From contig OZ244207.1 in the NCBI GenBank assembly GCA_965216875.1, positions 2,112,001-2,176,000 on the forward strand: a DNA stretch of 64,000 bases, in the 5' to 3' direction. The translations under genes and the position numbers were made by a program. The notes beneath the pieces were generated by a model, which worked only from the letters and a program-made list of their open reading frames with translations, was not told the DNA's origin and searched no databases. This DNA is from Rubripirellula sp. Lineage in GTDB: Bacteria > Planctomycetota > Planctomycetia > Pirellulales > Pirellulaceae. The number at the start of each line of letters is the position of its first letter. Within the stretch, counting starts at the first letter, position 1. This document shows positions 1 to 64,000 of the stretch, one piece after another.

Positions 1-239
1 CCGAGATTGGTGGCGTTGCAGTCGCAATGAACCAGCCCAAGACCGTCGTCTATGTCATCAAACCCGTCGGCTTCGAACCCTCGTTTGAAGAGTTGCAAAC
101 ACGATTCAAACAGCCAACCGATCGCATGATGGCCGCTTTCTTTGGTGGCAACGACGGCGACGCAATAGTCCAGGGATTCTACGAATCGGTTGACGATCGT
201 TCGAAGTTCCAAACCGCTCTCGACGAAAGCGGAAACTGA
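1..239 (+). CDS. hypothetical protein, 3' end only (5'-truncated by window edge)
   Basis: Frame of ORF 27..239 stays open upstream to the window start (EIGGVAVAMNQPK...); ends in TGA just before an intergenic repeat region. Confidence 0.6.
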   Translation, partial: EIGGVAVAMNQPKTVVYVIKPVGFEPSFEELQTRFKQPTDRMMAAFFGGNDGDAIVQGFYESVDDRSKFQTALDESGN

Positions 240-294
240 GTCGATTGATCCAGTTTGAAGTAGCAAACGCTACTTTGAAGCATCGTTATCGAAT

Positions 295-393
295 CACCCT
301 CCCTCCGGGAGGGTTTCGAGAAACGAGGGGGTTCACAACTGCATCGGAACCTCCCCGGGCTTTAGCGCCCGACCCTCCTTAGAAAGGAGGGTG
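295..393. repeat. REPIN-like paired palindrome (CACCCTCCCTCCGGGAGGGT...ACCCTCCTTAGAAAGGAGGGTG)
   Basis: Two short GC hairpins in inverted orientation; the first 20 nt recur exactly at 54675-54694. Confidence 0.7.
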
Positions 394-409
394 TTTTCTC
401 CCGTCCCTC

Positions 410-518
410 CCTCGTTCCCACGGTCTCCGTGGGAACGCACTCTTCGGACGCTCCGCGTCCCGTTCACTCGTCGGACACACACTCGATCGCGAGGCCTGAC
501 GCGAGCGCGTTCAGCTCA
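410..518. repeat. composite intergenic repeat, copy 1 (51-nt GTTCCCACGG/CCGTGGGAAC hairpin element plus a GGCC..GCTCA REP-like element)
   Basis: 410-460 matches 1668-1718 with one mismatch; 483-518 closely matches 1754-1789. Confidence 0.85.
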
Positions 519-653
519 CAGGGCGGACACGATGATCCGGGTGAGACCTTCGCCAGGGGCTAACGTTGGTTTTGTCATTCCTTTACGATCATGCCTTCGG
601 ATCGACACGATTGATCCACGTCACGCAACGCAGACCAGTGTGAGCATGCATCG

Positions 654-1646
654 ATGAAGGCAGCATTTATTGAGCGAACCGGCGGGCCAGAGGTCATTCA
701 ATTTGGCGAGCTGCCTGATCCGCAGTTGGCGGACGGTCAAGTTCGGATTCGAGTGCACGCCGTCTCGGTGAACCCGATCGACACCTATGTGCGCGGCGGT
801 GCTGTCTCATTTGAAACCCCCAAACCGTTCATACCTGGCTGTGATGCGGCCGGCGTAATTGAAGACGTCGCCGACGGGGTGACGCGATGGAAGCCGGGTG
901 ATCGCGTTTGGTGCACCAACCAGGGATTGCTTGGGCGTCAGGGCACGTTTGCCGAACAAATCTGCATCGATTCGGATTGGTGTTTTCCCTTGCCTGACGA
1001 GGTCGCCTTCGAAGACGCTGCTTCCATCGCACTCGTTGGCGTCACCGCTCACCTTGGCCTTTTCCGCGAAGCCGATTTGCAACCTGGCGAGTCGATCTTG
1101 GTCATCGGTGGCACAGGGGGTGTTGGATCCATGGTTGTGCAGATGGCGCGGGCCAAAGGGGCTCGCGTGATCGCAACGGCGGGCAGCGACGAAAAGTGTC
1201 AGCGGGCGATCGAGCTAGGGGCCGATGAGGCGATCAACTACAAGAATGAGTCGATTGCCGAAGCCGTCGTCGAAAAGGCTCCCAAGGGTGTGAACGTCTT
1301 TTGGGAAACGCGCCGCGAACCTGATTTCGAAACGGCCGTCGAAGTCTTGTCCGAACGCGGGCGAATGGTTTTGATGGCCGGCCGCGATGCGCGACCGGAG
1401 TTTCCAGTTGGCCCCTTTTATGTCAAAGAATGCTCCCTGCATGGCTTTGTCATGTTCAAGGCGAGTCCTGTAGAGATGCGGACAGCTGCCGAGGACATCA
1501 ATCGATGGTTGGCCAGCGGAAAGCTGAAGGCGAACACGGCGACAACGCTGCCATTGGACCAAGCCGCCGAAGCGCATCGCTTGCAAGAAGCGGCGACGTT
1601 GCAATGCGAAGGCTCGCTCGCTGGCAAGATCGTATTGACCGTCTAG
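654..1646 (+). CDS. qor: NADPH:quinone reductase (zeta-crystallin/MDR family)
   Basis: MKAAFI..GGPEV start, VNPIDTY, PGCDAAG, GGTGGVG nucleotide-binding motif, GKIVL end; 330 aa; no Zn-ligand cysteine cluster. Confidence 0.85.
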   Translation: MKAAFIERTGGPEVIQFGELPDPQLADGQVRIRVHAVSVNPIDTYVRGGAVSFETPKPFIPGCDAAGVIEDVADGVTRWKPGDRVWCTNQGLLGRQGTFAEQICIDSDWCFPLPDEVAFEDAASIALVGVTAHLGLFREADLQPGESILVIGGTGGVGSMVVQMARAKGARVIATAGSDEKCQRAIELGADEAINYKNESIAEAVVEKAPKGVNVFWETRREPDFETAVEVLSERGRMVLMAGRDARPEFPVGPFYVKECSLHGFVMFKASPVEMRTAAEDINRWLASGKLKANTATTLPLDQAAEAHRLQEAATLQCEGSLAGKIVLTV

Positions 1647-1667
1647 TGATCCCGTTTGGCTCACCTT

Positions 1668-1789
1668 CCTCGTTCCCACGGTCCCCGTGGGAACGCACTC
1701 TTCGGACGCTCCGCGTCCTGAGCACTACGGGGATCATTTGGCGGTTTGTACATTCGATCGTGAGGCCCGACGCTAGCGCGTTCGGCTCA
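1668..1789. repeat. composite intergenic repeat, copy 2
   Basis: Direct repeat of the two elements at 410-518; lies between the convergent qor and anti-sigma genes. Confidence 0.85.
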
Positions 1790-1792
1790 GTT

Positions 1793-3205
1793 TTATTTCG
1801 ACTCTCGGCGACGGTTCTTGTCGCCGCCGCCCCAGGGCGATCTCGGGCGTGTGATCTCGTCGAGCATGCGACCAGGCGGCGAAAGATCAAGAGTTTCGCG
1901 ATCGTCGTCTGGCAATTCGGTGTAACGCTCCAGCAGCGTCGAATCGTCTTTCCAAACGGGCATTTTTCGACGGACCGATTCCTCGGCCCAGTTGCGAAGC
2001 ACCAAGTCCTCGACGATCTCGTCGCCTCCAGCAACGACGTCAAGCATGTCGACGGCACTGTTGGGCAAGACCAGGCGGATCATTTCCATTTCGTCGGCAT
2101 CGAGACCGCGTGAATGCTCGATGAAACTTGGTGGTCGCGGTCCACGCCCACGCCCGCCTCGTCGCATCGCGTCGCCCAACAGAATCATTCCAACCTTGAT
2201 TGGTTCGCTGTCGCGACCACCCGAAATCTGCTCGGCGAACTTGACCATCTTTTGCATCGATTCATCACCGTCGCTGAGACGTTGACGCAAGATCCGCCGC
2301 AGCACGTAGTAGATTCGTTCAACGGTTTCCTCATCGATTTGGCTACGCGATCGCTTTGCGGTTTCGTTTTGAACCAACTCGATCCCTTTGTCGATCGCTT
2401 CACGGCGAGTAGGGCCGTCATCCGATTCGATCTCGTCGCGGAGCTGCGGCGGGAGCTGTTCCCGCCAGACCGCGTAGGCCTTCATGGTTTCGAGCAGCAT
2501 ATCGGCGTCGGCTTGCAACTGAACAGCGCTCGCTGTCTTTCGCAATTCCGCGATCTGTTCGGGCTTGAGTCGTGAAAAACGTTCCCAGCGAGAATAGAGG
2601 ACGCTGCGATTGGCGTGTTCGAGTGACTCCAGCGAAGCTTGCCGCTCTTGAACGGGAGTGTTTGCGATTCTTGACGGTTGAACCGCACCAAAGACACCCA
2701 CTTCACTGGCTGCTTCGACCATGTTTGCCCATGCCGTATCCGACGCGAGCGAACGCATGAGTTTGAGGTCTTTCCCGTAAAGATAGGCGTCCAAGTTTTC
2801 TGCGACGACAAGATCTTCGAGCTGTTGTCGATATTGGCGATCCCGCTGATTCTTGACGTAGAACGCGGCCCCGGCGGCAAAGAATAGGCACGCGATCACG
2901 GTCAGCAAGGGCATGCGATAACGGCCCTTGGAGTCCTGTTTGGCGGGAGCCTGTTTGATCACGTCCGCGACGACGAGCTCGAGTGTCGATTCAACGAGCT
3001 TCTCATTTGGCGTCGCGTCAGGCAGTTTATCGAGCCAATCCCAACCTTCCTGCAGACGCTGCAATCGCTCGTTGAGCTCTTCGTCGTCGAGCAGGCGATT
3101 CATCAACTCGCTCTCTTCGCGAGCACTCAGTTCGCCATCGAGGTAAGCGACAAGCAGCTCATCATCTGGATCGATAGGCGTTTGATCGGAAAGTGTCACG
3201 CTCAT
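1793..3205 (-). CDS. membrane-anchored anti-sigma factor-like protein
   Basis: N-terminal LLVAYLDGELS anti-sigma-type helix, one TM segment near aa 100-117, long C-terminal helical region; ATG overlaps the ECF stop (ATGA). Confidence 0.75.
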   Translation of the reverse strand: MSVTLSDQTPIDPDDELLVAYLDGELSAREESELMNRLLDDEELNERLQRLQEGWDWLDKLPDATPNEKLVESTLELVVADVIKQAPAKQDSKGRYRMPLLTVIACLFFAAGAAFYVKNQRDRQYRQQLEDLVVAENLDAYLYGKDLKLMRSLASDTAWANMVEAASEVGVFGAVQPSRIANTPVQERQASLESLEHANRSVLYSRWERFSRLKPEQIAELRKTASAVQLQADADMLLETMKAYAVWREQLPPQLRDEIESDDGPTRREAIDKGIELVQNETAKRSRSQIDEETVERIYYVLRRILRQRLSDGDESMQKMVKFAEQISGGRDSEPIKVGMILLGDAMRRGGRGRGPRPPSFIEHSRGLDADEMEMIRLVLPNSAVDMLDVVAGGDEIVEDLVLRNWAEESVRRKMPVWKDDSTLLERYTELPDDDRETLDLSPPGRMLDEITRPRSPWGGGDKNRRRESK

Positions 3206-3858
3206 GGTTCGACCTCCCGAGGAATCAGGCCCGAATCGATGTACGGCTGCAGGATCTCGCGGAGGTTGACGCGTGCCCGACTTAAGAGCGATTTGACCGC
3301 CTTGGTCGTCAAATCCATTGTTTCAGCGATCTCGGCGTAACTCATGTTCTCGAAGCGAGACAGCATCAACGCCATTCGCTGCCTTTCACTTAATGCCGAG
3401 ACGGCGGCGCGAACAATTTCTGCACGCTCGACCCCTTCCGCAAGTCGCGTTGGCATCAAGCCGCTCGCTTCCAATGCGGTTGCAGCCAGCAGTTGCGGTT
3501 CGCTTGGCGAATCACCATGTCGCGGCGCGTCGACTTCATTCACCTCGTGTCGTCGCCCAAGCGAACGAGCGGCGTTGCGTGCGACGTTGCCGGCAATGGT
3601 GAACAGCCAGGTCGAGAATTTGGCTCCTGGTTCGTACCGCTGACGAGCTCGATAGACTCGCATAAAGGTCTCTTGCACCAAGTCCTCGGCCATATCCTGT
3701 CGAGGTCCAATCGTCGACATCAGTCGAACAAGTCTCGGCTGATAGCGGCGAACCAATTCCTCGTACGCCCCCATGTCATCCTCTCGCACGCGCAGCATCA
3801 AACGAACGTCCGGGTCGGACTGTTGGTAACGCATTGCGGTTGATTCACTGACGGCCAA
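3202..3858 (-). CDS. ECF RNA polymerase sigma-70 factor
   Basis: Region 2 AEDLVQETFMRVY...FSTWLFTIA; region 4 LSERQRMAL...SYAEIAETM...VKSLLSRAR. Start uncertain (TTG 3858 or ATG 3834). Confidence 0.92.
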   Translation of the reverse strand: MAVSESTAMRYQQSDPDVRLMLRVREDDMGAYEELVRRYQPRLVRLMSTIGPRQDMAEDLVQETFMRVYRARQRYEPGAKFSTWLFTIAGNVARNAARSLGRRHEVNEVDAPRHGDSPSEPQLLAATALEASGLMPTRLAEGVERAEIVRAAVSALSERQRMALMLSRFENMSYAEIAETMDLTTKAVKSLLSRARVNLREILQPYIDSGLIPREVEP

Positions 3859-3989
3859 GCAAGTCTCTCGTGGGGGGACAATGGTGCGACAGAATACGAA
3901 CCACAACCAGTTTACTCTTTTGAAACCTTTGCCAAGACCAAAGGTTTCGCACAGGACGCCCGTGAAGGAGGCGACGAGAACGAAAATGC

Positions 3990-6116
3990 CTATCTTGCGG
4001 CTCTTTCAGGCATCAGCACACCGTAAATCTCGATCGTTTTCCCCTCAGCGTCGAAAATCGGTTGTCCGCGAACCAGCAACGACTTGTAATTGCCTCTGGC
4101 CCCTTTTTGCCGAACGCGGACCTCGTAGGCTGCACCTGAGCTGAGAGCGTTGTCGATGGTGGTCTTCAGTTTGGGGCGGTCCTCGGGATGGATCAGCTCC
4201 ATGAATTCTTCGGGAGTGGGCGGTCCTTGCTCAGGATCGCGATCGGCAAGCAGAAACGCCTCTTCACTCCAACTCACACTCTCGGTCCGCACGTCGTACG
4301 ACCAGGTCGCCAATCCTGCCAGACTTTGCAAGTCACGCAAACGCTGACGGCTCTGATGGAGCTCTGTTTCAGCCTTTTTGCGCTGGGAGATGTCGCGGAT
4401 CGTCGACACGAGCATGTCCTCACCGCGAACATCCACCACTCGTCCACTGATCAAGACGTCGATCGCATGTCCGTCGGTGTGCAAGAACCTCGCTTCGAAG
4501 TTGTCAATTGCTCCGGTTTCTTGAAGCTCTTGGATCATCAGGTTGCGGCGTTCCGGACATGCCCACAGATTCAGCTCCGAGATTTTTCGCCCGGCAACCT
4601 CTTTGGCATCGTAACCAAAAAGCTGTTCGTACATTCGGTTGGCTTCGACAACGATCCCCGTCGTCATTTGGATCAGAAGGCCCGCCTCTGGCGATTGCGT
4701 AAACAGAGCGGAGTACTTCGACGCCTGGCGATGACCCGAATCGCGTTTGTCTCGTTTGACACGCACATCTGCGGCAGCGTCGCTCTCGCCCAAGCCGGCT
4801 GCTTCGTAAATCGAAAGAGCCAAATCCAAGTCGCCACGGCTGGCTGCGGATTCAGCGAACTTCTCTTGCAGCTTTGTGCGAGCGAGGAGCGCGCGTTCGT
4901 TTTCTGGCCAAACCTCAATCGCTTCACTGAGAAGTGCGTCGGCGATGCGAAAGTCTTCGTAGTGATTGTCGGCCGTGGCGGCGGTCATCCGTTTGCACGC
5001 TCGGCGCACCAAGCGTCCACTTTGGTCATGTTGTCGTTGATGTTCGAGCGCATCGATCATCGCCTCGACACTTTCGTATCGATCCTCGGGATGGGTCGCC
5101 ATTGCCTTGACGGCGATGTCCATCAACTCACCCTCAACATCCGTTTCGCGTATCTCGTTGCGCGCGGCAGCGCGAATGCAGGCGAGCAAACTTGTGCCGC
5201 TGTGTGGCGGGTGTCCGGTCAGAACTTGAAACAGGATTGCGCCCAGTAAATAGACGTCCGTCTGGTAGGTGATGTGACCGCTGGTTGCGAGTTCCGGTGC
5301 CATGTACGCCGGCGTGCCGCCAATCGAGTGATGGACCTCTTCGCTCGATTCCGCTTCGCTGTGACTGATCGCAAGTCCCCAGTCCGCGAGCAAAACTTCG
5401 CCGAATTTGCCGAGCATGATGTTCTCGGGCTTGATGTCGCGATGAATCAACCCGCGTGAATGGGCATAACGAATCGCATCGGCCACGCGCAACAGTGTGT
5501 TGACGTTCTCGGATTCACTCATCTCCGCGATTCGTTGGTCCCAGCTCGTTCCATCGATTCGTTTCATCGAATAGAACAAACCGCCTGCTTCGTCGACACA
5601 AACTTCGTGAAGTGCGATGACGTTGGGATGATCGAGACCACCGATTACCCGTGCCTCGGTCAGGAAGCGATCGCGGGAGATTTGGTTTTGGGCGAGTTCG
5701 TTCCTTAACACCTTCAACGCCACTTCGCGATCGATCGCGCGTTGGTGAGCTTGGTAAACCACGCCGGTACCGCCACTTCCGAGTCGTCCGATCAGGCGAT
5801 AGTCGACTTCGTCCTGGCGCCCCTCTCCCAACATCGACACCGAACGTTTGGGAACGAATCCGGCGTCATTGTGGTTGGGAATGAACTCGTGCAGCAATTC
5901 CGGCGGAATCTCGATCGTTTCCGCGTCGTCCGGCTGGTTCGATTCGCTTTTCCAATCAGGGTGCGCAAATCGGTCCGTGCCATCGGCTGAGAGCGCGATG
6001 GTTTTTTCGTCGGGCGGCATCTCGCCGAGTCGACGTCTGAGTTGAGGGTCGTTCAAGACCGCCTGCAACAATCCCCCGGCTGGCTCGACACCGTCATCTG
6101 TTTCGTCGTGCGTCAT
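3990..6116 (-). CDS. Hanks-type Ser/Thr protein kinase with two C-terminal PAS domains
   Basis: LGSGGTGVVY, VALK, HRDIKPEN, DWG, GTPAYMAPE, DVYLLG; then PAS (EANRMYEQLFGY..IRDISQRK) and PAS_3-like (WSEE..IHPEDR). Confidence 0.9.
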   Translation of the reverse strand: MTHDETDDGVEPAGGLLQAVLNDPQLRRRLGEMPPDEKTIALSADGTDRFAHPDWKSESNQPDDAETIEIPPELLHEFIPNHNDAGFVPKRSVSMLGEGRQDEVDYRLIGRLGSGGTGVVYQAHQRAIDREVALKVLRNELAQNQISRDRFLTEARVIGGLDHPNVIALHEVCVDEAGGLFYSMKRIDGTSWDQRIAEMSESENVNTLLRVADAIRYAHSRGLIHRDIKPENIMLGKFGEVLLADWGLAISHSEAESSEEVHHSIGGTPAYMAPELATSGHITYQTDVYLLGAILFQVLTGHPPHSGTSLLACIRAAARNEIRETDVEGELMDIAVKAMATHPEDRYESVEAMIDALEHQRQHDQSGRLVRRACKRMTAATADNHYEDFRIADALLSEAIEVWPENERALLARTKLQEKFAESAASRGDLDLALSIYEAAGLGESDAAADVRVKRDKRDSGHRQASKYSALFTQSPEAGLLIQMTTGIVVEANRMYEQLFGYDAKEVAGRKISELNLWACPERRNLMIQELQETGAIDNFEARFLHTDGHAIDVLISGRVVDVRGEDMLVSTIRDISQRKKAETELHQSRQRLRDLQSLAGLATWSYDVRTESVSWSEEAFLLADRDPEQGPPTPEEFMELIHPEDRPKLKTTIDNALSSGAAYEVRVRQKGARGNYKSLLVRGQPIFDAEGKTIEIYGVLMPERAAR

Positions 6117-6149
6117 CTGTTTGCGACAATGCGATTGTCGATCTTTGCG

Positions 6150-9100
6150 TTACGGCTTGACCGCTTTTTCGTAGTGGTTCTTCAAGAAGGAACGGAGTTT
6201 TCTAGATCGGACGTGTTTGGCTTCCGTCAGGTTCAGCGTCACTCGTGCTCTGCGACTGTCAGTCAAGTCGACGGTGCTACCGAGATCAAGGGAGTTAAGT
6301 GATTCGAGGTCGACCGCTTCCGGCGGACCTGCCAAAGTGACCTTCAACGATTCAGGGACCTTGGTCTGCACCTCAGCCCACGGTCCATCAACATTTTCCG
6401 GGCAAACATCGACTTGATCTGGCGACTCGAACGCGAGCGAACCATCGCCGGCAAACTTTTCCAAGACATTCAACACCTGATCGGCGATTTCGAGCGGCCA
6501 ATCAGGCTGAGTGTTATCTGGAAAACCTTTACCTAGAGAATGCCAACGCCGGCCCAAAGCCCGCCAGGGGCCATTGGGAGATTTCGTCTTGCCTGCGCTT
6601 TTCTTGGCCGTGTGCGGGGCATCCAAGATAAGTTGGACATCGGATGCGGACGTTTCGGCTTGCGAGTGAGGCTTGTTTGAAGTCTTCGCCGAGCGTTGGC
6701 TGGACTTCTTCTTTGATCCTGGCTCTATGTCAGATGTTTTTCGAGCCGCTTTCTTCGGCTTGGCTTTGGCGGAAGCGTCCAGAGCTTCCGCGACGAAGGC
6801 TGCGGTCGAGGACACGGGGGGAGCGTTCTTCTTTCGCCTACCGCCCTTTGCCGTTGCCGCAAGGTCTTCGGGCGATCCAGTAAAGACAACCGTTCCGCCC
6901 TCGGCGCCCGCGCCTGGTCCCATGTCGATGATCCAGTCGGCACACTTGATGACGTCCAAGTTGTGTTCGATGGTAATGACCGTGTTCCCGCGATCGACAA
7001 GCTGTTGAATAACGGTCAGCAGTTTGGCGATGTCATCGAAATGCAATCCCGTTGTTGGCTCATCAAGCAAGTAAAGCGTTCGCCCGGTCTGCGGCCGTGC
7101 AAGTTCCGACGCAAGCTTAACCCGTTGCGCCTCGCCGCCCGAAAGCGTCGGCGCGGCTTGTCCGAGAGTGATGTAGTCGAGACCGACATCACAAAGAGTT
7201 TGCAAAACACGGGCGATTCGTTCGTGATCGCCAAAATGAACGAGCGCTTCACCGCACGACATTTCCAGAACATCGGCAATACTGCGGCCGTGGTACTTCA
7301 CCTCAAGAACGTCGTCGTTGTAGCGGCGGCCATGACAATCGTCGCAGTCGACCCAGACATCAGGAAGGAAGTGCATCTCGACACAAAGCTGGCCACTGCC
7401 TTCACAGGTTTCACAGCGTCCGCCCGGAACATTGAAACTGAACGTTCGGGCCGAGTAGCGTCGTTCTTTCGATTCAGGAAGCTCTGCAAAGAGTGTCCGG
7501 ACGGGATCGAAAATTCCAGTGTAGGTCGCGGGATTGCTGCTAGGTGAATTGCCGAGTGGTGATTGGTCCACTCGAATGACCTTGTCCAGGTACTTTGAAC
7601 CGAGCAGTTGTTCGTGTTGTCCCGGACGGGTGCGAGCACGATGGAAGCGACGTGCAAGCACCGGATACAGAATGTCGTCGATGAGCGTGCTTTTGCCGCT
7701 TCCTGAAGGTCCTGTGACCGCGGTAAAAACACCAAGCGGAATGTCGACATCGACCGCTCGCAAGTTGTGTTCGCGTGCGCCCTTGATGCTAAGAAAATCA
7801 ACCAGTGAATTGCCACTTGGGGCCATGACGGGACGTCGCGCATTGGGCACTGCAATGGTTTGTTCGCCATTGATGTAGCCGCCCGTGACCGATGTCGCCT
7901 TGGGCTCGATCTTCTTGGGCGGTCCTTGGGCAACGATCCGACCGCCGTTGCGGCCTGCCAAAGGACCAAAATCGTAAAGGTAGTCGCTGCCAGCAATCAC
8001 ATCGCGATCATGCTCGACGACGAGCAGGGTGTTGCCTTGATCACGGAGTCGATGCAACGCCCCGATCAGTCGTTGGTTGTCGCGAGGATGCAGTCCGATC
8101 GTCGGTTCATCAAGAACGTACAGCACGCCGCACAGGCCGCTACCGAGTTGTGCAGCCAACCGAATGCGTTGTGCCTCGCCTCCCGACAACGTCGCGGCGC
8201 CCCGATGCAAGGTGAGGTAATCCAAACCGACGTCGAGAAGGAAGCTGACCCGAGATTTGATTTCGCGTACCAACTCGCCCGCAATCTTGCGTTCCCGCGC
8301 GTCAAGCTTCCAGGCTTTGACCGTTTCGAACAGTCGTACCAACGGCATGTGGACGAGATCACCGATCGTGCGTTCGCGAAACTTAACGGCCGACGAATCA
8401 TCTCGCAAACGCGATCCATCACAACTCGAGCAATCGATTTCGTCCGTGAACATGTCGAGTTTTCCGCGCAAACTGGGCGACAGACGCGCGGCGGCCTCAA
8501 GTGCTGGATAGAACCCCTTGAATTGATAACGAAAGACAACCTTCTTCGATTTCGAGCGGCTACTCGAATCGGCTTCACGGACTTCGATCCATTGATTGCC
8601 CAGCCCACGGAACAAGATGCGACGCTGCGAGATCGGCAACTCGGCCAGAGGGATGTCGATCGGAATGCCTGTATGCCGCGACAACGCTCGTAGCATCCAC
8701 ATCGAGATGTCGACGTTCACATCGGGCCAAAGCAGCGTCGCCCCTTCGGCCAACGTCAATTCGCTGGAGTGAATCAGTGCCGCGGGGTTTGTTCCCGTTT
8801 GCACGCCAAGCCCTTCGCACTGCGGGCACCATCCGACGGCAGAGTTAAAGGTGAAATGGTGTGGAGTAAGGTCAACGAAGGAACGTCCGCAGTCGCCGCA
8901 CACGAGGTGCTGGCTGTGCGTGATCACTTTCCAGTTGGGCTCGTCCAAGTCGGGGTTCGCAATGGCGACCTGCAGCACACCGACCCCAAGTGACAAGGCT
9001 TGTTCCACGCTATCGCCGATTCGCGAACGCTCGGATTCCTTGACTTCGATTCGGTCCACAACCACCTGGACTTCTTGCCGGCGCCGCGGATCGAGCGACG

Positions 9101-12100
9101 GGGCAGCATCAAGCGCGACCGTGGCTCCGTCGATGCGGACGCGTTGGTAGCCGGTGCTTCGCAACGATTGCCACGTGTCCTTCGAGGCTTCGCCGGCGGC
9201 CACTTCAATTGGCGCGAGCAACAACGCTCGCGTGCCCGATTTCATGGCCATGACTTTGTCGACAATATCGTCTGGCGTTTGAGTGCCGACGCTTGTGTGA
9301 CACTCCGGACAATGCATCGTGCCGAGACGCGCCAGCAGAATCCGCAGGTAGTCGTAGATTTCGGTGACCGTTCCCACGGTACTTCGCGGTGAATGACCGA
9401 GGTTCTTTTGCTCGAGCGCGACTGCAGGCGACAGACCATCGATCCGCTCAACTTGCGGCTTCTGAACTTGGCCGATGAATTGTCGGGCGTAGGAAGAAAG
9501 CGATTCGACGTACCGCCGTTGCCCTTCGGCGTAGATGGTATCCATCGCCAACGAACTCTTTCCGCTCCCTGATGGACCGCAAAAAACGGTCATCTGGTCA
9601 CGCGGAATCGATGCGTCGACCGACTTGAGGTTGTGCTCGCGTGCGGCCTCGACGACCACATGCGTGCGTGCTTTAGGGGGCGATTCGAATGTCTTTGTGG
9701 TAGGTGACTTTGCTTTGCGCGCAGCACGGCGTTTGATCCCAAGAGCCTTGGCGATCGCCGCACCTGTAGAACTCTTTGTGCATTTAGCGACCTCGCGCGG
9801 ACGGCCTGCGATCACGATCTCGCCGCCGCCAACACCGCCCTCGGGACCAAGGTCGATGACCCAGTCGGCGGTTTTGATCACATCGACGTTGTGCTCGACG
9901 ATGACGATCGTGTTGCCACGATCAGCCAAGCCATGAATGACTTTGAGAAGCAATTCGATGTCGGCGAAGTGCAAACCGGTGGTCGGTTCGTCAAGAACGT
10001 AAAGCGTCTTGCCTGTTTCGCGTTTCGAAAGCTCACGGGAAAGCTTGATCCGTTGCGCTTCACCACCAGAGAGCGTCGGTGACGGCTGTCCGAGCTTGAG
10101 GTATTCGAGGCCGACGTCGACCAAGGTCTGTAATTTATCGGCAATCTTCGGAATGTTCTCGAAAAGCTTGTGCGCCTGCGAAATGTCGAGGTCCAACACG
10201 TCGGCAATCGAGTGGCCCTTGAATTCAACGGCAAGCGTTTCTCGGTTGTAGCGTTTTCCCTGGCAAACGGGGCATGTCACCCAAATGTCAGCCAGGAAAT
10301 CCATTTCAAGTTTCGATGCGCCGTTGCCGTCGCAAGCGGAACAGCGGCCACCGTCGACATTAAAACTGAAGCGGCTCGCGGTGTACCCGCGCGTTTTGGC
10401 TTCGGGCATCTGTGCGAACAGATTGCGAATCTCGTCAAACACTTTGACATAGGTTGCCGGGTTGCTTCGCGGCGTGCGGCCGATCGGCGACTGGTCGATC
10501 GCGATCGTTTTGTCGAGGTGTTCGAGCCCTTCGATCAAGTCATGCTCGCCCGGTTCACATTCGGCGCCGTTGAGTTCGTTACGCAGCTTCGGTTCAACGA
10601 TTCCACCAATCAGCGAACTCTTGCCACTTCCCGAAACCCCCGTCACACAAGTGACTGTGCCCAACGGAATCGAGACATCGACGTTTTTTAGGTTGTGGAA
10701 GCGCGCGCCGCGGACGGTCAGCATCGTGTCGTCGTTGATCTCGCGCAATTTCTTGGGCGGATCAATGGATCGCTTCCCCGAAAGGAACTGCCCGGTGACA
10801 CTTTTCTTCGATTTGCAAACCGTCTCCAAGTCACCATTGGCCACGATCTGGCCTCCTTTGACTCCCGGACCGGGGCCAAAGTCGACGATCTTGTCGGCCG
10901 CGCGCATCGTGTCTTCATCGTGCTCGACGACGATCAACGTGTTGCCGGAATCTCGCAGTCGCACCAACGTTTCGATCAACCGATCGTTGTCGCGCGGATG
11001 AAGTCCGATCGATGGTTCATCGAGGATGTAGAGGACGCCCACCAAGCCGCTACCAATTTGCCCGGCAAGGCGAATTCGCTGGGATTCGCCTCCGGAAAGT
11101 GTCGGTGCTGTTCGCCCTAGGGTCAGGTAATTCAATCCGACACCGAGCAGGAAACCGATACGAGTTTGAATCTCCTTGAACGCTTCGCCCGCAATCATCG
11201 CGTCCGTTTCGCTGAGTTTGACAGCGCTGAAAAACTCGGCCAACTCGTCAACTGGCAAATTCGACAATTCGGGCAGCGACATCGATGGCTGCTTGAATCC
11301 CTTTGCAGCGGTTGTGATGGTCACCGCGGAAGCTTGCGGGTTCAGGCGGTCGCCATGACAGTCGGGGCAATCGATGGTTGCCATGTGCTTTTCGAGCTGA
11401 CGCAGTTGCATCTTGTTGCGCGTCGTTCGGTATTTGCCTAGCAGCTCGGGAATGAAGCCCTCGAAGGTTCCAGAGTATTTCTTCGCGCGGCGTCCACCAC
11501 GCCACGTAAACTCCATTGCATCTTCGGTACCCCACAACCAAATGTGTTTGCACTCTTCCGACAGATCACACCATTTGCCTTCGAGCATCGTGCCCGGTTC
11601 AAGCTCGAGTGCTTTGTCGATGGCATCGGCAACGCCGCGATAGATATGGCGTCGATAACGCCCCATGTCTCCCCATTTGCCAAGCAACGAGATCGCACCT
11701 TTGCGAACGGAAAGGCGTTCGTTCGGGATCAGCATTTCGGGCACGAAGGTAAACAAGCGTCCGAGTCCATCGCACGCCTCGCACATTCCCTGTGGGCTAT
11801 TGAAGCTGAACAGTTGTGGCGAAGGAGCGGCAAAACTACGCCCACAGGTTCCGCAAGCGTACTTTGACGAGAAGAGTAGGTCGTCACTCGACGAAGTCGT
11901 TCGTTTTGACTTGCCTTTTCCTTTTGACTTCGTCGTCGCCTCGGCCGGCTTTCCTGCCTGTTGGTCATTCGGTCCCGAGAGGGCAACCATCAGCGACGCA
12001 TCACCAAGTTTCAGTGCAACGTCGACCGCTTCCGAGATGGAACTGCGCTCTCGATCGTCGGGGTGAACTCTTGCAACAACGACTTCGATGTTGTGTCGAT

Positions 12101-12692
12101 GTTGGCGATCAAGATGCGGTGGCTCGGACAGACGGATCGTTTCGCCGTCGACGCGCGCCCGCGTGAAGCCTTGTTTGCGTAGATCTTCGAAGAGGTCTTT
12201 GAATTCGCCTTTTTGTTGGCGAACCAACGGAGCCATGATCCAAAGTGCGGCATCCGATGGCAGCGCCAAGATTCGCGAGGTGATCGCGTCGCGGCTTTGC
12301 GCGGCGATCGGCGTTTTGCATCCCGGGCAATGACCTGTCCCGACTCGCGCATAAAGGACGCGCAAGAAGTCGTGGATTTCAGTGATCGTGCCGACGGTGC
12401 TTCGTGGGTTGGTTCCACTCGATTTTTGGTTGATCGAAATCGATGGGCTTAGCCCGGACACCAAATCGACATCGGGCTTGGGCATCTGCCCCATGAATTG
12501 GCGGGCATAGTTGCTCAAACTTTCGACGTAGCGGCGTTGCCCCTCGGCATAGAGCGTATCGAATGCGAGCGACGATTTACCGCTGCCGGAGACTCCCGAG
12601 AAGCAGATCAGCTCGCCTCGGGGAAGCGTCAGGTCGACGCCCCTCAGATTGTGCTCGCGAGCCCCCTTGACCTTGATTTCGGTCGTCGCCAT
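6150..12692 (-). CDS. uvrA: excinuclease ABC subunit A, double-length (two fused UvrA units)
   Basis: Four Walker A motifs (GVSGSGKSS x2, GPSGSGKSS, GPSGSGKST), four LSGGE signatures, AEGQRRYVESLS twice, CxxC zinc fingers. Alternative start 12728. Confidence 0.96.
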   Translation of the reverse strand: MATTEIKVKGAREHNLRGVDLTLPRGELICFSGVSGSGKSSLAFDTLYAEGQRRYVESLSNYARQFMGQMPKPDVDLVSGLSPSISINQKSSGTNPRSTVGTITEIHDFLRVLYARVGTGHCPGCKTPIAAQSRDAITSRILALPSDAALWIMAPLVRQQKGEFKDLFEDLRKQGFTRARVDGETIRLSEPPHLDRQHRHNIEVVVARVHPDDRERSSISEAVDVALKLGDASLMVALSGPNDQQAGKPAEATTKSKGKGKSKRTTSSSDDLLFSSKYACGTCGRSFAAPSPQLFSFNSPQGMCEACDGLGRLFTFVPEMLIPNERLSVRKGAISLLGKWGDMGRYRRHIYRGVADAIDKALELEPGTMLEGKWCDLSEECKHIWLWGTEDAMEFTWRGGRRAKKYSGTFEGFIPELLGKYRTTRNKMQLRQLEKHMATIDCPDCHGDRLNPQASAVTITTAAKGFKQPSMSLPELSNLPVDELAEFFSAVKLSETDAMIAGEAFKEIQTRIGFLLGVGLNYLTLGRTAPTLSGGESQRIRLAGQIGSGLVGVLYILDEPSIGLHPRDNDRLIETLVRLRDSGNTLIVVEHDEDTMRAADKIVDFGPGPGVKGGQIVANGDLETVCKSKKSVTGQFLSGKRSIDPPKKLREINDDTMLTVRGARFHNLKNVDVSIPLGTVTCVTGVSGSGKSSLIGGIVEPKLRNELNGAECEPGEHDLIEGLEHLDKTIAIDQSPIGRTPRSNPATYVKVFDEIRNLFAQMPEAKTRGYTASRFSFNVDGGRCSACDGNGASKLEMDFLADIWVTCPVCQGKRYNRETLAVEFKGHSIADVLDLDISQAHKLFENIPKIADKLQTLVDVGLEYLKLGQPSPTLSGGEAQRIKLSRELSKRETGKTLYVLDEPTTGLHFADIELLLKVIHGLADRGNTIVIVEHNVDVIKTADWVIDLGPEGGVGGGEIVIAGRPREVAKCTKSSTGAAIAKALGIKRRAARKAKSPTTKTFESPPKARTHVVVEAAREHNLKSVDASIPRDQMTVFCGPSGSGKSSLAMDTIYAEGQRRYVESLSSYARQFIGQVQKPQVERIDGLSPAVALEQKNLGHSPRSTVGTVTEIYDYLRILLARLGTMHCPECHTSVGTQTPDDIVDKVMAMKSGTRALLLAPIEVAAGEASKDTWQSLRSTGYQRVRIDGATVALDAAPSLDPRRRQEVQVVVDRIEVKESERSRIGDSVEQALSLGVGVLQVAIANPDLDEPNWKVITHSQHLVCGDCGRSFVDLTPHHFTFNSAVGWCPQCEGLGVQTGTNPAALIHSSELTLAEGATLLWPDVNVDISMWMLRALSRHTGIPIDIPLAELPISQRRILFRGLGNQWIEVREADSSSRSKSKKVVFRYQFKGFYPALEAAARLSPSLRGKLDMFTDEIDCSSCDGSRLRDDSSAVKFRERTIGDLVHMPLVRLFETVKAWKLDARERKIAGELVREIKSRVSFLLDVGLDYLTLHRGAATLSGGEAQRIRLAAQLGSGLCGVLYVLDEPTIGLHPRDNQRLIGALHRLRDQGNTLLVVEHDRDVIAGSDYLYDFGPLAGRNGGRIVAQGPPKKIEPKATSVTGGYINGEQTIAVPNARRPVMAPSGNSLVDFLSIKGAREHNLRAVDVDIPLGVFTAVTGPSGSGKSTLIDDILYPVLARRFHRARTRPGQHEQLLGSKYLDKVIRVDQSPLGNSPSSNPATYTGIFDPVRTLFAELPESKERRYSARTFSFNVPGGRCETCEGSGQLCVEMHFLPDVWVDCDDCHGRRYNDDVLEVKYHGRSIADVLEMSCGEALVHFGDHERIARVLQTLCDVGLDYITLGQAAPTLSGGEAQRVKLASELARPQTGRTLYLLDEPTTGLHFDDIAKLLTVIQQLVDRGNTVITIEHNLDVIKCADWIIDMGPGAGAEGGTVVFTGSPEDLAATAKGGRRKKNAPPVSSTAAFVAEALDASAKAKPKKAARKTSDIEPGSKKKSSQRSAKTSNKPHSQAETSASDVQLILDAPHTAKKSAGKTKSPNGPWRALGRRWHSLGKGFPDNTQPDWPLEIADQVLNVLEKFAGDGSLAFESPDQVDVCPENVDGPWAEVQTKVPESLKVTLAGPPEAVDLESLNSLDLGSTVDLTDSRRARVTLNLTEAKHVRSRKLRSFLKNHYEKAVKP

Positions 12693-12720
12693 CTCATTTG
12701 CCCCGAGCTTTTCCAGCTCG

Positions 12721-12848
12721 GATCCCATCGAATCAAACCCAATGTTGCATCTGGCAATCCCAGCGGCGCCAATTCCTTGCCCCTCACGCTAAGGGCAAGC
12801 GGCGCGATTCAAAAGGGGGCGCTGGGATTTTGCGATTCGATTTGGATC
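12721..12848 (-). other. nested inverted-repeat structure in the uvrA leader (candidate structured RNA)
   Basis: Five nested complementary blocks: 12721-25/12844-48, 12727-34/12834-41, 12756-65/12820-29, 12766-70/12801-05, 12776-82/12793-99. Confidence 0.45.
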
Positions 12849-12891
12849 GATAATCCTCGGACGTGGCGACGAGATCGCCAGCGGGAGCCAC

Positions 12892-14553
12892 TTACCAACG
12901 CAGACCGAAACGTTCACCGCCTGAGTCGCGGTTGTTGCCGCCCTTGAGCGGACCGCTGTGCGTTGCCTTCACGGCAGGCTCACGAGGTGGTTCGACGGTT
13001 TCTTCTTCCGCCGGTTTGCTTTCTTCGCCCGCCGGTGGCGATTGAACGGCTTTCATCGACAAGCCGATCTTTTGCGCATCACGATCAAAGTTCACAACCT
13101 TGACTTCGACTTCCTGGCCCTCGCTGACCATCGTGTCCACGCGAGAAACGCGGTGATGAGCCAGTTCGCTGATGTGAACCAAACCTTCGACACCCGGACC
13201 AAGTTTGACAAAACAACCGAAGGTTGCGATCCGAGTCACCGTTCCTTTGTGAACGCTTCCGATCGCGTATTCGGCTTCGGCCGTATCCCATGGATTGTCC
13301 AGCAAGTCGCGATACGAAAGACCAATCTTGCCGGTCTCTTTGTCGACCGTATCGATTTTGACTTTGACCTTCTGGCCGACTTCCAACACTTCGCTTGGAT
13401 GCTTGACACGTTCCCAGCTCAGCTTGCTGATGTGAATCAAGCCATCGAGCGCTCCAAGGTCGACGAAGGCCCCAAAATCCTTGATGCTTCGGACCGTTCC
13501 TTCGAGTTCAACACCAGGCTCGATTTTCGCAAGTTGCTCAGCTTTCTTTTCCTCGCGCTCGCGTTCCAATACCGCACGGCGACTGAGCACGAGGTTGCCT
13601 CGATTCATGTTTGCTTCGGTGACGACGCAAACAAACTTCTGGTCAACAAATTCGCTCAGGTCTTCAACGCGGTATTCACTCACTTGGCTGATTGGAATGA
13701 ATCCACGAACTCCGCCCGCTTTGCATTCCAAACCACCGGTGTTGTGTCCCGTGACGGTGACTTCGATCACCGAACCTTCTTCGAGGTCTTCCCAATCGCT
13801 GACATCGACCGTACCGCCTGGAAGCGAAAGCACGTACAAACCATCGTCGGAACTGATGCCTCGAACGATGACTTCGACCGACGAGCCGATTTGAGGTTCT
13901 TCTTTGAATTGTTCGAAGGGCACAAAGCCTTCATCAGGCCCGCCCAGACCAAGGAAGACGTTGTCGTCGTGAATCTTTAGAACTTGGGCGTGAACACGAG
14001 CACCGTCGGCCAGCGGTTCGCTTCGATCCGCCATCCCAACATTGCCAGACATCATTTGGTCAAAGTCGGCCGCGGCGAGCTCGGCATCCAATTCCGCTTG
14101 CAGGTCATCCGCAAGACCGCCACGTCGATTTGGAACCGGGACACGCGGCTTGGGCGCGGGTTTGATCTGAACGCCACGTTTGATTGGGCGATCCTCCGAC
14201 TCGGCCGATTCCTTGCGCGGCTTGCCTTTGCCACCCTCTTTCTTCTTTTTGGGCTTCGCTCCCTGATCCGCGCCTGGCGAAATTCCAGGTGACGCTGGCT
14301 TTGCGACTCCGAGACCACGTGCTGCGAGAGGTCCGCTCGTGCGACCGATCTTGGGGGCAGGTTTGGCAGCGGGCGCGGCTTCTGTCTGCGAAGCTTCCGC
14401 TGTCACAGCTTCGGAGCCAGCGGCTTGCGACGCGTCGGAACCGGCATCTTGAGCGGCGGTCGCCTCAGGAGTGGCAGCCGCGTCGGGTGTGGCCGTGTTT
14501 TCGGGGGTGGTTGGAGCAGGTTGCTCAGGTTGAGTTTCGTCGCCGACGGTCAT
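12892..14553 (-). CDS. S1 RNA-binding domain protein (ribosomal protein S1-like) with long low-complexity N-terminus
   Basis: Tandem S1 repeats (GFIPISQV, FGAFVDLG..DGLIHISKLSW, FGCFVKL..GVEGLVHISEL); likely start MTVGDE at 14553. Confidence 0.88.
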   Translation of the reverse strand: MTVGDETQPEQPAPTTPENTATPDAAATPEATAAQDAGSDASQAAGSEAVTAEASQTEAAPAAKPAPKIGRTSGPLAARGLGVAKPASPGISPGADQGAKPKKKKEGGKGKPRKESAESEDRPIKRGVQIKPAPKPRVPVPNRRGGLADDLQAELDAELAAADFDQMMSGNVGMADRSEPLADGARVHAQVLKIHDDNVFLGLGGPDEGFVPFEQFKEEPQIGSSVEVIVRGISSDDGLYVLSLPGGTVDVSDWEDLEEGSVIEVTVTGHNTGGLECKAGGVRGFIPISQVSEYRVEDLSEFVDQKFVCVVTEANMNRGNLVLSRRAVLEREREEKKAEQLAKIEPGVELEGTVRSIKDFGAFVDLGALDGLIHISKLSWERVKHPSEVLEVGQKVKVKIDTVDKETGKIGLSYRDLLDNPWDTAEAEYAIGSVHKGTVTRIATFGCFVKLGPGVEGLVHISELAHHRVSRVDTMVSEGQEVEVKVVNFDRDAQKIGLSMKAVQSPPAGEESKPAEEETVEPPREPAVKATHSGPLKGGNNRDSGGERFGLRW

Positions 14554-14773
14554 CGAAGCAGTTCGTAAATCGCGAGAGGGTGGTTTGCCGGTCAGGGCAG
14601 GAGGTGAACACGGGTCTGCCGCAGCAAAGGGGCGGCTATTTGGGACCGGTTCGCAAGTGGGGCAGTCTAGCAATTTGGCACCGCAATCGGTAGCCTTCGC
14701 TCCCCAAACAGTAGTCCGAGATTGGCCGACTTAAACTTCCTAAATTGCACGATTTCACCAGGAGAACCCTTCG

Positions 14774-15286
14774 ATGCCTAAGTTGGACGCAGCTCACGCC
14801 GATTCCTTCAGCTGCCTGCCCACCGAATTGATCGAGGCGATCGAGGCCGCTCCGATGCCCGGTCTGGGCGAGGGACCGCAGGATTCGGGGATGGCTGACT
14901 ACCTCTCTTCGGGTTCGGTCCAGCAGGCGCTTTCGGACGCCAGCCGGCCAAACGAATCACTCAGCGGCCTTTGGCTGCTCGCGGGCGATTTGGAGCGGAG
15001 CCACTCGATCAGCCAAAGCATCCACAATGCCGAAGGGAGTTTCTGGCACGGCATCATGCACCGCCGAGAAGGAGACTTTGGAAACGCCAAATACTGGTTT
15101 CGAAACGTCGGCGATCATCCAGTGGTCGACCAGCTCGCCGACAGCGTCGATGGCTACTCGGACGCGTTTGATTTTGTCGATGACTGCAGCCGCGCGGTTC
15201 GTAGCGGAGGTACCGCCTATGAGGACTGCCAACTCACCCAATGGACCGAGTGGCAACTCTTGATGGCGAAGTGTCTTTGCGGTTAG
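14774..15286 (+). CDS. conserved hypothetical protein
   Basis: GGAG SD upstream; SHSISQ...WHGIMHRREGDFGNAKYWF motif typical of a widespread uncharacterised family. Confidence 0.8.
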   Translation: MPKLDAAHADSFSCLPTELIEAIEAAPMPGLGEGPQDSGMADYLSSGSVQQALSDASRPNESLSGLWLLAGDLERSHSISQSIHNAEGSFWHGIMHRREGDFGNAKYWFRNVGDHPVVDQLADSVDGYSDAFDFVDDCSRAVRSGGTAYEDCQLTQWTEWQLLMAKCLCG

Positions 15287-15543
15287 TCGCAAAGTTGGCA
15301 GCTTGTTTCATCATTGGCGGAGGTGTGGCCGATATTTTCTCATGTACCGGGGACGAAGGACGCGACGTTGTGTGGGGCAATTGGTTCTTCGATCCTGGAA
15401 CATACGACCCGGGTTTTCCCAATGATCAATTCGCCTGATCGCTGGGGCAATGAAGATCCGGGTCGTTTTTTTTTGCGCGCACGGAGAATCACAAACGCAT
15501 TCACCGGTTCTCTTGAAACCGGCAGTGATCGAGCGCGTCTCGA

Positions 15544-15642
15544 CACTCTCCCTTGGGAGAGTCGGGCTCTCAGGCCCGGAGAGGGTCTTTACGAACTGCC
15601 TCATCAGACTGCCCGTCTGCCCCTCTCGCAAGCGGGAGGGCC
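15544..15642. repeat. REPIN-like paired palindrome (CACTCTCCCTTGGGAGAGT...)
   Basis: First hairpin is identical to 20178-20196; a second GC hairpin at about 15620-15642. Confidence 0.6.
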
Positions 15643-15835
15643 TAATGGCCAGCGGCTCAACCGGTGATTGTGGTCCCGCGCCATTGCCGCTGAAGTGTTG
15701 CCAAGTTTCACCGGAAGATTGTTGAAAAAAAGCAACAGTGGCGGCGAAGGCTGCGGTGGCTTCGACGCTCCCCAGGCCCAAAAAGGATCGTGATTCACGG
15801 GCATTTCTGGCGATTGGCCAAACGGGCCCTTTCTG

Positions 15836-15852
15836 TTGGCACAGCGAGTGCA
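15836..15852 (+). promoter_or_regulatory. candidate sigma-54 (-24/-12) promoter
   Basis: TTGGCACAGCGAGTGCA has GG-N10-GC spacing and lies 55 nt upstream of the ATG at 15908. Confidence 0.55.
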
Positions 15853-15907
15853 AAAAGGTTCGAGACATCTTCTCAGCTTGTTGTCTCGTTGTTGATGCCC
15901 TCTGCCG

Positions 15908-16786
15908 ATGCATTCTGTCCTTCTTGCCGACATCGCCGCGTTAGTTTCACAACACGGTCCTGCGATTCTGTACCGCCGCGAAGCGATCCCCCCTCAAGCG
16001 GTCACGAAGTATTGGGCCAGCTCGCGAACGCGGTTTGATCTTTGGCATCAGACACTCGGACGATACCGCGACGCGGAAAAATCGGGCGACTCTCTCAAGC
16101 TTCGGCGTTGGTGGCAAGCGAACGTGGTCGTGCTCGAGGAAGTGCTTGTTTCCGAGATCTTGACTCGGGTCATCGCAGCGCTCGCCGCGGGTCTCGATGA
16201 CGCTGGTGAAACGGATGAAGTTTCACCGGTCACTCACGCGGTCTACCTCACCCATCTCGAGGCGCGCAACCGCGTTCAGCAAATGATGTTGTTTGGACGT
16301 GGCAATTCCGTCCAAGACGCCGTTCGACTCAACCGTCTTCGTCAGGGTGTCGAACGCTGGACCGACGCCTTGATCGGCCGCATGTCGGTTCAAAACCCCG
16401 ACAACATCTCCTACGCGATTAATCATGATCGGGCGACCGAATACATGGATGAAAGCCGTGGTCACGGCCTCGGCGCTGCTCGCGACACAGCGACCTGGTT
16501 GATGAACGCTGCGATGCACGACATGCTGCGACGCCGAACTTCCAACTTGACCGCCCTTCCTGATGCCAACCGCAACGTCGCCCAAAGCGTGATGTTGATG
16601 CTTCGCCCCGATCTTTTCGACAGCGTCGGCGCGCTCAAGTCGCTTTGGCTTCACCGTTTGCAAGTCGGAACGGATCAAACCGACCGTGTGCTCAACGAGC
16701 TCAGTGACAAAGATATCGACAACGCCGAAACGGCCAGCGGGATCGAAATGACCCACGATTCCAATTTCGAACGCTGGTACATGTAA
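15908..16786 (+). CDS. hypothetical protein (helical)
   Basis: 292-aa ORF with coding-like composition; no motif recognised. Confidence 0.8.
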   Translation: MHSVLLADIAALVSQHGPAILYRREAIPPQAVTKYWASSRTRFDLWHQTLGRYRDAEKSGDSLKLRRWWQANVVVLEEVLVSEILTRVIAALAAGLDDAGETDEVSPVTHAVYLTHLEARNRVQQMMLFGRGNSVQDAVRLNRLRQGVERWTDALIGRMSVQNPDNISYAINHDRATEYMDESRGHGLGAARDTATWLMNAAMHDMLRRRTSNLTALPDANRNVAQSVMLMLRPDLFDSVGALKSLWLHRLQVGTDQTDRVLNELSDKDIDNAETASGIEMTHDSNFERWYM

Positions 16787-16795
16787 GCTCCAGCG

Positions 16796-16823
16796 GCCAA
16801 TCGCCAATCGCCAATCGCCAGTC
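16796..16823. repeat. heptamer tandem repeat (GCCAATC x3 + GCCAGTC)
   Basis: Directly visible between convergent genes. Confidence 0.7.
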
Positions 16824-16906
16824 GGCCGGATCAAGGAGCGACGCCGATCAGGAACGACGATCAAAAGGTTTTGGCGGGCGATCGAGCTAAGGCAAAACCG
16901 CATCGC

Positions 16907-17290
16907 CTACGAAAGAATCTCGCCAATTCGGTCGACCGACGTTCTCAACGACCGGGCAGCCATCTCAAAATTGGTGTGGCCGCTAACCTCCGGTTGAATC
17001 TCTTCATAGAGCTCGGTTGCTTTACGAAGCTTTGAGAGTTTCTTCTTGGCCATCTTGAGGTAGGTCTTGGCAACGTCTACTTCATTGATGGGGCCAACCG
17101 CCAAGATGAAATCGTAGATGTCACGGACGACATCGCGGAGGTCCTCGTCGTCCTCGGCTTCGTCACAGTGTTTCAAGAACGTCCGCACCATCCAGAGATG
17201 CGTGACCTCTTGATCGATCGCACGAACCAAATCCATCGGATCTGGTTCGTCCGTCGTGTGATCGTCGGAAGTCTGCGATTCGCTCGCCAT
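16907..17290 (-). CDS. hypothetical protein
   Basis: 127 aa; start overlaps the upstream stop (TGATG); HLWMVRTFLKH and SGHTNFEMA motifs. Confidence 0.78.
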   Translation of the reverse strand: MASESQTSDDHTTDEPDPMDLVRAIDQEVTHLWMVRTFLKHCDEAEDDEDLRDVVRDIYDFILAVGPINEVDVAKTYLKMAKKKLSKLRKATELYEEIQPEVSGHTNFEMAARSLRTSVDRIGEILS

Positions 17291-17913
17291 CAGCCTGCGG
17301 AATCCGGATCCGTGGGGTTGGGGGTCTCGGCCCCCGAGTTTTCAGCCGGACTCTCGACACTTGCACTCGGTTTGGGTGGTCCGTGCCCATGCGGCGTGTT
17401 CATGGCAACAATCACCACGCCGACGACGGTAAGTCCCATGCCGACCCACAGCAAAGGGTTGATGGTGGTGTGACCGTGCAATTTCAGGACGGAAACAAGC
17501 GCCGTCACCGACACAGCGCCGCCAAACACGATTGGCATCACGAGCAGCGCGTTGCCGCGACTGGTCATCATGGCCGTGGTCAGGCAGAGCGCCCCAGCGG
17601 CACCGAGCGTTCCGGCGAGGAAGCCCCACTTGGCTGGAAGAAAGTGCGTGATTCCAGGCGCGCCGGGTACAGCAGCGCTATAGGAAAAACTGTCACCTTT
17701 GACTTTCATCATGACCAAGCCACCAGCCACGGCGATCACCAGATAGGCGATCCCGATAAAGACATAAGGCTTGAAAGGGGTCCAGCCATCGGGTGGCAGC
17801 AGCGGTTTGCCGTCGACACGTGGTGTTTGCGCGTTACCGATCGTTGGCCCGTAACACCCCCAAAAGATCGCCGTTCCGATGGCAAAGAGAATTGGGATCA
17901 ACATTTTGTTCAT
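17290..17913 (-). CDS. integral membrane protein (DMT/EamA-like half transporter)
   Basis: About five hydrophobic helices; FWGCYGP, GTLGAAGALC, VMPIVFGGA. Confidence 0.75.
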   Translation of the reverse strand: MNKMLIPILFAIGTAIFWGCYGPTIGNAQTPRVDGKPLLPPDGWTPFKPYVFIGIAYLVIAVAGGLVMMKVKGDSFSYSAAVPGAPGITHFLPAKWGFLAGTLGAAGALCLTTAMMTSRGNALLVMPIVFGGAVSVTALVSVLKLHGHTTINPLLWVGMGLTVVGVVIVAMNTPHGHGPPKPSASVESPAENSGAETPNPTDPDSAG

Positions 17914-18012
17914 GGATACCTCAAAGCGGGGGCGGGATAGTCGATAGCGGTGGCTCGGATTTGCGAAACTGCATCAATGCTGGTGGACGGTCGATCGAAC
18001 GAGTTGTCCGGG

Positions 18013-19104
18013 CTAGGCGTCATGCCGAAAGTGGCAGATGTCGCCGTCTTGAACCAAGTAGTTTTTGCCTTCCACTCGCAGTTTACCGGCTTGGCGAATC
18101 TCTTTCTCACTGCCGTGCGTTTCGAGATCTTCCAGCGTATAAACCTCGACGCGAATAAAACGGCTCTCGAAATCACTATGGATCACTCCAGCCGCCTCAG
18201 GACCGGTTGCACCGATCTTGACCGGCCAAGCACGGACTTCCTTTTCGCCAGCCGTGAAATAACTCTGCAAACCGAGTGTACGGTAGGCTTCACGAGCGAT
18301 CTGAGCCAAAGCGGGCTCTTCGAGTCCAATGTCGGCGAGCATCTCGCCGCGATCTTCTTCGTCAAGTTCCGCGATTTCGGCTTCGATCTTGGCACAAACG
18401 CAGACGACGCCGGCGCCCGATTTCGACGCATGCTCGCGAACTTTGCCGACCAACTCATGCTCGCCGGTTAAGTCGTCTTCGCCAACGTTGGCGACATAGA
18501 GTACGGGTTTGGCGGTCAGCAGTCCGTAGCTCGAAATGCACTTCTCTTCTGGCTCGGTCAACGAAAGCGTGCGAAGCGGTTTTTCAGCTTCGAGATGTTG
18601 GTTGCACTTATCAATTGTTGCCACGCGAAGCTTGGCTTCTTTGTCGCCACTGCGAGCGGTCCGCTGTGCCTTACTCAATGCGTTTTCAAGTGTTTGCAAA
18701 TCCGCAAACATCAGTTCCGCTTCGATCGTCTCAATATCGGCGATGGGGTCAACTGCTCCGGCGACGTGAATCACGTCGGGGTCTTCAAAGCAACGAACCA
18801 CCTGCACGATCGCGTCGACTTCACGGATGTGGCTGAGGAATTTGTTGCCCAATCCTTCGCCGTCACTCGCGCCTTTGACGATGCCAGCGATGTCGACCAA
18901 TTTGATCGCAGCGGGAATGACCTTCTGAGGCTGGATGTATTTGGTGATCCGCTCCAGCCGTGGATCGGGCACGTTGACGATTCCTTCGTTCGGCTCAATC
19001 GTGCAGAAAGGATAGTTTTCGCTCTGCGCCGATTGAGAGCTGGTCAATGCATTGAACAGCGTGCTCTTGCCGACGTTGGGCAAACCGACGATTCCGGCTT
19101 CCAT
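18013..19104 (-). CDS. ychF: redox-regulated ATPase YchF (Obg family)
   Basis: [55 protein letters not shown]-type C-terminus. Confidence 0.97.
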
Positions 19105-19509
19105 GGTCTTTGTCAGATTCAAATCGTGAGGGGGAGATAACTTTCAAGCCTCTTCAAACACGTTGGACCGCGGCCGAGGAGGGGAGAAGATCGTATCAGC
19201 AACCCGCTTTTCATCGAAGGTGGCTTCCTAAGCCGCGTTTCCCCCATCAAGCCCCACGATCATGAACGCCGACGATTCGGTTGCGCCGGTTGCGGAAGCT
19301 TTCCGGCGAGCTTGAGCGAGAATTCGCAGAAACCACAGAAAATCTCGCGGTTTCCCTCGTTTCGGACGGGCGGCCTGCCGATTTCCAGCTCTTGCAAGAC
19401 GCATTTTTACGTGAATGTTTCAAGGACGAAGCTGGTAGTCGCTCTTTCACCCAGCTTTTCGACCCTGGGTGGAGCGAAGTTCTGATCCTTCCAGCTCCGG
19501 GCCCCTCTT

Positions 19510-20160
19510 TTGAGAACTCTTACCCTTGGCGTGTTGATTGTCACTGGCGGCAGCCTCGCAGCGCTCCCGTTTCGTAAATACCAATCGAGCGTCCCAGAAA
19601 CCTCCGGCCCTGTTCAAGCAACCGGTCCGACCGAAAGGTCATTGCAACAAACGAAGATTGAATTCCTCGCTCAGGAGCAATCGTCGCCCGATCAAACTGC
19701 GCCGCCAGCCGAATTCGGCAAACATCCCCTGCCGCCTTGGCAAGCCGAACCGGTTGTACAAACCCGGCGCCGTCTGCCCGATCAACCACTGACCTACGAA
19801 GACCTTGCCGTTCCCATCGCGCAACCCGAGCATCTCCGCGAACGCTTTTCGGCGAGCGTCGCCCAGCAAGAGCAGCGCCAGGCTCAACATCGCGCCACTG
19901 GTTTGGTGATGCCCGAAATGGAATCGCTTGCGCTCTCCGAGCGAAATCAGATTGAGGCAATGAGCATCGCGAGACAACCGACTGTCCAGCAACGTACCGT
20001 CGTGCAACCTGACGCCCAGCAGAACGACTATCGCGCTGCACTGGTGAGCACGCCCGTTCCCGGCTCGCAAACCGAGCCGTTGCCAGCACCCAGCGTCGTC
20101 AGTGTCACTCCCGAGCCGATTGCGCAGCCGCGCCCGAAGCATTGGATCCGCCAACCGTAG
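19510..20160 (+). CDS. hypothetical exported/membrane-anchored Pro/Gln-rich protein
   Basis: TTG start, hydrophobic N-terminus (..SLAALPFRK), low-complexity body, HWIRQP end. Confidence 0.65.
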   Translation: MRTLTLGVLIVTGGSLAALPFRKYQSSVPETSGPVQATGPTERSLQQTKIEFLAQEQSSPDQTAPPAEFGKHPLPPWQAEPVVQTRRRLPDQPLTYEDLAVPIAQPEHLRERFSASVAQQEQRQAQHRATGLVMPEMESLALSERNQIEAMSIARQPTVQQRTVVQPDAQQNDYRAALVSTPVPGSQTEPLPAPSVVSVTPEPIAQPRPKHWIRQP

Positions 20161-20177
20161 GTTTGCGGATGGAAAAA

Positions 20178-20197
20178 CACTCTCCCTTGGGAGAGTG
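20178..20197. terminator. perfect hairpin between convergent genes (REP half or terminator)
   Basis: CACTCTCCC-TT-GGGAGAGTG preceded by AAAAA (U-tract on the minus strand). Confidence 0.5.
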
Positions 20198-20204
20198 ATT
20201 GTTG

Positions 20205-21158
20205 CTAACGACGCCTGATCAAATCATCGCGTTCGATCTTTTCGGACTCGATGATCGGGGCGATCTGACTTAGGAAACGATCCGCATCGACGGGATAACC
20301 GGCCGTCGCTTTGAGTGGATCATCGCCTTGATGACGAGCCTGAAAGAACGCATTGAACGATTCCATCGCCCGCTCGCGCAGGTACTTTGCGATCATCGAC
20401 GAGAACGCCACGGGCGTGAACGAATCGCCTTTGACCGTAAAGTGGACGCGAACAATTCGATCGCCAAGGCCTTGCATCTCATAAACGCTCTGCATCTTCG
20501 ATTCACTGACCACTCGCACGATCGAGTCGGGAAAATGATGTTGAAGCAGTCCCGCGTAATACCTCCGACCGCCGTGACGGTCACAAAAGACGGTTGCATC
20601 TTGTGATCGAGAAGATTGAGCTTCAAGCAGGTCCGCAACAAGCTTGATGGTGGACGCCGAGAGCACTTCCGCCTTGTTCCCATGTTGGCAAAGCGCGTTG
20701 AAACGCTTTGCCGGTACGATGTCGACCTGAGTTTGGCACAACGTTGCCCCCTGGCGGTTCCACTCCTTGATGAGGGAGTCGGTTTGCTCGTCGCCAAGCA
20801 ACGGGGCGGAGTCGGAATCGCGCAGCCAGGGAGTCGCCTTGAGTGTCTGAGCGGCGTTCGAATCAATCGTGTCGATCCAGTCCGAAAGAGATTGTGATTG
20901 TGGACTCGACCACCGCGCCGCCGCGCTGGCCACCGCGTGAAGAATCTCGAGCCCACCACCAGGCTTATAGACCGCTTTGGAGTCATTTACCACGACCATT
21001 GAATTGCCGCACGCGAGTTTTTGCCGCAGCGGTTCAAAGAAGTGATCGAGTTCATCTTGGGTGAAACCGCTCGAGGGCAACTCCCAGGCGGTTGCAGCGA
21101 CGACCAATGGCCCAAGTTTTGGTCCGTAGCCCGCTTCGTCTGTCGCAATCAATCGCAT
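20205..21158 (-). CDS. RNase HII-fold nuclease-like protein with insertion
   Basis: DEAGYGPKLGPLVV, NDSK, CDRHGG, KGDS..VAFSSMIAKYLRE, GYP motifs of the RNase HII family; 317 aa. Confidence 0.75.
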   Translation of the reverse strand: MRLIATDEAGYGPKLGPLVVAATAWELPSSGFTQDELDHFFEPLRQKLACGNSMVVVNDSKAVYKPGGGLEILHAVASAAARWSSPQSQSLSDWIDTIDSNAAQTLKATPWLRDSDSAPLLGDEQTDSLIKEWNRQGATLCQTQVDIVPAKRFNALCQHGNKAEVLSASTIKLVADLLEAQSSRSQDATVFCDRHGGRRYYAGLLQHHFPDSIVRVVSESKMQSVYEMQGLGDRIVRVHFTVKGDSFTPVAFSSMIAKYLRERAMESFNAFFQARHQGDDPLKATAGYPVDADRFLSQIAPIIESEKIERDDLIRRR

Positions 21159-21450
21159 CCTTCACCCGTCTCGCTGTGCTGGTCGTAGGGATGATACCGA
21201 AGCAAGCTCGACTTGCCACCAGCATGGTGCCGTCTGTGCTCAGTCAATCGCACTCGTTTTCCCGTAGGGCGGGCCGGCATGATCGTGACAACCGGACCAG
21301 CTTGAACGTGGAAGTTGCCTGAGGTCCTCGGATGCTCGTGGGCAGTGAATTTTGTCCAGCACACCCCGATAGCGGGACGTAAAGTTTGGCTGATTCTGTG
21401 TGCGCAGTCTTCGCAAACACAGGGACTCACGCACTTGCATCGATGCGATC

Positions 21451-22659
21451 ATGTCAACAGATAACAACACTGTCAGTGCAGCTGCCGCATGGCTCGTTCC
21501 CGATTCGGCCAGCGAGCACTTAAACGGTGAGGTTGAGCGCCTCGCTGAAGCATTGACCGTCAAATTCGAAGAACTGACGCTGATTCACCAACTCAGTGAA
21601 CGGCTAACGCTCGACGAAGACTCGGACGTGATCTGCGAAGCCCTCTTGCATGAGCTCGGTCCCTGCATCAATGCCGACACCTTGGCGATCGATCTGGTCT
21701 CGGACGACGACTCGCAACAAGCCGCGAAGCTGTATCAAACCGGCGAATCTCGACAGCTCGATTGGTTGCAACGGGTTGCGAGCGAAGCCGTGATCGCGGC
21801 GTTCAACGGTGATCACGAATCCGAGAACCGGCGGATCGCAATCTCGAACGATCCCGGAGCGAACGATGTCAAGGTTCGCGCCGTGATCGTACCGATCGAG
21901 CGACAGGGCATGCTGCTTGGACGCATGATCGCTGTTCGAACCATCGATCAAGCTGAATTCGGTACCGTCGAAGCCGACTTGATGAAGTCCACCTCGATGA
22001 TGCTTGGCGCTCACCTGATCAATCAGCGCCAGTACCGCGAAATGCAAAGCATGTTCGAGGGCACGATCCAATCGCTTGTTTCGGCTCTGGATGCAAAAGA
22101 TGCCTACACATGTGGCCATAGCTCACGCGTCGCGGACCTCGCAGTCGAACTCGCTCAACGTCTCGGGTTTGATGAAGACCACGTTGCCACGATTCGGATG
22201 GCGGGCATCCTGCATGACATCGGGAAGATTGGCGTTGAGGATTCCGTGCTTCGCAAGCCGGGACGATTGACCGACGAAGAATTCGAACAGATCAAGCAGC
22301 ACCCAGTGCTCGGCTACGAAATCCTGCAAGGGATTCGTCAATTCCGCAAGATTCTGCCGGCGGTGCGTCACCATCACGAATCTTGGGATGGCACCGGCTA
22401 CCCTGATGGTCTGTGCGGCGAATCGATTCCGAGAGACGCACAAGTCCTTGCCGTTGCCGATGCGTTCGACGCCATGACAAGCGACCGTCCCTACCGAACG
22501 GGAATGCCGCTCGATAAGGTCATTTCAATCTTCGAGAAGGGACGCGGGACGCAGTGGGCCGCCGATGTGGTTGACGTTTTGCTCTCGTGCCCTGAAGTCA
22601 TGCACGCCTACGCAAATCACCAATCCGTCGAAAGCGGAAGTGACGGGACGGCTGCTTAA
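21451..22659 (+). CDS. HD-GYP cyclic-di-GMP phosphodiesterase with GAF-like N-terminus
   Basis: DAYTCGHSSRV, LHDIGKIG, HHHESWDGTGYP, VADAFDAMTSDRPYR all intact. Confidence 0.9.
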   Translation: MSTDNNTVSAAAAWLVPDSASEHLNGEVERLAEALTVKFEELTLIHQLSERLTLDEDSDVICEALLHELGPCINADTLAIDLVSDDDSQQAAKLYQTGESRQLDWLQRVASEAVIAAFNGDHESENRRIAISNDPGANDVKVRAVIVPIERQGMLLGRMIAVRTIDQAEFGTVEADLMKSTSMMLGAHLINQRQYREMQSMFEGTIQSLVSALDAKDAYTCGHSSRVADLAVELAQRLGFDEDHVATIRMAGILHDIGKIGVEDSVLRKPGRLTDEEFEQIKQHPVLGYEILQGIRQFRKILPAVRHHHESWDGTGYPDGLCGESIPRDAQVLAVADAFDAMTSDRPYRTGMPLDKVISIFEKGRGTQWAADVVDVLLSCPEVMHAYANHQSVESGSDGTAA

Positions 22660-22673
22660 GTGCACCCAGCCAC

Positions 22674-23825
22674 TCACTCTTCGCCACGTTCCTTTCGCAG
22701 CGATTGACTCACTCGACCGAGAATCTCTCGGTCTTCTTCACTAAGTGATTCATGTCCCTCTTCGTGAATCCGTGTCAGGATTGCATCCAGCCGCGCGACA
22801 TCATCTGCCTCGCGCCGCTCTTGCTCCATCGCATGGACCACGCGCCGGCGTTCACCGCGAACCGACATCGCTCGCTTCGCTTTTGCAATCCATCCGATCG
22901 GTTCTGCTGGCTGGTCAAGCATCACCGTGGCAAGGCGATCATCTTCGTCTTCCGGGCGAACCTTCCAGACCTGATGGCCCAACATCCATTCACCCAAGTC
23001 AGGCGATCGGCACGATGTCCAAAGCAGAATGGCAAGCACGAAAAACATTGGCCACCGTGGTATCGGTGCCGCCGCATCCAGACTGACCAGCGCCGCGGCA
23101 CCAACCATCGTGACCGCCGCAAGTGCGAACAGCAGTCGTCGAAAAATATCAACTTGTTGAACGGTATCGAGCTTCGGTGAACTGAAGCTGACAATCGATG
23201 CCATGATCTGGCGACCGAACGTGCGCTGGAGCGGAAACAGGTGACACAAGACTTGGACCCACAACAACCACGCGCCCACTTTGAGTGTCGAGTCGACAGC
23301 GGCAAGTTCGACATTCGGCGCCGAAAGGATGGGCGACTTCGTCGTCTGCTCAACGACCGGCTTTTGAAAATCGCCGGCCGCCCACCAAAGAAACATCCCG
23401 CCCAACACGAGCGCCAAGATCGGGAAGACCGCCGTGAAGAAGGAAAGCCCAGCAGGAATTCGCCGAGGCGTCGTGCGAATGCCGATCAGGTTAATCGTTA
23501 GCTGCGGAAACCAAATGCCGCAAGCCGAGCCAGCAACCAGCTTGGTCGCCAATTGGATCAACCACCCCATCACCCAGAATCCCAGTCCCATCAGCCCAAC
23601 GACGGGAAGGTCGGCGTTGGTTTGATTGTCGCTCACCAGCAGGACCACCACGGCGACGACCAAAACGATCGGCATCACCGCCGGCGAAAGATTCAAGCGT
23701 GTTCGCCCCAGTCTTCCCAGCGAAAAAGCAAGCGCAGAAGTGATCGGCCTCTCGACCACCGGGGCTGCACAGACCTTGTTGGATCCTGACTTGCCGGGAC
23801 CAGGTTGCCCAGCCCCAGAATCCAT
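22674..23825 (-). CDS. membrane protein resembling a site-2 protease (M50) without HExxH, with DUF6576-like tail
   Basis: Multiple TM helices; HLFPL where NLLP is expected; C-terminal RLDAILTRIHEEGHESLSEEDREIL. Start uncertain. Confidence 0.65.
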   Translation of the reverse strand: MDSGAGQPGPGKSGSNKVCAAPVVERPITSALAFSLGRLGRTRLNLSPAVMPIVLVVAVVVLLVSDNQTNADLPVVGLMGLGFWVMGWLIQLATKLVAGSACGIWFPQLTINLIGIRTTPRRIPAGLSFFTAVFPILALVLGGMFLWWAAGDFQKPVVEQTTKSPILSAPNVELAAVDSTLKVGAWLLWVQVLCHLFPLQRTFGRQIMASIVSFSSPKLDTVQQVDIFRRLLFALAAVTMVGAAALVSLDAAAPIPRWPMFFVLAILLWTSCRSPDLGEWMLGHQVWKVRPEDEDDRLATVMLDQPAEPIGWIAKAKRAMSVRGERRRVVHAMEQERREADDVARLDAILTRIHEEGHESLSEEDREILGRVSQSLRKERGEE

Positions 23826-23965
23826 CGTGTTGGCGGCAGGCATCGGAAGCATCAGGGGTGGTGGGATCGATGGGGGACAAAGGGCAAGGAAGGCACTTCC
23901 CCCGTTTCGTGCCACTACGGATCAAGGCGTCACAGGGTTCTCGATTTGAACGCGATCCAGGAAAG

Positions 23966-24042
23966 TCGAATTCTTTCGATTTCGAGGTTGACTCCTTAAG
24001 CAAGTCGCGTATCTAATGATTTCGATGTTCGAATTCTTTCGA
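23966..24042 (+). promoter_or_regulatory. sigma-70 promoter with three TCGAA-N4-TTCGA operator candidates
   Basis: TCGAATTCTTTCGA at 23966-79 and 24029-42; degenerate TCTAATGATTTCGA at 24012-25; TTGACT at 23988-93 and TCTAAT at 24012-17; SD GGAGG at 24049-53. Confidence 0.7.
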
Positions 24043-24059
24043 TTCGCTGGAGGCATGTT

Positions 24060-24449
24060 TTGGCACGGCACACGACGCGGCACCCAACCGACCTGGAACT
24101 CGAAATCCTCAAGCGGCTTTGGCAAAGCGAACCGCTCAGCGGAAGGCAGATCCGCGATGCTCTGAATCCGGAACGTGAGTTGACCTACCAGTCGGTCATG
24201 ACCGTGCTGGGGATCATGGAGGAAAAGGGATACGTCAAGCGGAAGAAGGAAGGCAGCTCGTACCTTTATCGGGCTCGGGTCACCGAACAGGCGACCTCCA
24301 AAAACATGCTGGCCGATCTCGTCCAGCGTTTGTTCAACGGATCGGCGACAGCCGCAATGTTGAACCTGCTTGAAACTTCGGACTTGAGCGATGAAGAGCT
24401 TTCGAAGTTACGTGATTCGGTCAATCGCAAACACGACCAGGGGGAGTGA
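24060..24449 (+). CDS. BlaI/MecI/CopY family repressor
   Basis: PTDLELEILKRLW, TYQSVMTVLGIMEEKGYV, LVQRLFNGS; TTG start 6 nt after GGAGG. Confidence 0.92.
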   Translation: MARHTTRHPTDLELEILKRLWQSEPLSGRQIRDALNPERELTYQSVMTVLGIMEEKGYVKRKKEGSSYLYRARVTEQATSKNMLADLVQRLFNGSATAAMLNLLETSDLSDEELSKLRDSVNRKHDQGE

Positions 24450-24453
24450 TCCG

Positions 24454-27177
24454 ATGCAATGGGATTTAGAGTTCTGCACGACGTTGATCAAAGCGTTCGG
24501 GCACTTCGTTTGGCAAGCGACCCTAATTGGCGGTTTGTTCGTTGTCGCGATGAACGCACTCCGCCGTTCATCTCCGAGCGCGCGATACAACCTCGGTTTA
24601 ATGACGCTCGTGCTTCTGGCCCTTTGTGTCCCTGTGACGTTCGTCTACTTGGCCCAAGACACGACGGATGCGGCGCTGCCTGTGGCCGCGGTTGTCACAG
24701 ATCCGAGTCCCGATCCAACTTTGATGATGCAAAACGCCGATGCTTCAGTTGGCAGTACGCTCGTTCAACAAGCAGACCCCCAACGTGTCTCCGTCCCCGG
24801 CGGAATCCTTACACCCAGCGTGAACGCATCGGCCGAGACGGCGAGCTTTGAAATTGTGCATTGGTCGCCTTGGATCATGCTGGTTTACCTTTGCGGGGTC
24901 GCATTCTTTGCGCTCCGATTGGCCGTGGGTGTGAGCATCGGTCGACGGCTCCGTCGAGCAGGCGAAGAGGTCAGCGACGCGCGTTTCTTGTCGACAATCG
25001 ATCGTGCTTGCAGCGCCGTGCGTTTGCGCAGCCGTCCATCGATTCTGTGGTGCAAACGAGCCGTCGTTCCTGCGGTGGTGGGGATCCTCCGTCCTGTCGT
25101 TTTATTGCCGATGGCATGCCGCAACGGTTTGACCGCCGAACAACTCGAGCAGATTCTGATTCACGAACTGAATCACATTCGGCGGTTCGACCACATCGTG
25201 AACCTTCTTCAAACAACACTTGAGGCGATCCTTTTCTTTCACCCCGTGGTTTGGCTGGTCTCGCGCCGAGTGCGGCTTGAACGCGAGTTTTGTTGCGACG
25301 CGGCGGTGCTGAAGTCGGGCGTGCCGACGGTTGACTACGTGAATCTGTTGATTGATGTTGCCGAGCAATGTCGCAACAACGAGAACGCTAAAGTGGTGCT
25401 GCAAGTTCCTGCGACCGACAAACAATCAGAACTCGCACTTCGCGTTGAACGCATGTTGGGCAATCATGCGGGTCGCCGCTCGACAGTGGGTGGCGCGAGC
25501 TTGTTTACGATCCTTGCGACACTCATCGCATTCCTGACCCTGGCCGTCCAACAGCCTGCAGCGGCCGATCCCGCGATTCCGCAAGAAGCGACTGCGCAAC
25601 CGGCCGACGACTCCAAACAAGCAAGCGACACGACTCCAAACAACGCGGTGAATACCGAGAAACCTGCGGCTGAAGGCGAGATCGTTGGTGTGGTCATCGA
25701 TCGCGAGGGCAAGCCGATCGAAGGTGTACTGATCGATGCCTGGACTTGGGCACCTGGATCGGAAACCAAAACCGACAGTCGCGGTCGATTTCGGTTGGAT
25801 GGTCAGGCGGACAATCGAGAGAAACTGGAGGTCCGTTTCAGCAAGCAGGGCTATTCACCTCACTACATCGTCCAGCAGCCGACCGGTGGGCCAAGTTTGA
25901 CGATCACCCTCGGACGCCAAACTTACATCGAAGGTCGCGTGCTTGATCCCGACGGCAAACCTGTCGCTGGTGCAACGGTGATCGGTGAGCAGGGGGCGAA
26001 ACAAGGTGATGGCGTCCATATCAGCAGCGTCAAGACAACCACGCGATCTGGTCAGGACGGCAAGTACCGAATGTACGTCTTTCCCGATGTCTACGAGATG
26101 AAGGTTGCGGTCCCTGGATCGGGAGTCGCGCGAATCTCGGACGTGTCGGTCTCCCCCGACGAAGCCAAGACGCTCGACATTCAGCTTGCCAGAGGTGTGC
26201 GTTTCGAGGCGAATGTGATTGATGCCGACACGCGTGAGCCGGTCGAAGGGTTCGTACTTTGGTCGTGGCGTCATCGCAATTTCATCGGCAAGTCGGATCC
26301 CCGCGGGACGATTGTCATTGACGGGATGTTGCCAGGGAAATTTGAATTCAATGTGGGACATGGCGAACCTCGCAAATACCAAGACATGACCTATTACGAC
26401 CACGGGGATCTCGGACGGTGGTGGTCGAATGACGCGATCGGCCATGACGAGACACTGACGCTCGAAGAAAGCGGTTGGCAACGCAACTTTGATGATTTGA
26501 CCTTTGATCTTTCCGTTGGCATGCCGCCCGTCACGATCGAGGTCGAAAAGGGTGTTGTCTTTAAGGGCCGAGTGCTCGATCCAAATGGCAAGCCCGTCGC
26601 TGGCGCCACCGTGGCTCCAGCCCACACCGGGACGGGCAACTCATTGACCGGCGACACTCGCTATAGCGTGACGACCCAAGAGGACGGAACCTATCGGGCG
26701 GTGATGCCCGCCGGAAACGCTGTCGCGTACAACTTGGTCGCGCACGACGGTAAATACCAACAGTGGCGAAACTGGGCCAACGGCGTCACCCAACCGCGAC
26801 ACACGTCCCCCGGCGAAACGATCGATGGATACGACCTCCAACTCGTGAGGCCGTGCAGTGTGATCGGTAAGGTTGTTGCTAAGGGCGGAAAGCCAGTGAA
26901 AGGGTTGCGCGTTCGAGCCCATGCCACCGATCTGTTTGGGAATCGCTATTACGATCCGACGACGCGCACTGATGCGGATGGCAACTTTGAGCTCAAGTTC
27001 ATCCGCCCAGGTGAACACCATATTCAAGTCGAGCCATTTTGGTTGTCCGGTGGCGATGCCCCTGGAGCGTCGTCAGTCCGAGTGCGACTCGGCGCTGGCG
27101 AGGTGCAACAAGGAATCGAGTTGCAGCAGCCCGACGAGCAACCTCAGTTCTTCATTCCAGCGCCCGCCGCGCCCTAA
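24454..27177 (+). CDS. BlaR1-like M56 metallopeptidase with repeated carboxypeptidase-regulatory-like beta domains
   Basis: TM helices, HELNHIRR, FFHPVVW, EREFCCD; repeated GRVLDPDGKPVAGATV-type units. Confidence 0.9.
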   Translation: MQWDLEFCTTLIKAFGHFVWQATLIGGLFVVAMNALRRSSPSARYNLGLMTLVLLALCVPVTFVYLAQDTTDAALPVAAVVTDPSPDPTLMMQNADASVGSTLVQQADPQRVSVPGGILTPSVNASAETASFEIVHWSPWIMLVYLCGVAFFALRLAVGVSIGRRLRRAGEEVSDARFLSTIDRACSAVRLRSRPSILWCKRAVVPAVVGILRPVVLLPMACRNGLTAEQLEQILIHELNHIRRFDHIVNLLQTTLEAILFFHPVVWLVSRRVRLEREFCCDAAVLKSGVPTVDYVNLLIDVAEQCRNNENAKVVLQVPATDKQSELALRVERMLGNHAGRRSTVGGASLFTILATLIAFLTLAVQQPAAADPAIPQEATAQPADDSKQASDTTPNNAVNTEKPAAEGEIVGVVIDREGKPIEGVLIDAWTWAPGSETKTDSRGRFRLDGQADNREKLEVRFSKQGYSPHYIVQQPTGGPSLTITLGRQTYIEGRVLDPDGKPVAGATVIGEQGAKQGDGVHISSVKTTTRSGQDGKYRMYVFPDVYEMKVAVPGSGVARISDVSVSPDEAKTLDIQLARGVRFEANVIDADTREPVEGFVLWSWRHRNFIGKSDPRGTIVIDGMLPGKFEFNVGHGEPRKYQDMTYYDHGDLGRWWSNDAIGHDETLTLEESGWQRNFDDLTFDLSVGMPPVTIEVEKGVVFKGRVLDPNGKPVAGATVAPAHTGTGNSLTGDTRYSVTTQEDGTYRAVMPAGNAVAYNLVAHDGKYQQWRNWANGVTQPRHTSPGETIDGYDLQLVRPCSVIGKVVAKGGKPVKGLRVRAHATDLFGNRYYDPTTRTDADGNFELKFIRPGEHHIQVEPFWLSGGDAPGASSVRVRLGAGEVQQGIELQQPDEQPQFFIPAPAAP

Positions 27178-27780
27178 ACTGAGCCGAAGGCGCTAGCCTC
27201 GGGCCCTACACAGAATCAAGCAACTCTCTGCTCTTTCCAAAACCAAACCACAATCGAAGATCGAAACCGCAAATGAACGTAAATGAACGTAAATGAACGT
27301 AAATGAACGTAAATGAACGTAAATGAACGCAGATAACTCAAAACCAATCTGCGTTCATCGGCGTCCATCTGTGGTTGCCTTTCTAGCGCATCCAAACGCC
27401 CCGATTCTGAACAACGATTTGCATACTGAGGCGAAGGCGCTAGCCTCGGGCCCTACACAGCCCCAAGCAACTCCCCGCTCTTTCCAAAGTCAATCCGCAA
27501 TCGAAGATCGAAACCGCGGATAAACGCAAATGAACGCAGATGATCTAAGCCCAATCAGCGTTCATCTGCGTCCATCTGTGGTTGCCTTTCTAGCGCATCC
27601 AAACGCCCCGTTCCTGAACAACGATTTGGAAACTGAGCCGAAGACGCTAGCCTCGGGCCCTCCGCAGCCTCAAGCAACTCCCCGCTCATTCCGGAGCCAA
27701 ATCAAAATCGAAGATCAGAACCGCAGATAAACGCAAATGAACGCAGATAACCCAAAACCAATCTGCGTCCATCTGTGGTC
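27177..27780. repeat. tandem array of about 2.7 composite palindromic units (207-nt base unit) with AAATGAACGT decamer expansion
   Basis: REP motif starts at 27180, 27427 and 27634; five perfect AAATGAACGT copies plus one variant at 27271-27330. Confidence 0.92.
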
Positions 27781-27817
27781 GACGTTCTGCCGAATCAAAA
27801 CGACAGCTTGCAAGTCC

Positions 27818-27869
27818 GTAGTACCGCGATTTATCCGGAATCTAATTCCTTTCCGCCTAATGGCGCTAC
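27818..27869. repeat. degenerate GTAG...CTAC REP-like element
   Basis: Starts GTAGTACC and ends GGCGCTAC; related to the reverse complement of 63580-63601. Confidence 0.45.
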
Positions 27870-27933
27870 GACAAACGTAGTTATTCGTAAGGAATGAGAA
27901 TGACGTCCGGGCGCGTGCCGTACACAGCAATCG

Positions 27934-28641
27934 CTACTCTTCGCTCGCCAGAATGTAGCCGACACCGCGGACCGATTTGATCCGCTGCGGCTTGTTCGGA
28001 TCATCACCGATCTTCTTGCGAAGACGTGAGATTCGCAGGTCAATGGAGCGGTCGAGACCATCGTAACGCACGTCCAACAGATCTTGATAGATCTGATCGC
28101 GTGGCACGACTCGACCGGCATGTTCAGCCAACAGCCATAGCAGGTCAAACTCTGCCGTTGTCAGGTCAACATCGCTGCCAGCAAGGACGACTCGACGGCT
28201 TGCCGAGTCGATGGTCAATTCCCCAACCGAAATGCGCGTCGTTTGGCTGGATGACGGCGTCGTGTCGACGCGCCGCAGGTGCATTCGAAGCCTCGCCAGT
28301 AGCGCGCGGGGCCGAACCGGTTTGGCCATGTAATCGTCGGCGCCCACTTCCAACGCGACCACTTCATCAATCTCGTCACCACGTGCCGTCAGCATCACGA
28401 TGGGGCCGAGAAAATCATTGCGCACGGCGCGGCAAATCTCGATGCCGTCCATTCCTGGCAATCCAATGTCCAGAACGAGTCCTTCGAACTCTTCGTCTTG
28501 AACTCGTTTGACCGCCGAGACGCCGTTAGCTTCCACCGTCACGACAAACCCGTGTTCACCCAGAAAATCCGCAACCATCGAAGCAAGTTGAGAGTCATCT
28601 TCGACCAACAGGAGACGGTAGGGGGCGTTCGATTCGACCAA
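27934..28641 (-). CDS. OmpR/PhoB-family response regulator (RstA-like)
   Basis: LLVEDD, LDIGLPGMDG, MLTA, GADDYMAKP; winged helix LTTAEFDLL...RSIDLRISRLRKK..VRGVGY. Confidence 0.93.
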   Translation of the reverse strand: MVESNAPYRLLLVEDDSQLASMVADFLGEHGFVVTVEANGVSAVKRVQDEEFEGLVLDIGLPGMDGIEICRAVRNDFLGPIVMLTARGDEIDEVVALEVGADDYMAKPVRPRALLARLRMHLRRVDTTPSSSQTTRISVGELTIDSASRRVVLAGSDVDLTTAEFDLLWLLAEHAGRVVPRDQIYQDLLDVRYDGLDRSIDLRISRLRKKIGDDPNKPQRIKSVRGVGYILASEE

Positions 28642-28796
28642 CGGAAAGACCAGGGGTTGCGCGACGTTGAATGAGCAAACGCGGCAAGCAGTGTGCCGCT
28701 AGAGAACAAAATACCACTCCTTGGCATCCTTTGCATCATTCAGAAACGAGCCGATACAATCCGCGGCGATCGCAAACGCTAACAAGATAGGGAAAC

Positions 28797-29963
28797 TCAG
28801 GAACCGATCGGTTCAAGCGTTTCCCTTTCGACGTTTTCCACATAGCCGTGCGTTTGACAGAAATCTGCCCATTGGCGTTGGATGTTTTCGCGCTCTTCAT
28901 CGCTCAAGTCGTACCGATTGGTCTGATAACCCTTGGTTAACGACAGATACGATGCGATTCCGTCCCGCGCTTGCTCAAAGTCTTCTAAACTGAGCGTGTC
29001 GTAAACGCGTTTGACCTCGGCCATCGGATCGGCGACGAGGTTCTCGTAGTGCACGCAGCAGAATTGGTTTTCGCCCAACGTTGCTTGATCGCGTTGCACC
29101 AATCGATGCATCTCGTTGAACTCGTTAATCACAACCTCTTCGAGGCCTTGGTGCGTTGGTACCTGGAGCGATTGTGATTCGTGAATGACTTGCCACAAAC
29201 GCACGGTCGACGGAAAGACAACCATCGGGTCGCGAACGATGTACACAAACTTGGCGTTCGGGAAGAGTTCCGCCAGATGTTTGATCCGGCAAGTGTGTTG
29301 GGGAGACTTCAGGACGATGCGTTTGTTTCGTCGGAAAGTGATCGCCTGAAGGAATTGCCGAAACTGCCACTTCCACTGTGCGATCGTGGCATCGCTCTGG
29401 TGATCCAAATCGGGGCTGACCGAATCGTCCCAGTCTTTGTTCGGGAAAGCAAAGCGATGGAACCGCGACGGCATTCCTAAACAACACATCGCCGCCTCAT
29501 CTTCCTGGGGCCGATCCGTGCCTTGAAGCATTCGATCGGCGAGTCGCTGCTTGGGAAGAATCAGGTTCAACCAGCGTGCAAACCACCTCTCGGTCAGAAG
29601 GAAATGGTGCGGCGCAAAGCACTCGTACGTCGTCGGATAAGTGTGTCGCGGGTCGCTGCAGAGAAGTTCTTGAAGCAGGGTGGTGCCGCTTCGATAGTGG
29701 CCGATGACAAAAATGGGACCTTCGTTGACTGGGGTCTGTGCGATCTTGCGTCGATACAACAGCGACTGCAACGAGCCCATCACGGAGTTGTTGATGCTGA
29801 ACAGGGTCACCATCAACGCCATTGGCCAGCGCGACGGCGACACCCGATAGTTGCCCTTGCGCAAGAGCCCAAGCCAAGCACCAAAGTTCATCCCGTGCCA
29901 GAGTTTGGGCACAAGGAAACTTTCTTTTGAGTTGACGTCGACTTCGGTCTTAGGACGTTTCAT
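28797..29963 (-). CDS. PAPS-dependent sulfotransferase
   Basis: 5'-PSB loop IFVIGHYRSGTTLL, LKSPQH, 3'-PB YIVRDP..VFPS, HYENLVADP. Confidence 0.9.
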   Translation of the reverse strand: MKRPKTEVDVNSKESFLVPKLWHGMNFGAWLGLLRKGNYRVSPSRWPMALMVTLFSINNSVMGSLQSLLYRRKIAQTPVNEGPIFVIGHYRSGTTLLQELLCSDPRHTYPTTYECFAPHHFLLTERWFARWLNLILPKQRLADRMLQGTDRPQEDEAAMCCLGMPSRFHRFAFPNKDWDDSVSPDLDHQSDATIAQWKWQFRQFLQAITFRRNKRIVLKSPQHTCRIKHLAELFPNAKFVYIVRDPMVVFPSTVRLWQVIHESQSLQVPTHQGLEEVVINEFNEMHRLVQRDQATLGENQFCCVHYENLVADPMAEVKRVYDTLSLEDFEQARDGIASYLSLTKGYQTNRYDLSDEERENIQRQWADFCQTHGYVENVERETLEPIGS

Positions 29964-29979
29964 GGGACGTGGCTAGCAA

Positions 29980-32565
29980 TCAGGATGCGAGTGGGGCACG
30001 CGCATTTCCGTTGCGTTGCGAGACGGCAGAAGTATCCATCAACGCCTTCAGCTTTGCCGCGAGGGTCGAAACATGCGGTTGCTGCATCATGTTCAAGTGG
30101 CCGCCTGGGACTTCATGCAGCTCGATCGTTTCGCAAGATCGTTTCCAATCCTGGAACGGACTGTATTTGGTCTTGCCGATCTTTTGCTCGGCGACCAGCA
30201 AGTTCATCTGAGTTTGGATCGGCTTCGGTCGGTAGTCGACAGCCGCACGCATCGTCGACGCAAAAAGCCCCAACACGCGTTCGGTGTGTTCGCGGCTAGC
30301 GCCCTTGGTGATCAACATTGCGTCGGTCGCGCCTTTGCGAAACTCTTCGTAGTATTGATCTGCGTGTGATTCGTTGATTCGCGTCAACGCGAGGTTCGAG
30401 TTTGGAAAGACCTCGCGAAGCACGGCGATCGAATAGATCGGGCTGCCATCGATGACTGCGAGCAAGGCGACCTCGTCGCCAGAGCGTTCAAGCTGCGAAG
30501 CGATTTCATAGCTCACAATTGCGCCGAAGGACCAACCGGCGACCTGATAAGGGCCCTGTGGTTGGACCGTTTTCATTAGCCGGATGTACTCGCTTGCCAT
30601 TTCGACGACGCTGTCGAGTGGTGTCTCGTTTGGCTCGACGCCGGGTGCGCGAATCCCGTAAAGCGGTTGGTCACTGCCAAGTTCATCGGCAAGGGGCAGG
30701 TAGCAGACGACATTGCCGCCACCGGGATGGATGCAGAAGAGTGGTGTTCGATTACCGTTCGGCTGAATCGGAACGAGGCACGAGGTCTGTTCGGCCGCGC
30801 CACTGTCGACCAGTTTCGACAGCAGTCGCACCGTCGACGCCGCCAACAACTGACTGACTTCAATTTCGACTCCGAAGCGCTTCTTGACTCCGGTTGTCAG
30901 TTCCATCGCTTGCAACGAATCACCGCCTAGACTGAAGAAGGTTTCGTCGAGACCAACCCGCGGTTGATCCAGGATCTGACGAAACAGGGCAGCAACTTGG
31001 CTTTGAGTTTCCGTTTGGTAGACCTGATTGAACGCGGCGGGCGCGGCGTCGAAACGCTTGGTAGCCGGCTCGGTGATGCGTTCCGCAGAAAGAAGTTTGC
31101 GGTCGATCTTGCCGTTGAGCGTTCGGGGAATCGATTCTCTGGCGACGATCGTATGCGGAATCATGTACGGAGGCAGGCTCTCTGCCGCAAAGGCGCGGAG
31201 CTCGTCTTGCGCAGGGACTTTTCCGTTCGCGGGCACGACGAATCCGACGAGAGAGCGTTTGGTACTCGTGTCGTCGCGGACCACCACAACCGCCTCTTTC
31301 ACCAAGGGATGGCCGCCGATCACGTTCTCGACTTCCTCGACCTCGATGCGATGGCCACGGATCTTGACCTGCCCGTCGCGGCGGCCGAGAAAAATCAAAC
31401 TGCCATCGGGCAAGCGACGAGCGTAATCGCCCGTCCGGTACATCCGGCTCGGGCCTTCGCTGAAGGGGTCGTCGACAAATCGTTCGGCCGTCAACTGTGG
31501 CGCTGCGATGTAGCCCGCAGCGACGCCTGGGCCAGAGACGTAGATTTCACCTTCGTCTCCGTTGTGGACGGGCGAACCATCTTCTTGCAAAACGTGAATC
31601 GTTGCGCCGGGAATCGCTTTTCCGATCGGCACGCTCGCATGCTTGTCTTGCGCGAGCACACGGTGGACGGTACACCAGACCGATCCTTCGGTTGGACCGT
31701 ACTCGTTGTGCAACTGAGTTGTTGGGCAAAGTGAATGGTGTTTGCTCGCCAGACTCGATGTGCACGCTTCACCTGCAACCACCACCGTCTTGAGCGATTC
31801 AAGCTCGCTTGCATGATCGTCATCAAGCAGCAAATTCCAAAGCGATGGAATGCAAAGCAGGTGGCTCACCTTCTCGTCGCGAATCATCCGCCGAAGTGCG
31901 TGGATGTCCTGCCTCGCCTGAGCGTCGGCCAAGCAAAGCGTCCCGCCACAAGTGAGCGTCCAATAGATTCCGGCCACTGAACTATCAAAAGTGAGCGGCG
32001 AGACCAGCAGGAAGGTTTCCACCGGAGCTTGGTAATACTCGTGACGCGCCCACGTCGAGAATCGAAGGTTCTCACGAGTGACGGCGACTCCTTTGGGAGT
32101 TCCCGTCGATCCCGATGTGTAAATCACATACGCCAAGTCGCTTGGGCGAGGATCGCAACTTGGCGGCGAAAGAGCGGCTGCGTTGCATGTGAGGTCGACC
32201 ACGACACTGTGGATGCCTTGGATGCGTTCATCACCGATCTTTGACGATTGAACCACCGCCTTGCAGCCGGTCTGTGCAACCATCAGAGCGAGTCGATCCG
32301 CGGGGAGCGCTGGGGAAATCGGGACGTAATGTGCCCCACATCGAAGTGCCGCCAGGAATCCGACGATCGCCTCGAGAGGGCGTGCGGTGTCGACTGCGAC
32401 GCAATCACCACAAGAGATGCCCGACTCGGTCATGAGTCCCGCGACTCTTTCAACCAACTGGGCCAATCGGGCGTAGGTGAGCTCTTCGTGCGCGGTCTTG
32501 AGCGCAACGCGTTCAGGGGTCTCACGACATTGGTCGAGAACCCATTTGCCAATGTCCGCTTTCAT
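29980..32565 (-). CDS. stand-alone NRPS-like enzyme (A-PCP-TE)
   Basis: A3 YVIYTSGSTGTPKG, A4 FDSS, A5 NEYGPTE, A7 YRTGD, A8 GRRDGQVKIRGHRIE, A10 NGKIDR; PCP FFSLGGDSL; TE GWSFG and GGH; no condensation domain. Confidence 0.93.
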   Translation of the reverse strand: MKADIGKWVLDQCRETPERVALKTAHEELTYARLAQLVERVAGLMTESGISCGDCVAVDTARPLEAIVGFLAALRCGAHYVPISPALPADRLALMVAQTGCKAVVQSSKIGDERIQGIHSVVVDLTCNAAALSPPSCDPRPSDLAYVIYTSGSTGTPKGVAVTRENLRFSTWARHEYYQAPVETFLLVSPLTFDSSVAGIYWTLTCGGTLCLADAQARQDIHALRRMIRDEKVSHLLCIPSLWNLLLDDDHASELESLKTVVVAGEACTSSLASKHHSLCPTTQLHNEYGPTEGSVWCTVHRVLAQDKHASVPIGKAIPGATIHVLQEDGSPVHNGDEGEIYVSGPGVAAGYIAAPQLTAERFVDDPFSEGPSRMYRTGDYARRLPDGSLIFLGRRDGQVKIRGHRIEVEEVENVIGGHPLVKEAVVVVRDDTSTKRSLVGFVVPANGKVPAQDELRAFAAESLPPYMIPHTIVARESIPRTLNGKIDRKLLSAERITEPATKRFDAAPAAFNQVYQTETQSQVAALFRQILDQPRVGLDETFFSLGGDSLQAMELTTGVKKRFGVEIEVSQLLAASTVRLLSKLVDSGAAEQTSCLVPIQPNGNRTPLFCIHPGGGNVVCYLPLADELGSDQPLYGIRAPGVEPNETPLDSVVEMASEYIRLMKTVQPQGPYQVAGWSFGAIVSYEIASQLERSGDEVALLAVIDGSPIYSIAVLREVFPNSNLALTRINESHADQYYEEFRKGATDAMLITKGASREHTERVLGLFASTMRAAVDYRPKPIQTQMNLLVAEQKIGKTKYSPFQDWKRSCETIELHEVPGGHLNMMQQPHVSTLAAKLKALMDTSAVSQRNGNARAPLAS

Positions 32566-32904
32566 ATGCCTGCGGAGTAACGAATCAATGCGGTTGTGTT
32601 AAGAAAATGCCAAACAGGCAGAATAGACAAGGTGGGGCAAATAGCAAACGCGATAGGGTGGAATGTCTCTCTCACTCGGCCAAAAAACGACATCACCTGC
32701 CATCGCGACCGTGATCAGAGAGTGCTAGCGGGGTGGAGAATGCCAACCTTCCACTATTTGGCGTCGGGTAGTGACGATCCGGTTCGTCAACAGAATCCAC
32801 CGCAGCCTCTGCGGAGGGGGTGACTTGTTGTTCACGCCAATCAAGCAAAACGTTGCACCCGATTGGGGGCACGTTTACACTTCGGCGGGGGTGGAGATCG
32901 ATGA

Positions 32905-35670
32905 ATGACGAAGCGTCGATGGGCGGGGAAACTAATGAAGACAAAGAGCAAGCAGCGTTGCCGACGTAGATTACGAACGAGGTTTGAGCGTCTCGAAACG
33001 CGCTGGCTTCTGTCCGCTGATCTCGGCCATGACGACCACGATCATGATCACGATGATGATGACCATCATGACGACGAGCCGGCGATCGAAACCGAGGGCG
33101 GTGGTTTCGTCGACCACCATGCCCACGAAGAGCTTCCCGACTTTTTGGTACCGGAAACCAGCGGCGGCGGCGACATCGCGACGGTGCATCCACAGAGTGT
33201 CGGTGAGGTTGGAACCAACGGAGTGAGCGCCAACCTTTGGGTGACCGATGCCTATGTCCGCAACGGTCTCGGCAATGAAATCGCGTCACCCTTTACCGGT
33301 CAGATGGTTGCGATTCAATTGCACTACCAAACGCGCGACCTGCCGTTTGGTTCTTCCTACACCGTCCACTACACCGTCAACGGTGTGACGCTCAACAACG
33401 GCACGCAAACACTGGGCGCCGGCCGCGGTCTTTCTTCGTGGTATTGGTGGCGCGGTGGTTGGTACGCATCACCGGGTACGCACACGGTCGAAATCCATAT
33501 CGACCCCTTCAATCAAGTGGTCGAGTCGGATGAAACAGACAACATCATCTCATTTGAGTTTACGACCGAGACTGCGACCAGTTTTCCGCAGCCATTGATT
33601 TGGCCGGTCGAAGGCAACCCGCAAGAGCTCACCGCGTTCACCAACTACGTCGATGTCAATCCGCTAAGCGGCGTGACTGATTTCAATGGTGGTTCCTTTT
33701 CCTACAACGGCCACAACGCATGGGACTTTGGGCCTGGTAACTTTTATGCTCAGGACCAAGGGATCGAGATTTACGCTGCTGCCGATGGAACCGTCACCGC
33801 GACGCATGACGGCGAGTTCGACCGTCAAGTGGAATGGCTCTCGCCGGCACCGCAGGCAAACTACGTGATCCTTGATCATGGTGGCGGTTGGACGACGATT
33901 TACTGGCACCTTCGCCGAGACTCGGTGCGAGTCAATGTGGGCGACGTGGTACAGGCTGGCGACATCCTGGGCTACATGGGCAGTTCCGGAATCTCGTCTG
34001 GCTCGCACATCCACTATGGATTGCGTCACCACGGTTTTACGATTGAACCGATGTACGACATTGAGACCTATCTTGATCCGTCGCTCGCGGACATTGGGTA
34101 TCCAGGCGACGTCAAGACGAAGATGCACAGCGGTGTGACCAACTACACACCCAACTCACATATCCGTGAGCGTCCTTCGGACATCGAAGTCTTTCCACAA
34201 ACGTCCGGTCAAGTTGCCTACGTTTGGGGATACTTCGCAGGTTTGCAGGTCGGCGACTTGCTGCAGTACGTTTGGAAACGACCCGACGGATCTGTCTTCA
34301 CAACGACCGGTCGAACGATGACGACGACTTACAGCCAGTCCTGGTGGTGGTGGTCACGCAATATCGGAACGCAGCCGCAGGCGGGAGAATGGACAATCGA
34401 GTTTTTCGTCGACGGCAACCTGCTCGGGACGGACAGCTTTGAAGTGGTTCCGGGAGGAGCACCGGAACTGAGGATCGAGTCCGAAGGCAACATCGTGATT
34501 GATGAACGATTCACGCCTATCGACCTCGGCGAGATCGAGCAGTTCGGCGGCCAAGCGTTTCAGACCTTCACGGTTCGCAATCACGGTCACGCTCCTGCGA
34601 ACATCGAGTCTTTGGAGGTCCCCCGGGGATTCAGCATTGCTGACGGTTTGGCGTCGACCATCGGTCCAGGCCAGTCCGATTCCTTCACTCTGATGCTTGA
34701 CGCTAGTGAAGCAGGCTACTTTGGCGGCGAAGTGCGCATCCAAACCGACGATGCCGATGAAGATCCCTACAACTTCTCGGTCGAAGGGATCGTTACGCCA
34801 GGTCCTGGCGCACAAAAACTCTACCTAGGAATCTCGGAACGCAAAACGCTTGAAGGCACCGAGATCGTTGGCAATGTCATCCGATCGGACACCGGCGCTG
34901 GTTTGGGGGCACCGCTTGTCGTGACCCTGACCTCAGGTGACACGACCGAGCTGACCGTGCCCGCGACGGTGACAATCCCTGCGGGTCAAACGCGAGCGAT
35001 CTACATGATCACGGCACTCGACGACGAAGAAAGCGACGGTGATCAACTTGTTGAGGTCATGGCGACATCACCATCAACCGCTCCGGCCTACAACGAACTG
35101 ATGGTGGTCGATCCGCCATCAGCACCTGTTGTCGCATCGGTGATCATCAATGGCGGTGACGAGCAACGCTCCACCCTCGAACAGTTGCGCGTTGTGTTCG
35201 ACAAGATCGTCGAAATTGATGATCAAACAGGTCAGCCCTTCGCGATCTCGAATCTCGATACACTTGCCAACGTTGACCACGACACCACGGTGTCCGAGGT
35301 CGATGGTCAAACCGTGGTCGACTTCCTGTTCACCTCACAAACCAACGGTTCGGGCTCGCTCGTTGATGGCGACTACCTGCTGCAGATCGATGGCAACTCG
35401 ATTTCCGCCGACGGCATCGCACTTGATGGCGATGGCGATGACACCCCTGGCGGGACCCATGAGTTTGGACGCGTCGAGGCCGACAACTTTTTTAGAATGT
35501 TCGGCGATGGCAACGGCAATGGACGGGTCGAGTTATTCGACTTCGCTGCCTTCCGGTCAACCTACAGTCTCGTCGATGGTGACGCGGGCTACCTGGGGCA
35601 TTTTGATTCCAACGCAAACGACCGCATCGAACTGTTTGACTTTGCCGCCTTCCGAAACAACTTCGGATAA
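32905..35670 (+). CDS. secreted multidomain M23 metallopeptidase with planctomycete export signal and dockerin-like C-terminus
   Basis: RRRLRTRFERLETRWLL signal, His/Asp tract, CARDB-like ESDETDN, M23 motifs HNAWD, YWHL and HIHY, Ig-like domains, paired DxNxxxRxELFDFAAFR repeats. Confidence 0.85.
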   Translation: MTKRRWAGKLMKTKSKQRCRRRLRTRFERLETRWLLSADLGHDDHDHDHDDDDHHDDEPAIETEGGGFVDHHAHEELPDFLVPETSGGGDIATVHPQSVGEVGTNGVSANLWVTDAYVRNGLGNEIASPFTGQMVAIQLHYQTRDLPFGSSYTVHYTVNGVTLNNGTQTLGAGRGLSSWYWWRGGWYASPGTHTVEIHIDPFNQVVESDETDNIISFEFTTETATSFPQPLIWPVEGNPQELTAFTNYVDVNPLSGVTDFNGGSFSYNGHNAWDFGPGNFYAQDQGIEIYAAADGTVTATHDGEFDRQVEWLSPAPQANYVILDHGGGWTTIYWHLRRDSVRVNVGDVVQAGDILGYMGSSGISSGSHIHYGLRHHGFTIEPMYDIETYLDPSLADIGYPGDVKTKMHSGVTNYTPNSHIRERPSDIEVFPQTSGQVAYVWGYFAGLQVGDLLQYVWKRPDGSVFTTTGRTMTTTYSQSWWWWSRNIGTQPQAGEWTIEFFVDGNLLGTDSFEVVPGGAPELRIESEGNIVIDERFTPIDLGEIEQFGGQAFQTFTVRNHGHAPANIESLEVPRGFSIADGLASTIGPGQSDSFTLMLDASEAGYFGGEVRIQTDDADEDPYNFSVEGIVTPGPGAQKLYLGISERKTLEGTEIVGNVIRSDTGAGLGAPLVVTLTSGDTTELTVPATVTIPAGQTRAIYMITALDDEESDGDQLVEVMATSPSTAPAYNELMVVDPPSAPVVASVIINGGDEQRSTLEQLRVVFDKIVEIDDQTGQPFAISNLDTLANVDHDTTVSEVDGQTVVDFLFTSQTNGSGSLVDGDYLLQIDGNSISADGIALDGDGDDTPGGTHEFGRVEADNFFRMFGDGNGNGRVELFDFAAFRSTYSLVDGDAGYLGHFDSNANDRIELFDFAAFRNNFG

Positions 35671-35687
35671 GCACTCGCTTCAATCCC

Positions 35688-35711
35688 GTAGCTACCGTCG
35701 CCAGACGGTGG
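35688..35711. repeat. GTAG-type REP-like palindrome
   Basis: GTAGCTACCGTCGCCAGACGGTGG, with stem ACCGTC/GACGGT. Confidence 0.55.
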
Positions 35712-35747
35712 TGAGTCTTACGCTCGCTTTCACGAACGTTCACACCA

Positions 35748-36083
35748 CTAAGGCGCCCAATCGGGCATCGGGTTGCTTGCGACATAGCTTGTCGAGTCGG
35801 TTGCTTCCTCGGCGTCATCGCTCGAGGCTTCGAGGATTCCCAATCCAAGGAGTGCGACGCCCATCAATGCGTACTGCGTCGTCTTCCATGCAACATTCCG
35901 AACCTTCTCACCAGCAGTCGGTTTGATGTCTTTCGGATTGACGCTGCCGAGTTGGGGCTGGTTAGGAAGGAGCGCGTCGTAGCGTTTTCGGTGCATGCGG
36001 CAACCGGGACAGACCGCCAGCAGAAACACCATCACCACGATTAGATGAGTCGCTCGAGTTTCACAGCGGGGCATCGCATTCAC
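35748..36083 (-). CDS. hypothetical lipoprotein-like small protein
   Basis: Hydrophobic stretch ending AVCPGC and a second hydrophobic segment; 111 aa. Confidence 0.55.
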   Translation of the reverse strand: MNAMPRCETRATHLIVVMVFLLAVCPGCRMHRKRYDALLPNQPQLGSVNPKDIKPTAGEKVRNVAWKTTQYALMGVALLGLGILEASSDDAEEATDSTSYVASNPMPDWAP

Positions 36084-36309
36084 CCAACGAGAGTTTGCCA
36101 GTTCACCGATACCATCCCGTTAGCATGGCTTGTCTGCTCGCGTCAATGCCGCGGAGGCTCGATTGGCAAATTCCTGCGAAGCGGGATGCAAAAGTGCCCT
36201 GACAGCTACCAAATCGCATCAAACCGTGACATCATAGGAGCGATCCCCAGATGTCTTCTCGATCGGTTCTGCTGATGCGTCTGGAACATGACTCGCGGAG
36301 TTTTCGGTT

Positions 36310-38382
36310 GTGGCGGTGAACGATTGGGCTTGGTTGCCAACACCTCGTGGAAAGATTCTGGCAACCGCTCGCGAGGCGCTCGAGGAGCGGTTTGTCTATT
36401 GTGATGAAATCGCCGATTTGATTTCGGCTGCATTCTACGAGCCGTGCAATCTTTTGCTCTGGGGCCCGGGCGGTCATGGCAAATCCGAAATGGTCATCGC
36501 TGCGGTCAAGGCTCTCGGGATAGGCGAAGATGAGATCTTTGTGCAGTCCTTTGGCGAAGGGATGAGTGAAGATCGCTTGTGGGGCGGGCCCGACATGGCC
36601 TCGCTTGACACCTGTTTGAGATACGACACCTCTCGTTCGTTCTTGGCGCCGCAATACAAGGTGGTGATCTTTGAAGAACTCTTCGATGCGCCCGCTCAAT
36701 CGTTGTTGCCTCTGAAGGATGTCCTCACCCGTCGCATGTTCATGAATGGACCAGACCGGGTACCGCTTGCCGCAAAAGTCGTGATCGCCTGCACGAATAA
36801 GGATCCTCGCGAGTTTGGCGAAGGGAGCGATGCAGTTCTCGCTTTGATGGAACGCTTCCTGCTTCAAAAGGAAGTTCGCTGGCCTGCGTACGAACAAAAG
36901 AACTACACCGAGTTGTTTGCCAAGGTGAGGCCAGCCTCAAGCAAAGCGGGACGTCAGCTACACAAGCATCTCGCGACCGTGATCGCCGGACTGAACGAAC
37001 ATAAATCGTTCATCATGTCGCCAAGAATGGCGCTCCAGTCACTCGAAGTGGTCAGCAATTGCGCTCGCATTCGCGGCGACCACCGAATCACACCGGACGC
37101 CTTTCAGTCCATCCGCTTCGTTCAAGGGATGCAATCCTACACGGCGGAATTGTCACGCAAGATTGAGCGTCAACTGCCAGACGACGAAGATTTCTTCATT
37201 CAACTCGAAGAAAGTGACTTTGCGTCGACCGATGAAGGGCCGTTGAAGGTACCTCGCAGTAGCATCCCGAAGAAAACCGCCTCCGTTTTGAAATCTCGCT
37301 TCATCCACTGCAGCGAGATTTCTCAAGTGCTCACCCATGCGTTCTATCAGCCATGCAACGTCTTGCTTTGGGGCCCTGGCGGGCATGGCAAATCGGAAAT
37401 GGTGATGACGGCCCTGCGAAATCTGGGCTATCAAGAGGAAGAAATCTTCCTGCAATCCTTTGGCGAAGGGATGAGCGAAGATCGCCTATGGGGAGGCCCG
37501 AACATCGCAAAGCTCGACGAATGCCTCGAGTACGACACCGATCGTTCTTTCTTGCCGTACGAAGTCGTGGTACTGGAAGAAATCCTCGATGCCTCGTCGC
37601 AGGCGCTGCTGCCGCTTAAGGACGTGCTGACGCGGCGCAGCTTCATGAACGGTGACAAGACGGTCCCCCTGCAATCGAAAGTGATCGTTGCGTGCACCAA
37701 CAAGGACCCACGCCAGTTCGCCAAGGACAGTGATGCGGTCAAAGCCCTTCTGGAGCGGTTTCCGCTGCAATTGGAAGTACGTTGGCCTTCCTATGAACAG
37801 GCCGACTACGAAAAACTGTTCAAAAAGGTGAATCCCGAAGCCAACTCGCATAAACGCAAACTGCACCGCATCTACGCTCACGTCTTGGCTTGCCTCAATG
37901 ACGATCGCGAGGCCGGATTTAAAGTTTCTCCTCGAATCGCACTTGGCGGATTGCGTTTGGCCGGCAACAGCGTTGGTCGCCATGGGCGCAAGAAAATGAT
38001 CGTCGAGGACATTTTGACCATTCGCAACGTCCAAGGAATGGAGTCCTATAAACGCGATATCGAAGCGCTCATTCGCGACGCTCTCCTCGAAGGCGGTGTT
38101 GAGGTCTTACTGAGCGATATCGACGAACGGGCCGAAGCGTTGCGGGGCAAGATGGATTCGATCAACAAGATCTTTGAATCAGCACGCGATCTCGATGAAG
38201 AATCGAGGGGCGAAGTGAACGACGAAGCCATTTCAAAGATGCTCGACCTGATGAGCAGTATGGATGCGCTCAAACACGAACTGACTTACCTGCAAGTTTC
38301 CGATCCAAAATTGATCCAATGGCAACAAGCTTCAGAGGCTCGGGTGCAGGAACTCTCGGCCGAAATCGAAGCGGGCACATAG
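36310..38382 (+). CDS. tandem-duplicated RavA/MoxR-like AAA+ ATPase
   Basis: Two copies of LLWGPGGHGKSEMV, QSFGEGMSEDRLWGGP, hhhhEE, LLPLKDVLTRR, ACTNKDPR and ERF; C-terminal coiled-coil-like tail. Confidence 0.85.
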   Translation: MAVNDWAWLPTPRGKILATAREALEERFVYCDEIADLISAAFYEPCNLLLWGPGGHGKSEMVIAAVKALGIGEDEIFVQSFGEGMSEDRLWGGPDMASLDTCLRYDTSRSFLAPQYKVVIFEELFDAPAQSLLPLKDVLTRRMFMNGPDRVPLAAKVVIACTNKDPREFGEGSDAVLALMERFLLQKEVRWPAYEQKNYTELFAKVRPASSKAGRQLHKHLATVIAGLNEHKSFIMSPRMALQSLEVVSNCARIRGDHRITPDAFQSIRFVQGMQSYTAELSRKIERQLPDDEDFFIQLEESDFASTDEGPLKVPRSSIPKKTASVLKSRFIHCSEISQVLTHAFYQPCNVLLWGPGGHGKSEMVMTALRNLGYQEEEIFLQSFGEGMSEDRLWGGPNIAKLDECLEYDTDRSFLPYEVVVLEEILDASSQALLPLKDVLTRRSFMNGDKTVPLQSKVIVACTNKDPRQFAKDSDAVKALLERFPLQLEVRWPSYEQADYEKLFKKVNPEANSHKRKLHRIYAHVLACLNDDREAGFKVSPRIALGGLRLAGNSVGRHGRKKMIVEDILTIRNVQGMESYKRDIEALIRDALLEGGVEVLLSDIDERAEALRGKMDSINKIFESARDLDEESRGEVNDEAISKMLDLMSSMDALKHELTYLQVSDPKLIQWQQASEARVQELSAEIEAGT

Positions 38383-38516
38383 CAGGCTCAACAACCAGAT
38401 GCCGCTAGGGCTCTTGTGCGGGCCGCGCATTCCATTGATGATTGATGCCCCACCTTACTTAAAAAGACTTTGCACACTTGCGAAGTCGCCGTTTGCCCTC
38501 GCACGCAAAATGGATC

Positions 38517-39212
38517 ATGAAACCGATTGTTCAGATATCGCTTGACTTGACCACCATCGATGAAGCGATCGAGACTGCCGAGCTGGCGATTCGAGCGGGC
38601 GTTGATTGGTTGGAAGCTGGCACACCGCTGATTTTGGCAGAAGGATTGCATGGTGTTCGGGCGCTTCGTCAGCGTTTTCCGGATGTGCCCATCGTCGCGG
38701 ATCTCAAGACGATGGACGGCGGGTACCTCGAAGCAGAGATGATGGCCAACGCCGGGGCGACGCACGTTGTGGTCATGGCTCGGGCTCACGAAGAAACGAT
38801 CAAGTGCGTCGTTCAAGCGGGCAAAGACCATGGCGTAAAAGTCATGGGCGACAACCTCGCTTATGACACGATGGTCGACGGTGCCAAACGTCTTGAAGAC
38901 CTTGGCTGCGACTTCATCGTGCATCACATCGGCTACGACGAACGTCGTGGCATCGCCGCCGCAGGGAATCGCATGCCGAGCCCCATGGACGATCTTGAGG
39001 CGGTTGTTGCCGCCGTTGAGATTCCGGTGCAAGCCGTCGGCGGTCTGTCGCTTGAACAGGCAATCGCGTGTCCTGCGCACGGGGCACCGTTGGTCGTGCT
39101 CGGCGCGCCGCTCACCATCGACGCCGATGCCTTCAAGACGGCTGATGGTGACTTGGAGAGTTCATTGCGAATGATCTGTGACAAAGTGCACGCGTATGGA
39201 GACTTGGGCTGA
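38517..39212 (+). CDS. 3-hexulose-6-phosphate synthase/KGPDC (OMP decarboxylase superfamily) protein
   Basis: QISLD, WLEAGTPLI, ADLKTMDGG, HHIGYD, AVGGL. Confidence 0.85.
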   Translation: MKPIVQISLDLTTIDEAIETAELAIRAGVDWLEAGTPLILAEGLHGVRALRQRFPDVPIVADLKTMDGGYLEAEMMANAGATHVVVMARAHEETIKCVVQAGKDHGVKVMGDNLAYDTMVDGAKRLEDLGCDFIVHHIGYDERRGIAAAGNRMPSPMDDLEAVVAAVEIPVQAVGGLSLEQAIACPAHGAPLVVLGAPLTIDADAFKTADGDLESSLRMICDKVHAYGDLG

Positions 39213-40246
39213 TGCCAACATCACCTGCTGTTGTCAACTTCGCACCCGAAGCGGGAAGCGTCGAAGTTCGAGAATTTGAGCGACCACAGATCGGCCAGGA
39301 CGACGTCCTCGTTGAGGTTGCAGCCGTTGGAGTCTGCGGCAGCGACCTTCATCAATGGACCGCTTCGCATAGCTGGCCAGTCAACTACCCCGTCGTGCTC
39401 GGGCATGAGTTTGCCGGGGTGGTGGTCGAGACCGGACGCAACGTGACCGCCTGGAAAGATGGCGATCGGATCGCAAGCGAAACGGCGGCAGTCATCGACC
39501 TCGATAATCCAATGTCGCGGCAGGGCCTCTACAACCTCGATCCAACACGCAAAGGCTTTGGCTACGGAGTGGACGGGGCGATGACCAACTACGCACGCGT
39601 CCCCGCGCGTTGTCTGCACCGAGTGCCCGAAAGTTTGTCGCTCGATCACGCCGCCTTAACCGAGCCCTGTTGTGTCGCCTACAACTCAGTGGTCGGAAAC
39701 TCCCGAATCAATCCGGGTGACCGGGTTTTGGTGATCGGTCCAGGAACGATCGGGATCCTTTGTGCCGCGATCGCTCGGTTGTCGGGCGGCGACGTCGCAA
39801 TCCTCGGTCTGGAATCGGACTCAGCCAGATTCGAAATCGCCAAGCAGTACTCTGTGACACCTCTCACGGACGCTCGCGATTGGGCAAGGCAGCGCGATGG
39901 TCTTGGTGCGGACGTGATCATTGATGCCGCCGGTGTTTCGGCAACATTGAAGTTGGCCCTCGAGCTTGTCCGCCCGGCGGGTTGGATCACCAAGGTCGGC
40001 TGGGGCCCCAAGCCACTTGATTTCTCCATTGACCCTCTCGTTCAAAAGAACGTCACGCTTCAGGGGAGTTTCAGTCACAACTGGCCGATGTGGGAACGTG
40101 TTCTTGCGCTGCTCGCCAGCGGGCAACTCGATGTCGATCCAATCATCGGCGGTCGTTGGTCGCTCGGAGAATGGAAGGATGCTTTCGAGAAGATGCACAC
40201 CGGGCAAATCGTGAAGTCGATCCTGAAACCTTCTCTAAATGCCTAG
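39212..40246 (+). CDS. zinc-binding (polyol/sugar) dehydrogenase
   Basis: GVCGSDLH, LGHE, EPCCV, GPGTIG; start overlaps the upstream stop. Confidence 0.9.
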   Translation: MPTSPAVVNFAPEAGSVEVREFERPQIGQDDVLVEVAAVGVCGSDLHQWTASHSWPVNYPVVLGHEFAGVVVETGRNVTAWKDGDRIASETAAVIDLDNPMSRQGLYNLDPTRKGFGYGVDGAMTNYARVPARCLHRVPESLSLDHAALTEPCCVAYNSVVGNSRINPGDRVLVIGPGTIGILCAAIARLSGGDVAILGLESDSARFEIAKQYSVTPLTDARDWARQRDGLGADVIIDAAGVSATLKLALELVRPAGWITKVGWGPKPLDFSIDPLVQKNVTLQGSFSHNWPMWERVLALLASGQLDVDPIIGGRWSLGEWKDAFEKMHTGQIVKSILKPSLNA

Positions 40247-40261
40247 CACCGGAACGGGCTG

Positions 40262-41149
40262 ATGCCGAAGCTTGCAACTTTTCCGAAACTGTTCATGCAT
40301 CAGCTGTGCAAAGATGGAACGATGAGCCTTGCGCAGTGGGTCGAGATGGCGAAGGACTTGCCGATCGACGGCTTGGAGTGGTACGCCGGGTTTTTGGAAA
40401 TGCAGGATCGCACGCAATGGGCGTCGATACGGAGCCTTGTCGAGCAACATGGCTTGGTGATCCCGATGATGTGCTGCTCTCCCGACTTTACTCACCCCGA
40501 TCCTGAGTTTCGCGCCGAGCAGATTGAGAAGGAAAAGGTCTGGATCGAAATGACGTCTGAGTTAGGTGGCAGTTACTGTCGCGTTCTTTCGGGCCAGCGA
40601 CGCCCCGAGTTGTCACGCGAGGAAGGTGTACGATTAGCCGCCGAATGTATTGACGCCTGCGCACCGTTTGCCGCCGAACGCGGCGTGACCCTCATCCTCG
40701 AGAATCATTACAAAGATGATTTCTGGGCCTATCCCGAATTCGCTCAAATGTCCGATGTCTTTTGCGACCTCGTTCACGCTGTGAAGGCGGATAACTTTGG
40801 CGTCAACTACGATCCCAGCAACACAATCCTTGCGGGAGAGGACCCACTCGATCTTCTACGCCGAGTCGCCGATCGCGTTGTGACGATGCATGCCAGCGAC
40901 CGTTTTCTGCTCGAAGGCACCATCGAGGACTTACGCAACGAAGAAGGCGGGGTCGAGGGCTACGCGAAACGTCTCAGTCATGGCGAAGTCGGAAAGGGGC
41001 TAAACGACTTTGACGCGATCTTCTCGATCCTTCGCGATGCAGGCTTCGGCAACAACTGGGTGAGTATCGAGGACGGTGTCGACGGCATGGACCAGATGGC
41101 ACGAAGCGCCGAGTTCCTCGTCAAGAAATTCGCCGAGTATTGGCCATAG
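40262..41149 (+). CDS. sugar phosphate isomerase/epimerase (xylose-isomerase-like TIM barrel)
   Basis: LENH, NYDPSN, MHASD, G.G..DF, SIED motifs. Confidence 0.85.
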   Translation: MPKLATFPKLFMHQLCKDGTMSLAQWVEMAKDLPIDGLEWYAGFLEMQDRTQWASIRSLVEQHGLVIPMMCCSPDFTHPDPEFRAEQIEKEKVWIEMTSELGGSYCRVLSGQRRPELSREEGVRLAAECIDACAPFAAERGVTLILENHYKDDFWAYPEFAQMSDVFCDLVHAVKADNFGVNYDPSNTILAGEDPLDLLRRVADRVVTMHASDRFLLEGTIEDLRNEEGGVEGYAKRLSHGEVGKGLNDFDAIFSILRDAGFGNNWVSIEDGVDGMDQMARSAEFLVKKFAEYWP

Positions 41150-41163
41150 CTCCCTGTCACATC

Positions 41164-41546
41164 CGAACACTCATCAACAAAATTCGTCTTCCGGGATCAG
41201 TGTTCGATTAGCGAAGATCAGTGTTCCAGAATGACAGCTGCTGGATCCACCGTCCGTTGTAGTGATCAAGGTTCGAAAAGAAGGCTGTTGATGTGTGTGG
41301 AAAGGGAGAACCACTGATCGAACACTAATCAACAGACCTTACCTTCGTGGATCAGTGTTCAATTAGTGAGAATCAGTGTTCCAATATGACCGACGCCGGA
41401 GCTAGGGTCGGTTGAAGTGGTCGAGGATCAAGAAGCAAGGTCTAGAAGCATGTAGAGCGTGTGAACCACTGATCTTCACTCATCGAATACTCATCAACAA
41501 AACCTGTCTTCCTAGATCAGTGTTCGATCAGTGTAGTTGAGTGCTC
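41164..41546. repeat. tandem array of about 2.5 diverged palindromic units (periods 155 and 165 nt)
   Basis: CGAA(C/T)ACT(C/A)ATCAACA at 41164, 41319 and 41484, each followed by GATCAGTGTTC; intervening segments are homologous. Confidence 0.85.
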
Positions 41547-41598
41547 AAATACTCGATTCACTCACTGACTGTCGGAAGTTCGAATTCGATTCGATGTG

Positions 41599-41979
41599 CT
41601 ATTCGAACCGATCGCGCCAGTTCGGATCGTATTCTTGGCCTGGTTCTTCTTGCTTTGAAACGACATCCCAGTCCCAGAGGCAGTAAACGAACCCGAGCGA
41701 CATCAATAGTCGGAGCAGGTTGTGCCAAGCAAATTGTTGGCTCATCATGACGAGTATCATGAGGGCGGAACCTAATGCGTAGAACGCAAAAGCGGACCAG
41801 CGAGCCCATTCGTATTTGAGCCAGAGCCCGATGCCAATGGGTAAGAAGAGCGGACAGACGTAGGTGGTGTACCAAGAATCGCCACCGGTGTAGAGAAAGA
41901 TCCCACCTGCGGCGACGCACAGGATCGATAGAAACGTGATGCCACCACCAGGAGGACGCAGGTCAAACAAACGCGACAT
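41599..41979 (-). CDS. small integral membrane protein
   Basis: About four TM segments; start MSRLFDL. Confidence 0.65.
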   Translation of the reverse strand: MSRLFDLRPPGGGITFLSILCVAAGGIFLYTGGDSWYTTYVCPLFLPIGIGLWLKYEWARWSAFAFYALGSALMILVMMSQQFAWHNLLRLLMSLGFVYCLWDWDVVSKQEEPGQEYDPNWRDRFE

Positions 41980-42031
41980 GGTGCAAAAGGAATCCCTGAC
42001 TATGTTTTGAACCGCCTTGGGATCAGGGCGG

Positions 42032-43249
42032 TCAAGCGACTTCAAAGTCTTTCATCGAAACGGATTGCATCATATCGCGTTGTAGACGCATGTGTGCATC
42101 GGCAGGTGAGAAGGCTTCCGAGATTTCGAGGTTCGATTCGGAAACGGCAACCGTTTCGGCATCAGGTGCACCATCAAGTCGAAGAATCGGCGCCGTGTAG
42201 TGCACGGTATCGCGACGCACCACCTGAGCCGACTCGCCCGATGATAGTTTGACATGCGTCCCAATCGGGAACATTGAGAGTTGACTCAGAAAGGCGCGCA
42301 TGACTGTTGAATCAAATCCTTCACGCTGACCTGACATCAACATAAAGGTGATCGCGTCGTGCGGCAGCACCGGTGGACGCCCGGGCCCCGGATGGATCAA
42401 CGTCAAATAGGCGTCGACAACGCGCACAATTTTTCCCAACGGATGAAGCGCGTGACCAGGCAGCCCTCGCGGAAACCCAGTGCCGTCCGGTTTCTCGTGG
42501 ACCTGGCTTGAGATCAAGCGGACTTCATCCGAGACCGAACAATCCGCAAGCACTTTGTCGATGAGCAAGGGGTGACGCCGGTACTCCCACTTCTCATTTT
42601 CTTCGAGCGTCGATGTGGGGTCTTGCAGCCGCTGCGGTAACAGGAACTGCCCGAGGTCGTGTAGCATCGCAGCTTGGCCGACCAAGTCGATCTCTCGATC
42701 AGTGTGTTCTAACTCGATGGCTGTATTGATGGACAGCACTGCCATTTGCGCACAGCGCCGCGCGAGATCGTTGGTCGACGCGTCAGCGTGAAGATTCACC
42801 ACCATCTGATCGCTATCTTCAACGATCATTTGTGCGATCTCATTAGGAATCGCACACAGCTTCGGCATCGACGCGCCTGTGAGCGACTTCAACGACTTGC
42901 CGACGGCGGTCAACAGGTTTGCGATCTTATCCGACTTGGCCGCAAAACGTTTCGAGCGCTCTTGTGAAAGTGGTTCGCTGCGACGATCGACACGGCGTTC
43001 AAAAAGCGTTTGAGGTTTCTGAGGCGTCTTTGCCTTAAGCTCGACCGTGATTCCGAGTTCATCGACGTCACTTTGACTGACATAGACGTGCGTGAATCCG
43101 CGGCGAACGATCTGTTCGCGAATACTGTCTGAAAACGCCTGGCCGCCGCCGAGCAACAGCAGCCCATCTTCGCTGCGAATGTCCGAGCTACATAGAAACC
43201 CAGAATGGATCGCATCAACGGCGATCTTGACGTGTTTCTCTTGTTGCAT
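42032..43249 (-). CDS. HD-GYP-like protein, degenerate
   Basis: LHDLG, QVHEKPDGTGFPRG, VVDAYLTL, FPIGTHVKLSSGE C-terminal motif. Confidence 0.8.
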   Translation of the reverse strand: MQQEKHVKIAVDAIHSGFLCSSDIRSEDGLLLLGGGQAFSDSIREQIVRRGFTHVYVSQSDVDELGITVELKAKTPQKPQTLFERRVDRRSEPLSQERSKRFAAKSDKIANLLTAVGKSLKSLTGASMPKLCAIPNEIAQMIVEDSDQMVVNLHADASTNDLARRCAQMAVLSINTAIELEHTDREIDLVGQAAMLHDLGQFLLPQRLQDPTSTLEENEKWEYRRHPLLIDKVLADCSVSDEVRLISSQVHEKPDGTGFPRGLPGHALHPLGKIVRVVDAYLTLIHPGPGRPPVLPHDAITFMLMSGQREGFDSTVMRAFLSQLSMFPIGTHVKLSSGESAQVVRRDTVHYTAPILRLDGAPDAETVAVSESNLEISEAFSPADAHMRLQRDMMQSVSMKDFEVA

Positions 43250-43767
43250 TGCCCCTTGCCCCGTTTGCTGGGTCTTCTGCCCTCAGATGCAACGCAACCT
43301 GCCCGGTCCAGCGATGCATCATTCCGAAGATTGACACCCATCACGCTGTTCCTTGGTGCATTCAGCCCCCCAAGCACCAGGAACTCCCCCTCATGTGGAG
43401 GCAGCCAATCCTTCCATGTGGCAGAGTATGGGTCAAGCGGAACTACGTAGAACCCCCGCTCAGTTGCGGCGAGCCGAAGGAGAACTTTGCGGACGGTACG
43501 GACTATCCGGGAGTCTTGGCGTCAGTAGAACGAGGGGCAGCAGACGGCATAATCGGTACATGACGTCTTTGCTCGGACCGATTTTTCCTGGCGTCGCGCG
43601 TGAATCTCGCATCCGGCGAGCGCAGGAGTCCACCGGCGCGCTTGCCAAAGCGGGACAAAGCCAGCATTCTCTCCTCTCACCACATGACGGCCCGGATTTC
43701 CGGATAATAGAAAGCGTCGATGCGCTAACCGCGGCGCTGTTCCTAGCTGATGATGTGAATCCCCGCG

Positions 43768-44493
43768 ATGTTCCCGCGAGACCGACAACCTGAATTGATG
43801 GATGACCCGGCATTGCCGGAGGATCAGCATCGACACGCGCTTTCGGGATTGGCGCGACTGAATCGCTTTAGTGGAGTGGCCAGTGCAATGTACAGCCGCT
43901 TGGCTCAGTACTTCGACACCCAAAATGGGTGCCTTCGCCTTCTTGACGTTGCCTGTGGTTCAGGTGATCTGCCGATCGCCTGGGCAAAACGGGCCAAGCG
44001 CGAGGGAGTCCCCCTGCAAATCACGACGGTCGATATCAGCGAGCTGGCCGCGGAGGAGCAACGACGTCGCGCGGCCGATGCGGGTGTTGAAATTGAGACG
44101 TTAGTGCTGGACTGTTTGCACCAGCCGCTTCCAACCGGTTTTGACGTCGTCACCTGCTCACTCTTCATGCACCATCTCGAGCCCCGCGACGTGACTCGTT
44201 TGCTGCAGTCGATGCAGGCTGCGACCGAAGGTGCCCTGTTGGTGTGTGACCTCGACCGCGCGATGCATAATCTGGCGATGGTCACGGTCGCAAGCCGGCT
44301 ACTTACCCGGTCGCGTGTCGTCCATGTTGATGCCGCTCGCAGCATCCGGGCAGCGTACACGCGGAGCGAGTTCAAACAAATTGCCGAGGACGCGCTGCTG
44401 CGTCCCGTCAAGGTCCAGCGACTCTTCCCCTGCAGATTCATAGCGTCCGTTGATGACAGGACGGTGCCGCTAGTCAGTCCTGCGTTCGCCTGA
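43768..44493 (+). CDS. class I SAM-dependent methyltransferase
   Basis: ELMDDP N-terminus, LDVACGSGD, FDVVTCSLFMHH, DAARSIRAAY. Confidence 0.88.
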   Translation: MFPRDRQPELMDDPALPEDQHRHALSGLARLNRFSGVASAMYSRLAQYFDTQNGCLRLLDVACGSGDLPIAWAKRAKREGVPLQITTVDISELAAEEQRRRAADAGVEIETLVLDCLHQPLPTGFDVVTCSLFMHHLEPRDVTRLLQSMQAATEGALLVCDLDRAMHNLAMVTVASRLLTRSRVVHVDAARSIRAAYTRSEFKQIAEDALLRPVKVQRLFPCRFIASVDDRTVPLVSPAFA

Positions 44494-44678
44494 ACCACGT
44501 GGGACACCGCTATCCACCAATGGGAATCGATCGAGCCCCATGAAGTGCATGCCGGGTGCGTCAAATTGCCCGATCCAGCTAGTCAGTTTGGCTGCCATGC
44601 GGTCTACTTGTTCTTCCAACTCGGTGCGCGAACCAACATCGCGATGACTGAACGCCTTCATGCAACTTAAGACCAACA

Positions 44679-45896
44679 GTGAAAAACCCATTGGCCGAAA
44701 ACACACATAAAGAGAGCTCGCCGGCTGACCTGGAAGTGAAAGACGCGCAGCTGATTTTCAATTCGGTATGGAAACAACTGCTGCGCGAGTATGGCAAAGA
44801 GAAGCTCCGCTTCCCGAAGGAGCTGATCTTGTTGGGCGGTGCACCCGGCGCCGGTAAGGGCACCAACACGGACTTCATCCGCAAGGTGCGTGACATCGCC
44901 GCCCCGCCAATCATTGTGAGCGAGTTGCTGAGCACGCCCGAGGCGCAAAAGATCAAGGCCGAAGGCGGGATGGTAGGCGACCGTGAAGTGGTCAGTATCA
45001 TCTTCCGCAAACTGCTCGAACCTCAGCACCAAGGCGGGGCGATCCTCGACGGGTTTCCACGGACCACCGTCCAGGTCGAATGCTTGAAGATGCTGTTTGA
45101 TCAGATGAATGCCCTCAGGCGTGAGTTCAAGAACTCGCCCGACTTGGTTCATTTCAAACAACCGATCTTCCACATCATGGTGTTGTTTGTCGACGAGGCC
45201 GAGAGTATCGCTCGTCAACTCAAACGTGGCCGTCAAGTGATCGCCCACAATGAAGAGGTCAATCGCTCTGGTATCGGCGAGTTGTGGGAGGAACGACCGA
45301 CCGACTTCAACGAGTCGCTGGCGCGGAACCGGTACCGCGTCTTTAAAGAACGGACCTACGATGCTTTGGTGTCGCTGAAGCAGATCTTCCACTTTCACTT
45401 CATCAACGCTCAGGCTCCGCTGCAGCAGGTCCAAGAGAATATCCTGGACGAACTTGAGTACCAAAGTTCGTTGGAGCTTGATCCAAGAACGTACAACACC
45501 CTGCACACGATTCCTGTTGCCAGCGACATCGTCTCGCACGCACGTCGTGAACTCGTGAGTCGCTTGGACGAGTACGAGATCGAGCACACCGAATTGTTTC
45601 ACCGCGTCGTGGACTACATTGAATGCAAGATCATGCCGGTTGTGGTGCGACACGCGATCTCAGGTCACGCCAACTTCAATTCGGAACACCCGCTCCTGCG
45701 GGAAGACCTCGCCTTGCCGATGTTGATCGATGTCTTTTCCGAGCGCGGCTACCACGCGACGGTCGACATTCGCAAGCACAATGTTCCGGAACGTTTTGAC
45801 TTGCAAACCGGCGAGATCATCTACAGCAAGAAGAAGGTGTATCGGATCACGATTCGCTTCAAGGGATCCGAGATTCGCCGCGGCCGCGATACCTAG
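44679..45896 (+). CDS. adenylate/nucleoside-monophosphate kinase-like protein with long C-terminal extension
   Basis: LGGAPGAGKGT P-loop, GGMVGD, LDGFPRT; 405 aa. Confidence 0.82.
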   Translation: MKNPLAENTHKESSPADLEVKDAQLIFNSVWKQLLREYGKEKLRFPKELILLGGAPGAGKGTNTDFIRKVRDIAAPPIIVSELLSTPEAQKIKAEGGMVGDREVVSIIFRKLLEPQHQGGAILDGFPRTTVQVECLKMLFDQMNALRREFKNSPDLVHFKQPIFHIMVLFVDEAESIARQLKRGRQVIAHNEEVNRSGIGELWEERPTDFNESLARNRYRVFKERTYDALVSLKQIFHFHFINAQAPLQQVQENILDELEYQSSLELDPRTYNTLHTIPVASDIVSHARRELVSRLDEYEIEHTELFHRVVDYIECKIMPVVVRHAISGHANFNSEHPLLREDLALPMLIDVFSERGYHATVDIRKHNVPERFDLQTGEIIYSKKKVYRITIRFKGSEIRRGRDT

Positions 45897-46149
45897 TGCC
45901 ATTGTCGCCTTTCGCTCATGACTCATCAGCCGCACGGCGATAGCCCGAGGTTTCTAAATAGTCGCTGCCACGAGAAAACCACACGCTGTCGCGTTGCGGC
46001 TGATCGTCGTGCCCGCACGCTCCCGCAACCGAACCAAACGTGGGGCCTTCAAGTTTCCCCGGTTCACAACTGAACACTTGCCGCTAGAATCACGCCCTTC
46101 CTCTGAAGCGACCAAACAATCAACTCTGCCACAACAAGGTAATCTCAAC

Positions 46150-46566
46150 ATGTCGGAATCTGTGCTGGAAGGAATCGAAGTCGTTGCTCCCCAAGACAAC
46201 CTCGATGAAGACGGTTTTGTCAGCCTTTGGAGCATCGCTGCGTCGTCGTCCGGCGGCGTCGAGGAGCAGACACGAGCATTGGCAGCACAGTTCCTAGGGT
46301 TCCTTTGCAAGCATAAATGCGACTTTGTTGTGGTCAGCACAACCGATGCTCAATACCTGGATGAGTGGTTCGAACGCGACAACAAGCTGCTTTACAACTG
46401 GAAATTCGACAGCGAAACGGTTGACGTTCTCAGCCAACACGCCGAAGTTCCTTACGAAGCATTCAAGATGTTCTTGGGCAACTACAAGTTCAACACGGCA
46501 GGCAAATACAGCCCCAAGCGCGCCGATCGCGTTGAATGGTTCACCGACATGTGGTCAGTCGGCTAG
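46150..46566 (+). CDS. hypothetical protein
   Basis: 138-aa acidic/aromatic ORF from the ATG at 46150 with AAGG upstream. Confidence 0.7.
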   Translation: MSESVLEGIEVVAPQDNLDEDGFVSLWSIAASSSGGVEEQTRALAAQFLGFLCKHKCDFVVVSTTDAQYLDEWFERDNKLLYNWKFDSETVDVLSQHAEVPYEAFKMFLGNYKFNTAGKYSPKRADRVEWFTDMWSVG

Positions 46567-46571
46567 TGCCA

Positions 46572-47231
46572 TCACACGGGCAAGACAATCGGGTATCCGG
46601 TTTCGCCCACAGCCTTCACGATTTCATTGATCGGCGATGTCGGATTGAGTTTCGACATCGCCTTTTTCGTGAGTGGCTCACCATCGAAAACCGATTCGAC
46701 GACTTCGACAGCAATTTCGGTCTCGTAGTTGTCAGCGAGCCAATCGGAGAACTGCTTCGCCGAGTAGGTGATCGGCTCCAACAAGTCCTGTGATCCGTCA
46801 CCGTAGTCGTTCTCAGGCAGCTCATACACTCCCCTAGACCACGCCTTGTCGGTGACGAGTCGCCAAAGCGCGAAGGTCGTCGCCTCAGTTTCAAAGGCTG
46901 GCTCTTTGAGTGACGAGTTGAATTCCTTGGGGACGCTATCGAGCACGCCAGGATAGACCTGGCGATCTGCGCGAGCGTAGGGCGACATGCTTGATTCATG
47001 TGCGAATCCCTTGATGAAACATCCCCGTGTCGTGAAATGCATGAAGACGACGTCGCCACAACCGTTGTCGTATACGGCCATCTGCTGCTTCTTTCTCCAG
47101 TTCGGGTCGTATCCGAACTCCGACTCGCCATACTCGATCGACAGGACTGCGGTGATGGCAGCCAACCGCTGCATATGAGTCTTGAGCGATTCGATGTCGG
47201 GCATTGTTGAAAGATCGGATGTCGACAGCAA
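46572..47231 (-). CDS. hypothetical protein
   Basis: DNGCGD, IKGFAHESSMSP, DGSQDLL motifs; directly follows the serine hydrolase. Start TTG 47231 or ATG 47204. Confidence 0.75.
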   Translation of the reverse strand: MLSTSDLSTMPDIESLKTHMQRLAAITAVLSIEYGESEFGYDPNWRKKQQMAVYDNGCGDVVFMHFTTRGCFIKGFAHESSMSPYARADRQVYPGVLDSVPKEFNSSLKEPAFETEATTFALWRLVTDKAWSRGVYELPENDYGDGSQDLLEPITYSAKQFSDWLADNYETEIAVEVVESVFDGEPLTKKAMSKLNPTSPINEIVKAVGETGYPIVLPV

Positions 47232-47235
47232 CGCA

Positions 47236-48420
47236 TCACTCCTTGGGTTTCGTGTCGCCTTGAGCAACCTCGGGGACTTGGTCACCAACCAACGTGATGA
47301 TCTTTCCCGCCAACGTATTGACGCTGCCCTTGCCGTCGGGGTGCAGCCGATTGCTCAGGAAGACAAAGATCAGGTCCTTGCCAGGATCGATCCACATCAC
47401 CGTACCCGTGAACCCTCCGTGTCCGAACGCATGATCTGAAAGCGATTCGCCGCGGTTTCGAGAATAGGGTGATCGGTGATCCCAACCGAGAGCACGGGTG
47501 CCTCGTGGAACCTTGTGAGGCTTGGTCATCGTGGCAAAGGTCTCGGAAGTGAACATCGCCTTAGGGGTGGAATGCACACTGGCCAACATCGCTTGCCCGT
47601 ACCGCACCAGGTCGCTTGGGGTCGAAAACAAACCAGCATGCCCCGCGACACCATCAAGTCGGTAGGCGCGCGGGTCGTGGACTTCGCCGACCATCCATTT
47701 GCCGTCTCGCTGCTCCGTTGGTGCGGCGCGATCGCGAAGTTTGGGTCCTGGTTTGTAACCCGTTTCGCGCATTCCAGCGGGAACAAAGATCTGTTCCTTT
47801 GCGAACACGTCGAGAGGTTTTCCAGAGACTCTCTCGACCAACTTGCCGAGCACGATGAAGCCGACATCGGTGTAGGCAAACTTCTCGCCGATCGGGGCGA
47901 TCAGTTTTAGGTCGCAGATGCGCTGCCACGCCAACTCGGGACCCTCGTTGTAGTCGCGCAAATGGTTGTCGGGGATCAGGCCGCCAACATGCAACAGTAG
48001 GTCACGAACGGTGATCTGATCCTTGCCATTGGATTCAAACTCGGGAAGGTAATGACTGACGCGCTCGTCAAGATCGACCGCACCCGACTCGACCAATTTC
48101 ATCACCGACGTCGCCGTTGAGATCGGCTTGGTCAACGAGGCGAGGTCAAAGAGAGTGTCGAGCGTCATCGCCGCTTCGGTTGGCTCCAAACGCTTGTCAC
48201 CGTAGGCCTGCGCGAAGATCACTTGCTTGGAATCTGCGATCACCACCACCGCCCCTGGAAGATCCCCCTCCCGGATGCTGTTTTCGACCAAGTTGGCCAC
48301 ATTGCCCGCATAGGTCAGCTCACCGCCGGTGGGTACAAGATCGTCACCCATGGCGGCGATGCAAGCAAACACAGCGACGGCGAAACAACCAAACGGTCGA
48401 GCAAGTTCGGCAATGGTCAT
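47236..48420 (-). CDS. exported serine hydrolase (beta-lactamase class C/PBP-like)
   Basis: Signal peptide, FDLASLTK (SxxK), YTD, GHAGLFS, GHGGFTG. Confidence 0.9.
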   Translation of the reverse strand: MTIAELARPFGCFAVAVFACIAAMGDDLVPTGGELTYAGNVANLVENSIREGDLPGAVVVIADSKQVIFAQAYGDKRLEPTEAAMTLDTLFDLASLTKPISTATSVMKLVESGAVDLDERVSHYLPEFESNGKDQITVRDLLLHVGGLIPDNHLRDYNEGPELAWQRICDLKLIAPIGEKFAYTDVGFIVLGKLVERVSGKPLDVFAKEQIFVPAGMRETGYKPGPKLRDRAAPTEQRDGKWMVGEVHDPRAYRLDGVAGHAGLFSTPSDLVRYGQAMLASVHSTPKAMFTSETFATMTKPHKVPRGTRALGWDHRSPYSRNRGESLSDHAFGHGGFTGTVMWIDPGKDLIFVFLSNRLHPDGKGSVNTLAGKIITLVGDQVPEVAQGDTKPKE

Positions 48421-48693
48421 GAATCAGAAATCCGAAAGGAGCATTTGCTAGCGTGAGAGACTCTATTCTGCTTGCAAACGACAGGGAGGCGGGAAAACTC
48501 ATGGCGGCGAAGCGATGAGTGCAAGTTTGGTAGGCTGATTGCCTATGATATCAACATCAAGGGCAGGCGAGTTTCATCTTGCTGTTTTCACGGCTCGCCG
48601 ATACCCTTCAACGATGACATTGGCAGGTCGCGGAGGATCCGTTTCCAATTGCCAATCGCCTCAATAGGGACGGACCACCAGGGAGGGTGTGGC

Positions 48694-50340
48694 GTGTTAA
48701 GACGACGGTCGATCCGCACGAAGATCATTGTTGCGTTATCCGTTCTCTCAACGATTGTCCTGCTGCTTGCTGGAAGCAGCTTCTGGGGACTCTACGGCAA
48801 TCAGGCCACCGCGAACAAAATCTTCGCGCTGTCAACCGAACTGCAAAACGCGAGTTTTCTGGCCAGCAGCGCTGGAGGCCTGATTCAAAGCAATCAAGAT
48901 TTGATCACCGAACTCAGAGATGAGGGGATGATCGACACCTCAGATGCTTTTTTCGAGAAGCAGAGCTTCAAGTTTCATTTGGAACGCCTCAATGACGTGC
49001 TCACCCAATATGAGCAAATGCTGAAGCGTGACGAGAACGCTGACTCCGACGCTTTGCCATCGCGACCTGCGATAACGAAAATGCGACGGCTTTGCGACAA
49101 CATCACATGGTTGCATGAGTTTCGTCCACAAGTTTCCGGTGAACGCCTCAAGATCGATCAGGAACTCCAAATACTCGAAGCGACTGCGAGTGAGAATGTC
49201 AATGCGGTCCAGAGCGAGCTAAGTAGCCTTCGGGGAAAAGTAAAGGCAAGCTATCGAAAATTCGCCACCGTGGCGTGGGGTTGTGCTTTATTGGCGCTCG
49301 CATTGGTTGGCGTGCTGCTCTGGTCGCTCAACTCGCTTGTTGTCAAACCGTTTCGAACGCTTCTCGATGGCTCTCGGCTGGTAGCTGGCGGCGAATTTGA
49401 TCACCGCATTGATCTGGGTACCGGCGACGAGTTAAGTGAACTGGCGGTCGCGATGAACGAAATGACCGACCGTTTTCAGAACGCACTCAACAAGCTTAAT
49501 GCGGTTTGCAATGACCTCGATCAACAAGTTCGTGACAGAACTCGGGAAGTGATTCGAAACGAACAACTGGCCAGCGTTGGTTTCTTGGCCGCAGGCGTTG
49601 CACACGAGATCAACAACCCACTCGCATCGATCGCTTGGAGTGCCGAGTCGCTTGAGTCGCGCATCGGCGAAATCGCACACCTCCCTTCGGGGCAACGTTT
49701 GATCGACGACGAACTTTCCGAGGCGCTTGCAAAGAACTTGCGGCGTATCGAGGAAGAAGCGTTTCGCTGCAAAGGCATCACTGAACAACTGCTTGACTTC
49801 AGTCGTCTGAGTGAAGTTCGTCGCACACCAACCGACCTGGGTGCCCTCGTCCAAGACGTCGTGACGTTGGTCGGTAATGTTGGCAAGTACCGCTGCAAAA
49901 CCGTTGAAGTGGTTTGCCCGAGCGATGTGGTGGCGCATGTGAATAGCCAGGAGATTCGCCAAGTGGTTCTTAACCTGGTGACGAACGCACTCGAAAGTGT
50001 TGGCACCGATGGTCAAGTCGACGTCCACGTTTCGAGTGACGATTCGTTTGCGGTCGTGCGGATCTCGGACAATGGTTGCGGGATGAGCGACGAAGTGTTG
50101 ACACACTTGTTCGAACCCTTCTTCACCCGTCGAAAAGATGGCACGGGAACGGGACTCGGTTTGAGCATCACCTATCGAATCGTTTCGCAACATGGCGGAT
50201 CACTGATTGCCTCGAGTGACGGTGAAGGCTGTGGCGCCACGATGGAAATTCGTTTGCCGCTGCAACCCATTTCGGGTGACCCAACCAAACCAGCATCCGG
50301 TGGGCATGTCCGTATTCATGGACAACCTCTGATTGCGTGA
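48694..50340 (+). CDS. HAMP-domain sensor histidine kinase
   Basis: Two TM helices, HAMP, H-box AHEINNPL, N-box NLVTNA, DNGCG, FEPFFT, GTGLGL; GTG start after GGAGG. Confidence 0.93.
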   Translation: MLRRRSIRTKIIVALSVLSTIVLLLAGSSFWGLYGNQATANKIFALSTELQNASFLASSAGGLIQSNQDLITELRDEGMIDTSDAFFEKQSFKFHLERLNDVLTQYEQMLKRDENADSDALPSRPAITKMRRLCDNITWLHEFRPQVSGERLKIDQELQILEATASENVNAVQSELSSLRGKVKASYRKFATVAWGCALLALALVGVLLWSLNSLVVKPFRTLLDGSRLVAGGEFDHRIDLGTGDELSELAVAMNEMTDRFQNALNKLNAVCNDLDQQVRDRTREVIRNEQLASVGFLAAGVAHEINNPLASIAWSAESLESRIGEIAHLPSGQRLIDDELSEALAKNLRRIEEEAFRCKGITEQLLDFSRLSEVRRTPTDLGALVQDVVTLVGNVGKYRCKTVEVVCPSDVVAHVNSQEIRQVVLNLVTNALESVGTDGQVDVHVSSDDSFAVVRISDNGCGMSDEVLTHLFEPFFTRRKDGTGTGLGLSITYRIVSQHGGSLIASSDGEGCGATMEIRLPLQPISGDPTKPASGGHVRIHGQPLIA

Positions 50341-50395
50341 ATCGGTTCGAGAGGATTCGAATCGAACGACTACGACTGAATGGAATCTCATTTCT

Positions 50396-51781
50396 ATGAT
50401 TGACAAGACGCAGCCAAGTAAAGCTGGTGCGATGCACATCCTGTTCGCCGATGACGAGCGAAACCTCCAGGAAGTGCTAAAGACAGAAATCCCGCGTATG
50501 GGGCACACCGTGACCGTGTGCCCAGACGGGATGACGGCAGTCGCCGCAATGGAGAAAGAACCATTCGATTGCTTGTTGGTCGATCTCGACATGCCCGGCA
50601 TGAGCGGCATCGAGGTGATCGAGAAAGCTGCGCAAATACGCCCAGACATGGAAGCGGTCATCATGACAGGCAAGCCAAGTCAGGAGACGGCGATTGCGGC
50701 GCTGCGGTATCAGGTGTTTGACTATTTGACGAAACCGTGTCGCCTGGCTGATTTGGCAGGGCTTCTAGGGCGCGTCAACGAACGACGGCAAACCAAACGA
50801 AAACTCGCAGCACTCAACCATCGCCTCCGACGCGCTGAGGGCGATACCAAGTTGGTTGGGAACGGTGCCGAGATGGACGCGGTCCGAAAGCTCGTTTCCA
50901 AAGTCGCCCCCACCGAAAGCACCGTCCTGATTCGCGGCGAAACCGGTTGCGGCAAAGAACTGGTCGCCCGCGCCGTGCACGAAGAGAGCTTGCGCAGCGA
51001 ACAACCGCTCGTCGCGATCAACTGCGGAGCCCTTCCCGAGAATCTGATTGAAAGCGAGTTATTCGGTCACTGCCGCGGTGCGTTCACGGGTGCCGAAGCA
51101 GCGCGGACGGGGCTGTTTGAAGTTGCCGATGGCGGCACGATCTTTTTGGATGAGATTGGAGAACTGCCCCTTTCGATGCAGGCGAAACTGCTGCGTGTGC
51201 TCGAGACGGGCGACATTCGTCGGCTCGGTGACAATCAAACGGTCAACGTTGATGTGCGAGTCGTCTGCGCGACCCACCGCGACCTTGAAGCGATGGTCGA
51301 AGAAGGTACCTTTCGCGAAGACTTGATGTTCCGGATCAACACGTTTGAGATTCACGTTCCACCACTGCGCAATCGCATCGAAGACCTCCAGCCACTCGCC
51401 GAATACCTGTTGCGACGCCATCGAGTCGACGGAACCGAAGGCAACCTCTTCACCTCAGACGCAATGGAACAGTTGAAGGCTCACCGATGGCCCGGAAACG
51501 TGCGTGAGCTAGCTAACGTCGTTGAGCACGCGGCGATTCTATGCGAGTCGTTGCCGGTCGACCCGTCAGACCTGCCACAGCATTTTGGCCGAAGGCAACT
51601 TCGAAAAGAGCTTCGCGAAAGTGAGCCAATGAGTTTGCGGGAAATCGAGTCGGCCGCGATCGCACGCGCCATCGAACGTCATGAAGGCAACAAAAAAGCC
51701 GCGGCAGCCGAGCTGGGTGTTAGCCTCAAGACACTTTACAACAAAGTAAACGCCGCCGAAGAACGCAAAGCAGCTGGCTAA
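50396..51781 (+). CDS. NtrC-type sigma-54-dependent response regulator
   Basis: Receiver [38 protein letters not shown], Fis-type HTH. Confidence 0.95.
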
Positions 51782-51818
51782 GAGCGCGACGCCCGTACAC
51801 ACATACAGCCCTAAACGC

Positions 51819-51852
51819 AAAAACAGTGGCCAGGTATTTACCGGGCCACTGT
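51819..51852 (-). terminator. intrinsic terminator downstream of lexA (possibly bidirectional)
   Basis: ACAGTGGCC/GGCCACTGT stem followed by a T5 run on the minus strand, between convergent genes. Confidence 0.65.
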
Positions 51853-51890
51853 CTTGTGCGAAGGATTGCAGCTGGGTGGGGACTTGTGGT

Positions 51891-52490
51891 CTACATGCCC
51901 GTGCGAACGACACCAACGGCAACACCGATGACCTGAGCTTCTTTCACAAAGATCGGGTCCATTGCGGAATTGGCTGGCTGCAAACGAATGTAATCTCGTT
52001 CGGGGTACCAGTACTTGAGGGTTGCTTCACCATCAGGTGTTTGAGCAACCACCATATCACCGGGATCAGCGGTTTCTTGTTTTTCGATGACGACATAGTC
52101 ACCATCTTTGATGTGTGCATCGATCATCGAGTCGCCCGAGACTTGAAGGATGAATCGATCGTCTTTGAAAAACATCTCGCTGAAATCGACTCGGTCATTC
52201 TGTTGGAATGCGAGTGTGGTTTGGCCGGCTGCGACCAAACCGGCCATGGGTAATGAATGGCCGCTGCGATCTGCCGCTTGCGTTAACTCAATCGCTCGCG
52301 ACTTATTCGGACTTCTCCGAATCAGCCCCTTACGTTCGAGCGCCCGCAAATGACACATCACTCCATTCGGACTCTTGATTCCGAAATGTTCACCAATCTC
52401 ACGCACCGTCGGGCCGTAGCCACGTTTGACGATGAGCGAGCGGATCATTTCGTAAACATTTTGTTGCCGATCTGTGAGTTGACTTGGCAT
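51891..52490 (-). CDS. lexA: SOS repressor LexA
   Basis: LTDRQ, GYGPTVREIG, HLRALERKG, VAAG cleavage site, GDSM Ser, TLK Lys. Confidence 0.96.
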   Translation of the reverse strand: MPSQLTDRQQNVYEMIRSLIVKRGYGPTVREIGEHFGIKSPNGVMCHLRALERKGLIRRSPNKSRAIELTQAADRSGHSLPMAGLVAAGQTTLAFQQNDRVDFSEMFFKDDRFILQVSGDSMIDAHIKDGDYVVIEKQETADPGDMVVAQTPDGEATLKYWYPERDYIRLQPANSAMDPIFVKEAQVIGVAVGVVRTGM

Positions 52491-52548
52491 CTGCTAGGAC
52501 CCTTTTACAAGGATGTGGCGGGGGGGGTACGTCTAGGCAGTGGGGTCG

Positions 52549-52576
52549 ATTGTACCACACGCTAAACACGCGTCCA
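52549..52576 (-). promoter_or_regulatory. candidate lexA promoter with overlapping palindrome
   Basis: Minus strand: TGGACG, 16 nt, TACAAT with extended TG; imperfect palindrome TGGAC-N4-GTTTA at 52563-52576. Confidence 0.5.
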
Positions 52577-52637
52577 CACAATTCCCCCGAATCCTGGGGC
52601 CCGGGCCAAGAATCCTAGGCCGGGGCCAAAGCACACC

Positions 52638-53447
52638 CTACGCCAAGTCCAAAGCGAAAAGCACGATCACGGCCAAACCGGCCGGGATGCACCACCATGC
52701 GAACCAGTGCAAACGGTCAAGTCGGCTCCATTTTTTGAGCCACACGAGGGCGAAAATCCCGACAAAGAACGAGACAAACGCACCAATTGCGAGTTCCGTC
52801 GACGAGTAGGCCATCGGGGTTCCCGCCGCTCTTGATTCGAGCAGGTCCTTGGCCTCGAGCACCGTGGCTCCGAGGATCGCGGGGATCGCCAACAGAAACG
52901 AAAAGGTGACGGAATCTTCGTTTTTTAGACCGAGCAGCCGTCCGCCAAGAATCGTCGAACCACTTCGGCTGACGCCCGGCAAGATCGCGAAAGCCTGGAA
53001 GCAGCCAATCGCAAAGGCCGACGAGAGCGACAGACTCTGGTAGCTTCCCTCCCGTTTGGTCAGTCGTCCCAACACGATCAACATCCCGCCGGTGACGATC
53101 AGCATCGCGCCGGCAAGAATCGGCTCGCGCAAGATCCACTCGAACTGAGTCTTGATCGTCAGTCCTAAAATGACCGCAGGGATCGTTCCGACCACGATCG
53201 CCGGAATCACACGGCGGTCGCTCTTGAGCAGATCGAGAATCTGGCGCCAGTAGATCAACAGGATCGAGCCGAGCGTGCCCGCATGAAGAATGATCTCCAG
53301 CGTCGGCGATTCACTCAGCTCGCCCATCAAGGCCCCAAGGATCACCAGGTGCCCGGACGAACTGACCGGCAGGAACTCAGCAATCCCCTGGACGATAGCG
53401 AGAATCACAACGTCAAGCACTGTGGGGACCGTTTCAAGCGAGACCAT
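52638..53447 (-). CDS. uppP: undecaprenyl-diphosphate phosphatase (BacA)
   Basis: QGIAEFLPVSSSGH and PGVSRSGST signatures; multi-TM. Confidence 0.95.
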   Translation of the reverse strand: MVSLETVPTVLDVVILAIVQGIAEFLPVSSSGHLVILGALMGELSESPTLEIILHAGTLGSILLIYWRQILDLLKSDRRVIPAIVVGTIPAVILGLTIKTQFEWILREPILAGAMLIVTGGMLIVLGRLTKREGSYQSLSLSSAFAIGCFQAFAILPGVSRSGSTILGGRLLGLKNEDSVTFSFLLAIPAILGATVLEAKDLLESRAAGTPMAYSSTELAIGAFVSFFVGIFALVWLKKWSRLDRLHWFAWWCIPAGLAVIVLFALDLA

Positions 53448-53611
53448 TTACTGGGAAAGCAACATTGCCGGAGCGTCATTGTTGCGAGTGTTCTGGCAAT
53501 CGTCAGGACGCCACACCAAATTTCGTTGGCGTCTGGCACATGCGCATTGGCAATGTATCCTTGGCGTGGATTGGCCATCTTTCCCCCAACACTAGCTTCA
53601 CTTGAAATCGG

Positions 53612-54646
53612 ATGAGACCCTCGATGGAGTCATCAGAGACCAGTGCGGAAAACGCAGCGTCGAATGAAGGCGTCGATTCGAATATGTCGGTTGCGCCGGT
53701 CCGCACAGCCAATCTCGCGGGCGACCTGACCAACGTGATCCGTGGCTTCTGTATGGGAGCAGCGGATACGGTGCCGGGAGTCAGTGGTGGCACCATCGCA
53801 TTGATTTTGGGCCACTACCAACGGCTCGTCACCGCGATCAGCAAGGTCGACAAACGACTCTTCCAACTCGCATCATCGCGTCAGTTTTCTGAGGCCGCGA
53901 ACCATATCGACCTCCGTTTTCTGATCGCGCTGGGGATCGGCGTGGTAACGGGAATCGTGACCCTTGCCGGGTTGATGCACGAGCTGCTCGATCACCACAC
54001 GTTCAAAACATTTGCCGTCTTCTTCGGCTTGATCCTGGCTAGCGTTTGGATTGTCAAAGGCTACATCAAGCAGTGGACCATCGGTCGCGGTGTCGCTTGC
54101 GTGATCGGCATCATCGCCGCCGCCGCCATCTCCTTCTTGCCGACCGCATCCGAATCACTCTCGCTGCCCTATCTGTTCTTTGCCGCTTCCATCGCCATTT
54201 GCGCGATGATCTTGCCGGGGATCTCGGGCGCCTTTGTGTTGCTTCTTTTCGGGATCTACCATCCGATCACCGGTCTGATCAAGAACGCCGTCAAAGGGGA
54301 GATCACGGCCGAAGGACTCATTCAAATCGTCACCTTTGCCTCCGGCTGCTTGTTTGGCCTGCTCGCTTTCTCGCGGCTGCTGCGTTGGCTGCTCGAGCAC
54401 TACAAAGACACCACGATGGCGTTGCTGATGGGTTTGATGATCGGCAGTATCGCGAAACTCTGGCCACTGCAATCAGCGACATCGGATACGGCGGGACTCG
54501 AATTCAAGTTACGCGAATTCCAATACGTCTCGCCCGCCCATTTCGATGGCAGCGTCTTGCTGCTGGTCGCACTGACCGTCGCCTCCGCAGCGATCGTGTT
54601 GATCGCCGAATGGATCGCCTCGCGAGGGGCAAGTGAGGAAGGCTAG
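53612..54646 (+). CDS. DUF368 membrane protein (undecaprenyl-phosphate translocase family)
   Basis: MGAADTVPGVSGGTIA and AMILPGISGA repeats; multi-TM. Start uncertain. Confidence 0.9.
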   Translation: MRPSMESSETSAENAASNEGVDSNMSVAPVRTANLAGDLTNVIRGFCMGAADTVPGVSGGTIALILGHYQRLVTAISKVDKRLFQLASSRQFSEAANHIDLRFLIALGIGVVTGIVTLAGLMHELLDHHTFKTFAVFFGLILASVWIVKGYIKQWTIGRGVACVIGIIAAAAISFLPTASESLSLPYLFFAASIAICAMILPGISGAFVLLLFGIYHPITGLIKNAVKGEITAEGLIQIVTFASGCLFGLLAFSRLLRWLLEHYKDTTMALLMGLMIGSIAKLWPLQSATSDTAGLEFKLREFQYVSPAHFDGSVLLLVALTVASAAIVLIAEWIASRGASEEG

Positions 54647-54674
54647 ATAGCCAATCGGAATTCATACAGTTCAA

Positions 54675-54827
54675 CACCCTCCCTCCGGGAGGGTCGCGAG
54701 GAACGAGCGGGGAGGGGCATCAGCATCGAAACGAAATCTCCCCTCTTCGTAGGTCATGCTCCGCGTGACGGGCGTGTCCATGACAAGCCAACGGAGTGTA
54801 AGGCCCGACGCTAGCCCGTTCGGCTCA
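54675..54827. repeat. cluster of three REP-like elements between convergent genes
   Basis: 54675-94 equals 295-314; GTAG element at 54749; 54802-27 matches 1764-89 with one mismatch. Confidence 0.75.
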
Positions 54828-54855
54828 CGAGTTGGCGAGCGTAGTTACGAAAGGA

Positions 54856-56190
54856 TCAACGCCCTGAAAAGGCTCGTTTCAATTCGTCGAGACTGGACAA
54901 GCCTCGGGCCACGGTCAGGACCGCTTCGGCCTGAATGCCTCGATGCCCCTCGCTCTTGGCAATTCGTGCCAGTGATCCCAAGTCTTGCGTTTGCGCCAGT
55001 GCGGCGCGCAGCTGATCGCCGGGGGTCAACAATTCAAAGACCGCGATGCGCCCAAAGTAGCCGCGGCCGCCACAGATGTGGCAAGGAATGATCGGCGCGG
55101 GACGTCCGTTTTCATCCACCTGCTGTTCGATCGGTGGCGGAATAAACGGTTGGTACAGCATCGCGACGCGTCCGGCAGGAATGCCGAGTTGGCGCAACAA
55201 CTGCGGTGGTGGCTCGTAACCCAGTTTGCAGTTATCGCAAAGTCGGCGAACCATTCGTTGACTCAAGACCGCGCCGACCTTCTGGATGATTTGCGCCGCG
55301 CAACTTGGGTACTGGGCAATCAATTGAACCAGTGCTTCCATCGCACTATTGGCAACCGAACGCATGTAGATCTGTTTCTGCGTCTTCTCGACGTTTTCGA
55401 CTGCGAGGTTCATCGTTTCCGCATCAGGAAACTCAGGGAACACCATCACGTCAGGCTCCTTGAGCAATGCCTTGCTCAAGACTTCGACTTGCGTCATGCC
55501 GGTATCGCCGCCAAAGAAGACGGGGTTGATGTTGATGATTTCCGTTTCGGGGTTGGCCTGATTTTCGAACGACTGAAAATCGCGAACCAAACGGTCGGCT
55601 GCATTGACGGCGACCGTCCACGTGGTGCTAAGGCCCTCGCCCTTGGGTGCGGTGATCAGAACGATGTTGCCGGCGCTATCAAGCTGCTGCTTGAACGTCT
55701 CGTACATCTTGTCGCGCATTCCAAGGTCTGCCATTTTCTCAAACGGCAGCTTCTTGTTTTCGATTTTTCCGAGGACCCGTTCGCCAGTCGGAACACCCTG
55801 AGATTGAATGGTCAATTCAAACTTATCTTTGGCGATCTTTAGATCCATCTTCCCAGTCTGAGCACTCCGGCGATCAGCTGGGTTCATCAAGCAAAGCTGC
55901 TTGAGAGCGTAAAGCATCGCGTCGCCCGTTTCGCGATCGATCGGCGGAAGCTGTTCCCAGTTACCGTCGATCTGGTACCGAATGGCGCAGGCATTTTGTG
56001 AATAGTCGAGCAAGATGTGCGTGGCGCGCGATTGAATCGCGTGGGCCAATTGACCTCCGGCAACCTGGTAACCAAGCCCCTGTCGTGCGGCGATCAACAG
56101 CGACTGAGCTTCGTTGCGCTGCTCGATATGTGGGACAAACTCACAGGGGGCGATGGTTTGCCAAAGCTGTACTTCTTCTTGTTGAGCCAT
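54856..56190 (-). CDS. GspE/PilB-family protein with degenerate ATPase motifs
   Basis: IRYQIDG, SQRMVRRLCDNC, CHICGGRGYFGRIAVFELL; Walker A reads APKGEGLSTT and Walker B reads PDVMVFPE. Confidence 0.85.
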   Translation of the reverse strand: MAQQEEVQLWQTIAPCEFVPHIEQRNEAQSLLIAARQGLGYQVAGGQLAHAIQSRATHILLDYSQNACAIRYQIDGNWEQLPPIDRETGDAMLYALKQLCLMNPADRRSAQTGKMDLKIAKDKFELTIQSQGVPTGERVLGKIENKKLPFEKMADLGMRDKMYETFKQQLDSAGNIVLITAPKGEGLSTTWTVAVNAADRLVRDFQSFENQANPETEIININPVFFGGDTGMTQVEVLSKALLKEPDVMVFPEFPDAETMNLAVENVEKTQKQIYMRSVANSAMEALVQLIAQYPSCAAQIIQKVGAVLSQRMVRRLCDNCKLGYEPPPQLLRQLGIPAGRVAMLYQPFIPPPIEQQVDENGRPAPIIPCHICGGRGYFGRIAVFELLTPGDQLRAALAQTQDLGSLARIAKSEGHRGIQAEAVLTVARGLSSLDELKRAFSGR

Positions 56191-56299
56191 TTGGGCGGGA
56201 AGGCCTTGTCGGTGATATGTCTAGATTGTGGAAGGGAAGTGATGACAGCAGGATTGCCGTGACTGGACTGAAGCGCCGTAACGGGGCCAGCCGCGGTGA

Positions 56300-57526
56300 C
56301 TAAAGAATACCGGGAGCTTTGACGTCGATTCCTTTGAGAGCCATTTTTAGGGCGTCTTTATTGGGAGCGACCGCAAATGCGGTCGGACGGTCGATCAATT
56401 CATCGTCGATCAGTCCCTTCAACGACATCGTAAAGTCTTGCATTCCCTCGTCTTCACCGATGCGAATCGCGTCAGGAAGCTTGTGGTCATCGCCCTCGAG
56501 TACCAGCTTTTGGATCATCGTGGTGAACATCATCACCTCGCAGGTGGGGACCCGCGAAACGCCCGGTTTGATACTCTTGAGCAACTTCTGGGCGATAATT
56601 CCCTTCATATTGAACGCGATCGCCGCACGAATTGCTCCATGCATTTCTTCGGGGAAGAGGTCGAGAATACGTCCGATCGTCGTCGAGGCACTCGACGCGT
56701 GGATCGTTCCGAAGACCAAGTGGCCCGTTTCCGCCGCGTGAATCGCCGTCATAAACGTCTCTTCATCACGAAGCTCACCGACCAGGATGATGTCGGGGTC
56801 TTCACGCACCGCATGCTTCATCCCGATCTCGAAATCCTTGACGTCCTGGCCGATTTCACGCTGGTTGATCAGGCACTTGTCTTGGGTATAGATGAACTCG
56901 ATCGGGTCTTCGAGCGTCAGGATGTGCTTGCGATAGATGCTGTTGATGTAGTTCAGCATCGATCCAATCGTCGTACTTTTACCTGACCCGGTCACGCCGG
57001 CAAGCAGCACCATGCCCTGGTCGAAGTGGCAAAGACTCTCGATCGAGTCGGGCAGGAAAAGACCGCGAAAGTCGGGAATCCAGTTGTTCACACGACGTGC
57101 AACCAGGCCGATGCTGCCGAGTGCTTTGAGCATGTTGACGCGAAATCGCCACTCAGTCCCGTCGACATCACAGGTGTGCGAAAAGTCGGCGCCCCCTTCT
57201 TCTTCGAAAATGTTCAGATTCCGTTCGTCCATCATGGGAATCAACAACTCGACCATTTCTTCGTTCTCAATCGGCGGTCGATTGAGTGCCTTGAGGTCAC
57301 CGCCCACACGCACCATCGGCGGTTGGCCAACTTTAAGGTGCAAGTCGGAGCCTTCGAGTTTGACCAGCGCGCGAAAGAGCTTGTCGACCTCGAGTTCTTC
57401 CTTCTTGTGCAGCAGCTCTGCTTTGAGTCGCGCTTTGACCGCTTCGGGACTCTTGTCCATGTTGGATGGGACGGATGCCACGGTGTGTGGGTGGCCGTGA
57501 GCGATCTCGGCGGGCTTATGCGACAT
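56300..57526 (-). CDS. PilT/PilU-family type IV pilus ATPase
   Basis: SDLHL, GVTGSGKSTT, LEDPIE, QREIG, REDPDIILVGE, AETGHLVFGTIH; lacks AIRNLIRE (reads MIQKLVLE). Confidence 0.92.
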   Translation of the reverse strand: MSHKPAEIAHGHPHTVASVPSNMDKSPEAVKARLKAELLHKKEELEVDKLFRALVKLEGSDLHLKVGQPPMVRVGGDLKALNRPPIENEEMVELLIPMMDERNLNIFEEEGGADFSHTCDVDGTEWRFRVNMLKALGSIGLVARRVNNWIPDFRGLFLPDSIESLCHFDQGMVLLAGVTGSGKSTTIGSMLNYINSIYRKHILTLEDPIEFIYTQDKCLINQREIGQDVKDFEIGMKHAVREDPDIILVGELRDEETFMTAIHAAETGHLVFGTIHASSASTTIGRILDLFPEEMHGAIRAAIAFNMKGIIAQKLLKSIKPGVSRVPTCEVMMFTTMIQKLVLEGDDHKLPDAIRIGEDEGMQDFTMSLKGLIDDELIDRPTAFAVAPNKDALKMALKGIDVKAPGIL

Positions 57527-57881
57527 ATCGATTGCGAACTTGATTAAAGGCTGAAGAGTGAGTGTGCTCGTCCAAAACGGTCGTCAAATCTGACCACGAA
57601 ACGCGGTCTTTTCTTTACTACCCATTCGGATGCCCGGAGGCTGGATTGGTCGATTCGGCAGGTGGGAACGGCAATTCAGCCGAATTTCCGGAGCGGAGCC
57701 GGATCCCAGTCACCGAATCTCCCTGTAGGCGGGCGGTGGTTTCGAACACACATAAGACTCGATTTTAGGCGAACCGTCAGAAGACTCAATGTGCCGAATC
57801 GCTGGGGGACCGTTTTGTGGGAAGCGGAGGCGGATTTGACGATTAAAGCGGTCCTGCGGCAGCCCGAAACTGTCGGCGAAA

Positions 57882-59327
57882 CTACCAAGCGAGTGCCGAA
57901 TCGGTCAACTTGCCCTCGAGCCCGAGCAACGAAAGGAGCAAAAACCCGGTGCCATCGGCCGCGTCGCAGCGATCTTCCCCGGTGTGCCCCCGAAACATTC
58001 CCATCCGCTTCACGAAAAGTTCCTCCATCGCTCGTTCGGCGGCCATCCGAGCCAAGTCCTTCAAATCGTCTTGTTCGAACACGTCACCCGCGCGGTCAAG
58101 AAAATGAATGGCCCGTCCAAAGTCCTCGGCAAAGACAACCGCCTCGAAGTCTCCCGCGATCTGCTCGGCGATCATCTTGATCCACCGGTCGACCGCTGTC
58201 CGGTAAACCGGAGATTCGGTTTCGAGCCAAAGTGACAAACAGGTCTCGGCCATTGGCAACGGAAAGTGACCGCTGGGCCGCACGCCAGCATCGAACGGAT
58301 CGGCATGCATTGGAGGAACACCGCTGACGCTTTCCTCACGGGAATGCGGTTTTCCTGTTTCTGGCAACAATGCACCAAAGTAGGCGTCGGCGTCGGGATC
58401 GTACGCGCGCTCAAGCCAAGCACGCATCGCTTCATCAGCCATGTTCAAGAACTCAACTTGCTCCGTTCGCTCATACGCCCGCACGAGACTCCCCGACCAC
58501 AGCCCAATCGAGGTTGTCGCCAAATGTCTGCCGCCCAAAGACTCAGCAAGCAACCGTGTCTTTGCATCTCGCGTCCCAAACCGCTGCCGTGCTAGTTCGA
58601 GTGCGGATTTGACGAGCGCCGGTTCTACCGGATCACTCTGAACCGCCAGCCAGGTGAGTGAATCGATCACCACCGCATCGTGCGCGATCGAAACGTGATC
58701 AGTCGTTGCGCGGTCGAGCCGCCTGTTCGCCATGCCCATGATCGCACGACGCGTCTTTTCGTTGTCAACTTTCCAGAACGTTTCCCAAGCAGGCGTGTGC
58801 GGCTGAAGTCCCATCGCGTCGCGCTTCCAAACGAGCTCGTCTTCGGTGACGTCATAGCATCCACGATGCCCCCAACCGAACTCACCCGTCTTCTCGTCGA
58901 CACACCACTCGAGAAAGTCTCGAATGTACGCATCGGCGGCGTCTTCATAGCAGGCACACCCCGAACGCTGGGCAAGCTTGTAGGCTGCGACGATCGTCGC
59001 CTGGTCCCAGTAGAGGTTCGCGTTCCCTCCAGTTGGAGAATCATTGCGCCACCGCGCGTGTTTTGGAGACAACGGCTTTGGCAGTCCATTCGTGCGGACA
59101 TCAATTGCAGCCAACCACATTGGCGTCTCCTCGTCGCCCAATTGATCGGTCGAATGCTCGGTTAGGTAATCCATGTGTGACTCGATCGCTTGAAAAAACT
59201 TCGAAGCCTTCTGAGTCGTTGGTACCAGGATTGGTTCATCCCCCTCGGCCCGACCGCAGGCCACCGCCGCAACGCAGGCGACCACGGCAATGAAAACTGA
59301 GAGCGACAGGAGGGACCTGGAATACAT
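57882..59327 (-). CDS. exported alpha/alpha-barrel protein, polysaccharide lyase family 2-like
   Basis: Signal peptide; NLYWDQ..AYKL..Y..AADAYI..F...GEFGWGH resembles the N-terminal half of periplasmic pectate lyases (recognised by eye). Confidence 0.55.
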   Translation of the reverse strand: MYSRSLLSLSVFIAVVACVAAVACGRAEGDEPILVPTTQKASKFFQAIESHMDYLTEHSTDQLGDEETPMWLAAIDVRTNGLPKPLSPKHARWRNDSPTGGNANLYWDQATIVAAYKLAQRSGCACYEDAADAYIRDFLEWCVDEKTGEFGWGHRGCYDVTEDELVWKRDAMGLQPHTPAWETFWKVDNEKTRRAIMGMANRRLDRATTDHVSIAHDAVVIDSLTWLAVQSDPVEPALVKSALELARQRFGTRDAKTRLLAESLGGRHLATTSIGLWSGSLVRAYERTEQVEFLNMADEAMRAWLERAYDPDADAYFGALLPETGKPHSREESVSGVPPMHADPFDAGVRPSGHFPLPMAETCLSLWLETESPVYRTAVDRWIKMIAEQIAGDFEAVVFAEDFGRAIHFLDRAGDVFEQDDLKDLARMAAERAMEELFVKRMGMFRGHTGEDRCDAADGTGFLLLSLLGLEGKLTDSALAW

Positions 59328-59537
59328 GGCAAATTCGTTAGATTCGGAAAGGCGCTGACTTCATTTTCAACGCCATAGCGATCAATGTACCAGCTCCGAC
59401 GCGGACCATTTTTTGACGACCTGCTTGACGCCGCAGGCGACGGATCTGGATTTGTTAGCTGCTACAACCGTGCGAGCTATACTTTGATGCCGAAGCCCCT
59501 GGGGAAAGCGGATAGCGGAAACACCGACGACGACATC

Positions 59538-60734
59538 ATGGCCAAAACATCGAAAAAGTCACGCTCGACCAAAGCGAATAAGTCCAGCAAGACTTCCAAG
59601 TCCTCCCGTTCGCAAAAACGAAATTCCAAGTCGACGCGGAGAGTTGCCGAAGGTGACGTGACTGGCGAAAAGACAGGGCACGAGGTCGAAAAGGTCAAAG
59701 TCAAGGAGGCCGTTTCGGCGGCGCAGCACTCAAAGATCGAAGCAGTGCGCGACATCGTCGACAAAACACCTCCGCACGACATCCACACGCTCGCCAAGAC
59801 GCTCGAAGCCATCATCGACGGCGCTTCCCCCGACGATGCGACGATCCTTCGCAACGCGCTTCTCAAGAAAGCGTCCCCGCCGGGCGTCCCGCGCTCGCCG
59901 ATTGCGGACGAGCAACTCTCGGCGGAATGGCGTGATGGCGGCTACCCCTACCGCAACTTGATGTCGCGCAAGAACTACGAAAAGCAAAAGTACCGCCTCC
60001 AGGTAGAACTTCTCAAACTGCAAGCCTGGGTCAAGAAGAACGAACAGAAGCTGGTGATCGTTTTCGAAGGTCGTGACGCCGCAGGGAAGGGGGGCACGAT
60101 CAAACGGTTCATGGAACACCTGAATCCTCGTGGTGCTCGCGTTGTCGCCCTTGAAAAACCAACCGAGACGGAAAAGGGCCAGTGGTACTTCCAACGCTAC
60201 GTCCAGCATTTGCCCACCTCGGGCGAGATCGTTTTGTTTGACCGCAGTTGGTACAACCGCGCCGGTGTGGAACGCGTGATGGACTTTTGCACGCCCGACG
60301 AATACGCCGAGTTCATGCGTCAGGCTCCCGAGTTTGAACGCAATCTCGTCCGCAGCGGAACGCACCTGGTCAAGTTCTGGTTCTCAGTCAGCCGCAAAGA
60401 ACAGCGACGTCGATTCAAAGAACGCGAGATCCACCCGCTCAAACAATGGAAGCTGTCGCCAATCGACAAAGCGTCACTCGATAAGTGGAGTGACTACACG
60501 CGTGCAAAAGAAGCGATGTTCTTCTATACCGACACCGCCGATTCGCCATGGACGGTCGTGAAGTCCGATTGCAAGAAACGCGCCCGGCTCAATGCCATGC
60601 GATACGTCCTGCACGCGATGCCCTACAGCGGCAAAGATATCGAATCGATCGGCCCGGTCGACCCGCTGCTCGTGGGGCGAGCCCATGTCGTCTACGAACG
60701 CACTGAAAACGGACGTGTCGGCGAATTGCTCTGA
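59538..60734 (+). CDS. ppk2: polyphosphate kinase 2
   Basis: FEGRDAAGKGG, FDRSWYNRAGVE, WKLSPID; Lys/Ser-rich N-terminal extension. Confidence 0.94.
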   Translation: MAKTSKKSRSTKANKSSKTSKSSRSQKRNSKSTRRVAEGDVTGEKTGHEVEKVKVKEAVSAAQHSKIEAVRDIVDKTPPHDIHTLAKTLEAIIDGASPDDATILRNALLKKASPPGVPRSPIADEQLSAEWRDGGYPYRNLMSRKNYEKQKYRLQVELLKLQAWVKKNEQKLVIVFEGRDAAGKGGTIKRFMEHLNPRGARVVALEKPTETEKGQWYFQRYVQHLPTSGEIVLFDRSWYNRAGVERVMDFCTPDEYAEFMRQAPEFERNLVRSGTHLVKFWFSVSRKEQRRRFKEREIHPLKQWKLSPIDKASLDKWSDYTRAKEAMFFYTDTADSPWTVVKSDCKKRARLNAMRYVLHAMPYSGKDIESIGPVDPLLVGRAHVVYERTENGRVGELL

Positions 60735-60743
60735 GTCGACGAC

Positions 60744-60977
60744 CTAGTCCTCGCTCGTTTCTTTGGCTGCCGCCGCTTTGGCGATCAAGTTGTTCGATCC
60801 AATCAGCAGTCCGACCATCAACATCGGCATAATGATTGGCCAGGGGAACTTGACCGGGCCCGATGCGAACGCGGCAAATCCAAGATGAAACAGGGGCGCG
60901 AGAATCATCGCTGCCAACCACAGGATGGTGTTTTGCTTGATGAGTGCCTTTGCGATCGATTCGTGGTCATTGGTCAT
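60744..60977 (-). CDS. small membrane protein
   Basis: 77 aa from MTNDHE, two TM segments, GAGAG upstream. Confidence 0.6.
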   Translation of the reverse strand: MTNDHESIAKALIKQNTILWLAAMILAPLFHLGFAAFASGPVKFPWPIIMPMLMVGLLIGSNNLIAKAAAAKETSED

Positions 60978-61235
60978 TTCAAACACTCTCAAGTTTGCCG
61001 AGCCAAAAAGGCACGTGCTTGCCGCACGCGTCAATAGCGTCTGAGTATAGCCAACCGCATGCGGCGACAGAACGTTTGATGTCTCGTACCCTGCGTTCAG
61101 GCCGCTATTCCATCCAAGCAACTTCTTATGAAACTCATGAAGTGGCCGTGAGCCGCTGGCCGTAAGGCCTCGGACCTTGCCTCACGCGCATTGGTTAGGC
61201 CACTTGAACGCCCCGGCCGTGCACACGGTCTCAGC

Positions 61236-62135
61236 TCAGTTGTCACGAACGCGTGTGCCGATCACTCGGTTCACGTATCCGATGATCTCTTTTTCATACT
61301 TTTGTTGATCAAACGCAAGTAGATCGACGTGTGCAGCACCACCGAACAACACGAGCTTTTTGGGCCGGCGCGCAGCATCAAACATTCGACGCGTCTCGTC
61401 GGCAGTTGTATGTTCATCTCGCTCGCCCGAAGCGATCAAGATGGGGCATTGGAGTTCTTCGAGTCCGACGATGGGCCGAAGTTGTTCCTGCGTTACATTT
61501 AGCCGGGGTTTCAATTGCACAAGCAAACAAGGCGTGAGCACGTGATGAAGCGCGCCTAAACGCATCCGAATCCGATTGTGGACCGCCTCAGTGACTGTTG
61601 GATAGACTGATTCCAACACGATCACATCAACGTCAGGATTCGCAAACACGGTCGCTGCGCCGCCGAGAGAACGCCCGATGATGACAATCTTCTGAGTCGC
61701 ATCGATTCCACGAATGAAATCCACAGCGGCACGTACGTCATGCTTTTCGAGGTGCCCCAAAGTGATGTTCTCGCCAATCGACTCGCCATGGGCTTGAAGA
61801 TCAATTAGCAGCGTCGAGTAGCCGCGTTGTCTCAGCAGTTTAGCGCGGGAAAGCATCGAACGCCGGTCACCACGAATTGGGTGCAGCAAGATCGCCGTGG
61901 CGTTCGAGTTCGGAACTTGCAGGTGCCAGCCGGCCAGCGTCGAACCTGAATCAGAACGGATTTGCACAGACGCAGCAGGAAAGTCAGCAGGTGGACTACC
62001 TACGGATCTGTTAGCCGATGCGATTAACGCGCCGCCGACCAACCAAGTGCCCAGCCCCATCACGACGACAGAAACAGTCGCGATGATGATGCACCACTTT
62101 CGACGGCGCACCGTCAAGAATTCCCTGTTGGTCAT
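61236..62135 (-). CDS. membrane-anchored alpha/beta hydrolase
   Basis: N-terminal TM, DLQAHGES, GRSLG nucleophile elbow, D (GERD) and H (AAHVD). Confidence 0.88.
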   Translation of the reverse strand: MTNREFLTVRRRKWCIIIATVSVVVMGLGTWLVGGALIASANRSVGSPPADFPAASVQIRSDSGSTLAGWHLQVPNSNATAILLHPIRGDRRSMLSRAKLLRQRGYSTLLIDLQAHGESIGENITLGHLEKHDVRAAVDFIRGIDATQKIVIIGRSLGGAATVFANPDVDVIVLESVYPTVTEAVHNRIRMRLGALHHVLTPCLLVQLKPRLNVTQEQLRPIVGLEELQCPILIASGERDEHTTADETRRMFDAARRPKKLVLFGGAAHVDLLAFDQQKYEKEIIGYVNRVIGTRVRDN

Positions 62136-62171
62136 TGATCAGTCCGAAATCGAAACTGTCGAGTTGCGGCA

Positions 62172-62384
62172 TCATCGGCTCTCATCGTCGGCTGTCGATT
62201 GCGGAGAAGAGCTGGTATCGCTTGGCAAAGAAACCGAGTCGGCCATTTGGGCGTAGTCGCCTCGAAGCCAACGAGCAAGGATGATGAAAGGGCCGAAAAC
62301 CCACACGAGCAAGAAGAGCAGGAAGGAAACCAGGTTGGCAATGGCCTCAAAGAGGATTAGCGGCAGCAAAATGAGGTCGAGCAT
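62172..62384 (-). CDS. small hydrophobic hypothetical protein
   Basis: 70 aa with a long hydrophobic N-terminus; co-oriented with neighbours. Confidence 0.5.
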   Translation of the reverse strand: MLDLILLPLILFEAIANLVSFLLFLLVWVFGPFIILARWLRGDYAQMADSVSLPSDTSSSPQSTADDESR

Positions 62385-62510
62385 TGGCTACTCACGCAAT
62401 TCGCGGTGTCTGACCTTCCCGATCGGGCAGTCTACTCCTCTGTTGTAGCCGAATTCTCTGGCTGGCGTCCAAGGATTTTCAACCGTTTGTCGTACTGCTG
62501 ACTGGGTAGA

Positions 62511-62537
62511 CGCTACTTTCGCGGAGCGAAAGGCGAC
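62511..62537. repeat. REP-like palindrome
   Basis: CTTTCGC-GGA-GCGAAAG stem flanked by CTAC. Confidence 0.5.
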
Positions 62538-62545
62538 ATTGGTGG

Positions 62546-63349
62546 CTATCTGCCTTTTTCACTTCCTTCGATCCACTCGGTCGCTTCTGCAAGCACATCG
62601 TCAAACACATTCTCGATCTCGACAATCTCGGCGTAACTCATTCCTTTCTGTTCAATCAAGAATTCGACGGCGATCCGGTAGCGCAGGTATTGTGGCGGCA
62701 GCATGATCCCATCGTGCAAGTCAACCCATTGAGTGTTGTCTTCGTCCTGATGAGCAACCCGACCCCAGACATGAGAGAGCTGATAATGGGGACGCCGCCG
62801 GTCATCTGAGTGGGCAATGTACTCCGCGTAGCCCTCGCGCTTCCATAAAGCAGTTGACGATGCGGAGACCGTTCCGAAACGCTGGTTCTCGATACAATGC
62901 GTCATCTCATGAGCGAGCGTTCGAACCAGATTCATGCTCAGTACCGGTCCGACGAGCGTTTTCGATTCCCAGTCGATCGCTGCGTCAAGGAAGATCCGGT
63001 TGCCTGACGCCTTCGCCATCACCGGCTTGGCCATCCGATTCTGAATCGCCGCGTAGGTCGTCCCCCTCACTAAGAACACACTCAGCCGAATATCATCGCT
63101 CATCAGTTCCGACGTCTCGACAATTGCGTTTGCTTGCTTCAGGACCTCGCCCCAATCCTGAGTGATCGGCTGGTCGGAATAGACGGTGACCGCGCCAAAG
63201 TTCTCCGAATACGCGAAGCAGATCTGTGGCGAAACGATGACCGTCGCCAATAAGATGGACGGAATCAGTGCGGCGACGAGACCGGCAAACACGACGCGTC
63301 GAAAGAGCCGCTTCGGCTTCATTGCGGGTGAATGCTGGGAATCTGCCAT
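62546..63349 (-). CDS. putative zinc metallopeptidase (gluzincin-like), membrane-anchored
   Basis: TM segment, LAHEMTH (HExxH) and downstream WKREGYAEY. Confidence 0.7.
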   Translation of the reverse strand: MADSQHSPAMKPKRLFRRVVFAGLVAALIPSILLATVIVSPQICFAYSENFGAVTVYSDQPITQDWGEVLKQANAIVETSELMSDDIRLSVFLVRGTTYAAIQNRMAKPVMAKASGNRIFLDAAIDWESKTLVGPVLSMNLVRTLAHEMTHCIENQRFGTVSASSTALWKREGYAEYIAHSDDRRRPHYQLSHVWGRVAHQDEDNTQWVDLHDGIMLPPQYLRYRIAVEFLIEQKGMSYAEIVEIENVFDDVLAEATEWIEGSEKGR

Positions 63350-63579
63350 CGCCAAAACGTCTCGCTCGAACGGTGATGTTGCTCATCTTAGCCTGCGTAG
63401 GCCGGATCAAGAAGCGACAGCGCCCCAGATCCGGAACGACGCGAGAGTGATGCAACCAAGCAGTCCGCGCACGTAACTTTACCCACACGCAACTCTTGCG
63501 GAGCGAAACTCGCCTCCAAGAATCGCAACCTGACCGCGTGGGGAGAATCAATCGCGGCTTTCGCGGAATTGTAATGAGA

Positions 63580-63601
63580 TTCCGGCTGAAGCCGGTACTA
63601 C
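63580..63601. repeat. GTAG-type REP-like palindrome (minus strand)
   Basis: Minus strand GTAGTACCGGCTTCAGCCGGAA, with stem CCGGCT/AGCCGG. Confidence 0.55.
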
Positions 63602-63628
63602 GAACGGCAACGAATCTTGCCAGCCACG

Positions 63629-64000
63629 CTACTCTTGCGACTGGCTGATTTTGATCGCTTGACGCACAAGGTCAACAAACTCCGCTCGGTACCCTTGAGA
63701 ATCCTCACCAATCGAACGTGAGGCCATTTCGAGTGTTGACTCCAGAGACGCGGCACCCTTGTATTGCGATTGCCGCAACACCATCGCGAATGACGCGACA
63801 CTCGAGGCGAACTGAAAATCAGTACTTGCGTCCGCGAAGGGACTCACATCGCTTTCGCAGACGAATTCCAGACGCTTGCTCTTGTCGGCGTCCGGTGCCT
63901 TGTAGCGAATGGCAAGCGTTGCCAACTCGCCCGACTTTGCTGCTTCGGTCAGCGTCGTGTCGGGCTCGGAAGCGCCCTCAACCTGCTCCTTCGCCGGCAG
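63629..64000 (-). CDS. C-terminal part of a YfbK-type VWA protein (DUF3520-like), 5'-truncated
   Basis: LAIRYKAP, DFQFASSVASFAMVLR, GYRAEFVDLV; frame open to the window end. Confidence 0.75.
   Translation of the reverse strand: MPAKEQVEGASEPDTTLTEAAKSGELATLAIRYKAPDADKSKRLEFVCESDVSPFADASTDFQFASSVASFAMVLRQSQYKGAASLESTLEMASRSIGEDSQGYRAEFVDLVRQAIKISQSQE

Follow-up and report, generated by a model that had tools for sequence, protein, structure and literature searches.

A conserved gene pair in Pirellulaceae encodes an A-T-TE enzyme with a predicted histidine code and a sulfotransferase

A stand-alone adenylation–carrier–thioesterase (A-T-TE) NRPS-like enzyme (P0001) and a PAPS-dependent sulfotransferase (P0002), encoded side by side in Rubripirellula sp., form a conserved but patchily distributed two-gene unit, whose product is likely to be a sulfonated histidine compound and possibly a rare N-sulfo amino acid. 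The reading that we tentatively prefer has carrier-bound histidine receive a sulfo group, probably at its alpha-amine, before it is released. This model builds on observed features of the pair, namely its domain anatomy, intact catalytic motifs and conserved adjacency. The genes lie in a 64,000-nucleotide stretch of contig OZ244207.1 (positions 2,112,001 to 2,176,000), referred to here as the window, to which all coordinates refer.

Organisation of the locus

ORF and Pfam analysis reproduced exactly the gene arrangement of a preliminary description of this DNA, in which an A-T-TE gene lacking a condensation (C) domain is followed, 16 nt after its stop codon, by a co-oriented sulfotransferase gene (Table 1). 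Pfam matches in P0001 comprised AMP-binding (11-352), AMP-binding_C (411-486), PP-binding (523-585) and Thioesterase (608-835), with no condensation domain in the scan, while P0002 matched Sulfotransfer_3 (83-329, E 2.7e-36). The carrier Ser550 sits in a GGDSL motif and the thioesterase (TE) Ser679 in GWSFG; both, together with Asp706 and His823, are intact and invariant across eight close homologues.

Table 1. Features of the gene pair and its surroundings.
Feature	Position	Strand	Evidence and details
Stand-alone A-T-TE NRPS-like gene (P0001, 861 aa)	29980..32565	-	ORF, Pfam, TIGR01733 (392 bits, over cut-off)
Adenylation domain, aa 11-486, code DSALVAEVWK, predicted L-His	31108..32535	-	Pfam, code extraction
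Peptidyl carrier domain, aa 523-585, attachment Ser550	30811..30999	-	Pfam, homologue alignment
Type I thioesterase, aa 608-835, Ser679/Asp706/His823, Pirellulales TE group	30061..30744	-	
Intergenic gap, 16 nt (21 nt in G016)	29964..29979	-	
PAPS-dependent sulfotransferase (P0002), 388 aa, Stf3-like	28797..29963	-	RSGTT 91-95, RDP..S 244-252, PQEDE 152-156, K219, Ala157
Promoter-like motif TTGCTA-N16-TATTCT, putative promoter	32620..32647	-	G016 counterpart TTGCTA-N16-TAATCT; below scan threshold

The possibility, raised earlier, that P0001 is a fragment of a larger cluster was rejected, as was a degraded C-A-T-TE gene. The start codon lies only 11 codons inside an 872-aa frame and the upstream neighbour is divergent and begins at 32905, so no C domain has been lost upstream; the sole C domain of the genome belongs to a 3963-aa frame 2 Mb distant. 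The response regulator gene downstream (27934-28641) was rejected as a unit member, being absent beside the pair in two related genomes (G016 and G088), and recent transfer of the pair was not supported (GC3 0.65-0.67 versus 0.62-0.65 for its neighbours). A promoter and terminator scan of the locus gave no signal exceeding that of shuffled sequences.

The window had also been described as free of other tailoring or phosphopantetheinyl transferase (PPTase) genes. This held for PPTases, P450s and halogenases among the main ORFs of at least 200 aa that were scanned (a subset of all 55 ORFs), but a class I methyltransferase is encoded at 43768-44493, 11 kb from the pair and outside the conserved unit. 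Other parts of the genome supply two PPTases, in frames of 247 and 210 aa, as well as two APS kinases, and both kinds of enzyme were found in all four genomes tested. The genome also encodes an MbtH-like protein.

Predicted substrate of the adenylation domain

The A4 region of P0001 reads TFDSSVAGIYW and retains the Asp (Asp194) on which the preliminary description had based its proposal of amino acid loading. Extraction of the specificity code gave DSALVAEVWK, a 9/10 match to the published His(1) code DSALIAEVWK (PMC12283262 Table S21), with positions mapped by motif rather than by direct alignment to GrsA; the code of the G088 orthologue is identical to the published one. P0001 is predicted from its sequence to activate and load L-histidine, a residue that the earlier proposal had left unstated. 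Keto-acid A domains are recognised by the lack of an Asp at position 235, a hallmark absent from P0001 given Asp194 and its code.

Conservation of the gene pair

Among 400 sampled genomes, the pair recurs in the same order and on the same strand in two other Pirellulaceae (G016 and G088) amid unrelated flanks, which indicates that the adjacency is more than chance. It spans two genera, although two of the three pairs belong to one genus, within which the gap measures 16-21 nt. In contigs from four sequencing runs, a close relative (X5) was seen to carry the two genes together on a contig of 6,008 bp, ungapped and with 86 differences. P0005 and P0125, each known solely from a Logan metagenome contig 21,663 bp long, are on this indirect evidence probably a fourth pair. 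The earlier view of the two genes as a unit therefore stands, but with a patchy distribution: three of the seven His-coded A-T-TE loci with DNA context are paired, whereas four (G109, G801/L132, L182 and G829, the last with 1.5 kb flanks only) have no sulfotransferase neighbour. The genome of L132 (G799) holds a single member of the sulfotransferase family, which falls in the housekeeping group.

A T-TE search of 400 genomes of the phylum returned zero matches at E ≤ 1e-42. The His code was present at 151 of 159 scan loci and a P0002-like gene at none of them. Looser profiles detected some sulfotransferase at 25 of the 159, directly downstream in 11 cases, seven of which come from one lineage; as a matched control was absent, we do not count these as enrichment. 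We set aside the C-A(His)-T-TE loci of Acidobacteria, which are part of polysaccharide clusters and whose sulfotransferases may have glycan substrates.

The paired sulfotransferase

P0002 shows the motifs and fold expected of PF13469, and its PAPS motifs RSGTT (5'-PSB) and RDP..S (3'-PB) are invariant. The best Foldseek matches of its structure model (pLDDT 90), Stf9 (2z6v) and Stf1 (2zq5), are also its best sequence matches, at 18% identity. An amphipathic helix (121-136) and no transmembrane segments were predicted. A search of the ESM Atlas returned only unnamed Planctomycetota sulfotransferase clusters.

This sulfotransferase family is present in 146 of 151 host-family genomes with highly varied neighbours; many members adjoin lipid genes, and 3-hydroxyacyl-CoA dehydrogenase and SDR genes are among the neighbours. 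P0002 is 40% identical to a housekeeping paralogue in the same genome, and the two lie apart in trees. Adjoining the invariant PQEDE motif is Ala157. Of 175 family sequences, six carry this residue: P0124, P0125 and the sequences from every one of the four host-family genomes in which the His enzyme occurs. The residue accompanies the His enzyme in G109 even though the genes are unlinked there.

Related A-T-TE enzymes and fused proteins

Where sister A-T-TE enzymes carry Tyr/Phe codes, the next gene in six of nine loci is for a dedicated methyltransferase; a Phe residue, too, offers only an amine. The same TE group also accompanies LpxL-type acyltransferases (G074, G098, G182) and KSIII, and serves ligase-loaded carriers as well, while operons of the form ST-SDR-KSIII-T/TE (ST, sulfotransferase) occur in G012, G257 and G311. 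Sister sulfotransferases in G064 and G272 lie after a tRNA-dependent aminoacyl transferase gene (LPG_synthase_C); the tree joins them weakly (82/79) to the paired group, and they lack Ala157.

We also collected 122 fused A-T-sulfotransferase proteins, 110 of them with a readable code. Nine have His-type codes (eight distinct, none with a C domain), a share inflated by the His-type query with which the sample was gathered; a further ten codes we take to be Gly-type and two beta-Ala-type. His, Gly and beta-Ala residues offer only an amine. One protein, P0355, whose N-terminus is cut, has A-T-ST-TE within one chain. The fused sulfotransferase domains are CurM-type (L178 domain versus CurM ST, E 1.7e-69), and sequence comparison identifies P0002 as non-orthologous to them.

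Proposed pathway and alternatives

In the mechanism that we prefer, P0001 would activate L-histidine and tether it to the carrier arm, P0002 would likely add a PAPS-derived sulfo group to the carrier-bound residue, with the alpha-amine as the probable target, and the TE would free N-sulfo-histidine or pass it to an acceptor. On-carrier N-sulfonation is favoured by the His code, the conserved pair, the separate paralogue, Ala157, the fusions, the SulN precedent, and the PPTases and APS kinases; the amine is favoured as the target because the residues of the His-, Gly- and beta-Ala-coded fusions and of the Phe-coded methyltransferase pairs offer nothing else. Several points count against it: the Stf3 enzyme after which the family of P0002 is named and the cited member Nbc48 are O-sulfotransferases of free lipophilic alcohols, and many family members adjoin lipid genes; the fused domains are CurM-type and not orthologous to P0002; at the unpaired His loci, plain hydrolysis would achieve nothing; the paired sulfotransferase group has IQ-TREE support of 90/85 (unstarred); the A-domain tree does not resolve the grouping of G088 with G000, the genome described here; and inspection by eye showed no TE residue that sets the sulfotransferase-linked copies apart. 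The preliminary description had the TE transfer or condense the amino acid before sulfation. A sulfated product is still the likeliest outcome, but the evidence leans somewhat more towards N-sulfonation on the carrier with subsequent release than towards that order of events.

As the main rival, the TE may act as a transferase that moves His from the carrier to a cellular acceptor (a lipid alcohol, an amine or a small molecule), with the sulfotransferase O-sulfating the acceptor or product to give a sulfated histidyl-lipid. We consider this possible, if on balance unlikely. It would suit the Stf3-like character of P0002, its amphipathic helix and lack of transmembrane segments, the dehydrogenase and SDR genes beside family members, the LPG_synthase_C-linked sister enzymes, and the LpxL-type and KSIII partners of the TE group; partnerless His enzymes would require a productive TE, and Ava_3855 and the FrsA and Sln9 TEs are precedents. 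However, the unit encodes no acceptor gene, acyltransferase, MBOAT or flippase, the LPG-synthase-coupled enzymes are tied only weakly to the paired group, and the altered pocket residue argues for a substrate that differs from the housekeeping one.

It is improbable that the TE couples one histidine to another, releasing His-His or cyclo-His-His as a dimer on which the sulfotransferase then acts: fungal A-T-TE enzymes as a rule condense two identical substrates on the TE (PMC9047271) and stand-alone copies would be explained, but the fungal dimerising enzymes use aromatic keto acids, the TE group here also serves KSIII- and ligase-loaded carriers, and no sequence link to dimerisers was found. 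Ranked after this, and just as hard to credit, is that the genes are co-transcribed neighbours acting on unrelated substrates; the near-ubiquity and diverse neighbours of the sulfotransferase family, the four unpaired loci and the two pairs from one genus would fit, but the pair is kept across two genera with differing flanks and a 16-21 nt gap in one of them, and a dedicated paralogue whose Ala157 tracks the His enzyme even when unlinked argues otherwise. Very unlikely, finally, is that a trans-acting hydroxylase yields beta-hydroxy-His on the carrier, followed by O-sulfation and a TE-triggered decarboxylative elimination of the curacin and olefin-synthase type: although beta-OH-His modules also use the His code, the Ala157 sulfotransferase of G109 is divergent to a P450 and the ST-SDR-KSIII-T/TE operons resemble such chemistry, the unit contains no hydroxylase, a P450 search found none in G088 (87% complete) and in G016 only one near its housekeeping copy, and the G109 P450 is closest to CYP170-like models and stands at 26% to the nearest in G000.

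A broader and more doubtful extension of on-carrier N-sulfonation is that P0002 is a Stf3-type lipid sulfotransferase retooled by a Phe to Ala change at 157, giving a two-gene route to free N-alpha-sulfo-histidine or a sulfamoyl-histidyl conjugate. The pair might then belong to a Pirellulales A-T-TE kit whose partner enzymes are interchangeable, adding sulfo groups in the case of His and methyl groups in that of Tyr/Phe, and be the split counterpart of a widespread family of fused A-T-sulfotransferase sulfamate starter modules, which seem to be undescribed.

Comparison with known systems

There are precedents both for the loading of amino acids by NRPS-like enzymes, in Ava_3855 (PMC8145676), and for sulfonation on a carrier, by SulN (PMC11298585). 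The combination of the two was not found described: a literature search whose coverage of subscription journals was slight returned neither an A-T-TE/sulfotransferase pair nor an N-sulfo-histidine metabolite, and for N-sulfo-histidine only arylsulfate-sulfotransferase and tyrosine-sulfation work turned up. The words NRPS, sulfotransferase, histidine and thioesterase are absent from the Planctomycetota review PMC12078418, and PMC9169493 presents sulfamates as rare natural products, mostly of marine animals. Planctomycete chemistry is barely mapped, and two genes with a predicted substrate make a system that is fully testable in vitro, which would show whether an Stf3-type enzyme works on a carrier-bound amine and could open a compact way of making N-sulfo amino acids enzymatically. 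Two larger leads are the Tyr/Phe A-T-TE and methyltransferase pairs and the more than 100 fused A-T-sulfotransferase proteins.

The shinorine synthetase Ava_3855 has the same A-T-TE domain order. It activates Ser and joins it to mycosporine-glycine, an acceptor supplied by a four-gene mycosporine cluster (PMC8145676); here the code is for His rather than Ser, and no sugar-phosphate cyclase, O-methyltransferase or ATP-grasp gene is adjacent. As in the sulfazecin system SulM/SulN, the gene for a free-standing PAPS sulfotransferase lies beside an NRPS gene; SulN acts in trans, N-sulfonating a peptide while it is bound to the carrier, and a TE then frees the product (PMC11298585). That system is multimodular, with a Dap substrate and a Cys TE (Gln-Cys-Asn) forming a beta-lactam, whereas here there is one module with a His code and a Ser TE. 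The FrsA and Sln9 TEs transesterify, passing the unit that a carrier holds to a free acceptor (PMC7794379), but they adjoin the assembly line that makes this acceptor, and none is found here. Enzymes of the AtrA, TdiA and AcyN type share the A-T-TE order without a C domain, but these fungal enzymes use aromatic alpha-keto acids (PMC9047271), whereas P0001 keeps Asp194 and a His code.

Many P0002 homologues are named omega-hydroxy-beta-dihydromenaquinone-9 sulfotransferase by JGI, and these names are the source of its likeness to the Stf3 family (M. tuberculosis Stf3, Streptomyces Nbc48); P0002 itself gave no NCBIfam Stf3 match. Known Stf3-family members O-sulfate free lipophilic alcohols, and the linked P450 and PAPS operon of the sulfomenaquinone type is not present in the unit. 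The ST-TE of CurM and olefin synthases (OLS), which act at a carrier on a beta-hydroxyacyl chain, likewise combine a sulfotransferase with a TE and are the third and fourth fold matches of P0002, but their ST domains are distant from it in sequence (E 0.059 for CurM ST and 1.2e-5, with CurM/OLS comparisons spanning E 1e-5 to 0.06). In the nikkomycin beta-hydroxy-His cassette NikP1/NikQ/NikP2, His is reportedly loaded on a stand-alone A-T protein, modified in trans and released by a TE. Such cassettes likewise encode a stand-alone A-T, a TE and a modifying enzyme together, but with a separate TE and a P450, whereas P0001 includes its own TE and is partnered by a sulfotransferase.

Anatomy and conservation of the gene pair

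The preliminary description was right that an A-T-TE gene is followed, 16 nt downstream, by a sulfotransferase gene (Table), and a domain search of the A-T-TE protein, P0001, detected no condensation (C) domain. The carrier Ser550 and TE triad (Ser679/Asp706/His823) are invariant across eight close homologues compared. The concern that P0001 could be a fragment of a larger NRPS was not borne out: the reading frame opens 11 codons ahead of its ATG and the genome's sole C domain lies 2 Mb away, so P0001 is not a clipped module. PPTases and APS kinases are encoded elsewhere in the source genome (G000) and in the relatives G016, G088 and G109 (four of four genomes). A TTGCTA-N16-TA(T/A)TCT motif 5' of the P0001 gene, common to G000 and G016, may be the promoter of the pair. 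The divergent neighbouring gene encodes an M23 peptidase that also carries Ig-like domains and, N-terminally, a stretch rich in His and Asp. Elsewhere, the window encodes a double-length UvrA and a protein with two tandem bpMoxR AAA domains, next to which a vWA partner was not evident.

Features of the gene pair and of related or neighbouring loci
Feature	Position or locus	Strand	Genome
P0001 gene (861 aa; AMP-binding, carrier, thioesterase)	window 29980-32565	minus	G000
P0002 gene (388 aa; Sulfotransfer_3 member)	window 28797-29963	minus	G000
M23 peptidase gene	window 32905-35670	plus	G000
Tandem bpMoxR protein (PF20030; 690 aa)	window 36310-38382	plus	G000
Double-length UvrA (2192 aa)	window 6150-12728	minus	G000
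Housekeeping sulfotransferase region (with nearby P450 gene)	C1:5359790-5363285		G000
A(Tyr/Phe code)-T-TE, then directly class I methyltransferase	L087:8105-11592; L282; L088; L382; L380; L379		six Pirellulales genomes
ST-SDR-KSIII-T/TE operon (T-TE stand-alone)	L074:7578-11804; L280:5455-9735; L281:9456-14055		G012; G257; G311
Aminotransferase III-AMP ligase-T/TE-LpxL-type acyltransferase operon	L080; L089; L285		G098; G074; G182
A(His)-T-sulfotransferase in single frame	L178:1196-4243; L161:2310-5210
LPG_synthase_C, then directly Stf3-like sulfotransferase	L391:8252-10830; L084:3192-4957		G272; G064
3-hydroxyacyl-CoA dehydrogenase-sulfotransferase-SDR operon	L327; L328; L329; L339; L323; L332
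C-A-T, SHMT-like, C, C-A(His)-T, sulfotransferase cluster	L397:6133-19999; L170-L173; L175; L176		G1143 (L397)
C-A(His)-T-TE within polysaccharide cluster	L142; L149; L190; L223

With the T-TE part as query, 62 of 401 family genomes matched (five candidates scored per genome). Inspection of the 30 top loci and a small number of others showed His-coded A-T-TE proteins in G000, in its congener G016 (55% and 68% identity), in G088 and in G109. Conservation of the pair held in part: the sulfotransferase gene directly follows in G000, G016 and G088, with unrelated flanks each time, but only these three of seven His-coded loci with DNA context keep it, the neighbour being missing in G109, in G801 (on the contig of L132), in G829 (flanks of only 1.5 kb) and in L182. 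P0005 (54%) and P0125 (64%), each known only from a 21,663-bp Logan contig, are probably a fourth pair. A T-TE search of 400 phylum genomes gave no matches at E<=1e-42. Where the scans put a name to a neighbour, it is a Pirellulaceae or Pirellulales MAG. We conclude that the pair is a real, rare, conserved two-gene unit.

Predicted substrate of P0001

The ten-position code of P0001, located by motif, is DSALVAEVWK. It is close to DSALIAEVWK, which the G088 orthologue has exactly and which Table S21 of PMC12283262 assigns to seven modules for His and three for beta-hydroxy-His, and histidine is therefore the predicted substrate. This stand-alone form is unusual, as a C domain precedes the His-coded A domain in 129 of 149 scanned locus rows. 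Among other His-coded loci, L397-type clusters lack a TE, carry a different sulfotransferase with an adjoining MBOAT gene, and belong to a high-GC lineage including a Planctomycetaceae-labelled MAG. The polysaccharide clusters (O-antigen ligase, GDSL, sulfotransferases) include two loci named Acidobacteria and, at L190, a P450 gene upstream.

The sulfotransferase family

The family of P0002 is near universal in these relatives (146 of 151 genomes), and the source genome has a second, housekeeping-type copy (40% identity), with a MazG-like gene adjoining and a P450 gene ~1.5 kb off; in G016 a P450 gene lies ~8 kb from the equivalent copy. Many homologues carry an Stf3-derived name in JGI, and the best sequence and fold matches of P0002 are mycobacterial Stf9 and Stf1, followed by OLS and CurM domains. 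Paired copies separate from housekeeping copies in FastTree (15-member group, support 0.99), while IQ-TREE on 26 of 175 rows recovered a 9-member core with support of only 90/85. Position 157 adjoins the invariant PQEDE motif. Phe occupies it in 140 of the 160 outside sequences, and Ala in six of all 175 family sequences (G000, G016, G088, G109, P0124 and P0125); the G109 copy is unlinked to the His enzyme and sits beside a P450. This suggests an altered acceptor pocket that tracks the His enzyme, the six cases being kin rather than independent.

Elsewhere, family members lie between flhB and flhA, after a 3-hydroxyacyl-CoA dehydrogenase gene, ahead of SDR genes or behind an LPG_synthase_C gene, settings that fit lipid-like substrates for the family in general. 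The dehydrogenase-sulfotransferase-SDR operon recurs at six loci, and the LPG_synthase_C protein (a tRNA-dependent aminoacyl transferase) is stand-alone. Nbc48, grouped with Stf3, is described in PMC7081687 as O-sulfating a macrolactone.

Related assembly systems

The TE group of P0001 (support 0.88) recurs with other donors. A-T-TE proteins with Tyr or Phe codes, assigned from published codes, precede one dedicated methyltransferase family at six of nine loci. The ST-SDR-KSIII-T/TE operons, whose sulfotransferases have Trp at position 157, resemble curacin/olefin termination chemistry in split form, and we take the aminotransferase-containing operons to be reminiscent of AlmEFG lipid A aminoacylation. 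Because one TE group recurs with varied donors and partners, the pair resembles one configuration of a kit made up of a loading enzyme, a carrier-TE and a single group transferase.

His-coded A, carrier and sulfotransferase domains also occur fused (Table), the L161 frame continuing into a KS. A T-ST query returned 511 proteins, and in the best 120 (P0249-P0368) plus two queries, a sample biased toward His by choice of query, 110 fusions had readable codes: 78 Ser-type, 10 Gly-type, nine His-type (eight distinct), four Thr-type, two beta-Ala-type and seven other, where the Ser, Gly, Thr and beta-Ala assignments are putative. Among these matches the fusions are ~1000 aa and mostly without a C domain, a trace of which was found in none of eight distinct His-type and one of 12 Gly/beta-Ala-type proteins; P0355 is A-T-ST-TE with a cut N-terminus. 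They are likely sulfamate or sulfate starter modules. Since carrier-bound Gly and beta-Ala offer only an amine, those fusions are most naturally read as N-sulfonating amino acids on the carrier. Their sulfotransferase domain is CurM-type and not orthologous to P0002, so they serve as an analogy only.

Proposed pathway and comparison with known systems

Our leading, still tentative, proposal is that P0001 would load His on its carrier, P0002 would sulfonate it there in trans, most likely at the alpha-amine as an imidazole N-sulfonate would be labile, and the TE would release the product. NikQ similarly acts on NikP1-bound His. SulN is described in PMC11298585 as acting ahead of the SulM TE. The main rival, which we consider less likely, is that the TE transfers His onto an acceptor, with O-sulfation of a lipid-like hydroxyl by the sulfotransferase. 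Both the His-coded A-T-TE copies without a sulfotransferase partner and the Stf3 ancestry argue for this scheme, and such transfer is described for Ava_3855 with Ser (PMC8145676) and for the FrsA/Sln9 TEs with acyl units (PMC7794379). A His dimer is improbable, a pair without functional link marginally more so, and hydroxylation followed by sulfation and elimination is the least plausible.

In the literature searched, mostly outside subscription journals, we found neither the pair nor an N-sulfo-histidine metabolite described. The pair does not belong to the keto-acid dimerisers as outlined in PMC9047271, nor to monobactam systems or mycosporine clusters, and P0002 is not a CurM-type domain. 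The NRPS-like types set out in the available part of PMC10510592 do not include an A-T-TE plus sulfotransferase type. The closest working likeness is the NikP-type load-modify-release cassette, from which the pair differs in its fused TE and in having a sulfotransferase as modifier, and we regard it as a new variation on this known logic.
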